DNA of 63,475 nucleotides, filler included, from Sphacelaria rigidula (taxonomy: Eukaryota), in assembly GCA_964200075.2 (NCBI GenBank). It is 9 parts of 9 records of this genome, joined end to end, with 100 filler letters (N's around TTAATTAATTAA, not from the genome) between each part and the next. Parts side by side here need not be neighbours in the genome. Positions count along the whole stretch, not along the records: positions 28,259 to 35,222 come from CAXNAA020017170.1; positions 35,323 to 42,286 come from CAXNAA020017171.1; 7 more parts are not named here. One strand, written 5' to 3'. The notes below the pieces were generated by a model. That model saw nothing but the letters and a program-made list of their open reading frames with translations. It ran no database searches and was not told the origin of the DNA. Made by a program: the position numbers and the translations under genes. Every line of letters starts with the position of its first letter. Positions within the stretch are counted from its first letter, which is position 1. Positions 1-63,475 of the stretch are shown here, in pieces.

Positions 1-1
1 G

Positions 2-151
2 CGTACTCATTTGTTGCTTGCCTTAGTCATTTGACCATTGACCACGCATCCCTTTCGAGACGGAGCACTAGGGGGGGGGGGGGGGCTTACTCATGTGGTG
101 CCTGCATTGGTCATTTGACCATGGACCACGCATCCTTTTCGAGATGGAGCA
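2..151 (-). mobile_element. Two tandem 5'-truncated copies of a poly(C)-tailed retroposon 3' end (GAAA-loop variant)
   Basis: gtactcat...gaccattgaccacgcatccctttcgagacggagcac occurs twice, separated by a G-run at 71-85. The same motif recurs at 40381-40457 and 56513-56586. Confidence 0.75.
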
Positions 152-1397
152 CCTTTGCTGGGGGGGGTTATCGCGGGGTATCACTCGTAGGGTGAACGTT
201 GTGGGCTCGTATTCTGCACCGACTCGTAATTTCAAGGGGGGCGCAACGGTGCGCGTTTGTTTGTTGTTGCAGGTGGCGTGCTCCCAGTGGGCGTTCGCGG
301 TGCTTGGGTGGTCAGGCAACAGATTCTTTGAGCGGGAAAGTGAGTTGTTTCTTTCCCTCATTTTCATCCACTGTATTCGGTCTTTTTGCTCATTTGAGTG
401 AGTTCGTCATCATTAATTTATTTTGCGTTTTTACAGCTACCCTCCACCCCCACCCCCACCCCCAACCTTGCCCCTCCCCCTCATCCCCTGCAGCTGCAGA
501 GTGGTATCTTCGCCTTTCCTTCGTTAGCAGCACGACGCGGGAAAGTGTTGAACACACACACCAACAGGTTACTCGTAGCACTATTCTTCTTGTTCTTTTT
601 TCTATTTTTATTTTCGTTCTAGTCGTTTCTGTGTTTTTTAATCGCATCGCGTTTGCGTGAATTTTTCTTGGTCCAATTCTATTTGATTAAACTCTACTGC
701 CTTATTTTGGGGTAGTTAGCCTACGACCACGTAAAGTGTTCGCATCAGATGCCCAGTACACAGTACTACTGTGCGAATATCAGAAGGGTTTTCAATGTGA
801 AGACAAGAAGACAAACGCACATACATGTTTACATGACAAGAAGCGGAGATTGCCCGTGGTTTGCGATATCATGTACATGATCGTACGGTACACCAGTAAA
901 AATTTGTCAGTACAAGCAATTACAGGTCCTGATCACCGTCTGGTCAGAAAGTAGGTTGATGACGTCGCAGTATGACTTACTTGACGAAGCTCATGGTTCA
1001 CGTGTACGCTGATGCATGTCCTCCCGCCGCCTCCAGCCTCCCCCAAATCTAACGGGAGCATTCCGAATTTCACCGGGAATCTTCGGAATCTGACCCTGAA
1101 ATCCGTTTGAGCTGACGTCATCTTGTGGAAGACTTTCCGATCGGAATCCTGGGGGAACCTTTTTTCCTGATCTGTCGATGGACAAGGCAGTCAAATACGG
1201 CGACGCCGGAGAGAAGAAAAAAAAAACTGTAGAATCCGACGAGGTCTAAAGGCAGTACGATGAAAACATGGTGGAAATCCAGCGAACGATCTTATACACA
1301 CAGTGACATGAAGTCTCGTCACCGGACCACGTGATACGAGCCAATTTCTCGAAGTCGCCGCCACAACCACAACCATGCCCTGTTGCTATTATTTCAG

Positions 1398-1558
1398 TTC
1401 GGGAATATGCGAAAAAGGAGCTAAATCTGCGACTCAGCCAGACGGGACTGTCCTCGTATGATTCTGGTACCCCCGTGGAGGAGGTGTTTACGACAGAGCA
1501 AGACATCTTCCGGCGACTCAAGTTGGACTATGTTCCCCCGCACCTACGCTGGGCTTGA
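1398..1558 (+). CDS. Terminal exon of a family-X DNA polymerase (Pol beta/lambda-like thumb subdomain)
   Basis: Acceptor ttatttcag at 1397. Translation (x)REYAKKELNLRLSQTGLSSYDSGTPVEEVFTTEQDIFRRLKLDYVPPHLRWA* matches the PolX C-terminal pattern R..AK..g..L...GL...tEedIF..Lgl.Y.pP..R. Upstream exons not resolved. Confidence 0.75.
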
Positions 1559-1645
1559 GCTTTCTTGTTTTGTCACACTGATTCATTAGAAAAATGAAGG
1601 GTTTTCTTTAATTGTTTGTTTGTCTTGTAATTTTTCCCCCTCTTA

Positions 1646-2107
1646 GGCTACTTATGTCAAGGAAAAAAAACTTATTGAAAAGTGCATTTTTGGCCCTTCT
1701 CCATAGTTTTTCCCCCGAGAAGAGGGCTAGGCGAATGTTGACACCTTGGGATGACTTGTTGTACTCGCCAAGGCCATTCCAGAGCACCTTTGCGTTTTCC
1801 GTAGGTCACAGTTTCGTTTTTGGCCAAACTTGCATTTTCAATAACAAAAGGTCAAGTTATAAAAAAAACAGGGGGAAAATTGGCATGTTTTCGGTAACTT
1901 GACCGTTTGTTATTGAAAATGCAAGTTTGGCCAAAAACGAAACTGTGACCTACGGGAAACGCAAAGGTGCTCTGGAACCGTCTTAGTGAGTAGAGCAAAT
2001 CATTCCAAGGTGTCAACACCGCCTAGCCCTCTTTTCAGGAGAAAAACAACAGAGAAGAGCCAAAAATGCATTGTCCAACAATCTTATTTTTTAGTCTATA
2101 AGTAGCC
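1646..2107. mobile_element. PIF/Harbinger (Tourist)-like foldback MITE
   Basis: Inverted arms of about 210 bp (ggctactt...aagtagcc), flanked on both sides by TTA (1643-45, 2108-10). Confidence 0.8.
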
Positions 2108-2583
2108 TTACGTCTGCTTCTGGGTATGTATTTGTTTGTCGTTTCTATCGAGTCGGGTGGTCGAGAAGCCGGGATTCGTTTTGGATATACCTATACCCAT
2201 GTGGTGCAGATATTGCATCTCGCGATCTTTTCACGATTACATGTCACCTCATCGTTCGTTGTAATTGCGGTGTACTGTAGGCGCCTGTTTCAGCATCAAT
2301 TCTGAAAGCGGACTGTGTGTTTGTGTGTGTGTGCTTATTCTTGTTTTTGGCCATTTCGGGAGGAGTTGCTTGTATATCGGTGTTCCGCCTGTACAGTTGG
2401 ACAGCTGGGAGTGGGGAGACGGTGTGTAGTTTTTCCTGCGATGATGCCATTTTGACGTGAGCTGTTCTCCTGTATGATATCACCCGAGGGTATCCGTAGA
2501 GTTGGGGGAAAAAAAACCGCCATGGCCCCTGAAGTTGGAGTTTGGTGGTTTTAGGGTAGGGGGGTACTATGCAGGAAATTTTG

Positions 2584-2942
2584 TGCGTCCTCTCTATGTC
2601 TAGGGTTACTTATCCGGCGTGCACGTGTCGCTGTTTTACACGTGTGGGACTTGGACGCATCGCACTGTAATCATGATCGTCTATACTTGAGTCATACAGT
2701 CATTTATTCTACACTAAAGTGAAGTGCTCCATGTTCCTGTATACTCGACGCGCGTAGTCACGTCTTAACTATCCAGAATCGAACTTGTTGCGTCCTCGTG
2801 TAGGCTTACTTATCCGGCGTGCATTTGTTGCTATCCTTCATGTCTGGGATTTAGACGCATGGCACCGCAATCGTTATCGTCCATACTTTGATTCATAGAT
2901 TTATTCATTCTACACCGAAGTCAAGTGCGTCATGTTCCTGTG
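2584..2942. repeat. Diverged direct duplication (unit about 155 bp, copies about 205 bp apart)
   Basis: tgcgtcctc...ttacttatccggcgtgca...catgttcctgt at 2584-2740 and 2789-2941. Confidence 0.7.
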
Positions 2943-4149
2943 AATTCAACGAGAATAGTAAAGATCTCGGCTGCCTAGAATGGAGTAGTTATTGTGGCTA
3001 TACGGAGTTCAGGGTGAACACACATGCATTTGTGATTTTGTTTATTTTCATTCCTGGGATTTGCGTTTTTGCTAAAAACGCCGGCGAAGGAGGGGCGAAG
3101 TAGGACACTTTCGCACAAAAATTTATCGCCCCCATAGGAATTGATCTTGTTTTTATAGACTGCCCTGTGTCCAGGGCGCTTCCAATTTTAATTTATTTCG
3201 GTGTTTGTGAGGTTACCGTCTCGGATTTCGGCGGTGAAACCGGAATCGTCTCGGCTGGGTTCTTTTACTCTAAAATGAAGGTCTGCCCGTAACTTATTTA
3301 GTATTTGCACGTGGTATCTATCTCCGTACGGTACGTATTGGAGGGACTGGTGGACTCGTTTCAGTACCAAAACGCCCAGGTATTATAACGCAAATGCTTT
3401 GTCTTGTGTCTCGTTCGAATCACATGTCTGATGCTAATAATAAATACTGCCTGTACTGCAGTATGGTTGCGTCCTTGCATTCCTTGACAAAAACTACGCT
3501 TCCCGCGCCTCGTACACAGCTCATGATAACTGGAGCATGTTGGTGGCGTTTATATCGTGCGTATCCGTTTTTGAACTGGGACGGTATACTATTCGGTACA
3601 GCACGCCGCATGCGCGAGCACTCCAGTAGATCGAAAACAACTGGTTCACCCCAGCTCAAGTGCAACAAAGATGAACTCACTGGCATTTCTCGTGAGTGTT
3701 CTCGACTGAAGCGTGATGACACATGAGGAGAAATACCATGGCGGGCTACCACAGGGGAGTACAGCGCTTCAGTGCACAAGCGCGCTGGCACGAAATCGGC
3801 AACACGGAAAATCACGCTTGCGCTAGCTCGCGCTAGCGCGCATGCTGCTCGAAAATAACGCGCCTTGCGCGTCTAATTCCAATTTTCAAATTGGTTGTTG
3901 TCTCGGGCTATTTCAGATTCGGCATTAGATTTCTGTGACAGAAAACACCTTCTCGTTTTTTTCGGAGTACTTGAAAAAAACGAGGAGACCTTTTCAAAAA
4001 ACGAGCAGAACGTTCCGAAAAACTGCTTAAAAGATGACCCCATTATCTGGACTAAAGTGTGGTATACTCAGCACAAGACAACTCTGCAGTGGTATATGAA
4101 GTGCAGAGTACTACACTGAACACCAGACAACACGGCAGTTCTGCAGGGT

Positions 4150-4930
4150 TTTCTGGTTTTAGAACCTGAAGACGGACTGTATACAGTATGCTTCAGCTTC
4201 TCTTGTTGCAAAATCACAGCATCCTGACTGATACTATATCTGTTACAGCTTGATTACAGAGAGACGAACGCAACAATACAGCACATGAAGCAATCTCAGC
4301 GGAGACCAAACGGTCTTCGCAAGGTCTAAACACACCCCAGAACAGTGATAAATACAGCACATGAGAGCGGTAGTGGGTGTGTTTGTGCTGTAGTACAGTG
4401 AGACAAAACATGTCCCATGTTTTAGTTCTTCGGCTGATTTCACACACCGCTCTAAACCTGAAGACGGACTGTGTTCAATTGCAAGAACTTGTAAGCCAGA
4501 TCTGCACGCAGGTTGAGAATTGCGGCGGGCGTAGAAAACACAGCACATCAAGCAATCTCAGCGGAGACCAAACGGTCTTCGTAAGCTGTAAACACACCCC
4601 AGAACAGTGATATCTACAGCACATGAGAGCGGAAGTGAGTATGTTTGTGCTGCAGTACAGTGAGACAAGACATGTCCCATGTTTTAGTTCTTCGGCTGAT
4701 TTCATACACCGCTCTAAACCTGAAGATGGGCTGTGTTCAATTGCAAAAACTTGTAAGCCAGATCTGCTCGCAGTGTTTGTGCTGCAGTACGGTACAGTGA
4801 GACAAGACATGTCCCATGTTTTAGTTCTTCGGCTGATTTCATACACCACCCGAAACCTGAAGACGGACTGTATTCAAATTCAAAAACTTGTAAGACAGAT
4901 CTGCACGCAGATTGAGAATTGCAGCGGGTG
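4150..4930 (+). repeat. Dispersed repeat, locally tandemly duplicated
   Basis: aagcaatctcagcggagaccaaacgg and gacaagacatgtcccatgttttagttcttcggctgatttc blocks are repeated 2-3 times. A reverse-complement copy lies at about 52950-53160. Confidence 0.75.
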
Positions 4931-6965
4931 TGGTAGTGGTCGTTAGTCCAACCAGGTCCAAGATCTGTGAAATGCTGCCGACAAGATGCAACAACGGAGC
5001 ACAACACCTACACACCCAGCCCTGAAAAAACAAACACAGACACCCACTACTCACGCGCATCGTTCAAGTGATACCTCATCATCCACACACGACAGCCTTT
5101 GTTTGACGGAAACCCGTCCAGTATTCGATGAAAGGCGCAAATTCAAAAACTTGGAACCCAGAAGTGCACGCAGGTTGAGAAATGCTATTTTCATGGTTCC
5201 TCACCGCAATAATAGTAGAACTCTGCAGGCCGCCGTGGTTGATTTATTTTTTGGGGGTACTTGTCTTGACTTTTCTAACCCCGGGCCTGGAGTTTGTCCC
5301 TCATGCGCGATTATCCCATCGGACATGTGTTTTGGGAATTTCCTGCCTTTCTCGGCTATACGCCCCCGACCGCCTATTTCTTTCGTCGAGTGCTGTTGCC
5401 GTCGACGTAGTCGTTGGCTTCCCCCCAGACGCGTCCGAGACTCTATCCTTGGTCTCCATTGTGTACCACATCTGGATGGGCGCCCACGACGCCACGCAGT
5501 TCCGTTTGCAAGGGGAGTGACTCAAGTACGATTGCACTACTGGGGGTAGCACTACCGGGTCTCCCTCCTTCGATGCCTACTGGCATTCCGGGAAACAAGT
5601 GTTGTACGTGTATCTCAAGACGGCTCTACAAGTAGTGGCCAGCGGTAGATCGGGGGGACCTACCGGACACTTGCCAAGCGACGACTCCGGTCTTAGCTCC
5701 ACCTTCCTGCGCGCCCTTGCGCACGTGGAAAGTCGTCACTCGGACTAGATCGATAATGTCTGGAATTTGCGTGCTGCAATGCACGATCACCGTCAATTAT
5801 GGATCTTCTTTTCTCCTCGTCCATTCTTGATATTGTATACCATTCTTCTTCTTCGTTAATCGCATTTGCCTCTTGTGTCCCTTTTACATTCCATTCCACT
5901 CTATGAAAGGATAGGAAGAGTGGAAGCGCGCTGCGAAGCAGAGCAATCTATGTAATTAAATGCGTTCGTTAGATTCAATGCAGAGGTTAGCTGAGCCGAC
6001 ACTGCATACGAACCGCAGCGTGACGCGTTCGCCGGTACTACGTGCTCACTGCACAGCGGCGGGATGCAGGGTAACAAAGCACACTGCAAGACATGAAATT
6101 CTTCGTCTACCCCTGCCCTGCCAAGGGTCTGTGGAAAACCTTTTTTCGGACTGGGAGGCCCCCCTCCCTACCCCCTCCAAGAGGGCGATTTTTCGAAAAT
6201 TGTCATGACTTTTTACTTTCTTCTCGTGATTTTTTTGTGATTTTTGTTCTGCTCCTTGCACGCCCTGTCCCAATGACCTCGGATGTCGGCAATGCTCACA
6301 TACATCTATGTCCAATACACGAGCGCACGGTAGCGACAGCCTGTAGCCAAAGTAGCAACACTATTTCACGCCTCGCCAAATTTTCCCGTACTACTAGTGG
6401 TAAATGGTCGAGGCACACGACACGGAACATGATCCCATAAATATAATCATGGTGAGTGATGAGGTTGGAGGGGCCGTGTATCCGTCATCTCAGCGGTCTC
6501 CATGCCAAGAATCTCTGTACGCGGCGGCTGACCGCATCCGCCAACGCCTCGGCAATAAACAAGGGGACAGCAGGCTGGGTGCCCCCCTCCCCCCCCCCTC
6601 TCTCGCCAGCAGCTCCAGACCGATCGACGCCTGCCTCCTGATCGTACCNNNNNNNNNGCAAAAAACCCCCCCCCCGGCCCCCCCCGGCCCCCCCCCCCCC
6701 CCCCCCCCCCGGAACACACAACCGGGCAGCCGGCCGGGGTCCCCCCCCCCCCCCCCCCTCAAAAACTCGAATTTTCGATCTTGGGGCCTACGTTTCCCGA
6801 AATATATATTTCGACAGACCCTTGGTCCTGCATTGATTTTGCATTGTCCTATGCAGCTCGCCACATCCTGAACGCAGCCGCTTGTATCGCGGCCAACATG
6901 TACGTAGGATATATAGCCTCTGCCAGACGATCTGGACAAGAGGGCTATTCAGTGAGGGACTTCTC

Positions 6966-7065
6966 NNNNNNNNNNNNNNNNNNNNNNNNNNNNNNNNNNN
7001 NNNNNNNNNTTAATTAATTAANNNNNNNNNNNNNNNNNNNNNNNNNNNNNNNNNNNNNNNNNNNN
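6966..7065. other. Artificial scaffold linker (N44-TTAATTAATTAA-N44); also at 14031, 21095, 28159, 35223, 42287, 49350, 56413
   Basis: Identical 100-bp spacer with stops in all six frames, recurring about every 7064 bp. Scaffold lengths descend from 6965 to 6963. Confidence 0.97.
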
Positions 7066-7088
7066 GTCTAAAATCGTTAGGAGCCCCT

Positions 7089-7175
7089 GAACCAGACAAG
7101 ATTTCGCGAAAAAAGTGCACCCCTACCGTAGCATTGCTCAGGGGTGCCCTTGTTTCGCGAAATTTTGTCTGGTTC
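7089..7175. repeat. 36-bp inverted repeat with 15-nt loop
   Basis: gaaccagacaagatttcgcgaaaaaagtgcacccct / aggggtgcccttgtttcgcgaaattttgtctggttc (3 mismatches). Confidence 0.85.
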
Positions 7176-7448
7176 TGAGTCTCCCAACGATTCTAGACGC
7201 AGAAGAGTATGGGTTAGGGCATCCCCATTTGCAGATTTATCCGGGATATCCCCTGCACATTGGAATAGTAACCCTAGCGTACTCTCGCATATGTTCATAA
7301 GTCGTGTTTTGGATGAGGTAAAGGGTCCTAACAGTTCTAACCTCAGAAAAAAATTGTGTACCCCTACCGTAGCATCACTCTTACGCTCCTTGAACGCTTT
7401 TGCTGGTGGGTCGGTTTGGAAGCGTCCGTCCGTTTTTGGATTCGGCGT

Positions 7449-9200
7449 TGCTTCAAGTGCCAAGCCCGCAAAACCTCACGACAGGCAATACGTTGACCCG
7501 TCATTTCTATGGCACTCCCCAGTGCCCCTGGCCATCTTATATCGTTCGAATACTTCAGTCCCTTACCGACTACGGATCGTGGCAACACCTACCTTTTAGT
7601 CTTCACTGACCATTACAGCCGCCATGCATCCATGTACGTCATCACCGGTGGAGACTTCACAGTCGCAGGCACAGCTGACATGTTGGTCCACGACTATGCC
7701 GAGCAGCATGGTTGCCCGAAACGACTCCTCTCCGACAATGGTCCGCAATTTTGTTCCGACCCCTCCGATGCACTCTACAAGCTCCACGGCATTCGCAAGA
7801 TCGCCACAAGCGCTTACCACCCCAATGGAAACGGCGGAGCTGAACGTGTTAATCACACTATGGCACAGATGCTTCCTATGGTTGTCAACACCGCCAAAAC
7901 GATTAGGACCTCCATCTGTCGCATATTATGCTATCCTACAACAACTCGGTTAACGCCGCTACTGGCCTCTCTCCGAATAAACTGCAACTGGGGCGCTACC
8001 CTTGATTGCCCATCACCGTGTTCGAAAGACACGCCTTCGATGGCCACCAAGGCCTAGATCAGGATCAGATGTCCTACCATGACCTCGCGCACGCGCGACA
8101 GCGCAAAGCCTTCACCCTCGTACGGGAACAACACGCTATCAACGCCTCGCGCGCGTTGAATATACAACACCGCTCTCTACAGCTTGATGCACAAACGTCC
8201 CACCTGGAAGGTTGGCGATTGGGTGTGGGTTTACAATAGTGTGTCGACTATCCGTCAAGGCGCTGACAGGGCCGCCAACGAGACAGTCTTGAAGACTAAA
8301 TTATCGCTTAACTGGACAGGGCCGTTGAAGATCTTGTCCGTTGGCCCCTCGCCATCATTTCCTAATGGGAAACCTGTTGATGACAAACCTGTCTATCTTG
8401 ACCTCCCTCGCGACTTTCGGGGACATGACGCTAAACCTCGCGTCTCCGTGCACCGGTGCAAAGTTTGCATGAACCCACATGACACTAGTGACATGCCGAA
8501 ATATTTGCCTGCCTGCGTAACCCAATACGTGCTAAACACCTACTCGATCAAGTCACCGCTTCATCACGTTACTGCCAACGACGTGACCGCACAACCTCTC
8601 CGCCTAGCCGTGTCCCATATCTCCGGCCACCAGATTACTCGCGGATGAGGAGGCAAAATCGCCGTCATGTACAAGACCCACTGGCACGGCCTTCGGCGGG
8701 CGTCTTGGGAACGCAAATCTGACCTTCAGTTGCACCGCCGTGCAATTCTTCTCTACTGGACGGAACCTGCACAGCAACATCTTGCTGAAAACAAGAAATA
8801 TTGCAGTATGTGCCACGGCGCTGCGACCCGCGGACTTCACCGCAACAAAGAACTACGCTTTGTTGATATTGGTCACGAATTAGTACCCACGAAACAATGG
8901 CCTGATAAGATCCACGCAAAATAGGGCGTGCTCCCTAAAGGTGCCTACTCGTGGTACAAGGGCAACGACAACCTCTGGTGGCCGTGCCAAATCCATTCAG
9001 TTGACCCTCACGCGGAGAGTGCCTACATCGTTCGCTTCATCGATGACCCTGGGCCCGTGCAGCTCAAGCTCCGCACAGAGGTTTACATCATCAGCCCATC
9101 AACACCACATGGTTCCTGGTGTCTATAACGGCTCAAATCCAAGGGCCTCCGTCAAACCATCCAGCGCATTGTCGATCGCACTCACAACGTCAACGCACCG
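7449..9200 (+). mobile_element. Decayed Ty3/Gypsy pol 3' half: integrase + chromo-like + PWWP-like domains
   Basis: CFKCQARK zinc-finger end; GNTYLLVFTDHYSR, LLSDNGPQF, SAYHPNGNGGAERVN; WKVGDWVWV..LSLNWTGP (GPY/F); YKTHWHGLRRASWE; WYKGNDNLWWPCQI..YIVRFID. Frameshifts and stops present. Confidence 0.9.
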
Positions 9201-9903
9201 TCTTAAGCTTTCACACGCTTTCACTTAAATCACTGCCTCCAACGCGATGTTTATCTCCCTCCCAGTTTCGTTTTCGGAACATTCCTATCCGTCACTACTC
9301 AGGTACGACGCATTCACACTACCACTCCTGTCAACACCCTGCCAACGGAGCTAACTTGGAGCGCCACCACCGAATCACGACCGGAGCTTGCCTGAAGCAC
9401 CTTCATCTACCACTACCGGAGCCATCGCTTTCATTCCTTACACCTGCATGGCTGACGCCAGACCGCTTTGGGTCTTCGATCTGCTGATTTTCTGTTTTCT
9501 GTTTTCCTTTGGGAGGAGCCCACCATGCAATGGTTGCATTGGTTCGCCCTTTGGCGTTAAATCTGGTGTTCCCTGCGTAGACCCGTATCTCCTGTCCTTT
9601 CCCCGATTTGACTCGTTTTCGTTCTAGCTAGCGCGTCATGGCATTATGTGCTCTTCCGTTTCATCGCTAGAGCATTGTGTGCTCCTGCGCTTTTGAGCGC
9701 AATTGCGCAATTGCGCCTCTTGGCAGCAGTGTATGCTTGTCTTGTTTCAGGTGTGGGAGGACCGGGCAAAGGGCTGGCCATCGCCCTATTGAGGTCTGTC
9801 TTTCTGGTATATTTCTTTTTGGGTTGCCTTTCTTCCACTCATGACATCACGAGCGAAGAAATGAGCCTCAATTTTCGTTGCTTTGATACTTTTTCACCGA
9901 AGC

Positions 9904-12375
9904 TGTAATGAAGCCTCGTCTGGATGGACCAGTGTCATGAGGTGAAGAGGCGTTTGCAGTATCTCCTCTTCAGACTCGCAGGTCACAAGCATTGTCAGAT
10001 ATGGGATCTTTATTTGTAGGCACACGGAACCTTTCGGAGGTTCTGTGGGGCAGATGCGCTTTGGGGCATGTGTAGATCAGATTGATGTTTCCCCAAATCT
10101 CGGAGAGCAGCACGCCTCCCGAGTATAGACGATCGGTCCAGCTTTGACCTCTCCCCACCTTTCCTCACTCTCAGCTTGGATGTTCAGCCATCGACCACAA
10201 CATTGTCCCTGGTGATTACTGGTGAAAGCTAGGAACGGGAGCCATCAGATGAATAAAGTGACAACCAGCTTCCTATTTGAGCTTCTTATTCGATCAATAG
10301 GTGCGAGAACCTTGAGCGTGAATCCTGGAGTACCGGATACTCTATATCCATCGTGCTGCTGCCGTATGTGACGAAGATACGCCGTTACGTTGAGTTCGTA
10401 GTGATGATATGGATGATGACTGTTGGTAGCGATGATCTGGATAATGACCGAGGACACTAGGATGATACCCTGGCGTGTCTAGGTGGGTGCCTTGGAAGGT
10501 CACTTCGATAATATGAGATGCTGTAAAGACTGACAACTGAAACTGAGGCCAGTGAGACTGGGGAGTCCCTCAACACTTGTGATCAAGCAGTTCTTCCTCT
10601 CACTGGCGTCACAAAATCGATATTAGTGCTAGTGCTAGTGCTAGTGTTAGTGCTAGAAACCTTCTAGAAAGGATTTCGGTAGGAGTCTGGTAGCTGTGGA
10701 ACCCTGATACACCACGGGCGCGTGGAGAGGGTTCCAGCTGAGGCAGCTGGAGAAAGGCGGCTGGCCTGTGATTGATCCAGACTTGAGACTTGCTAAAGCT
10801 GCGGGCAGCGGAAGTTTGGAGGATCCTACGACTGTGTGGTGCGGCGACGAGGCAAGGAAGTGTGCAATTCGCGAAATTCCGCTGGCCTCTGACAGTTCGC
10901 AGGTAGCCGGTTGCAGCTACGCGTATAACGACCGGTTCGTGTACTACGACCAGCGTGACGCCCGTGGTTTTGCAGGGAGAAATGCGACCTCCCCAATACG
11001 GGGATAGGTACTCAAAGAGGGCCTCTGGAAGTTTGCAGAGAGTGTTTTCTCGTTTAGAGCATAAATATATCACAATCACCCTGCCGCAATTGGTTGCGCT
11101 GATCAGAAAGCATGCTGGGCATGCGGCGACACTTGCCACTGTTGCGGCCAGGTAGGCCATTACGCGCGCGATTGCCCAAGGTCTTCCGGTGGAGAGTCTG
11201 GGCAGTCTCATGCCGCGCGTCATCAGCATCGTCAGCACAAGGGCAAAATACGAGGTAATCGTGGTGGCGGCGGCGGATCCTCCGGCGGTGGAGGATCACA
11301 GTCGAGTCCTCAGCAGCAGCAGCAGCAGCAGCGGCGTCAGCATGAGTCTGGTTTTGGGGTCGGCGCCGCTGTAGGTGCTGCTGCTCCGCAACGGGCGGTG
11401 CAGGTGGGACCGACTTCTACAGTGTCGCACACTGCGCCGGTGCCGGTGATGGCACCGGTGACGACACCGGCAGCAGCGCCAGGCGCGACGCCTGCTGACC
11501 CGCTGCTCGGAGGTTTGCCGAATTCTTGGTCTGCTCGCTGGGGGTCATACCCGCCGGCAGTGACGTTCGAATCTGCTGGGGCGTCTTCGCCTGCTGCGCA
11601 GCCGTGGCGTCAAGTAGGATCAGCGGCGTATCGGTCGGCGAATAGAGGGTCAGTGGAGTCTGCGCACAACTACGTGCCTGCGGAGCTGTGTCTCCCGAAT
11701 CAACGGGAGCGTGGAGCCATTGCGGTTCAGGCTAAGTGGGGCTCTTGCGCCCACTTGACGGGTCATATAAGTCTGTCGGTACAGATTGTGGAGATAGTGG
11801 AGCGTCTTCTCCCGGGTGTGCCGCTGCGCATTCCGCTTTCGCTCGGGGTGCGGCAGGCCGTCACCGCGTTGTGTCAGCATGTTTACGTCACAGAGCGTAC
11901 TGTTCTGCGTCAGCTGACTTTCACGACTCCCTGGCGGCCGGGGCAGTTGCCTCCGATCTCGTTTGCGATCATGCCGGGGTCAGATGGCCTTATTCTTCTG
12001 GGGTTGCCGATGGTTCAGGATAGTGAAGGGGGAGTCAACGCTCGGCGGTTGTGGGACTCCATGAAGACGCGGATGACTCCGCCTGGTCCACGCTTGGAGA
12101 CACCCGCCCTTTCGGGCAGTCGTCGCGTGAGTTTGTCAGTGGATACTTTTCAGGAGGCTGGAGGGCAGGTGACCGAGGAGCGGGATGCGGCGGTGGGACG
12201 CTTACTAAAGCGCGGCCCGGACATGTTATGATTCCGGCGGAAGAGGAGTCCGCTCGGAAGGTCGCTCCGATAATATGAGATGCTGTGAAGGCTGACAAGT
12301 GAAACTGAGGCCAGTAAGACTGGGGAGTTCCTCAACAGCATTGATCCAGCAGTTCTTCCACTTGCTGGCGTCACA
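9904..12375 (+). mobile_element. Internally deleted LTR retrotransposon (Gypsy-like): LTR, gag zinc knuckle, degenerate protease, partial 3' LTR
   Basis: Direct repeat of about 120 bp ending ggcgtcaca at 10494-10613 and 12256-12375. CHCCGQVGHYARDC (CX2CX4HX4C) at 11134-11175. FAIMPGSDGLILLGLP protease tail. The 5' boundary is tentative. Confidence 0.75.
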
Positions 12376-13420
12376 TGCACAAGATAGGGTTGGCTGATAC
12401 ACGAGGCATTGCCTTGCCAACACCTTAATAGCACTTCATGCAGCCTGAAACCAAATACTTGGCGCTGTATGACCATTTTCTTCGTGACAGTGTTAGGCTG
12501 GTTCTGGGGGGGGGGGGATAATCGTAAAACTCGACGGTGTGTTTTGACTGGTTTTTCCTTTTTTAGTCAAGTCGAGGAAATTACGCATGACAACTTTGAC
12601 ATGTACCGCCAAAGAGTACACTGGTAATGCTGCAGAATGGAATCAAGCTCGTTAGCAGCTCCATCGGAGAGATCCCTGAGTCGATTGTCATATACAACGA
12701 GCACAGGCATAAGTATCCAGTTGGGACTCGGCTGCAACGCTTTTCTCGATCTCATCCCCGATTATGGTGATTTTTTTTTCACACTTGGGATGAAACAGTT
12801 CTGACGGTGATTTCCTGCAAGTAGGCCTCCAGGGGAGCGGAATAGTGTTCGAGATAGGCCTGGAGAAAAAGCTCAACCCACACATAGGCGAGAAAGACAA
12901 GTTTCGCGCATTTGGGGGGCAGAAGTTCGTGCGGAAGTGCCGAAATCACCTTGGCCAACTGAAACAAGAGAGTTTTGTATAAAATATTACCTCATCAACG
13001 ACGAAAATAAGATTATTAAAATATATGGTCATTTCGCTATTAAAACTCGTGACCTCCGTAAGTGGAGTTTCCCGTATCACCAGGGCGCAGCAGCGTCACA
13101 CAAAATGTTGCATGTGCAGCACAATTAATTGTTGAAGCTCTGAGCCGGAATGTCACAAGAATCTTCTGCGCGTGAGTGAAAATTTCGTGGCTGATGCTAC
13201 CACCGTTTATTTTTTATTTTTTAATGGAGCTATGACATTATCCAGTTTTACTGAAATTTAAAATATTCCTCTTATTTTCGAGGTTTTTTCTTGGCAGCTC
13301 GAGAAATACTTCACGTGTTGACAATGAAAATGCCGTGTCAGAGATTCAGCGCTTAACTCCTCAAATTGAGCTGCGTATCACCTACGAGTCTTTCTACGAT
13401 AGCCCCTCCCTCCAAAAAGT

Positions 13421-13998
13421 GAGCCTGGCCCGGCGAGAATCCGGCGTGCTACATCCCTGCGTTGTAGGCGCGGACCCCCGACGGGGTTGGCGTCGGTTGG
13501 CGACGACGCTATAAAACACGTCCATCACTGCGTAAGCTAGGCAACCAGGTTACCGATTTTATGTTGCGCGCTTGCGTTTTTTTTGCGGTAACCATGGTCG
13601 TAGTTGGGCTAGATCATGTTGTGTGGCGTGAGAGAACCTTAACTCCGCACAATGGGGATGATCGTACTACGTAGTGTTTAAATAGCCCATGAGGCAGTGT
13701 ATAAGCCATGGCTGTCTCTGAAAGTGGAGATACCAGAAAGTAAAGCAACTCATTGTAGGCTGTAATCCTAATGCAAGATGGTCAGTAGGCGTCGGGCCGA
13801 ACAAAATCTTAGCAGGATGCAGCTCACCCTTCATGCAACTCGCCAAACACACCACGGCGCTTTGCGCTTGATGCTGAGTGCAAGCCTGGCCCGGTGAAAA
13901 GCCGGCGTGCTCCTTCCCGGCTTTGTAGAGATGCGAGTTCAATGGTCTTATGGCTATGGCATATATGATCATGAGTGCACCCCCCCCCCCCCCCCCCC
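13421..13998 (+). mobile_element. Long copy of the poly(C)-tailed SINE-like retroposon
   Basis: Colinear over about 560 bp with 40670-41251. Ends ...atgatcatgagtgca followed by a C-run. Internal direct repeat gcctggcccgg...gcgtgct at 13423 and 13884. Confidence 0.8.
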
Positions 13999-14845
13999 AA
14001 AAAGTGGGCGGGTTTGGTAGGAAAAAACTANNNNNNNNNNNNNNNNNNNNNNNNNNNNNNNNNNNNNNNNNNNNTTAATTAATTAANNNNNNNNNNNNNN
14101 NNNNNNNNNNNNNNNNNNNNNNNNNNNNNNAAGTGTAGACTGAAAAAAAAAAACAAGCAGACAGCGGTATCAACCAGAAATGGTCGACCTCTGCAAAATG
14201 AATTCAGGTGGAAAAGGCATCGCCCAAAAACACATGCATTCATACCCAATCGAAGAACAAAAACCGTGGGAAAAGACTGCGGCTCATCCATTCGGCCACA
14301 CTATTTTGGGTAGAAGCGCGTACCCATGAACCCTAGGGAAGCTAGACACGAGACGAGACGAGACGAGAAGAAACGTGGCGCCATATTGTACGGCTGTATA
14401 CTGTCGACTGTGCAGTATCATTGCTGTGTTGTGCGCGCCTGCAGTCGTCGGGCTAGGACACAAAGGCAGGGGTCATAGGTCCCGTTCGGATACATGTGCC
14501 GGGCCCGACATTTTATGATACCGATTGAAGAAAATGTGATTTGTTTCGGCAGTAACAAATCTCGATCTGTACGCAGAAATAGGGGAATGTCTATTTTGTA
14601 CCCCAATGCACGTACAAACAATAAAATGCGTAAGGAAAGAAGGGATGGAGAAGGGCGGGTAGCGAGGCGCCACAGCACCATGTTTAAGAAAGAACAGATT
14701 ACAAGAAGCGTCTTATGCGTTTTCGGTGTGTGGTTGGGGCGTGTGGGTTGGGATGGGTCTTCAGTTGTTACGGGGTGTTTTGGACAAGGGGAAGATAATA
14801 TGATAATGATACATGTATGGTCCCAGTGAATTTTTCGGACTTCAT

Positions 14846-14923
14846 GTCAACCGTGCATTCACCCATGCAGTACAGGTGGTCCGTGTCAACCGTGCATCCA
14901 CCCATGCAGTACCGGTGGTCCGC
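14846..14923. repeat. 39-bp tandem duplication
   Basis: gtcaaccgtgcatycacccatgcagtacmggtggtccg occurs twice. Confidence 0.8.
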
Positions 14924-16069
14924 TTTATCCGGATTGGGCAAGTAATTGCGCCGCATAGTCAAACGGCATATCATTACGATCAAATGGTCGTAAACATAGT
15001 TCATGGTTTAGCTGAAAGTTGACAGCTAAAGTATACAAGGGCTCCAATCAACTCTACGAAGCGACAACCACCCAGTGTGCGTAAGTCATTCCACTACCCA
15101 CCTTCACAGCTAGCCCGTCAACAGCAACCTCGAACCGCTCCAACACCCCGACACGGTACAGATCAATGTCCGCCATTTCCCCATGTTTACGATAAACCAT
15201 GAACTATGTTCGCGCGATGGCAACAACCGCCAACGCCATTCCAGCTGCAGCTAGTTCTCTCTTCCGGTACGACCCCCATCGTGGCGTCATCCACAGTATT
15301 CTCGCATACCCTACTGCTCCACTGCGCCCCTTCCCCTGCTTGTTCATGCCGCAAATCTACATGTGTACATGATGTCAGTTTGCTAGCGGAGGAGATAGCA
15401 GGCACTCATCGAGTGCCGCAGAACTGTGCAGTCTGCCAAGGTGCTTATTGCTACTGATAATGATAGAAGCCGCATGCATGTTGAATTGGCGACAGTCATA
15501 GGTGGCGTGCTGCAAGCTCTGTACGGTAATCTTCGGGCGCTGTGATCCTCTACACTGCGACAAGTGTTCGACACCGCTCGCGGATCTAATGTTCGATGTT
15601 GAACCCGGAATTTTCCGGTCGGTCATTTGTGGCTCTTCTCAGACCCGGGTTCACACTGCATTTTTCAAGCATGAGTACCGTACCTCGCAGTACAAACAAC
15701 GATTTTTCCGCCGAAAGGCGAGTTTTTCATGCTGTTGGCCAGATCACGACGAACATCATCCAAATAAAAGTCGATTTTACGAGAGTCTGGACGACCTTCG
15801 ATGAGCACAGTCGAACCAAGTCCTTACTATTTGGTACGGGCTTTTCGGACACGTCTAACTAAGGGTCAAAAAACAGATTGCCTTCTTCGTCGAAAATGAG
15901 GTTGGACTTTAAAATGACTCTAAACTTCAAAAACAATGTCTTCCCTGACCTCAAGTGATGGCAAATGACTGTTATATGGACGGCCTCATGATCTCCGATC
16001 TCCCTGAAATTATTTTTGGGGGTTCCAGTCTTCCGTTCCCTTACAGGGTATGTGCGAATGCCCATTTAA

Positions 16070-16167
16070 CCCTTAGCCCGCCAGATGAGTCTTTGTGGAT
16101 CATGCATACTTTTTTTCACTTGAAAGTGATGCCGATTCAACAGAAGACTAGCCTCGCGGTCTAAGGG
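16070..16167. mobile_element. piggyBac-like MITE (98 bp)
   Basis: TTAA|CCCTTAG...CTAAGGG|TTAA: TTAA target duplication and CCC/GGG termini. Confidence 0.75.
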
Positions 16168-16439
16168 TTAACAGTGGATTCTCGAAAATGGGGCTGATAT
16201 CTAAAATGAGGTTCAATTGGCGTATTTTTTTGCAGGGATGACGAGAAATAGTTACACAGAGCGAAATCATCTTCCCCCCAACAGTCTGCAGCAGTGAAGC
16301 AGTTGTGGCTAGGTGCACCGAACGAATGCCGTGTACATGCGTGTCGATGATGATATAACCAGGGAGAGAAGCATAAAATAAGGGCTGAATCTCCTACTCG
16401 GCGCTGGGGTCTATGTTTAAGAAAAAGTCGTGGGACCTC

Positions 16440-17600
16440 TGTTGTTGAATTGAATACCTTATTGATAAATGTATATTATACTCTCCACCCAAAACGTAAA
16501 AGACCCAGGAAAGTGCACTGAACATAAGGGGCGTGGTCAATCATGAAGAGCAACTCCTGTAGAAAAACAACACGTCAGAGCCTAATTCCTTGGCCACGCG
16601 ATTGGGCGTGTGTCTCTCAGGGGATTCTTGCTGCAACCAACAAATCGGGTATACCTTCAATAACAGAACTGTATCTCATTACTTGTCATTCACCCATATG
16701 TAATGGTCCAATCACCAAATCCATTTCCCTCGCATCCAGGCCTGCTTACATTTATGTATCAATCATTGAGTGTGAGTACATTCGATTAGCCCTCCTACTC
16801 ACGGCTCAACTCTACTCAATTCTCAAGTCTCATACTCTCATATTCCATTAGCCCTCCTTCTCACGGGCTAATTCTACTCACGTCTCAAACCCTACTAGGC
16901 AATATTCAAGGCTATATCACCAAGCACAAAAAAATCATCCCACCCGTGTACAGACATTTGGTGACGCCATCTACTTAGCAAACTGAAATTACTTCTTTTT
17001 GTCCTTTTCCTCAATACGTCATGACATACTCATGCTTTTCATCCATCCCATCACGCCTTCCAGTATTGAAAAAGAAGTCGAATTCAAAAACTCAAATCAT
17101 CGCAAACCAAAATGTGAAAAAAATCCCAGAGATATATTCAATAAAAATAGAAAACTTCATCAACCAAACGCAAAGTCGAAAACCAGCCCAGTTTCCGATA
17201 TTTGCTATGGCAACTTTTGTGGCACCCGAAGTCCATTACCAAAAACCATTGAAAAACATTTTGTCTGCAACAAAAAATCAAATCCGGTCGTGCCCGTCGA
17301 AGACCGAAATCCAACACGAAAAACCATTTAAAAATATTTTGTCTGCAACCAAAAATCAAATCCGGTCGTACCCGTCGAAGACCGAAATCCAACACCAGAA
17401 ACCATTGAAAATACATATTGTTTGCAACAAAAAATCAAATCCGGTCGTACCCGTCGAAGATAAAATAATTCATTGCAAAATTTCAAATATTGCAACCATG
17501 GCCTCGTACCCCTACTTTTCCGTGGTGGATAAATGTGCCCGAAAACAAATCAAACCAGCTCAAGCCAAACCAATGTACCAGTGTCTTGCGGACTCTACAT
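16440..17600 (+). mobile_element. Possible LTR + PBS + 5' leader with three tandem repeats of about 79 bp
   Basis: tgttg...aca followed by tttggtgacgcc (TGG PBS-like) at about 16957. The unit aaaaatcaaatccggtcgtrcccgtcgaaga occurs at about 17271, 17350 and 17428. Confidence 0.45.
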
Positions 17601-17652
17601 GATGTTCATGACAATATTACGGTGAAACTCAAAAGACTCTGTCGGCAACACT

Positions 17653-20600
17653 TTAGTGAGGAAATCTGCATGTTGGGTACTCCGATCTCACGTGAATACC
17701 CGAAGCCTCTTTCCTCCCAACCAACTCCCTGATGAAATGATGCCGTACGTCGATGTGCTTAGAGTTGGAGTTTGTGATTGGGTTCTTTGCCAACTGAATA
17801 GCTCCCTGATTATCCTCAAACACCGGGATGCATAGCATTCCCATCTGCGGCAACATGAAACGCCAAACCTGTCTCAAAAACAATACCTCCTTCAGAATAT
17901 CTGTCATCGCAACGTACTCTGCTTCCGTTGTGGACAGCGTCACACACTTCTGAGTCCTTGGAAACCAAGACACACATCCACCTCCACACATGGCTAGCCC
18001 TCCTGATACCGACCGCCTATCAGCTGCCTTACTTGCGTAGTCTGCGTCTGCAAATACATGAAAGCTCAACCCCTGTATACTTCCTCTGCGAAAAGAAATC
18101 CCCAGCGACCTTGGTCGCCTAACATACCCCAAAATACCAAGCGCAGCACGCCAATGAAGGTGTTTCGGTGAGGCACAGTACCTCGCTACTGCACGTACTG
18201 CGTTAGATATCTCTGGCCTCGTTTGAGTTGCCAGCCACATCAGTGACCCTATCAATTCTCGAAACGGAAATTCCGTTGCCTGCTCTTCAACACTGAACTC
18301 TTCACGCTTCGCACACCAACAGCGATGGGGATACTCTTTCCTCACTCTACTCCGTATTCCTTCGCCAACTCTTCTGCGTATGTTTGTTGTGCAATGTTCA
18401 GAGTTCCCCTTGCAATATCTCTCTCATAGTACAGTCCAGAAAACCAACGCAAATCCCCGAGGGTTTTGACTGGAACCATCGTGTTGAGATCTTTACCAAA
18501 CTGGTCAACTCTGTCTTTCCCTCCCACTGCGAATATGTCATCTACATGTACTGCAATGGTGATATTCACCCTGCCATCCTCAATCAACCGAAATACACAC
18601 GAATCCGCCACGTACTGATCAAATCCTAAGACAAATAAACATTCCGCCAGGTGATCATGTCATTGCGTACTTGCCTGTTTCAATCCGTACAAACTTTCAT
18701 TGAGTCTTACTATTTTACCAGATAAGATACCACAACCAAGTGGCCACCATATGAAAACATCCTCGTCCAACGCAGACTGTACGAAAGCTTGTTTGATATC
18801 AAAATGGCGCAACGCAAGATTTTGCTCACATGCCGGACTCGCCAACAAACGTACGCTAGAAACTGCTACAGTGGGTGCATACAACTCTCCAAAATCTATG
18901 TTCTCCCTCTGCATATCTCCTCTTACTACTAGTCTCGACTTCATCTTCGTGGGCCATCCAAACTCATCCGCCTTCCAGTTATATACCCACTTTGCATGGA
19001 CATAGTTTTCCACGAGTTGCTCTTCCGCTGAGTCTATTGTCCCCGCCTCCAGAATTCCCCGCCATTCCCGCCCCATCGAGTCCGTCCATAAATCACCGTA
19101 CTCCGAGCGCACCGCCTGCGTGTATCCGTTGGGGATCTTGAGATCCTTTGCAGGACAATGTGGGAGTTCCGGTGGGATGTGTGGCGGGCGCTGCTCACGC
19201 AAAGCGGTATCTATATCTTCACGCGTCGCCAGCCTCATCGCGAGTCACATCGGTATCCCCTCGGGCCCCCCTTTCTCAACATCGTTGCCCTGTTGCCCGG
19301 CATCAACCACACCGCGCGTGAGGAGAGCAGACGATAAATATCGCTTATCCAACTGCTGCATGGGTCCCTAGCTGTGGTGCAAGAGTGCAGCCTTGTCTGT
19401 CTTGTATTGCGTCGACCCTGACCGCGTCCGCCCTGGCTGCCGGGAGTCTGTTTCCAAATCCAGCTCCTTCCTCACGTTGATTGTGAGCGGCGAGAAAGAA
19501 TGGTCCATTACTTCAGGGGCGGATGATGCATCGCGCGACGCAGTCGAGGAAGATGCTGACGGTATCGGGGACGGGATCGGGGCCGAAGAGCCGGGGAAGT
19601 TCGGCGGGGATGTCGGCGGCGATCGATGCATCGGCGGAGTAGACGGGTGCGTCGGCGGCGGTAGTGCCGGCTGAGTCGGCGGAGTCGGCGGGCGCAGCGG
19701 CGGCAGGATCGGCTGAGTCGGCGGAGTCTGCTGGCGCGGCGGCGGCGGCGGCTCGAACTCCACTGTGTGATTTGTCGGCGGGAGCAGCGGTGTGGCGACG
19801 GGGGTGGCGGTGCTGCCATGAACCTCCCCCCCTCCGGCGAGCGGCGTTTGGACCTTCCTCCCCCCGGCGAGCGGCGTCCCGTGATGCTGCTCTGCTGACG
19901 GCGCGGCGGCGGCGGCAGCGGTACTGGAATGGGCCTCCTCCCCCCCGACGATCGGTATTGCTGATGATTGCAGTGGCACACGTGGTACCGTCCAGACAAT
20001 GTTGTTGGTGTAGCAGACGGCACCGGTAGCAGCCTTCAGGACCTTGACCGTCGATGAAGAATGGTTACTGCCATTATTGAGGTAATGGCAGGCTACGGAC
20101 TGAGCATCCATTTTGCCTCGGCGGTTGACCCGCATCATGCCGGGTTGTAGAAACGGCACAATCTACAGCGGCGGGCGCTTGCCGGTGAACACTTCATACG
20201 GCGATAGTCTTCCCGGGTTCGCCGTAGAAGCGGAACGATTGAACCCGTCTGCTGCCCACACCGCGGCCTCCAGCCACAGACGCTCCATGTTCTCCCCCAG
20301 GTGAGGTATGTCGTCGAAGCGGCACTCCGGGAACAGACGTCGCGCTTCAAGACGGGCGGCGTGGCCTCCCTTCATGACCCTCCAAATTGCATTTTCCACC
20401 ACAGCGTTGTGCTCCGGAGTGTCAGGGGCAGTGTACTTACGACGAGTCGTTGCATCGTCGCGGAAGGCGGCGAAATCGTTGGAGGTGAACTCGCCCCCGT
20501 TGTTCATGCGAAAAAAAACGGGGGTACCGATGGCGCTGACGTCGGCGATGAAACGTTTCATCTTCACTAGCGTGTCAGACTTACGTGCGAGGCCATAAAA

Positions 20601-21094
20601 CATCATGAAGCGCGACTTGCTGTCGACGCAGCCCAGCATATGGGTTGATGCACCCAGAGTACGAGGGTGTGGGCCGGTGAGGTCAAGATGCATCCTGCCA
20701 AGTACAGTCGTTGCCCTCGTGCCCAGGCTTCGCGGAATACCTGCCCTCTGTCCCTTCGCTTCCAAACACCCAGCACATAGCGCCAATACCCCCGTCAATG
20801 TAATGCCCTTTTGTTTCGCAGTTTCTCGGAGTAACGTCTCATGAATGTGGGGGAGGGAAACGTAAAAGAAATTAATATCGACTTCTTTTTTTGGTTTTCC
20901 AACTGAAAATGGGTGAGAGCTGGGGGCAAGAATAGCAAGGGCCGTCCCGTTTCTAGACACAACTCGCATTCCTTCACTCAGAAAACGCGGACAAAATCTT
21001 GGGGGGGGGGTCATGTCAAATCCAGCCATCAGGGCTTCATCCTTGAACACACTCAAGTCTGGACAGTGAAGCCCTTGTACTGCACGGAGGGAAC
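17653..21094 (-). mobile_element. Decayed Ty1/Copia pol (GAG-pre-integrase, integrase, RT, RNase H)
   Basis: MHLDLTGP, RMNNGGEF (catalytic D to N), TPEHNAVVEN; HFDIKQAFVQ, SLYGLKQAS, VHVDD; FADADYA, STTEAEY, SKHIDVRHHFIRE. Domain order IN-RT-RH. Confidence 0.95.
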
Positions 21095-24000
21095 NNNNNN
21101 NNNNNNNNNNNNNNNNNNNNNNNNNNNNNNNNNNNNNNTTAATTAATTAANNNNNNNNNNNNNNNNNNNNNNNNNNNNNNNNNNNNNNNNNNNNGTATTT
21201 CGTTTGATGGGAACTTGTCAGGTCGCAGTGCTACGTGAAGTGAAAGACGCGCGCTGATTTGCAGATTACCACGATGTGTCATAGTAGGCACAACTCGCGA
21301 TAGATCATCAGTTAGAACCGGCTGAAGGAACGTCTGCTTCTTAGGCGGCCCAGCCTGTACAGTGTACGATACAGTGGCCATGAGTTCAGTTCTCGGTGTA
21401 GGTGATGAACTATAAATAGTTGGTGCAGCAATGCGGCTTTTCCCGGGCCGTTTAACCCTTTTAGGACCGACCCCCCACTAACACAGGGTTTACCCTGTGT
21501 CGGTGAAATGATAAAAAACAAGTCTTCGAGCGACCTGCCCAATTACGGCGAGGCGAAATTTATAGACCAGACCCGAATGACCAGTGCTGGGGTTGTTGGC
21601 GAGTATGATGCCACTGTAAAGATCGTGTGGGGACCCCATCCCTGGCCCAGATAAGCCTTCGCAGGTTTCCAAGCGCAGGGCGGTCGGAGCTTGGTTACAT
21701 GATATGACTTGCACTCAGTATACCGTTCCCGAGTTTTCCGGTGGGTTTTGGGGTCTCAATTCCCTACTAAAACGTAGTAATTTACCCTAACACAGGGTCG
21801 GCCGGAAAAGCCGGGAAGGAGTGTATATGCTACCATGTGGTCATTTTCACCACGCCCTAAAACCAGGTGGGCTGTGGAAAGACAAAACGATCTACTGCCA
21901 TGAGTTCTGCTGATCCCTCTGACGATGACTTGCAGGGTGCAGTTAATATGTATGTAGTGGGTGGGGATGAAGAAGCGGTATGTAGGCAGTTGATCTCGGT
22001 ATCTAAGAATTGCCCAGAACGTGCAAGGGAGTATGCAGCGGCAGCTGCTGCTTCAGTCGGAGAGGCGTACTACACTGTACTGTACTGTACTGTTGCATGC
22101 ATGCGTGCCGCAACACTGATACCGTTCGAAGAGAATTTGCCGCATGCAACAAAGGGGGAAATAGCGGACCATCCCGACCACGAAGGGCTGTGTGGCAAGG
22201 TGATGGGGACAAAAGTATTATCCAAAGCCACAAGTGGCGGGCGGCCCGCCGGTCGCTGCATCCTGTTGGAAGCTCTCTACCGCGACCCTTACTGCTTGCT
22301 ACATCAAATGTACACGATTGCACCTGTGCACCTGAAAATAGACAAGATAAATTTTCGGTCTTCGTCTTAACCCTGCGCTTACGAACACGGATTTCCAGCA
22401 ACACGCCACTGTTTCGTGCAGACTCTAGACACGTCATTCCTGACCAGCCTCACTGGTCGTTCTGGAGGCCCGGTCCCGAAAGGGTTAACCAGACGGCTGC
22501 AAAGCGCACGACGCATGGTAGGCAACGACGCAGGGGAGAAGATGCGTCCATCTCACAACCTGCGCTTGGCGCAGTGGTACGTGGTTTTCCAATAGCACCT
22601 GCGCAATGGAATGACCACGATATACAGTAGCAAAATATTCCTCAGGCTAGGAGCAACAGAGAAGGAAATGATGTACCGCGTGAAGTATGGAGCCTACAGT
22701 AGTGAGCGGTCTAAATATTCACTCTCTGGCATTTTGTCTTGTTTTTTGTATTTGGCAATCTTCTTGGGCTCTTTTCGCTTGCTAACGTCACATTGGGGGT
22801 CTGAAGATATTTGTATCCGCTCTACACTCCGAGAAAAAAAAACATTTGCACTGAACTCAATATTGAGTGACTTACGGGCTGACCGGTCATCGTGGGTCCT
22901 GCCACGTTTCAGCCCAGATTCTGACTCTTCGGTATCTTCGGTCGATCGAGCCTGTCCCGATCATATTTGTGAAGAAATGTACACTTTTTTTTTTTTTTGA
23001 AAGTCCACCTACTCATTGCACCAGAGCCGAAAAAAGTGTTTCACAGTCAATAACACCCTCCTGATGAAACGGGTATTTAACCTTACCGCCCAATAACACC
23101 AGCTAACACTGACTTGGGCACTATGTTCCGAGGATGATTTCTTTATTGTGCCAAAATCTACCTACGCCAGCAATTCCGAGTTTTATCGAAGAGTAAGTAG
23201 TACGCGAGTAAAACCCCCAAACCCCCCTGAATAGCTAGACCGCCCACTACTGTATCGCCTATTGGCATCAGGCGAGAGACTCATACTTTACGCGCAGTAC
23301 ATTTTCCTTATTGGAACCATATTGCACCACATGTTATCTAAGGTGTGCTCTACGCATGTCGGGGTCCTCCCATGAACCAGCCATTATCTGCACGTGATGC
23401 TTGTAGTACACGAATGCCAACATTCCGGCGACGAAATTCCAACATTGAACCGTTCAGCCTCGATATTCAAGCCCCCAACGATACCGCGGTGACTTTGGGT
23501 TGTAGCACGTGGACATTTATCCTGACGTACAGTACTTCATTTTTTTTCCTTCCGGTGCAGCTAGCATTACTATAATCGTTTGCTGACTTCTGAAAGGTGC
23601 ACCCAGACAAAAGTCAATGATAATTGCACGGGCAACACACGTGTACAGGCACACTGCCCCCCATACACACATGCATGCCGCCGTCCACTGTTGTTGTCGT
23701 TGGTAGTGGATGTTATCAGCTACAATTGTCCGCTCACGCCTTTCGAGTACACTTCGCGCCGTGCACTTTTAGCTCTATCCGCGACCTTTTGTTGGCCAAA
23801 CGACGAGGCACGACAAATATCCGATCAACTATAAGATCAAGCTTCGCAGGTGTTTTCAGAGCAAACGTTCTCAGCATCAAGTTGACAAGACACTCGGTTC
23901 CTCATGCGTACATCATTCGAGCTGAAATACTGTCGCGCTTGACGTATCAACGAGTTCGCTAACCGTGTATCGCATTGCAATGTACGTCAGTGTAGTCAAC

Positions 24001-25365
24001 CACCTCATCGTCTGACCGCCACGCCTACGTTTTCATTGTATTTTCCCGCATGTGTTACTGGACCATGTCAACCGAGCTCGTCATAACCCTGTGCCAATTT
24101 CTCGTCTCCATATATTTGTTTGAGCCTTGTTCCGCTAATCTTTTCACGATTTCGTCATTTCGCAACTTTCTCGTTTTTGCGGTGTCGCTTAACGCGAAGG
24201 CTTGGCGATAAGCGCCATATTCCGCGACTGGGAAATGTGGAAATCATCGAGTATAACCAAGGTTTAGATATGGGATTAATCCAACCGGGATTTTTGCGCA
24301 GACGACTTGTCACCTTCACCACAACCTTTGAGAGTCGCTAGGCGTGTGAAAAAGAAGCAGGTCGTGCTCGGGACGCATTTCCAACACGGAGCAAAGCCCC
24401 CTTCATCGATTAGATATTTCCGACCCCATTTTCCACAAAAACTTTGCTTTGGGACTGTTGCGCAATAATCTACTCCCTATGTGGACATAATAACAAACGT
24501 ACCCACAATATTGTTTATTGTAACGATCCGGATCGGTTCGGCCGAGCAAAAATATTACAGAGCGGGAAGCGGGGCCCGTACGCTCGTAAGACTCTCTACA
24601 ATCGTTGAGCCCATCACTCGTTCAACATTGGTGCTAAAATATGCAATTTATTTCCAAGTTTTGTCAGGTATTCGTGTTTCTCCATTCTCAAAGTTTGGGA
24701 TCAAACAAAACCGTGATGAACAAAACAATGACGCTGAAAAATCGCTTGTAATCGAAGTGTTTTCTGTACACCTTGACTGCTGTATCACCTAATACATCAA
24801 GGATGTATTGATTTTGTGAGAGTTATCGCTGTTGCTGCTAATGACTGAGGACAAGGTACAGGAGGACAGCGCCAGCATGATTCCGAACAGGGGTACGTCC
24901 GGCGAGTCTTTTGCGCGTGCTGCAGCACGTGCTGAGCTCCGCTCAAGCGATGGCGAAACCCGATCATCACGTGGAGAAATGATAGCACCAGGGCCATCAC
25001 CTGCCATTGATGGCACGGCGCTCTGTGTCAGGATACTTTCTCATTACGCCGCATATAATCGCTTGGCAAAATATATCGGGAAATGCTACCCTGAAAGGCA
25101 CTCCACAGGTCTTCGGGTGAGCACAGCAGTGCAACATTCTGCAAGTTATGGCCGAGGCAAAACTGCAGTGTATGAAAACGCTCATCACTGGCCGCTGACA
25201 CTGCAGTAACAGCCTGTCCTATAGCGTCTGGACTCAGGAATGACCACAATATTCCAAGCAGCACAGAACGCCATTTCCCCGCCACCATCCACGAAATCGC
25301 AATATCTACTACATTTTGCCCTCCTCCATGTCCGCTGTTTTTTTTCGCCTTGTCGGTTTACTCAG

Positions 25366-26797
25366 GTTGAAACCTCGTCACCAACATGGCTGGAACAATC
25401 ACCATCCATACGACCTACACCTCCCCCGGTTCCATGTCCGTCCGAGAAGCAGCTGGGTAAGCTGCTGTGCGTGTTGAGACTGGCACCCTGCAATATCGTC
25501 CGACAGGTGGGCCGTACGTCCAGTCCGTGGTACTGCGATTCGTTTCCTCGATCGGCTCTACTCACCCGATTCGTGATGCCCCAGTTATTGATTCAACGCA
25601 TCTCTGGTTTTCGTGCATAACGGCGAGAAAGATTACAAGTTTTCGAAGTGGGGGACAAAACGCAGCATCGCCAACTCGTGAATGGTACTCCGGGTTGATC
25701 CCAGTAAGAGAAATGAGAAGGTGTCACCGAAACCTCTATCTACAAGATTGCCAAGAAATGGCTCAATATTATGTACGTCACTCGGGAAGGGCCGAACAAA
25801 AAGATGCACTTCTAAAGAAAGCAAAATTAACCCCCCACCCACGAAATTTGTTGGGCAAACGACACATTTTGGTGTTCTTGAGCGCATTTTCACCAATGTC
25901 AGTTACATAGGGGATGGACGGCACAAAGCGGACAAACTTCTAGGCACGGGGTTGACCGAAAGCGTCGCATTCCCGCTTCTGGCGAAGAAACGAAATAGCC
26001 ACACCTGGAAGTTTTCGTAAATTCTGCCGACCCGTGACCGGAATGTCCGAAAGTCACGAGAATCTGACGAAAACTGCTCGCAGCGAGTGTCAGCAAAGAA
26101 GAGCCATGCACGACAACGCCATGAAAGAGTCGTGCTCGCAAAAACCATACGAGCGATAGTAACCGATCATGGTGGGCAAACAGGTCGTGAACTAGTACTG
26201 CTAGTTACGGTGTTCTGGATGGTAAGCGCTTGCACAACGAGCTTGAAACGCGCAAACATATGTGCGCAGACAGCACATGGCCGTATATTGGACAGTAACG
26301 CACACATACAGCACGGTAATAACGGTGCACTGTACAGTACAGTCAGTATTGTCGGTGGTTAGTACTGTCGTCTGTTGGATCATGCGCCCCCCGCGCCCCT
26401 CATTTCCTCTTCCACTCGGTCATCGCGATTTGTCGTGACCACAAATTCAACACTCCACCGCACAGAACAAGAGGGAAGCTTGAGGACATTCTTCAAGATC
26501 TATCTGCTGTTGTGTGGTTCGCATGTACGGCGGTTTCGTGTTTGGGACAAGACGTGTAGGATTTTTTCCGCCACCAGAACAAGCCCGATCCAGTTGGTGT
26601 GCGTATGCTACATGTGTAGTGTGGTGACGTACTGGCTGATGTGCGACCATGCACTGTGCTGTGCTGCTCGCATACACGTGTGCGCAGACATCATGGCACA
26701 GCATTTGGCCTTGTCCTCTAGTCAGTCCTTCACCACCACTCGCAAGACTATTTTACCGGCTGTTTTCCTACCTTGAACGCTTACCATCGCTCCTAGG
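25366..26797 (+). CDS. Internal exons of an unidentified gene: 25366-25456, 25507-25612, 26205-26261, 26466-26553, 26688-26797
   Basis: Five AG/GT-bounded segments splice with consistent phases (1,2,2,0) into one ORF: VETSSPTWLEQ...GGPYVQSVVLRF...YGVLDGKRLHNELETRKHITRGKLEDILQDLSAVVWF...RLFSYLERLPSLL. No domain recognised. Confidence 0.55.
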
Positions 26798-28258
26798 GTA
26801 TATGCGTGCACAACTGTTTCACGGCGTTGGCGGGCATGACTTCGTTTTGTTTACACTTGTTGCGAACGATTCTGGTCGTCCGTGCATGGTGAATATGTCG
26901 CGGGTGAACTCGATGAACTTTGCACGCAACAGCCTGATGTCGTTCGGAGATCGGAAGACATGTCGTACTTTTGGGTGAGTGTACCTTATGGCAAGAGCAC
27001 CAAAGTGCACATCCATCGTTGCTTTGCCCCTCTTGGGAGAAGTGACACAGGGCAATTTACCCGCCATAGAACCCGCCACAAATGGGTACAATATCTGTCA
27101 GAGTCAGGCATTTCCCGAAATTCAGCTACACGTTTGGGAAAGGATACGGAAAACTCCAGGTGTGGCCATGTCTTCCTTCAGAAAGGGGTATGCGACGGTT
27201 TCGATCAGTTTCGTGACTGGGAGGCTGGCCGGCCTGTGCTATCCGTATACCGCGCACCTGAAAATGGTGGGAATATGTCCAGGCATACCTGGATGTGTCG
27301 TTTACTCTACTATGCTATTAGTTATTTGCGGACTAGATGTACTATATTGTTTTAAAATTCGCCTGACAAGGAGAGTCGGAAATGAAAAGTGAGCCACAGC
27401 CACAAACCTGGTGGTGGTGTGCCTGGGTATCGGTGTATCGCTGTATGGTCGATTCGATTGTTCGATCGACCGTCGCATATTAGCTGATTTGCCACGAATC
27501 TAGGCATGGTCTCAAGATGAACATACCCAGGGCAAACAAATGGAAACACCTGGTAGAGCGAAACTCAAGGAGGACGAGCTATGAGAGGGAGAGAAGGAGA
27601 GGACATCCAGGGTAACTTAGAACATGCGAAAAAAAGAGCAGAGCAAAGCAAACACGAGAAAGTACAAGAAGAGAAAACACGAGAGCTCAAACCCGAACAC
27701 GAGAGGAGAAGGAACGCGCTCGAAGAAAAAACGAGAGAGAAACGAGGGGAATACAAAGCGAAGAAAGGAAAGAGAAGGAGAAAGAGAAAGAGGAACAGAA
27801 AACAAATGTCTCGCAAACATACAACGTCAACCCCCCAAGGAAACGAGAAAAGGTACGACAGGCCTCTGCTGCATGGCTTCAACAACAGAGGTAATGCGAA
27901 AACAAGACAAGGCGAAACAAAGAGAACGCATGATGGATGATGACGTGAAAGAAGCTTGTGACCCAGGAATCGGGGGACTGCAGTGTTTGGGAGGGAACTA
28001 TCACAACAGACTTCTACTTGAGCGACACACACACATATGGAAAAAAGGCAGAGAGTGCGTGGGTGGGCGGGTGGTGGCGGGGGGGGGGGGGGGGGGGGGG
28101 GGGGTGTGTTTTTTTTGTTGTCCTTGGCGGGGGGGCTTTTGCCCCCGCGCCCCTTTCGNNNNNNNNNNNNNNNNNNNNNNNNNNNNNNNNNNNNNNNNNN
28201 NNTTAATTAATTAANNNNNNNNNNNNNNNNNNNNNNNNNNNNNNNNNNNNNNNNNNNN

Positions 28259-28618
28259 TCAGAGGAGGAAGTTTTGGACAGTTTCACTGGGCTACAGTTG
28301 GACGTGTTTCATGCCTTGTGGGAACTATATAACCCGCAAACCAAACCACGCCCATCCGTTAATCCATCTCAAGCGGAAAGAGACTATTTTGCTCGGGATG
28401 AAGCTTTGCGACTCATTCCTCGAGGGATCAGAATACGTAAACAGTTTGTGGACAACCAAGGTGAGCGGCAGGAGTTCGACGGGGAAGTGTTCGACTTCCG
28501 TCAGCCGTATTACCGTATCAAGTATGAGGATGGGGATTGGGAAGAGATGACGCCGTCGGATGTGCGGGAAAATGCGGTGAAGGAACAGGCTACCGGAACC
28601 GCTTCGGGATCTAATTAA
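28259..28618 (+). mobile_element. Tudor-like domain ORF end, probably the pol C-terminus of an LTR retroelement
   Basis: Uninterrupted ORF end RIRKQF...FDGEVFDFRQPYYRIKYEDGDWEEM (PTM/DIR17-type Tudor pattern). The retroelement origin is inferred. Confidence 0.6.
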
Positions 28619-28897
28619 TGGAGAAAAGGGATCGTTCTACGTGCACCTAGCCACAGCTACTTCACTGCCGCGGACATTTTGGGGGGAAGATGGCTTCGCT
28701 CGGTCGTAAGTGTTTCGCGTCGTCCCTGCAAAAAAGAAATGCCACTTGAAGCTCATTTTTGAGATGGATCCCATTTTCCAGGATCCACTGTTACATGTTT
28801 TTACGGTGGGCGACCTCTGTGCAGACGGTAGTCAGCAGAGTAGAGCAACGGAAGTTCCAGATTGCATCATTGACGCACTCCTCTGCGCCACGCTGAA

Positions 28898-29626
28898 ACA
28901 GTTAGGTCACCAACGTAGGTATTTTGTTTCACTCCGCATGTCAAGAAGGCCTCCACAAGTGTTTGATCTCTCTTTCTCACACTCACACACACCAACTGGC
29001 CTGTGGCACGCTGTTATGGTCGGGCGCCTAGATGGTCACAGGTCGGGTAAAATCAACAATGAATAACACCCCCCGAGTTTAAATCGGATCCGTTCTTATT
29101 GCCGCAGCACTGCCCTTGCTAGCATGTGTGTGGCAGAGAACAGTAGTAGCGGTGACGGGGACATTGCCCTGTTTTTCAACGACATGTTATTCAGCGCACA
29201 GAGGCGCGCCCTGTCCAAAAGAGAGGCAGAGAGAAATCGATCTTCGTATTGGTGAGGTCCACAGGCAAGAAGAGACGGAATCTCTCCGCACCTCGATGTT
29301 CTGGCACATGGAAAATTGGGTACATGCTGGTAACATCGATGATGCCAGTCTCTCGAGCGATTGGTAATCGCCGAGCGAGGACACACAAAGGACACGGGCG
29401 CGGAGCTTCCTCTCTGTCATTGCTTCTCTCCATGGTGATATCGTCATCGACACGCGTGTAAACCGCAATCGTTGGGTGCACCTAGCCACAACTGATTCAC
29501 TGCTGCAGAGTTTTGGGGAGGAAGATGGCTTCGCTCTGTGTAAATGTTTCGCGCCATCTCTGCAAAAAGGAAATGCCACTTGAAGCTCATTTTTGATATC
29601 GACCCCATTTTCCAGGATCCGCTGTT
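28898..29626 (+). mobile_element. Non-autonomous dispersed repeat (about 730 bp, cagt...ctg termini)
   Basis: Homologous copies at about 48838-49349 (5' part), 28639-28791 (3' part) and 16171-16372 (3' part, reverse strand). Confidence 0.75.
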
Positions 29627-30659
29627 AAATAGTTGAGACCATTTTTTCACGAGAATGCCCGAACCTCCTTGAGAAAAAAATGGAGGCTCATTTTGTTTTT
29701 CATTCGACAGCCCGTCGGGGTTCTCCATGCTAAGTTTCAAATAAGAATTTTCAACATTGAGCGGAAAAAATGCGATAAGGCCTGAGAGCAATGTATATTT
29801 CTCCCCAAAACTCCACGAAAAAGACCAAACAATTGAAAACAAAGATGTGAAAAAGGTGAAAAGCTGTTTATTTTATGTTGTTATGCACTAGCGGTTCTTC
29901 ATATGAAATTTCATAGCACAGCTCTCGAAAACTGAGACGCGATATCCAGATTCAGGACAGCCAGTGCCTCTGCTCGTAATATATCGATTTCAATATGAAA
30001 ACGTATGTGCGCCATATCTCGAGATAGATTACGACTTAGGTGAAGGTGAGGGTATCTATCGTCTCCCCGTGCTCCAGGGAAGGCCCACACCAAAAATCGT
30101 CATCATCCGCTGAATGTATCGTTCGGGGTTTCACATAGATTTGAGTGTGGACGCTATCCGTACGGTACAGGAATTACTAGACATGGGGTTTAATCCACGA
30201 GAACTTATTGGCCCAGATTCTTGAGCAGATGAGCACTTTCCCCTTGACTAGACGATTATTACGGTATAGATTGCTCTGCGATGCATCGCGCTTCCAATTT
30301 CTTTTTCTTTGTCATGATGGAAAAGGAGCATATCGGCATACAGGTATAAGCACGGAAAGAAACACTTAAAATTCATGAAGTACGGCGAGAGCACTGAAGG
30401 AGGAAAGTGTGTACAGTACTTCCAATACCTGTATGTACAATATAATATTGGACACCCAGGTCGCTGTTGTGGCTTATTTTCGCCTCTCATGACATCTGCA
30501 CATATTGGTTGCAATCGACCAGCGTCTTCCTGCCTGCTGCTTCATCCACGACAAGCAAAACTACAGCACAAGGGGATTTGCTGCACAACATTAGCACTAC
30601 AGTAGTATGTAGCAGAGGGAAACCTCAACCAAGAGGAGCTAATGGCAACCCAATGATAG

Positions 30660-31621
30660 GGTGGCTGCGCATGTTCGCCATCACGCTTTCGCTAGTGCCG
30701 GTTATAGCCGCTGTAGGAGGAACTTACGCGGGACGAACGGCCACTGCAAGGACTACGTACTGGCACGTACTCCGCGCTCAACTGTTGATTAGACGATTAA
30801 TACGATATGCGGATCACGGCTCAACTCGTCTGTGTCGATGAGATATTGCCTTTAGAGCTTAAATCCGTTTCTAGCCTGGCCCAGCTCGTAGTCGAGTGAG
30901 GACTCTGAGATCCGTTGTCCAAAAGTACAAGATACGTGGCAGCAGCGCCCGAGAGACCAAAGTGCTACCTTTGCGCAACTTCGGGTATTCGGCGTTCAGC
31001 GCTGCACGGACCAAATATAGAAAGAAAAAAAGAAGAAGGCCAAATGCATGTGTTTCACCAGCGCAAGGTGGGAAAAAAATATGGATAAAATGTCGGCTTT
31101 CGTCTCATCATCGCGAATCGTATTTGCATCTGCAATATTTCCGCTGCAGAGCACAAACCTGTTGCATTTATCATCTATTGATCTGGAGGTTCGAGAGCCA
31201 GCTTGTTCCTCCAATAATTCGTCAGCAGCATGCACCATCATCCATCGTGTGCGTGTTGTCGTGCCGGCCATATACAGATACATAGACATTCTACTGCGGT
31301 CGTTCTGGAACCAATTGACCCTTCAGTACCTCGTTAGGCAACAATCTCCCCGTAACTGCGTGTCTACCCGGAACTCTACTCGGCACAGTTAAAGCAGCAA
31401 TTACATGTTTCCCCTCGGTATTTTCGACACATACATGAACGTATACATGCTGTCTTGATGGCCGTTGTGTTTCTACATCCTCACAGACGGGGACCTTCTC
31501 GGTGCACACCAGGCCTATGTGTATCGCAGCAGCCACGGAAACGGGGGCACCACGTGCCATTCGTTGTATGCAGACCGGAACACAATGGTATCGGCTTCCA
31601 CCTTCGAAACCAGTGGTGTAG
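30660..31621 (+). CDS. 3' exons of an unidentified gene: 30660-30766, 30926-30984, 31278-31332, 31487-31621
   Basis: AG/GT boundaries give WLRMFAITLSLVPVIAAVGG...WH|YKIRGSSARETKVLPLRNFG|YIDILLRSFWNQLTLQYL|TGTFSVHTRPMCIAAATETG...KPVV*. A second frame is also open, so the frame is uncertain. Confidence 0.55.
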
Positions 31622-32170
31622 CTACCATAAGAAGCTGCCGACATGTTGCAAAAACAAAACAAAACAGCAAGTATTTTTCTTATCCACGGAGTAACATCCG
31701 ACAAAGCAAATGGTACGCCATGCCACAGATCGTGGATCATACCCACTGAGCGGCGGGTAGGAGGGCAGGGAGCGGGGGAGAAGGTCAAGAACAGAAAAGA
31801 GAGGGGGGGGGGGGGGGGGAGAAAAAACCGCGCTCAAATCAAACCAACAGACGGTACACAAAAATAAAAAGTTGACCCTACACAATCAAGAGCCCCACTA
31901 GAGGATGAAGAACTGACGCATGTTTATTTAATTTACCTTTTCAATCCCCCCTCCCTCTTCGAGACGAATCCGCAGTGTCACCCATCTTTCCCGCGGTGCC
32001 TGCCCGACAGTACGAGCAGCTAAATCAATCTAGGTTGAAGAAGCTTCGCGTGAGTGTAGCTGTTACATGGTGGTAGGCAGATCTCTCTCACGTGCCCCAC
32101 CCAGCCCACTCCATGGTAACGGCCTGAACTACCACGCAAATTCAAACATACATCCTCATTAGCATTCGTT

Positions 32171-32371
32171 TCACATGCCCTCCTGGAAAAGCTTAGCGCT
32201 CGATTGCACCCTGTCCGACGCGCTCGGTCGCCCTTTCTTCTCGAAGACTGTTTTTTCCACTTCCTCGTTTGACGGCTCGCTGTCCCACGTGCCGACCAAT
32301 TCTCGCTTTCCCGTCGACTCCTCCACGTAAAACAAGCGCCAGGGGCCAGGGTACCCGTACAGCAGCCGGAG
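32171..32371 (-). CDS. Terminal exon of a DUF1995-family protein (LPA3/plastid ADK5 C-terminal-like)
   Basis: Acceptor cccaaag. LRLLYGYPGPWRLFYVEESTGKRELVGTWDSEPSNEEV...EGM* matches the DUF1995 ending L.r.YPgpWq.......l......P...e. Confidence 0.7.
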   Translation of the reverse strand, partial: LRLLYGYPGPWRLFYVEESTGKRELVGTWDSEPSNEEVEKTVFEKKGRPSASDRVQSSAKLFQEGM

Positions 32372-32879
32372 CTTTGGGATTTAGACACAGATGGATGCAT
32401 GGTACGTGGATAATGGGGACGGGGAGGCGGCGGGGGTGTGCGTGAGGGGGGGGGGGGGAGGGGGGGTAATATAGAACAAAGGAGCACCATGGATCAAGAC
32501 GGGTGGTAAAGAGTGCAGCAGAAGTGAAGGCTGCTGAAAACGTGAAGGTACGTGATAGTATCGATTCATTCACGTGAGGGGTACGGAATCAATCAGGCCA
32601 GCTGCGAATAAAAGAAAAAGCATGCATCTTGGAGAAATTTTGGACCTGTGAGAATTCCGCCTATGCAAGGCCCTTCACTTTTATGATCAACTCCCTCTCT
32701 CTATCTCTCTCTCTCTGTGTTTGAGTTTGTTCGTGGTAAGCTTCCGTACAATCTATTTCCATATCTGTTTCTACATGGTAGCTACATTTCGCTTGCACAC
32801 ATGCCAATGGTGCAAAGCCATGCCATGATTCTTGTGGTTCAATAGATACACCACGGCCGGTTCAAATGCAGGCGAAACT

Positions 32880-33460
32880 TGTTGCAGCTAGCAGTCATGG
32901 TTGGTCATTATTTAACACATATGCCCATTGGACGGCATCGCCGTGATCATACAACCGAGTGCTTGGATTCCGCAGGAAACACCGAACGGGCGGAAAGACC
33001 CTTCCGTGTGGAGCTGTGCTCGAGATGGCCAACTGCGAACTTGTCGAGACAATCATCCGCAAGCGTCAACTCTGGTTCGCGGGAGGCCTTGCCAGGTAGG
33101 ACGAAGCACGTCTCCTAAAACGCGCCATGAACGAAAACGGCGAGCCGCACAAGGATCCAAGGAGGTTGACGGCCCCCAAGATAAGTGGGGGACGACTTCC
33201 TGGGGAATCTACGTGCGCTAGGGGCCCTTCCCCGCCAAGGAGCACACCGGAAATGGTTCATCTACGGTGTGAAGGTTAACGACGCCTACGACGGGGTCAC
33301 TGCGGCGAAGGCAAATGGCGTCTCAGGGTCGAGGAAGGAGCGGAAGAGTTCGAGGACACGTGGCAACGCGAAGACAAACGAGAATCTGACCTCCGCCATA
33401 AACGAGAGGCTGCTCTGCTGCGTAGAGAGCCGCCAACCGGTGAGCTTCCACCGCTAACAA
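32880..33460 (+). mobile_element. Decayed RTE-like LINE, C-terminal part of ORF2
   Basis: IGRHRRDH...VLEMANCELVETIIRKRQLWFAG...RLL(P)KR pattern read across frameshifts. Confidence 0.65.
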
Positions 33461-34088
33461 AATACCATCAACAGCTTGCGAGGAAAGTCCAGGATGGAAA
33501 CGACCAAGAGAATGGTCCGCTTTTCACCCGACAAGCGATTAATGGGGAAACATGGGACACGGTCCAAAACGGAAACTATTGTATCTCTGTCCTGTTCTAT
33601 CGGTTGTTGTTTTTCCCCTTGGTTTTGTCTTTGCGGTCGGTGGTCTTGCCGTGCTCCCTGGATTGCGCGTTTGTACCAACTCTACTGTACAGTGTCCTTG
33701 GGCTTCATCGCTTCTGTAGCCTCGCCGTTTTTGTATGCTTTCTCTCTCTCTCTTCCCGTCTCTCTCTCTCTCTCTTTCTCTCTCGTTTTCTCCGGATGCG
33801 TGTATTATTTCCTCCCGGCGTATTGCAGTCGCAGTTTGCGCCTCGCAGTGTGCGCCTCGTTTCCGTCAGATTCATAAGTGCATGGGTGAAAAGCTCATAC
33901 CCAAAATAATGCGACCGAAATAGATGAGCCGCAATTAGTCCCCACTTTTTTCTTCTTCTTCTTTTTTTTTCTTGATTTGGTGAAGATGAACGTGCTGTTG
34001 CACAAGATATTCTCGACCGGAAGCCACGTCTAAAAAGCCGGCCACTTGTAGTCCCCTCTTTTATTTTTTGTCTTGTTTGTTGTTCGGG

Positions 34089-34281
34089 TGGGGGTGTACT
34101 CATGACCTTGCATGCCGTAGTCATGTGACCAACGGCCTCTCATCCCTACAAGGCAGGGATGGAGCACGCCGGGTTTTCGCCGGACTAGGCTTGGAAATAT
34201 CGTTTCGAGGGGAGGTGTACTCGTGATTCATGATCTTGCATGCGATAGTCATACGGCCATTGACCTCGTATCCCTACAAAG
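34089..34281 (-). mobile_element. Two tandem truncated copies of the poly(C)-tailed retroposon
   Basis: G-rich lead + tgtactc...catccctacaa..gggayggagcacgccggg at about 34089 and 34208. Confidence 0.8.
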
Positions 34282-34553
34282 CCGGGACGGAGCACGCCGG
34301 GTCATTCTACTCTTTGTGTTGTTATTTCCACTTTTCTGTTTTCTTCAGCTTCCTCCAAGGAGTATTTCCGTTTTGTTATATTTTGGATACGTCTATCATA
34401 TGGATAATGACAACGGCTGGATCGTGACTCCTGGGAAATCACTTGATGTTCGACAATCAATTCACCAATCAATCAATCAATCGGTTCATAGTCTTGATAT
34501 CCAAATACGGACAGTTTCCTACCTATCTAGAGTGATTACTCTCACAAAGCAAA

Positions 34554-34556
<3 letters not shown>

Positions 34557-34596
<40 letters not shown>
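34557..34596. repeat. (CA)n microsatellite
   Basis: Direct reading. Confidence 0.95.
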
Positions 34597-34598
<2 letters not shown>

Positions 34599-35464
34599 GC
34601 TGCACCACTGCCATGGACCAGTAACTATTCGATACCAAGCGCAAAAAACACGAAGAAAAATTGAAGATGAATGAAGCCAGATCTGCCAGAAAACAACCAT
34701 GACATTTAGAACTTAGCTTGCAGTCATTCTGCACCATCCGTCCGGCGATCTCTGTCTTGGAGCATTATGTGACAAGCATTCCAACGCGAGGTGATCTCCA
34801 AGTGAAGAACTGCACCACATCCCCAGTTATGCACTCAAGCCCAATTTGGGGGGAAGGGGACAATAAATCTAAGTAGATCAATTGCCCACCGTAGCCAAAC
34901 TTCTCACAACTGAAGATGCTCCGCGTGTCGAGGGTATGCTGCTGGGCTCGGAGCAAGGTATACATACTCTGATTTCTCTAATAGAGGTTGATGCGAGTTG
35001 ACTGCGAGTCGGAAAGATCGAACGAATAAGATCAAAACAAAATAGGGGTGCATCTGAGTTATCTGGCGACCATGCCGCGCCCTATAGCCACGGTGTGAGG
35101 AAGACTCATTGTACCTTTTACGAGTTATCTGTGTACTTAGCATCACCCTATGCGAGGCTGTTTGCAGGGACGTCCATACTTCTTCGGCCGAATGTGCAAA
35201 ATATACTTGGAAGGCCAAAAAGNNNNNNNNNNNNNNNNNNNNNNNNNNNNNNNNNNNNNNNNNNNNTTAATTAATTAANNNNNNNNNNNNNNNNNNNNNN
35301 NNNNNNNNNNNNNNNNNNNNNNGGTTCCGTAAACCCCCCTCCCCCCCCCCGCCGCCCCAACGGGGCGGCGGGGTAATCCCCCCCCCCCCCCCCCCCCGCG
35401 CCATAACGGGGTGTACTCATGACTATGGCATGCATGATCATGAGTACACCCCCCCGCGCCATAA

Positions 35465-38400
35465 GCGGGGGTCTGCGATGCAAGCAACCCCGACGCCCGG
35501 CGGAGCGAGGGATGACCAGATCGAAGGAGGGCCGGCCGGCAGCGAGTCCGCGGAGCAAACCCCGGTGACGCGTGCTCCATCACGCGGTTCACGTCGCGTG
35601 TCGTTCTCGCTCTCCAACTCCGAACGGTACGCAGAAGACGCCACACCGCAGACCCCCGCCAATGGCGCGGGGGGGGTGAGATGACCTCGCCGCCTCCTTG
35701 CAGAGGCGGGGGGGGGGGGCAGGAGATTTTACGAAACCCAGTACAACATCTCATCGATAAGCGGAGCTCGGTGCCGACAATAACGCCGTCAACGCCGACA
35801 GCCGCAGCGCCGACAACAATGCCAGAACGGCCACCCGTATCGCCGGCGCCGCATCCACCTGCGGCATCACCAACATTGTCGCCGACAACCGTCGCCACCC
35901 CCGAGCGCAACGACGGGGGGGGGCGGTGGAGCTCCCGATCTTCCAAGCACGGAGCTACACCGTCTTGCACTCGACGCCAAGTTATCTCTGCCTCCGTAAA
36001 TGGCAGAGCGCACGCGCAGTGCGACGAGAGCGGCAGCCGACCGGAACGAGCTAGCATCGACGGCAGAGGAGCCGGAGAAAATGCAGGCGTGGCAAAGAGA
36101 TGAATATTTTCCCCGCGTGATGGCGAGGGCTCAAGCGACGGCTCAAGCGGAAACTGTCCTGTATGGAATGGCGGAGGATACGTGCGGCATGATAGACCTG
36201 ATCGCTACAGCAGCCGGGCCAGAGGTGGGAGGCAGCACGGCCATGCTGATCGAGGAGACTTTCGCGGAGCAGGAGTATTTTTAGTTTTCGGCCGAAAACT
36301 AAACAGACGCAGAACCCAACTTTGGTTTGCGTTCCCCCATCGGTCTTCACGGTAGAGATGTCGAAATCCCCCCCGTAACAGCAGAAAAAGTGGAAAAATC
36401 AGAGTACAAGGGAATATTGTTGAGTGCTATGCGCGCAGAACTGAATGGGCATAAATCCGCGGTACCTGTGCAAGAAAGGAAGTCCCAAGAAAATGAAACA
36501 GCATTACAGCAAAGTGGGTGTTGAGTTGGGAAACCGATCCTAACCGTTCAATCGCCCGTTCAACGCCATAGCGAAAGCCAGACTTTTAGCGCGTGGGTTT
36601 GGCGAGAGATTCGCGGTTGACTGTTTTGAGACCTTTGCAGCCACCCCAGCCATAGCATCAATAAAACTGGTCATGGCCGTGGCAGTGCAGAGAGGATGCC
36701 CGCTGTATCACTTCGATGTTACACAAGCCTTGGTACGAGCAAAAATGGACACGGGTGTGTTCATCAAGCTCCCAGACGGGTGTGTCCCCTTGACGGAAAA
36801 TACAGTTAGACTGGAGAAATTCGTTTACGGAATCAAGCAAGCAGGGAGGCAATGGTCCCTTCTCCTAAACAAAACTTCGATGGAGGGTGCAAGGATGTCA
36901 CAAACTAAAGCTGAACCGTGTGTATACAAGCCGGAGGAAAGAATGAGTGTATGTGTCATATTAATAGTGCATGTAGACGACATCTTGATTGGAGGTGAAA
37001 CTAAAAGAGGAGAGAAAGTCTGTGATATCCTAAACAAGAGATTTCCGACCAACAATCTAGGTGAAGTCCAGTGGTATATGGGGTGTGCCATATAGAGGGA
37101 CTGGGGACGAGGTATCACGTATGTAAATCAGATGACATTTATCGACATCATGCTGAAGCGTTTTGAACTTACGGATCTTTTTGACATTCCTGCCTCAGTA
37201 TCAGCAGACTTAGGACCGGTGAAGCAAGGAGACAAGGTGGTAGACAGACCATACCGGACTGCCGTGTACTCATGATCATGCATGTCATAGTCATACGACC
37301 ATTGACCTTGCATCCCTACAATGCCGGGACGGAGTGCCGTGGGGGGATTGATGTGGTTGGCTGGAGTAATCAGGCCTGACATAGCAAATGCAGCCCAGGA
37401 CCTGGCCCGTCAATCACATGACTCATGCGAAAGACACTGACAAGGAGTGTTGAAAGTTTTGGCGTACCTCAACACAACAAGAAATTACGGTGTGGCTTTC
37501 AGTTCAGGGGAAAGAAGGCTCTCGGCCTATTGTGATGCCGACTACGCCAAGAAAGATACAGACAGGCGATCAGTTTCCGGGGTAGCGGTCATGTACGGAG
37601 GGATAGCAGTATCGAGTACTAGTCGAACGCAACACTGCATTACCCTGTCAACCACCGAGGCAGAGTACGTAGCTATGGCAGAAGGGGCGAAATAATGTAT
37701 GTTTGTCAGGTCGGTACTATCTTTCCTACGACCAAGAGTTGTGTTGGGACGAAAAGCGGAGTATGGCGTTGTTCTCTATGAGGACAATGAGGGGGCTAAG
37801 GCTCTGGCCGACAGCCCTCTCAGCTCGGGTCGCAGCAAGCATATCGACGTGAGACGGCACTTTATTAGGAACGTGGTTAGGATGGCAGCAGTAAGTATCA
37901 TACATGTGGATTCAGAGTGGCAACACGCTGATATTCTTACAAAGCCGCTCCCAACCACGCTGTTCAAGAGGCATCGTCGCGCCTTGATATGCATTGAGGA
38001 CAGCGAGTAGGCACATATTTCGTTTTTGTGTGTGTCTTTCGATTTGTCAGCTCTGGATGTTTCAGGTCATGGTTTCTGTAATGCAGCTGCACTTATGTCG
38101 GGTGAAGCCGCTCACGCTACTTTGTGGGGCATAGGTTTGTAGGGCGTTTCCCGTTGTCAAGTGCAGGTGCCGTGGCCTAGGCGTGTGCGAAAAGGGCTGT
38201 TTGTTTTCGAGCACAAGCGGTTGAATTTGGGTGATGAGGAGTGTTGCTCGGAAGGCCGAGTTTCCTCCGCATTATTATTTTGTTTTTAGCTTTAGGTGCT
38301 GAGGTATCCGATCAGGGGGGGTGTTCGAGTGATTCAGATACTCAGTTATGCTGGATCTACGTTGAACAGGGGGTCGGGGTGACGTACGAGTACTGGCGGT

Positions 38401-38560
38401 CAAGTGTGCGCAATTGTGGTACAGTACGGTCCGCGGGGGTGAGCACGCTGCACCCACCCGAACACTCTCGTCTGCCTCCCTCTTCTTCAGCACTCTCCCA
38501 AGTTACAGTATCACTTGGGTGCTCTCTAATAAACGATATAATACTATTACCCTGTACCTG
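35465..38560 (+). mobile_element. Decayed Ty1/Copia element (linker, RT, RNase H, PPT and probable 3' LTR)
   Basis: HFDVTQAL, FVYGIKQAGRQW, VHVDD, PYRSAVGGLMWL (interrupted), YCDADYA, STTEAEY, SKHIDVRRHFIR. PPT-like aggggggg followed by tgtt at about 38314-38325. Confidence 0.92.
37255..37341 (-). mobile_element. Short retroposon insertion in Copia RT with a 12-bp target-site duplication
   Basis: cggactgccgtg (37255-66) and cggagtgccgtg (37330-41). Removing 75 bp restores PYRSAVGGLMWL. Confidence 0.85.
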
Positions 38561-38576
38561 AGCCAAGGAATACGCT

Positions 38577-38843
38577 AGTGAGCTCTCACTGGCTCAATGG
38601 GTAAACTGTTATCTTCCTGAACAAAAGGTTGGAAGTTCGAGTCCCGGCTTGATCGATTGTGGAAGGAACGATTTTGACAGGTGAACAGTGCGGCTTGCAA
38701 GGGACAAGGTATCTCGGAGATCACTCATGTGTCATGCCGGGACGGACCACACAGCACATCTCTTGTTCAGGAAGCGAACAGTTTACTCATTGAAGGAGTG
38801 AGCGCTCACTGGTGCAATGGGTAAACTGTTCGCTTCCTGAACA
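38577..38843. mobile_element. tRNA-like (A/B box) element whose head is repeated in inverted orientation
   Basis: A-box tggctcaatgg (38591) and B-box agttcgagtcc (38634). 80-bp palindrome at 38764-38843. Confidence 0.65.
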
Positions 38844-40554
38844 CACCGGCAGTGTCGCCGACAATTCCGACAACTCCGGTAGCCCCGAAAGTGTCCGTTT
38901 CGGCTAGGGTTAGACTCACGGTTAGGAAGTATCGGCGACAGTGTCGAAAGTATCGGCGATATCGTCGGAAGTGTAGGGGGCGTTATCCGGAGTGTCGTTG
39001 ACACCGCTCAGTGTCACCGATACTTTCGAGAGCGTCGCCAACAGGTTTCGAAATTGTCGCAAACACTATCGGAAGTGTCGCCGCCACTGTAAGAGCTGTT
39101 GACCACTTCAGTATATAACCCAAGGCCGCAGAAGATTATGCGCTTCAGGAGACCTGTTTTATCCTGCTATAACATGACTCTCACGAAAAAAATCGACTCG
39201 CAAATATGGTCGCCTCGCCACGTTTGCATTCGATCACCTCGAGCGTAGCTGTATGACGAACACCCTTGCGTCCAGCACGCTTTCCCCCACGGAAGCCAGA
39301 TGCTCGAATTGAAGAACACTCAAGTTGCGGCGGTGTCGGCAATACCAAACTCTCAAGCTCTCACCCACACGTCTTCCACCTCAACCGTAGCTCTAATCCT
39401 ATCCCCAGCCTTGACGATAAAAGCCCTTGCTAGCCTGTGTGTGACTGATACTTTTGAAAGATCGAGCAACACAATCCGTACTGTTGCTAAGGAGAGCTGG
39501 GATATCGACGATAGAAACTGACGTACCGCAGGCACTTTCGAAAGTTAGAGTGACATCCTCGCTCTGTTGGTGACGATGGGGACGTGTCGGTGACACTTTC
39601 CGGTTTGGTTGCAGGCCCATTCTTACCTCGATTTTCAGCGTGGGCCTTCGAGTTTGGTATCGAGAACCAACAGGGTAAAATTAAGGGATAAAAGCTGTGG
39701 GAGGTTCAGTTTGTTTTTTTCACGATTCAAGGGCAGAAAACGGTATCTGTTTTTTTCGAAACTCCCGCAAGTCATGCAAACAAAATTTTAATGGCGTCAA
39801 AACTTAGTTTTGATTGTGCCCTGTTGCATTTCCATACCAAATTTAAAGGCACAACTCTCACAATTGAGGTTAGAATGTGAGAATGAATGATTCAGAGCCT
39901 GGGCCGGTCGAAACTCGGAGCAATAGTTTGCAGTTTATTCTCCAGCCCAGTTTCGGTCTCTTGTACTTCGACATTTTGTGTGAAGAATCGCAAGGGCATT
40001 GTAAGTGAATGGCTGGGACATGGCAATCTATCCATTCCCTCTTTGTTTTTGGGAACGTGTAGTGAAGTGAGGATCAATTATCCCCGAGAGCGTCCTGAAC
40101 TCACGAAAACAAATGCGGGTTCACTCTTGCTTTTTTCGCAAATAATCCTTGCGATTTTACTCACAATTTCGAAGCACAACTCTAAAGACTGAGCTGAGAA
40201 CCTGAACTGAGGGCCGAAAACATTGTTCATTCTTGACTGGAACGCCCCCAAGACATCACAAAAAGAACCTCAAGGAGCTGGAAATTTTCCCACAATGCCC
40301 TAGCGATTCTCCATACCAAATTTGAGAGTACAACTCTCAAACCTGAGACAAGTCATGCTACGACAGGGGGCGTCAGGATGGGCGGGGGCGGGCGTACTCA
40401 TTTGTTGCTTGCCTTAGTCGTTCGACCATTGACCACGCATCCCTTTCGAGACGGAGCAAGCGGGGAGCAGGGGGGGGGGGGGGTGGGTTGACCTCACGAA
40501 GAAAACAGCTGGATGTGTCAGACGACCTAACACACTCGCGGCGCACTTATATTT

Positions 40555-41220
40555 GGGTAAAAGCGGTGTCAAGCGGTATAAACTCCTTTTTTTATCGCGT
40601 TTCGAACCCCTCGCCCTCCTCGGGACGAGTCCGTGGCCTCAGGGGATCAACCCATCTCTCCTCGGTACAACCTGATGCGGCGAGGACCCAGCGTGTTCCG
40701 TCTCGGCTTTATAGGGACGGACCCCCTAAGGGGTGGTTGTCAGGTGACAGTGACGCTGTAAAACACGTCACTCACTGCGTGAGCTAGGCTACCAGGTTGC
40801 CGTTTTGTTTGCACGCTTGCATTTTTTCGCGGTCATCATGATGGTGGTCGGGCTAGATCATAATGTGCAGGGTGGGAGAATCTCAACTCCGCCCATAAGG
40901 AATTATCATACTACGTAGTGTTGGAATGGTGTGGCACCTATGAGGCAGTGTGAAATTTATGCCTGTCTCTGGAATTGACGGTACCAGAAAATGAAGCAAC
41001 TCGCTGGAGGCTGTCGTCCTAATGCAAGGCAATCAGAACGCTTCGAGCCGAACAATCTTAGGATGCAGCTCACCCTTCATGCGACTCGCCGAAGATATCG
41101 CGGCGCATCGCACTTGGTGATTGAGTGCGAGCGTGGTCCGGCGAAAACCCGGTGTGCTCCGTCTCGGCTTCGTAGGGATGCGAGGTGAATGGTCATATGG
41201 CCACGGCATGCAAAATAATG

Positions 41221-41251
<31 letters not shown>
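40555..41251 (+). mobile_element. Longest copy of the poly(C)-tailed SINE-like retroposon, with a possible tRNA-derived head
   Basis: Homology to 13421-13998. Degenerate A-box (ggtgtcaagcgg, about 40566) and B-box (tttcgaaccc, about 40600). C-run 41222-41251. Confidence 0.75.
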
Positions 41252-41252
<1 letters not shown>

Positions 41253-41384
41253 ACCCACCGCACCCCCACCGCCGACCCCCCACCACGCGCCNNNNNNNNN
41301 NGGGTGGGGGGGGGGGGGAGGCTGGCCGTCGTTCAGGCGCAGCCGGAAAAAAACCGCCCCCCCCCCCCCCCCCCCCCTCCCCCT

Positions 41385-42200
41385 CACCTTGAATCGAAGA
41401 GTAGGGTGGACGATATACAACGGAGGTTTGAAAATATAGCAGCAGATGTACATAAGTATCAAAGGCAAGGAGAAGTAAGTTATTGGGAGATTTCGATGCA
41501 AGAGTAGGAACAGCAGATCAACCGGATGATATCATTGGGCAATACGGGGAGGGTAAGAAGAACATGAATGGGATAGAAATGCTCAAGTTCCTCGAGCGAC
41601 GCGGGATGAACACGCAGAACGATAGAGCACAAAAGCCAGACGCGCAATGGACGTGGACTAGAAAATGCAAAAACGAGATATAATGTTCCGTTCCTGACTG
41701 TATAGTGGTAAAGCATGGAAATAGTAAAGAAATCGAAGTACATGTATGCGCGGAGGACGTGGGAACCACAGATCATTGCCTAATATGGAGAGAAAGCCAA
41801 TCGACGGGTCGTACAAATGGAGAATCGATAAACTAGATATGGAAGAAAAACTGCAAGAGTTCCAAGAAGAGATGGCAAAAAAGAGCAGTACATTTTTCCG
41901 AGCTGTTGGAACCCGTAGGTACACTTGATATCGAAATGGAAATGTTCAGGCAAGATCATAGAAGGATGGGAGCAGATGGTCAAGAACACAGCGAGTAAAG
42001 CCATAGGAAGAGACCTGATCGTTTGCAACAGAGCAGTAAAATGGTGGGATGAGGGGGTAAAAGAGGCTATAAGAGTAAGAAGAGACGCCCACGCGAGATG
42101 CATGTCGAGTAAAACTACGGCAGGATGGGAGGAGTATACTGTAAAGTTCGAAAGGAAGTAAAAAATATGGTGAAGCCAAGGGTCTGTCGAGAGAAAACAA
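41385..42200 (+). mobile_element. LINE apurinic-endonuclease (APE) domain fragment, frameshifted
   Basis: LGDFDARVG, NMNGIEMLKFL, WTW, DCIVV, VGTTDHCLIW, followed by VKWWDEGVKEAI. Confidence 0.9.
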
Positions 42201-42211
42201 TCGGACACGGA

Positions 42212-42286
42212 GCCCCCCCCCCTTTGTAGCGATGCGAGGTCAACGGTCTGATGACTATGCCATGCATGATCATGAGTACACCCCCC
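42212..42286 (+). mobile_element. Short copy of the poly(C)-tailed retroposon between two C-runs
   Basis: C-run + tttgtagcgatgcgaggtca...catgatcatgagtaca + C-run at the scaffold end. Confidence 0.75.
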
Positions 42287-43531
42287 NNNNNNNNNNNNNN
42301 NNNNNNNNNNNNNNNNNNNNNNNNNNNNNNTTAATTAATTAANNNNNNNNNNNNNNNNNNNNNNNNNNNNNNNNNNNNNNNNNNNNTGAGCCTCTTTTTT
42401 CGTGCAACCAAATACACCCCCCCCCTATCGTAGGATGACTCAGAAGTGGTATGTTGAAGGGTAGATTCAATAAACACGCTGTCCTGTGGTCATGTGTTGG
42501 ACTTCGTACAGCACAAACTGTTGGGTGTGTTCGGCGACTGAGGAGTGGGTTCTGTAGGAATTTACATCACAGGTTAGGTGGGCAAGCACGATTGAAGAGA
42601 TGAAGAGACGCAGAGGTGAAAACAGAAACGGTTGTTTCTGTTTTCACGCCCGCGATTCACTCCTCGTTAATGTCCCTAGCCTCTGGTTGGAGGTTTGGTT
42701 TTGATTTCAAGGCATTGTCTTATCATAGTGCGGCGACATCAGGACGGCGCCAGTAATATATTCCAAAGGCGAATCAAAAGCATATTATATTTTCTTATTC
42801 TGGTATATCAGTACCCACATTTCTCTTGGATCATGATTGAACAAGACGCTTAACTTCCATAAAAACGGACAGAAGACAGTCGGATACCAAGCATTACAAA
42901 GTATGACACATGGAGACTAGTCGACTAAAAAATGACCAATCAATCCGTAACAACAGTACAACTGACTCTCTGTACGGTATCGCTGTAGTTTACCGCACCG
43001 CAATGCACCTTTGTAGGGTTCTGTATTGCACTGTCTGTACTCCATACTGCACAGCACTGCAGCGCAAGAGCACAACTACAGCGCTAGAGCACTACTATGT
43101 CCTATAGTACGCCGTAGTGAATTAAAGTACTGCAGGTGCAGTGAAGCGTAGTGTATGGTGCATAATGTGCCGCAGGGTACGGGCAGTCAGCGTTGTGCCG
43201 GCCCATACACTTTTGAACTGGGCGGTGGTCGATCGTACATTTGACGGGGCAACCTGCGGCCAATCAATGCGAAAAAATACTCCCGCCAAGCCACGTCACA
43301 TCAGCTTCCGCTATGAAATTTGTAACGTCTATTCTGACGTTTCGAAGCTTCCACTCTGCACTCTGCACTCTGACGCCATGATAAAAACAAACATCTTCCG
43401 AATCTCTATATTATCAACTGATTCAATTTTTCCATCTGGAGCACTAGAGCTCCAAGATTGTCGTAACCGCCAACTTTGAGGGGGATCTGAGCCTTCTCCA
43501 AAAATTCTATGACAATAAATAAAGGGGAAAG

Positions 43532-43949
43532 ACACGGGATTTTACAAATTGGGGATTGATTTTTCATTATGGGTGAGAACCCGGAGAATTGAAATATGGT
43601 TCCAATCCTTCACCTACTGGTAGTTATTGACAACTACTGCACGCCATACAAATTTGAGTCCTGATAACCGACATGTTGGGGTCCTTTAGGCGAAACGTTT
43701 TCTTGGGGGAAATTCAGATGATCCGATCAAATCGCCGAAATTCATCAAAAATATATTTTTGCTTAGCACCTCAACATTTCGGTTATACAAATCCAAATTT
43801 TCAAGGCGTGTAGTAGTTGTTATTAGCCATCAGCAAGCAAGGAAATGGAACTATATTTCGCAGATTTGGTGTGAATACGGAGATTTTAATTATCCGGGTT
43901 TCTCATCCTCAATAAAAAGACATCCCCAATGATGTATAAAATCCCGTGT
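43532..43949. mobile_element. MITE with imperfect TIRs of about 60 bp
   Basis: acacgggatttta...gagaacccgga / tccgggtttctc...taaaatcccgtgt. Flanks ggaaag and tgaaag. Confidence 0.7.
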
Positions 43950-44439
43950 TGAAAGCGTTGCGAGAGCTCCGTACTCTTTCGTGCGTATCATCGGTGAAAA
44001 AAATACGACGCAAAAGCCCCACATCATCCAAATACCACGGTTTCGAATAAAGTGCGATCCCGTAGTAACCGTTTCAAATATGATTTTCCACAGATTCGCC
44101 AGCTGATGGCGACTGCTACGATTTGAAGCATGTGGAGATTAGATGAATATTTGGGTTGGAATTCGTATAATTTCATAACAATTTGAAGGGAACTGACTGT
44201 TCGATGTACCTTGTTGCACTTAGCGCCACCACTATCGACTTAGACACAAATCCGACCACTACGTCACCCTTTTCATCTGTCCATGGCGGTCAGTATGATA
44301 CATCATATATCATGTATGAGACTACTAGGTAGGTATTGCAAAGGGCATTTGCTGGTGACGCAATTTTGGGTGATGGGTGTGAAGCAGCCTGTAACGTGAT
44401 CAGTGTTTTAATGTTCCATCTTGTATGTGGTTTTCTTTG

Positions 44440-44830
44440 CATGTTAGAAAAAGACTATCGTATGCTTGCAGCTACGCGTCGCTACCCTACTCAAGGATAT
44501 CGAAGTCTTTAGTGACAAGCTACTACGAACAGTGTTCTCATGGGATTGAGAGCAGAGGATATGATTGAGATTGAGAAGCGATCAATCAGTAACTGAATCA
44601 TTTCAGTTCCGAAATGCCCCTCCACGAGGCCCGATATGTTTTCTGTAGTAGCTTGCCACTGAGGCCCTTGATATCCCCGAGTAAGATATCGACGTGTAGC
44701 TGTAAGCACACGCCAGTGATACAGTCAAAAAAATGCATACAGGAAATGAAAAATTGGCCAAGTTGAAGCGAATGATGAAACCCACTCTCAATCAGCGCTC
44801 TACTTTCGATATCACGAAAACAATGTTGAC
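44440..44830 (+). repeat. Dispersed repeat shared with 53165-53470
   Basis: tttcagttccgaaatgcccctc...gatatcgacgtgtagctgtaagcacacgc...ctctcaatcagcgctctac is present in both. Confidence 0.8.
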
Positions 44831-45075
44831 GGAGAGCATATCGGGCCTCCAATGAGCCCCGGAGGGGCACGTCGCAACTGAAAATATTTAATGAATTGAT
44901 CGACCGCTTCTCGCTCTCAATCGTTTGCAAGAGTCTCAAACCCACGGAAACATTGTGATAGGTGATCGTGGCATGCAAGAGGGCAAGGAATTGCAGTTTG
45001 AAGTTGAATAAGAGGTCGCATTCCAAGGTTTCGATGAGACTGTTTCGAATTTGTTTTCAAGGAGGATGCGGTATA

Positions 45076-47700
45076 ATGTTGGCGGGCACACCGATCGTGT
45101 TTCCTTGATGTGGTGACGAACGACGTAGTATGTCCGAGTCGCCGTCCTTCGTCCTGATTCTGCTTTGGTTTGATTGGGTATCTTGATTCTGTTGGGGTTT
45201 GAGAAATTCCGAAGATACTCACTCGAGACTAGCGGTAGAACCAGTTGCGGTTCACCGTGAGAACAAAGATCGTGGTATTAACCGAAGAAGTGAAACATTT
45301 ATCGTAGAATAATGAATATCTCATGTAGTGTATAGCTTGTATACAGAAAGTCAGCATAATATTGTCAGAGTATTGAAGCGTTGAGTACAAAGAGTCTAAG
45401 GTATCAACAGTAAGGATAAACGGTTTTATAGTGTCCAAGAGTTTCGTCGACAGAGTGACATAGCCCTACGCCATATTACTCTCCAAAGCGACCCACCTCA
45501 AGTAAGCGTACTAGCGTTTTATCAGTATTCTATAGAGTAGAGATTGATTGTGTATTCGATAGAGTAGAGTGTTTGATTTGAGTTCGGCCAAATGAAGCGC
45601 CAAGTTCAAACTATTTTGTTCTCTTATTGCACAAGCAAGTGTTCAACCAACACTTTGCAGCCTCTGCGAGCTCTCTTGCCAGAGCTGGGTTCACCAGTTG
45701 AACCAGTTGTTCCTGTCACGTTACAGTCGAACGCTGTGTGTTTTGTACACAAGCCACGATAGCCATCTATATTCCGACAGGTTATGAGCCTCGCTACGCA
45801 GGTTGGAGCCTCACCACATTTACAGGTGCGAACCTCAAGACGTGGCGGCAGCAATAGGTTTTGAGTTATTTTGTGTAACCATAGTGTAGTACCGTAGTCT
45901 TTGGCATCAGCAACAAAGACGCCCCATCGAGGACGTCAAACTGCAGCGAGGGAGGAACATGGCCGTCCCGCCTATCAGCGAGGACATCAAGAGAAGGATT
46001 GAGGTGTGGATAGAATGGTTCCGCCGCGAAGACGAAGAAGATATATGAGGTGAAGAAATATTGGGGTGTGAATAGAAGTAACACAGATTGTAACGGATGT
46101 ATTTATCTGGAGAGTCATCCGTTACTTAAGTCATAAGGAGTCTCGGTAAGTTTAACGGAACAAAATTCCTTGACTGGAAACGGTCCGTTCGGGCTGTAGA
46201 TTCACTGACACATTCGGCATTCTAGCTGAGGCAGCGACAGGATGTAGGAATTTCGCAGCTCAGTGCTAGAAGTAAGTCGAGGGTACGCTCTATACCTACC
46301 CGTTCTAGAAGCTTTCCAATGGCAGCAGCAACAGAGACGTCTCTAAAGGAGATGTCGACAGCGGGAGTAGCTGTCTCATCAAGTCAGGATTGCACAGTTA
46401 GAGTGGACAGTACTGACACCCATGTACTAAGTGAGTAACGCACAAGAAGTGCCTGATTTCGGTGGCAATAATGAAGTGCTGTTTCATATATTGTACCTGA
46501 CTACAACCGGACCTGCGAATAGTTATCTGCTAAGGTCGAACCACAGGGCGCTGATACACCTGATGGTAAAAGGGCTTAGGAAGGATCGATTGCGAAGTAC
46601 CATAGCTCGTCTAAGCAAATACGTCGTATTCTAATGAGACCACTAGATGATTGAACTATGTTAGAGGGTGAGGACCCAGACGTATTCCTCACACGAGTCA
46701 TCGAATAAACGATGAGCTCAAATATATGGGAGAAAGCGTAGCTGATTAACGGGTAATACAAATCGTCATAGAAAGATTAACTGATGATTGCATTCAAATA
46801 AAATACGACGCTGAACGACATCCTGTCTGAGCCTGTCACAGATAAAATCAACTATGCGTAATCTATATTCCAATTGCCTGGCGCGTGGTATTTCGAATGA
46901 AAAGTCAAACGGTAGAGATAGTGCTATTGTTGCAGCATCGCCTGTAGAATATGCTGCGGGGAAAACAAGACCCCAAGTGAGGTGTTTCACTTGTGGTAAG
47001 ATAGGTCATTATATGCGTGAATGCAGATCTAGACAGCAGTTCAATAGTGATGATAGACAGACAAAATGATATACGCTACACAGAACAGCTAATAACGATG
47101 ATAACATATAATAGCAATGTGGAGCACCCATATCAGCTAGTAAACACAGTTACCCCGAACACAAGTACATATTTAGAGCCTAAAAATGCACAAGTTCTAC
47201 ATGCAAGTGCATCGTCGGCACCAGTGGTAGATAATTCGACCTCAACGGGGTGAGATTTCCATTTCTTACAGAACCTGTAGATAATCACAGTAGAAAAATA
47301 CCCATGCCAATCTCGTTTTCAGTAATAATTAACTCAGGGGCAGCCACCCATAGCGTGGGCAGTAATTTACTGCCTGATATTGAGCGGCAAATGTCAGATT
47401 ATGTTGAGTTTAGTCCCCCAGTACGTATACGAACAGCAGGATGACACCTGCTGAACGGAAGAGGTAGAGGAGTTATAGACACGATAGTGACAGATACCCA
47501 TGGTTATGAGAGGTATGTGTGTTACCAGCCATTGTAGTCCCCAAGTTGGGAAAACATTTATTTTCGCCTTGCAAAGCATTCAAGAAGGGCATGAGTACTA
47601 TTTGTTTAGCAGATCCACATTTGGATTTGGGAGATTGTCAAGTTCTACTCAATGTTGATAACAACGGGATACTAAGGAGGAAAGTATGAAAATCATCCAT
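45076..47700 (+). mobile_element. Heavily decayed Ty1/Copia 5' half (LTR, PBS, gag, protease)
   Basis: LTR end ccgaca followed by the Copia-type PBS ggttatgagcc (45780). CFTCGKIGHYMREC knuckle at about 46984. Protease IINSGAATH (D to N). Many stops. The LTR start is tentative. Confidence 0.8.
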
Positions 47701-47778
47701 GAGGGTAATTCATCTAGCTCAGGGCGAACAACTACAGTAGTATCAGGAAAATCAATGGGCGTAGGCACAACTTTGATA

Positions 47779-48080
47779 CACACGCGGCCATTTGGCTACC
47801 CCCCAAAATGCCTCCGGAGGGATGCGCGGCCCTCCAGATGCAAAACAAGCCTCCGGAGGCCTTCAACCCCTCTGAAGGAAACCAAACACTACCGACCTGG
47901 AGCCGCGCACCCCTCCGGAGGAATTTGGGGGTATGCACGACCATCTAGAGGCAAAAACAAGCCTCCGGAGGTGTTTCATCCCTCTGGAGGAAGCCAAAAA
48001 ACCTCCTCTCGAGGGCCGAGCACCCCTGAAAAGTTTACCCACCTGGAGGAGTTTTGGGGGTAGTCAAGTGGCCGCGTGTG
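47779..48080. mobile_element. MITE with TA target duplication (Tc1/mariner-like) and internal cctccggagg palindromic repeats
   Basis: TA|cacacgcggccatttggctacccccc...gggggtagtcaagtggccgcgtgtg|TA. Confidence 0.85.
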
Positions 48081-49699
48081 TAGTCAATGAGAGAGCAAAA
48101 GTAGACCAAGATTCACGTAAAAAGTAGAAGAAGAGCAGTAAAAGTAAGTTGTCATCGATCAAGTCTAACACAGTAGTATACAGTAGATGAAAAAAAAGAG
48201 TAGATAGAACTCTACAAGTAAACAAAGTGGTAATCTTCACCAGCAAAGTGATAAGTGGCAATCACAGCAGTCATCTTCACGACGTAAGGTGGCATATTTC
48301 GAAGAGATTTTGGGAATCAAGGCTGTAGTAGATTCATTACTAGGCAAAAATAAGTTCGAAATGAATCATGTCTAGCGAGTAATTAGAGGAGATAAATTAG
48401 TCACCTGTGCACTTGAACAGTAAGGCGGTCAATTCGCCTGCGTACATCAACAACAAGTTACCGTTCGTATTAGAAACAACGCGCATGGAACGCTTTGCAG
48501 CTTGGAAAACACAGATTTTGATGAAAATAAACTTCTCCGGGCTCCCATGTGTGTTGTATCCGCCTGTAAAAGTATTTCCTCGTTCATCGATGCCTGGCTT
48601 GGGGACAGAGAAGCCGTCCTCTCTCAGATTTTAAGGACCGTTTCAATATCGTTGATGCAGACCATAAAAATCAAACTCTCGAGCTTTCACAGATGTTGCG
48701 ACTTCGGTGCAGTTTGTTACCGTGACCACGTCCTCCTGACATCGGAATAGTTATTACCTCTGGGAAGCTAATCGTACTGTACCGAGCTGTTCACGCGACC
48801 AGCGTGTGCTGCATTTTGCCTCTACGCCACGCTAGCAACAGTTAGGTCACCACCATAGGTATTTTTTTTCACTTCGCATGTCAAAAAGGTTTCTATACAA
48901 GTGTTTGATCTCTCATACACCCCCCTCAACTGGCGTGTGGCACGCCCTTCTGCTCAGCCACCTGGCTGGGGGAGGTCGGCGAAAATCAACGATGAATAAC
49001 ACCCCCTAAGTTCAAATTAGATATATCTGTGATTGCTGCAGCACCGCCTTTGCTGGCATGTGTGTGATAGAGAACAGTAGCAGCGGTGACGGGAACATCG
49101 CCCTATTTTTTCAACGACATGTTTTTCAGCGCACAGAGGCACGTCCTGTCCAAAAGAAGAGGCAGAGAGAAATCGATCTTCGCGTTGGTGAAAGGCAAGA
49201 AGAGACAATGAAATCTCTCCGCACGTCAATGTTCTGGCACGTGAAACATTTGGCACATGCTGGTAAGATCGATGATGCCAGTCTCTCGAGAGTTTGGTAC
49301 TCGCCGAGCGGGGACACGCAAAGGACACGGGCGAGGAGCTTTCTTTCTGNNNNNNNNNNNNNNNNNNNNNNNNNNNNNNNNNNNNNNNNNNNNTTAATTA
49401 ATTAANNNNNNNNNNNNNNNNNNNNNNNNNNNNNNNNNNNNNNNNNNNNCATAACATGGGTGTCACACGAATTTTGAAGATCCGGGGCCGAAGATCTGTT
49501 GCCATAACATCCGGCCTTAGTACCTTATTTTTCGATCGAAAAAAATTACTGCGGGAGAGGGAAAATTAAAAAAAAAAACATATCTGATAGATCGTTACTT
49601 CAACATAAATGACGTGGGGATGAATGACGACCTATCAAATCGGAATTCTTATTTTCCGACGCGCATTTTCGTGGGAAAATAATCTGCTAAATTATGTGA

Positions 49700-50171
49700 G
49701 GCTACTTCATATTTGTCAAACCAAACAAAAAAAAAACTTGTCGAAGACTGCTTTTTTTTTGCCCTTCTCCGTCGTTTTACACCCGAAAAGAGGGGCTAGG
49801 CGGATGTTGACACCTTGGTATGACCTGCTCTACTCGTCGAGACCGTTCCGGGGCACCTTTACGTTCTTCCGGCGGCCGCAGTTTCGTTCTACCATACTTG
49901 AATTTTCAATAACAAACGGTCAATTCATCAGAAAACAAGGGGGGGAAACTACCAGGCTTTTCATGGCTTGACCGTCTCTCATCAAGTGCGGTCACCGAAA
50001 AACGTATAGGTGCCTTTGGAACGGTCTCAACGAGTAGAGCAAGTCATTTCAAGGTGTTAACAAACATCCGCCTAGCTGTCTTCTTGGGCGTAAAACAACA
50101 GAGAAGGGCAAAAAAGGAGGTTTTCAACGTATATATACATATATATATATATTTACACGTAAGAAGTGGCC
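49700..50171. mobile_element. Harbinger-like foldback MITE (same family as 1646-2107)
   Basis: ggctactt...aagtggcc termini; shared ttgacaccttgg..tgac..gctctactc core in inverted arms. Confidence 0.75.
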
Positions 50172-51167
50172 TCAGACACGGTCTCAACATAGGGCCTGCG
50201 TTTACAAAATCAGCCATGAGTGAAACCGAAAACTCTACGAGTAGTGATGAGGAGCCCCGAAAGCACCTTGTCCGCACGGTGTTATAGTTATGTAGACTGC
50301 TGCCGAGATAGCCCCCCCCCCCCCCCCCCCCCCCCCACAAAACCCCCGAGCGCGCGCGAGGAACAGCCCCTCAACAATGGGTTCTTTTGTCCCNNNNNNN
50401 NNNGTCCGCACGGTGTTATAGTTATGTAGACTGCTGCCGAGATAGCCCCCCCCCCCCCCGAACCGGCCAAAAACGTGCACGGAGGCGATGATCGTAACTG
50501 CCGTTAAAGCTGGTTTCGTTCTGCACGACGCGACTGATTTGAGCGTTATATAGCTGATTTCGGACTGCTACACTCCTCTCATGTGGGCGAAATTGCTGCA
50601 AACGAGCCCAATAGTGGGATCGAAGCCGGTTCGTTGGATGGTGCCGGTGCACTTTTTGTGGGGGGGCTATTTCGGCATTAGTCTGTACTATGGTATTCTC
50701 CTTGCACTCTGTGACCACGGGTTCGAGAAATCGAGCTAATGTGATGGATATAATAATAATAACTATAGCTTTTGTTGTTGATGGAGTCATCCTACGACAA
50801 AGGGGGGGAGGGGGGGGGGGTCATTTTTCCCACGCAATTTCACCTTGGAATGTCGTTGAAAGCAGCAACGCTTGTTCGAACGGGCTTGTTACCGATAAAT
50901 AACACTCATTCATACTCCCGCAAAGGGTGTGTACGAAAGATCATTGTTGCCTTGATTTCGAGGTGAAAAATAAGACGACTTCAGTCCGAAAATGATCCTT
51001 TCGCACATACCCGTTGGGGAAACGGAAGACGGGGAACCCCAAAAAACATTTTTAGGGAGGTCGGAGGGCATGAGGTCGTGCATATGACAGTCATTGTTCA
51101 TGCCATTAAGGCAGAGGAAGCACTCTTTTAGGCTTGAAACTTTTTCTTGGGGCGATACACAAAATAG

Positions 51168-52195
51168 GGTGTACCCTCATGTTTCTGAACAAAAAAGGGT
51201 AACGCATCTTTCGGTTTGGAGGGCGGCGCTGCACGCGGGCTGAACAGCTCAAAAGTACGTCCCAGCGCCTCAGCCCTACGCACAGCGTGTCTGGGCAGCA
51301 TGCCAAACCATTTTTTGTTTTTTCACACGCGGTATCGGGCTGAACTACGATGCAGAAAATGATAGTCTGTGAGAGTGCCCTTTTTTGTACACAAACCGGG
51401 AGGGTACACCCTACTCTCTGCTGAGATATATACATATACATATTGCAACATGTTTTGTTATCGTGTGCACCCTTTCATGATCAAGTCCATACCCTTCTTT
51501 ATCCTTCTTTGTGAAGTGGTGACCGAACCACCGGCTCAGCAGAAGATACGCCGACGAGTCACAACCATACCCGTTTTTTTTTGTGAAATGACACCCCGCT
51601 AAAAAAGGCCGACACCCAACGACCGCGAAATCATAGCCCCCTACTGTTTTGCCCGCAGACCCGGAAGATCCGACGGTGCATCCAGGGCGCGAACGCTTGT
51701 GTGCCGGAGCTCATAAAGATCCAACGGTAAACAATTGCAGATCCCGCAACGGTCTGATGTTCCACATGATGACGCCACATGGTGGCCATTGCTTTTATTA
51801 TCACACGTGGTACTAGGCTTAACTACGGCGCGGAAGAGGCGAGCCTGTAAGAGTACTGTTTTTTGTATACGACCAGGAGGGGACACCCTTCTCTCTGCCA
51901 AGTATGATATCTTACCCTTTTGTGTTCACGTGCGGATACCTCTCTTTACCGTGTTTTGTCAAGTGGTGACCGTATCGCCGGCTCCGCAGAAGATACGCCG
52001 AACAGTAAGTCACAACCATATAAGTTTTTTCTGTGAATTATACCGCGCAAAATAGACCGAAACCCAACCACCGAAAAAATGTAGCCCCCTGCTGGTTGGC
52101 CCGCAGACCCGGAATATCCGACGATGCAGACAGGACGCGAAGGCTTGTGTGCCAGAACTCACAAACGTCCAACGAGCGTATGTAACGCCCTTCGG

Positions 52196-52240
<45 letters not shown>

Positions 52241-52820
52241 GCCAAGATATTTAACGCATGTTTGTCGGACCGTTGTGAGTTCTGGCACACAAGCGTTCGC
52301 GTCCTGTCTGCATCGTCGGATCTTCCGGGTCTACGGGCCAACCAGCAAGGCGCTACATTTTCTCGGTGGTTGGGTTTCGGCCTATTTTGCGCGGTATAAT
52401 TCACAGAAAAAAATGGGTATGGTTGTGGCTCTTCGACGTATCTCCTGCGGAGCCGGTGATAAAATCACCACTCCACAAAAAAACGGCAGAGAGGGGTATG
52501 CACCTGAACATTGAAGGGTCGGTCCACACGTGAACAAAAAATGGGAAAGATAATATTTTAGCAGAGAGCAGGATGTACCCTCCTGGTTGGTTGTATACAA
52601 AAACGATATTCTGGTAGGCTTTCCTTTTCCGTGCCGTAGTTAAGCCTATGAGTACCATGTGTGAAATAGAAAAAATGGTCGGTCATGCTGCCCAGACACC
52701 TTGGGCGTGGGGCTGAGACGCTGAAATGTGTTTTGGAGGTGTTCAACCCGCGTGCAGCGCCGCGCCCCAAACCGAAAAATGAGTTACCCTTTTTTGTTCC
52801 ACAAGCACCAGGATGTACGC
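51168..52820. repeat. Large foldback with three related arms around a (GT)n tract
   Basis: 51168-51725 (+) and 51790-52175 (+) are reverse-complementary to 52255-52820. (GT)n at 52198-52239. Confidence 0.85.
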
Positions 52821-54949
52821 TTTTTGTATATTATTGCCCTACTTATTCACTACAAATTATTCCCATGTACGGGTCCTGTACCTCTCTCAAGCGCGATTAT
52901 GTCCGAGCGTTCAAGATCGGCACCCCACAAACACTGAGGACCCGTTTAGAATCAGGCGAAGAGCTGAAACATGGGACATGTCCTGTTTCACTGTAGTACA
53001 GCACAAACACACTCGCGCCCGCTATCATGTGATGTAGCCATCATTGTTCTGTGGTGTGTTTGGACCTTGCGAAGACGGTTTGGTCTCCGCTGAGATTGCC
53101 TGACCTGCTGTGCTGTTGTGTTCGTCTCTCTGTAAAATATAGTATCAGCCGGGATGCAGTGCTGTCTACTATAAACAATGTTTTCATGATATTGAGAGTA
53201 GAGGATACGATCGAGAGTGAAAAGCAGTCAATTAGTGAATGATTCGTTTCAGTTCCGAAATGCCCCTCAACGAGGCCCAATATGCTTCATGTAGTAGCTC
53301 GCCACTGAGGCCCTTGAAACCCCTGAGTAGGATATCGACGTGTAGCTGTAAGCACACGCTTGTGATGGAGGCAAAGAAAAGCACGCACGGAATGAAAAAA
53401 TGGCTAAGTGAAAGCGAATGATCAAAGACACTCTCAATCAGCGCTCTACGATCAATCTCACGAAAACGTTGTTTATACACACTTGACTCTCTGTTGAAAA
53501 CTTCACGTTACCCAGACCTATCATTTGCGCGATACCGAGCATAGCTGGGTGAAGGCACACAACCAGCGCCGGTATACACTGCTCTACCGGCTGGGCCAGA
53601 CCCGCGCTCCGATGAAAGGAGCAACCCACGGCGAAGTGCGGACATACTGCACTGCCAGGGTAATACCTGCACCCATCATGGCGGCCGCTGCCGCTGGCAT
53701 CGGCGACAGCGCTCGCGGCCACGGAAAGACACAACCAGCTATACTTAAATGGAGATATACCGATACACGAACATCGCAATGACGCGCTGGGGCGGCAGAG
53801 TACCACTGGCTGTCTGCTTGTCTGCTTGCGGCTTCGTTTCTCTGCTGCTGTTCTATCCGTCCCGGCGCTACTGGTCATTCCTGTACTGACTGTAGTGTGA
53901 GCTGGGCCAGTCAACAACGGGTGGTTTTCTCACTCAGGCGACGCACGGCGCGATATTAGGAGTTGGACGCTGAAAAATTGACAAGAGGCTTCTTGTGATC
54001 GACATGCAGAACATCACGTGAGCAGCAAAGAAGAAAAGAAAAAAAAGCAGGAAGTTATGGGGATTTGAAATCTCAGCAAAAATAAGATAATATCACCAGT
54101 CTGGCAAACAAATGAGAATCTGCAGCTGCTCACGGGACGTATCATTTCCTAGGGTGCAGAAGGTCTTCGTGAAATTTCAGCTCAAGAGTCGTCGAATTGG
54201 GCCGTGCGTGCAGCGTTTTGCGTGACGCTGCTGCACCCCACTAATACCCAGTGCGGGGTGATCACTACATAATATACTGCGAAGGTCGCACTTCATTGGC
54301 GCTAGATTCCGCCGATTCCTCACTGAAGGGCCTCTGATTGGTCGCATTTCACATTTCACTACCAAAGTCTACCCCCATGTATGGGTGTTGTACCACAGAA
54401 TCATCTTCATGTACGGATGGGGCGGGTGGGTCCTGTTCCGTTTTCTCGACAACTACGACGCTGCCGAAAGAGGAACACTGCAAACATTTTGTTGCACCAA
54501 GTCGAAGTTCACGGGCTGGTGGGCATAATGCCCCAATGTGTTGCAGTAGATACAGTACAATGCGCTTCTACAAAATACTTCTACTCATCTAGGATCAAAA
54601 TGTTCATGTTAGGTGATTGAAGTTCAACAGGCCTTTACAGAAGGGTCAAAGCGACCTTGAATTGATGCACCCACATTGATGTGGTTGAACTTGTAGAAGG
54701 ACACCACAGACGGCGAAGCAGCAAGTGTGTACTAGCAGTAGAAGCATGGCTGTTACCAAAAACTCCGATTTTCCCCAGAAGAGTCCGGTTACGTAGAGCC
54801 ATGGCGTCTTCTCTCTCGCTCGCTCGCTCTCCCCCTCTCTCCTTCTCTACAGTCTATGCTCGGTGCTTCGTTCATGGGCACAAAATTGCACCGCATCTCA
54901 AGCTTTGTTTCGGTTCACGGCCCCTGTCTTGTGACGACGGTTTCAAAAG

Positions 54950-55553
54950 ATGCTCCCCGTAGGAGGCGAAAACACCCAGTGTCGCCAGTATCCACCAGTA
55001 TAAGGGGGCGAAATATCCAGTATAGTTAGTATCACCAGTGTCCGCCAGTATCAGGCTGCGAATTACCCAGTTACCCAGTTACCCAGTTACCCAGTTACCA
55101 GTATCCGCCACAGTATGATGCGAAGTACTCAATATCGTCAGTATTCGCCAGTATTAGGCGGCGAAATACCCAGTATATCGCCGGTATCCGCCAGTGTAAG
55201 AAGGCGAAATGCCAAGTATCGTCAATATCCGCCAGTATCGGGAGGCGAAATGCCCCCTGTCGCCAGTATCCGCGCCAGTATGAGGCGGTGAAATACCCCG
55301 TGAATGAAATTAAGAGATGTGGTAGCTTCATATTTTCCAGTATCATGCATCGGCGAGGGACGCTCTGCCGCACAAACGCTCACACGGAGAAGACCCCTAC
55401 TGGTCGCGACCCGCACAACATCTCTCTCAGCTCTACGAATATCACCGGTATCCACCAGAATGATATTCGGAACTCCGGGGGGCGTACGGATACGAGCCAG
55501 TACGGTAATTCATACGGGTCATACATACTGGTACGGGTCATACGGGGAGCATC
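54950..55553. mobile_element. TIR-bounded element containing a gccagtatc/ggcgaaat minisatellite
   Basis: gatgctccccgta (54950) / tacggggagcatc (55541-53). (TTACCCAG)4 at 55063-55094. Direct repeats gttcatgggyacaaaattgcaccgcatctcaag at about 54870 and 55580. Confidence 0.6.
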
Positions 55554-56652
55554 TCTGCTCGAAGTTGATGCGCCTTTGGTTCATGGGTACAAAATTGCAC
55601 CGCATCTCAAGTATGTTCCGGTTCACGGTCCCACTTTCGTGACGATACCCCATGAATCGTAAATGAGGGTTTGTTTTTTGTGGCACTTTTGGATCCCCAC
55701 CCTTCATCGGAACGAGTAATGAACGACCGTATGTAATGAACCAAGAACGGCTTCAATTTCATCGCATTTAGTCAATCCCTTGGCTTCCCGGCTTCACGCA
55801 TGGTGGGTGACTTCGTAAACAAGTAAAAACAATGTAAGAGAAGAGACAGCGACTACTTGGCTAGACAGCTCGTCCGACCACACGTCGCACAGATGTTCAG
55901 GACGGCTGCGCCGGGCGGGACTGCGCTCCATCCGCCTTGCGCGAGGCGCGGTTGAAGGGTAGTGCAGAGTGTGCAAGTGGGGTGCGAGGTCCTCGTCCAA
56001 GGTTTCACCATATGAAAAGTGGTCGTTATTAAGTGAAAATGGCACGCATCCAATTGACGGACATCACCGGTTAGTCAGATGGCGAACCAAACAGGCATAG
56101 ACCCCAAAGCGAAGCGCTTTGCCGTTCACTACATGCCTGGATCATCCCCACGAAAGGTTGAAGCAACAGTCAGTCTATTCGCCGCTCACGTGGGAAGATC
56201 CCTCTCCCCTTCATAGTCCACGTCAAAAACTCTGGGGACTAGGGCGGAAAGGCGAAGCATCCTCAAAATTTCACAGTCATTCCAGAGAAGCGAAAGTATA
56301 TATATTTTGTTTCATCTCTATGCGGGGGGGGGGGGGGGGGTTGTATATTCAAACTATTTTTTTCAGAGGGGGGGGGGGGGAGAGGGGGGGGGGGGGGGAG
56401 AGGGGGGAGGTTNNNNNNNNNNNNNNNNNNNNNNNNNNNNNNNNNNNNNNNNNNNNTTAATTAATTAANNNNNNNNNNNNNNNNNNNNNNNNNNNNNNNN
56501 NNNNNNNNNNNNGGGGGGGAGGGTACTCATTTGTTCCTTGCCTTGGTCGTTTCACCATTGACCACGCATCCTTTTTCAGACAGAGCGGGGGGGGGAGGGG
56601 GAGGGGGGCTCATGCGCGTTACCACGCCATGCTCGGCTTACTTCCTTGTCAC

Positions 56653-59600
56653 CTGCTGCACGACTTCCTTGTCCTGTACGTCCTTGCGCATGACCTTAGC
56701 CACGACGGGGATGGACCCGTAGAAGGCCGTGTAGATGGTGCAGCGGCTGCCGTTCACCATGAACTCAACGTCCCTCAGCTCATCCCATCGAACCTGTTAC
56801 CGAAACGAAACGACAGCAGTAGCAACCGCAGTAATGGATAAAGAACGTAATAAATGAGCGCTTCCATTTCGGGGAAGCATCAGTAGTGATGGTAGTGGAA
56901 AGGCGAACCAAAGTCTGTGACCACGGGTTCGAGAGATTGGGCTCATGTGCGGAGTTAATGACTGTTGATATTATTATTGAAATTGATATCAATTATTAAT
57001 ATTAAAATTGGTAGTAGTAAAATAAAATGAAAATAATTGAAAGTACTAATATAACAGAAGCACGTCGAGCATATATGAACATAAATTACTTGCTCATCTA
57101 CTCGTTGTCCCCGACAAGGTAACATCATTACTACCGGATCCTTCTCCGTGGTTGCATTCTCGCACACGCTAGCTTGCGTTGTTTCACAAAGTGGTCGGCT
57201 AGCGAATTGCATGGATACAGGACAAGATCGTATTGTACTACTCTGTACGCTACATAACGAATTCTGCAGGCTGACACTGCCTTCGTGTATTTTCGTGGGC
57301 AGATCAGCTCACGCAAGCGCGGTTGACGGAGTTCAACCGAACTGGCTCTCTCTCGTGTCTCACGTTATCATTGAACGGCACCTCCTCTTCAAGTGGTCGT
57401 TGCACCGAGCTCATTTCCGTGTTCACCGACGCTGGTGCCTGTTGGGCAACCATAGCGAGAAGAAAAGAAAAAACGGAGACAGAATAAATAAGAAATAAGA
57501 GAAAGGAACAAGCCAGCCATACAACATTCACATGAATAGCAAACAAGAGACATCCTGGCCAGCAAAATAGCAGGATACAGAACGCATCGCCTATACGTGA
57601 ATATCGCTGCCGAATTATCGCTTCGAAGTATATTGCATATGCTCGCCGAGTCCATCGAGGGAGATTTTGACGTAGTTCGCCCGCCGATTTTTAACGGCAG
57701 TACTACATCTCCACAAGTCCTCCTTTGTGTGATTGGGTCAACCACACACCCCATCACGAAACATCTGACGATGAAGAAAGGGGGAAATAAAAGTCGTTGA
57801 GTGACATCAGTTCAAAGGAGCTACAACAAGCGAGTGCAAAATAGAGGAAGTCACGAACACTCCTCTTGAGTAGAATGTGCTTTATGCCGTTGTCATCAAT
57901 CCACGCCTATACGTAGCTTTCTTGCCCATAAGCATAGACATACCGATTTTCCCGCAATCCGAAAAAACGTGAAAGCCCCAGTTATCTCTTGTCCTACAAC
58001 ACATCCGCACACGTGCAGCAAGACACCGTCCCTCCGAATGTTTCCGAGAACGTTCCTGCGAAATGCACGTTCCGTCAGCAAACTTCATGTTCGGAAATTT
58101 TTGTTCGGGCCACTTGCTTCTGCATCAATATCGCGTCGTACTCCACCAGGCAAGCGAAGTCGAAAGGGTACTTACTACTCCTGAGTCCAAGGGTCCGTGA
58201 TACGTGGGCACGTCTTGGCTACAGTATGCAAAAGGTCAGGGCGGGCCATGCTTCTCTCAATCTCGATTGACATGGTGAACGACATTAACTCTGCGTAGCA
58301 CCCGCCACTCCATACGAACACATTCAATCACCTGGAAGCTCAGATACCCTCCCCCCTCCCCTGCCCCAGCCCTTGGCTTCTACTCCTCACGCTCAAGGGG
58401 CCTTCAGCCCGATATCACCAGCTGACCTTCCAACGACATCAACCCTCCAACGATTGTGTCTTCCATTGCCCCCAACCTCTGACTCATGTATAACACTGTC
58501 AGAGCAAACACGTTAGTTGTCATGCACGTTCTCCAGCGGTCAATCTCGGTTCGATTTTTCGGTAACTCGGGTCGATATCCGGGATCTCGGGTTGACTTCC
58601 GGCATATCGGATCGATTTCGGGCGTCTCACGCCCGAGCCGGTAAGACAAACCTTGTGTATTAGCATAAGTGCACAGTTTTCATGGGTTTAGTTGCATACG
58701 CAGCAGGGGTCCAGAGCTTAATACAGTATCCCCGCACCGCCGCCCCCGTCCTCTCTCCTGTTCCAACTCACCATTGACGTGTCGGACACGCTCGTATCCT
58801 CCACCTCGACCGCCGGGAAAGCAGAAGACATGGCCAAGCCCGCAGCTTTGGACAGCTGCGTCAGCACGCTTACCGCCGCGTCTTGCCTCTACCGACACCG
58901 ACGGACATGGACAAAAAAAAGTTGTTGACGGGTTCCATCGTGACTCATGATTCCAATATGGTTGCACAGCCTGGAGAACGGATGGCGTTGTTAAAAAGTG
59001 TACTGCGTACTGTAGTAGCGATCTTTGTGCCTACTGAAATAGACGATAGATTTCATACTGTACGCAGGATGTTTTTTGGAAAGGTAATCTGTTGTCCAGG
59101 GTGTGGTACGATGAAAAAATACATCCACAAGGAAGACGAGACGGCAGCGAGAAAAATCACTCAAAATTCAGCTGTGCAAGGTCTCAACGGTACGGTAGTC
59201 AGCATCACATGTCTTCAGGGTTTGTTTCAGGATTTTTCTCGCGTACTACTCTTCGACAAAACTCGAAAGTGCTAGCGTCGGTAGATTTAGGTTGAAAAAA
59301 AAACAGATCGTCCGCAAAACACAGCGCCCAAGTTTCAGTGTTACTTGGTGTTATCGGGCGATACGAGTGGATATCCCGTTTATCAGGAGGGTGTTTTCGA
59401 CGGTGAAACGCAGTTTCTCGGCTCTAGTGCAATGGGCAGGGAGAATTAAACGAAAAAAATCGTTCGACTGTTTGACTGTTTTCTACAATTCTTGGACAAA
59501 AATTCTCGTTTGGCCAAAATAAAAACTGCGGCCACGAGAAAACGGGAAGATGTCCTGGAACCGCCTCAACAAGTAGAGCAAGTCATTCCAAGGTGTCAAA

Positions 59601-62600
59601 CTCCGCCTAGCTCTCTTCTGGGGCGTAAAACGACGTAAAAGCTTCACAAAGGCACTTCTCCGGATTTTTTTTTTTTTGCCCTTTGTAAGGAGCGGCCTTA
59701 TAGCAAACAAGAAAAAAAACTGTAAATACGCTTTTTTGGTTCTTCTTGGTCGTTCTACGCCCTAAAAGAGAGCTAGTCGGAGTTTGACACCTTGGAATGA
59801 CTGGCTGTACTCGTTTGAGCGGTTCCAGGACATCTTCGCGCTTTCCGGTGGCCGCAGTTTTTACTTCGGCCAGACTTGAATTCTTGTCCAGAGACGGTCA
59901 AGTTCAGAGAAAAATGACAGTTTTTCTTAGATTTGACCGTTCCTGACGATTCACAGACAAAAATTCAAGTTTGGCCACAGTAAAAACTGCGGCCACCGGA
60001 AAACTCGAAGATGTTCATACCCTGGACAACAGAAAACCGTCAAAGAGCGTACTGCATACGGTATCGACTATTGCGACTATTGCAACAGACAATGGATTCC
60101 ATACTGCACACAGTACATTTTTTTACAATATGATCTCTTGTCCAGGGTGTGGGAGATGTCCTGGAACCGTGTCAACGAGTACAGCACGTGATTCCAAGGT
60201 GTCAGACTACGCCTAGCTCTCTTTGAGTGCGTAAAACGACGAAGGACCAAAAAGCATGTTTGCATTTTTTCCCCCTTGTTTACTACTGTATAAGGAGCGG
60301 CCCTAGCCTGGTTTTCCCTGTTTTGTCATGAGAAGGCCGCTGCTCCATAAAAGAAGGAGCGCGAAAATTTTAGATAAATTTAGACAAATACGCATTGCTT
60401 CGAAGACAAAGATAGTACGTCATCACTTGGGTTGTATCGGAGCGGTATTGTAGACATCGCCAAGGCCGCGCTCCCTATACCAGACAAAAATAAAGATCTG
60501 GATATGTGTTTTTTTTTTAGTTTCTACGTCGCTTCACGCCCTCACATGGAGCTAGGAGAAGTTTTGACACCTTGGAATGACTTACTTGGCTAGTTGAGGC
60601 GGTTCCAGGATATTCTCCCGTTTTCCGGTGGCCGCAGTTTTTACTTCGACCAAACTGGAATTTTCGTCCGGAGACGGTCAAGTTCAGAGAACAATGACAG
60701 TTTTTCCTAGATTTGACCGTTCCTGACCATTCACAGATAAAAATTCAAGTTTGGCCAACATAAAAACTGCGGCCACCAGAGAACGGGAAGATGTCCTGGA
60801 ACCGCTAAAACTAGTAGAGCGAGTCATTCCAAGGTGTCAAACTCCGTCCAACTCTCGTTGAGGGCGTAAAATGACGTAAAAGCTCCAAAAAGGCACATAT
60901 GCAGTTTTTTTTCAAGTCTGTTATAAGAAGCGGCCTAAGGGTGAACTTGTATATACATACATTTTCGCGAGCGAGACACACGAGATGCGCGTATCAATCG
61001 CGCAGAAGAGACAAGGAGCACTTTCTCACATGAAACTCATTGTCGGCGAAGAAGACGAAACAGAGGTCTCGGTGGAATGCATCAAGGCTGACCGGGAGCG
61101 CTACGGCCGTGTTGAGGGATAGGTCCACATGCAGAGGCGTGTCCGGGTTGGTCGACGTGTACCACAGCACATCCTCCTCCTTCCGTGCCTTATCCACAAG
61201 CTGCGACCCCACCCGCCCGCCGATGGACATCACGAGCACACAACAACAGCAACAGCAACAGCAACAGTAATCAGACGGAAGAACATGTATTCACACAACA
61301 TATATGTATCGGATTAAAACTAAAATGGGCCGCAGCACTGTTTTGCAAGTCATCGTACGAGTATCGTCATCATCCAATCGTCCGAACGTTCACGTCTTGA
61401 ATATATTCGCCTGTGTGGTAATTTTCCACCGCCAGCTTGTAGTGTATAAATTCGTGTACAGTACTAATAATGTGAATGCTGACGAGTCAACCTTATCAAT
61501 GTGTTGATAGCACAGTCCATCGTACTCAGTCAAGGAGGTATCGTTACCCTCATGATGCAGAGGTCTCTACATCATCCCACAATACAGCACAATACAGCAC
61601 AGCACAGCATAATATTTACATTTCCTCCATACAACTTTCGGCAAAGCATGTGCACCGTCAAATATGCGGTGTCCGCAGTGCATAAAAAAACGCGGTGCAG
61701 TATACCAAGTATATACTGTACAAGCTGCAGCCCGACCAGCCAACCCCCGGGCGTGCACACAGAGAAGATACATAGCAGGATCGACAGACACCAAATAACT
61801 TCCACGGGTGTCAAGCACGGCTCTGTCCACCAGGTATTCATGAAGACTCATTTGTCCCCAGAATTCGACATCTTGGGGACCCTGAAATACTGGTACAGTC
61901 GACCCCGCTTCAAGGACGCACATGGTTTTTCGGGAAAAAAAGCGTCCTTAAAGCGGGGTTTCGTCCTTAAATTTCAGGAGACAATAGCTTACCATCCCAC
62001 CAGAGGTGAAAAAAGGGGGCCCGCAGAGCACAAAATGGCACATACCCTACTAGTCGTACCTTCTGTCGAGCCCCCTGGTTTGAGAAAAAGAGTCGTCATT
62101 GAAGCGGGGTCGATTGTACTACTGTACATACTCCGGAAACGCGGGGTAGTACCCTACGCCATCCATCTTGAACATTGATGTAGTTTTAGGGAAACGTTCA
62201 CTGAACGGATCAAACACTAGTGAAAAACATGTCCCAGTATTGATTCGCACAAGCTCCGCAGAATGGGTACGCTGGTGCGAGGTGTGCGAGGTGTGTACGG
62301 ATTGTGCTATCCACGAGCTGTGCGGTCCTAAACCCCCCCGCGCACGAACCCGCAACAAAAACTCCAACAATTTGGTGCCATCTGCTGCAGACATTTTTCG
62401 AGTCTACTGTGTAGAGAAAGGTAGCACGGCAGGGGGATGCTCTGAACAGACCAGTCATGGATCATGACACACACACTGCAACCTGACGGCACTGGAGGAA
62501 AGAAGCATCGTTTTGCTCAACAGAAAGGTGGGGGGGATTACTTCTATACTGAGTGATGACCCAGCGGTTTTCTGGTCGGGTCCCTCACGCCTCACCCGTC

Positions 62601-62936
62601 AAACCTTTAGTCGAATTAAAACACACCGGGGGCTCTCCCAACGCGGACCTTTTGTGCTACTGCTCCAGTCAAGGACGACCTTAAAATATACCATTCGCAA
62701 CCGCGAGTGACCATGCAAACGCGATCCAGGTCTACCTAGAGTATCACAAAACACCAACCAACCCAACGCACCATGGGCGAGAGCGAGTGACGAGCACCAT
62801 TCCCATCTCCCGACCAAACGCCCTGCAGCTTCCCGCCGAAGGTCTCAATCGTGGCTGGCGTGGTGTACACATGCAGAAGCAGGGGCTCTACGGCCTTGCC
62901 CTCAACCGCGCTGTAGTCACCGGTGTAGGTCCACAC
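56653..62936 (-). CDS. GAF-like domain + protein kinase (TKL-like) gene, internal exons 62936-62772, 61200-61030, 58888-58772, 57438-57313, 56793-56653
   Basis: Five AG/GT-bounded exons (165, 171, 117, 126, 141 nt), all phase 0. They give VWTY...HSLSPMLVDKARKEEDVLW...NTAVALPV...LCFVFF...VSVLTQLSKAAGLAM (GAF-like), a linker, then VRWDELRDVEFMVNGSRCTIYTAFYGSIPVVAKVM (kinase subdomains I-II). Confidence 0.8.
59480..60935. mobile_element. Cluster of Harbinger-like foldback MITE copies in the kinase-gene intron
   Basis: agcggcc termini at 59697, 60302 and 60935. Complete copy 60464-60935. Core shared with 1646-2107. Confidence 0.75.
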
Positions 62937-63303
62937 CTGATGTTCAACAACATATCACGTTGGTATTAATAATAAGCACCCCGCGGTCTAACGCCGAAGC
63001 TCGTGCGAGTAGGGCGGCGCGTGAACTGCGTCAAGTTGACAGGGCGGTTCAGGTGACTCCAACTCCCACGCTGCCTTGAGCAAAGCTTTCCGGACGCTCG
63101 GGGCGCCTACCCCACATGACCGCCGCGAGAAGGTATAGCCGAGCCTTCCCGTAGTCGGCGCATCAACCCCTTCACGGGATAAGTGTTGGGTGAGGTTCCT
63201 CCTTCCTTCGAGGAAAACAAAAAAATTGCGTCCCAGTGGTGTGAGGCCGCTTCTTACAGACTGAAAAAAATCTCTCCGAGAGCTGCCCTTTTGAACCCTT
63301 CGA

Positions 63304-63475
63304 TTGATTGATTGATTGATTGTCGCACTTCAACTGACCCCCTAGGGGTCCAGCTGTGGTCTCATGATAGACGTTCCTTCATTCATCACGGATTATTGGC
63401 GGAATACGGGCCTTGGCGGATTTGGCTTCCTCGGAAAGATTTGCTATATTTTTCACGAGGATTACAGCGCGCTCG
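63304..63475 (-). mobile_element. 3' end of a LINE/SINE with a (CAAT)n tail
   Basis: (TTGA)n followed by tgtcgcacttcaactgaccccctaggggtccagc. A related end with (CAAT)n lies at about 34400-34481 on the + strand. Confidence 0.6.

Follow-up and report, generated by a model that had tools for sequence, protein, structure and literature searches.

The window analysed here is a stretch of 63,475 nucleotides from Sphacelaria rigidula (GCA_964200075.2) and consists of nine length-sorted contigs of 6,963-6,965 bp each. These were joined by 100-bp N spacers with a stop linker, across which features are not readable:

6966-7065, 14031-14130, 21095-21194 and 28159-28258: artificial 100-bp spacers at contig joins
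35223-35322, 42287-42386, 49350-49449 and 56413-56512: artificial 100-bp spacers at contig joins

The window is repeat-rich eukaryotic DNA with remains of Copia reverse transcriptase (RT) and integrase. Decayed LTR retrotransposons with Copia-type RVT_2 regions were located at 35900-38850 and 17653-21092, and a decayed, integrase-bearing LTR retrotransposon remnant at 7497-8900. Additionally, a direct repeat of ~45 bp was present near 38580 and 38800, and tandem arrays were found at 17226-17460 (78-bp unit) and 55098-55298 (unit of about 41 bp). A near-perfect long hairpin at 1778-1976, with sub-threshold matches to miRNA families in Rfam, probably represents either a miRNA-like locus of brown algae or a MITE.

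The sequence-only reading had listed 11 copies of one retroposon family with a common 3' end, at positions 2, 86, 13421, 34089, 34208, 35408, 37263, 40381, 40555, 42212 and 56513. Its 30-nt motif was indeed present at 35419-35448, and four matches with at most three mismatches were obtained in the window versus none in 100 shuffles. Homologous copies were found at or adjoining all 11 positions, with the reservation that homology at 40555 was recognisable only from about 40671. A single consensus could not be maintained, since the quoted one fits only 7 of the 11 copies. Alignment splits them into two families, namely seven copies of a non-autonomous type and four (2, 86, 40381 and 56513) with a variant end. 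The two types of 3' end were 73-79% identical over 52-63 nt, and about 65 nt of 3' end are common to both families. When oriented on the C-strand, the copies have a fixed 3' end and a variable 5' end, and range in length from 42 to 558 bp. Besides the focal copy, which is given further below, the following copies and one related fragment were annotated (P numbers refer to database LINE proteins):

3-68, minus strand: 5'-truncated LINE 3' end, last 19 amino acids plus stop; 19/19 to P0017, 17/19 to P0008
88-153, minus strand: 5'-truncated LINE 3' end with C8 upstream and C15 downstream; 15/17 to P0017
13422-13979, plus strand: long copy A, 558 bp, then C19; duplication of at least 10 bp at 13412-13421 and 13997-14006
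34095-34194, minus strand: truncated copy, head-to-tail after 34216-34303
34216-34303, minus strand: truncated copy with C-rich 3' flank; no duplication found
37267-37334, minus strand: truncated copy in a Copia RT reading frame; 7-bp duplication at 37260-37266 and 37335-37341
40394-40458, minus strand: 5'-truncated LINE 3' end with C14 upstream, C-rich downstream; 17/19 to P0008 and P0017
40671-41221, plus strand: long copy B, at least 551 bp, then C31; 5' end not fixed
41391-42143, plus strand: decayed fragment of the APE endonuclease plus linker of the autonomous LINE with stops and frameshifts, beginning after a C21 run
42223-42280, plus strand: truncated copy with C10 upstream and at least C6 downstream, up to the contig end
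56524-56585, minus strand: 5'-truncated LINE 3' end; 14/19 to P0008; 11-bp low-complexity, C-rich duplication; contig end

The 3' ends had further been described as usually running into a C-run, and this held for all evaluable copies except one. At least seven C were present in the first 10 nt of the 3' flank in eight of the nine copies having 10 nt there (window background 0.93% of 124,426 positions), the 3' boundaries being set by the analyst for this count. The exception was the copy at 37263 (4/10 C). Of the two copies with shorter flanks, the one at 42212 showed 6/6 C before the contig end and the one at 2 had a 3' flank of only 2 nt. Upstream, a C-run of at least 6 within 25 nt was found in 7 of 11 copies (background 1.2%). 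The upstream C-run of the copy at 2 is the C-run of the preceding copy, as copy 3-68 lies head-to-tail after 88-153 with a C15 run between them. Such upstream C-runs cannot derive from a tail. In this nine-contig window, six of the 11 copies extend to about 100 bp or less from a contig end, and assemblies break at repeats and homopolymers; therefore copy density and C-run lengths are biased and unreliable. A short similar motif was also seen after C-rich runs at 42417-42441, 50784-50808 and about 40345-40370, which is possibly the end of another repeat family.

Four public runs, representing at most 4 samples from 2 studies, were compared as contigs. C or G runs were found behind position 35455 in the consensus of 762, 349, 647 and 123 records, and before position 40390 in the consensus of 494, 468 and 537 records, with an agreement of 0.38-0.46. 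The summed depth of family-bearing bins was in the millions versus 60-75 in single-copy bins of run X1, a value which is not a copy number.

The focal insertion is composed as follows:

35391-35406, plus strand: left copy of a 16-bp target-site duplication, its C7 being the end of a C20 run at 35378-35397
35407-35448, plus strand: focal insertion of 42 bp, consisting of an extra base, an inverted 3'-end piece and the last 30 nt of the element
35449-35464, plus strand: right copy of the 16-bp duplication, its C-run holding no C in addition to the 7 duplicated ones

The duplication (C7 followed by gcgccataa) was exact as proposed; among 20,000 random flank pairs, three reached 10 bp or more. The insert had been taken for a plain 5'-truncated copy, which had to be abandoned. 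The terminal 30 nt of the non-autonomous type make up 35419-35448; 35408-35418, with 4 G, derives from the 3' end of the element itself in inverted orientation, and 35408-35422 forms a perfect 15-bp inverted repeat of 35438-35452. Two origins of this inverted repeat are conceivable: the nascent cDNA may have folded back on itself at a 4-nt microhomology, or the second strand may have been primed on another RNA 3' end.

In all four public runs we also observed a C-run running straight into an inverted LINE 3' end (joints 35397-35399 to 40390-40397), with up to 36 contigs per joint among the joints listed. Since such joints occur in all four runs, the structure is recurrent; the joints could also stem from insertions in opposite orientation. 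The usual inversion of L1 is an internal 5' inversion and differs from this arrangement. An empty-site joint for the focal copy or the copy at 37263 was not present among the best 15 of 2,050 joints in the four runs.

The automated search for duplications returned 16 bp for the focal copy, 11 bp of low complexity for the copy at 56513 and 10 bp for 13422-13979. In total, C-initiated duplications of 16, 11, 10 and 7 bp were present. No clear duplication was found in five of the 11 copies (2, 86, 34089, 34208 and B), and it was short or all-C in two (40381 and 42212).

The hairpin of the focal copy with its perfect 15-bp inverted repeat, as well as the position of six of the 11 copies near contig ends, would be expected if the motif had arisen as an assembly artefact at homopolymers or belonged to a MITE as its terminal inverted repeat. 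We consider this extremely unlikely. The inverted repeat occurs in one of the 11 copies, the others being polar with a fixed 3' and a variable 5' end. Furthermore, a Copia frame in the middle of a contig is broken by the copy at 37263 with a clean 7-bp duplication, the frame reading PYRTA to its left and AVGGLMWLA to its right. The LINE C-terminus encoded by four copies also contradicts such a reading.

This coding capacity was evident from a reverse search of LINE proteins on the window, in which the four variant copies matched the last 19 residues of P0008 with 17/19, 17/19, 14/19 and 13/17. The element continues for only 4-5 nt after the LINE stop codon. Upstream of 40458, the most frequent continuation gave GGVSIRSRNG on hand translation in each of the four public runs, corresponding to the residues just before the C-terminal 19 of the LINE protein. 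A C-terminal Cys/His motif of this protein was read by eye, the automated pattern having missed P0008 due to its spacing. Since the copies encode the C-terminus, the upstream continuation matches and the proteins of Ectocarpus agree, the C-flanked sequence is literally the 3' terminus of an APE-type LINE. The assignment to a non-LTR system was thereby upheld, with variable 5' truncation, C-run-initiated duplications and four copies that represent the 3' end of an APE-RT LINE ORF.

With P0008, tblastn on 41391-42143 gave three pieces of 54-76% identity (E about 1e-74). Used as a query, this endonuclease fragment found two relatives among 8 candidates, and one cluster of 87 included full-length proteins of 1,412 aa. 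The related LINE proteins are of the APE-endonuclease/reverse-transcriptase type and 1,360-1,412 aa in size; P0008 and P0011 carry Exo_endo_phos and RVT_1. A single ORF with APE endonuclease and non-LTR RT is thus found in the database relatives P0008 and P0011, and the window holds the endonuclease fragment and the C-terminal 19 codons only. Exact-pattern scans of metagenome and viral contigs and a protein scan of viral contigs revealed no full-length element DNA joining the RT gene to a C-run.

Among 93 relatives the closest named proteins were P0020 (67%) and P0019 (59%), both of Ectocarpus. The C-terminus of P0020 was alike as well (16/19 to the copy at 2), and the ends of P0019 and P0021 were similar. 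In a quick RT tree of 88 out of 94 proteins, built without a labelled RTE-X reference, P0008, P0017 and P0018 were sister to four Ectocarpus proteins with a support of 100; the six proteins dropped for too little RT coverage included P0020. A search of representative proteins with P0002 and an Atlas search returned relatives without names and no clade label.

The sequence-only reading had known of no described poly(C)-tailed family. This has to be corrected, as the available table of transposable elements of Ectocarpus includes RTE-X LINEs ending in (C)n with C-rich target-site duplications and a partner of ~600 bp (PMC12477816). RTEX is a clade in Repbase (PMC5753468). In the Ectocarpus table, RTEX-1_Ec32 is described by 'single EN-RT ORF; (C)n 3'' and a 'C-rich' TSD (PMC12477816, Supplementary Material 3) and RTEX-2_Ec32 by '(C)n termini/TSD' (PMC12477816). 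Two non-autonomous families are given in the same source: RTEX-N1_Ec32 of 607 bp (also 604), which can be tandem and whose 60-bp 3' end is 83% to RTEX-1/-2, and RTEX-N2_Ec32 of 188 bp (PMC12477816). With 16,418 copies and 3.41% of the genome, RTE-X is recorded there as one of the most abundant repeats of Ectocarpus (PMC12477816). RTE-X was the only fit among the table rows compared, because the ends listed are (CAA)n for RTE families and (CA)n for CRE (PMC12477816). The (C)n-ended feature stands in the supplementary table and was not found in the main text as far as available (PMC12477816).

The LINE described here is probably RTE-X, a label based on the fit to the published description and on orthologous proteins. 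As described in the table entries, RTEX-1/-2_Ec32 likewise have a single EN-RT ORF, a (C)n 3' end, a C-rich TSD and many truncated copies; the likeness is one of description and orthologous proteins. Two Ectocarpus groups supply the closest named proteins, and one of these groups shares its C-terminus with our LINE. In contrast to the focal insertion with its inverted 5' piece, the table entries for RTEX-1/-2_Ec32 mention neither inverted 5' pieces nor a mechanism. Overall, the family is a further case of a described brown-algal kind, (C)n-ended RTE-X being already catalogued in Ectocarpus.

The seven copies matching the first consensus include two long ones, A with 558 bp and B with at least 551 bp, which were 76.6% identical over 576 columns. 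Several blocks of 11-22 nt were identical between A and B despite this overall value. Copy A is probably truncated, because it is bounded by a duplication. Both long copies carried an internal direct repeat of ~48 bp about 460 bp apart (13421-13468/13883-13930 in A, 40678-40717/41139-41178 in B), the upstream repeat being the start of the terminal unit without its last ~47 nt.

The long family showed no coding signal, with substitutions spread evenly over codon positions, and its longest tested frame had no Pfam match. A tblastn comparison with 55 LINE proteins was without match at E 1e-4. Apparently, the long family is a non-coding partner of the LINE. Rfam detected no ribozyme or structured RNA on any of the copies at E up to 1, and the only hits were sub-threshold miRNA-type hairpins, elsewhere or at 41081-41150. 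A consensus stem-loop predicted in the common 3' end (13 pairs, -4.18 kcal/mol) showed a two-sided change in only one pair and is unsupported. As to a tRNA-derived head, ARAGORN reported no gene at default, 90 or 80 thresholds and Rfam no tRNA match. A weak tRNA-like resemblance to A and B boxes was seen at 40555-40610, upstream of copy B, which was not significant in ARAGORN and Rfam but would be relevant to the head of RTEX-N1-like elements. In the window, 11-mers resembling a B box, such as that at 40599, occur 10 times.

The partner resembles RTEX-N1_Ec32, as listed in the table, in about 60 bp of 3' end common with the LINE, in the C-rich TSD and possible tandem arrangement, and in a head of unexplained origin. 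The listed size of about 600 bp (607/604 bp) compares with at least 551 and 558 bp here, where the true 5' end is not fixed. The internal repeat of ~48 bp is not mentioned in the entries for RTEX-N1 and -N2.

Two features are reminiscent of Penelope-like elements (PLE), namely the inverted 5' piece at 35408 and the repeat inside both long copies. According to PMC8557442 and PMC9977147, the Penelope-like Chlamys elements target (C)n, which is an independent precedent, and show partial tandems, inverted 5' pieces and tails of 30-40 bp; they occur in Ectocarpus according to the table (PMC12477816). A Chlamys PLE was our first working idea and was dropped on the basis of the Ectocarpus RTE-X table and the LINE C-terminus in four copies. 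The seven non-coding-type copies could still be a non-autonomous Chlamys family with pseudo-LTRs and tail, moved by a GIY-YIG/PLE enzyme targeting (C)n. The published features named above, the very short 5'-truncated copies, the upstream ~48-bp repeat without its last ~47 nt and the one inverted 5' piece would agree with this. However, their 3' end matches that of the LINE itself with 73-79% identity (52-63 nt), as is listed for RTEX-N1. The ~48-bp repeats, moreover, were not clearly closer within a copy (9 and 11/48 differences) than between the two 3' repeats (9). No trace of a PLE protein was found; Chlamys uses a GIY-YIG endonuclease and a PLE-type RT, whereas the ORF linked to this 3' end encodes an APE endonuclease (Exo_endo_phos) and RVT_1. 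We therefore regard a Penelope-like origin of these copies as very unlikely.

Based on these data we consider it highly probable that an APE-type LINE and a non-coding partner with a common 3' end, the counterparts of RTEX-1/-2 and RTEX-N1, insert at C/G runs and that the terminal C are templated. Bound to the common 3' end of either RNA, the LINE protein would nick the G-rich strand inside a G-run or at its border. The 3' end released there, rich in G, could then pair with a few C at the RNA end and prime reverse transcription, a staggered second nick would give the C-initiated duplication, and early stops would lead to copies of 60-100 bp. The C at the RNA end would most likely be templated by read-through into the C-run holding the source copy, with slippage altering the length of the run. 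A fresh copy would keep its terminal C-run as a target for the next insertion; the tandems would arise because new copies become targets in this way. Nicking of the target strand, priming by the freed 3' end, the second nick and the use of a common 3' end by a partner belong to general LINE biology.

In target-primed reverse transcription of L1 and Alu, a LINE and its dependent element show a 3' homopolymer merging with the duplication and 5' truncation. The same combination of LINE and dependent partner, homopolymer 3' junction merging with the duplication and 5' truncation was found here. The differences are C/G instead of A/T, a specific 3' end common to LINE and partner, and the lack of extra tail bases in two of three informative copies.

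Alternatively, the RNA of the same LINE might end in a genuine poly(C) tail that is non-templated and synthesised by a nucleotidyl transferase or the RT, as a C/G mirror of poly(A)/T-run priming in L1. The C19 and C31 after the two long copies point in this direction. In copy A the C19 on the right is longer than the degenerate, C-rich stretch of 11 nt on the left, and copy B is followed by C31; both fit an added tail as well as slippage. A long C consensus past the 3' end in hundreds of contigs and the 4 G of the inverted piece at 35408, which 4 or more C on the RNA would predict, are likewise in agreement with a tail. However, all 7 C at 35449 are explained by duplication of the C20 target, and homopolymer lengths at contig ends are unreliable. 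The copy at 37263, with its C6 target on the 5' side, has at most 1 C next to this C6 (the nick being placed one base into the G-run), whereas a long tail should usually leave extra C. Among the three informative duplications, the C on the right side were fewer than in the target run in two and more in one. The target together with its duplication suffices to explain much of the C at the junctions, and we regard a non-templated tail as unlikely. A search of the literature, with most subscription journals and Repbase outside its scope, found no poly(C)-tailed retrotransposon RNA or mechanism; the Blepharisma passages retrieved concern the TIR of a DNA transposon and not a poly(C) retroposon (PMC9942856).

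An extended version of this alternative would combine the non-templated poly(C) tail with a G-run-specific APE endonuclease, as the mirror of L1, and with priming of both target strands on the RNA 3' end. We give this combination a low probability. Priming of both strands on the RNA 3' end would explain the arrangement at 35408 and the similar joints in the four public runs. A real poly(C) tail, if true, would be new RNA biology, which the junctions analysed here do not require.

For the preferred reading, with insertion at C/G runs and templated C, a LINE nicking G-runs would provide a useful example of an APE endonuclease with altered specificity. Both the C/G homopolymers of brown-algal genomes and the breaks in their assemblies may partly be explained by such a LINE. 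Finally, many C-termini of P0022-P0047, distant LINE proteins of about 40% identity, were seen to have a GC(V/E)VNG-like ending similar to the brown-algal motif. These endings hint that a 3' RNA element within the ORF may be ancient and conserved; if true, the system could be old and widespread.
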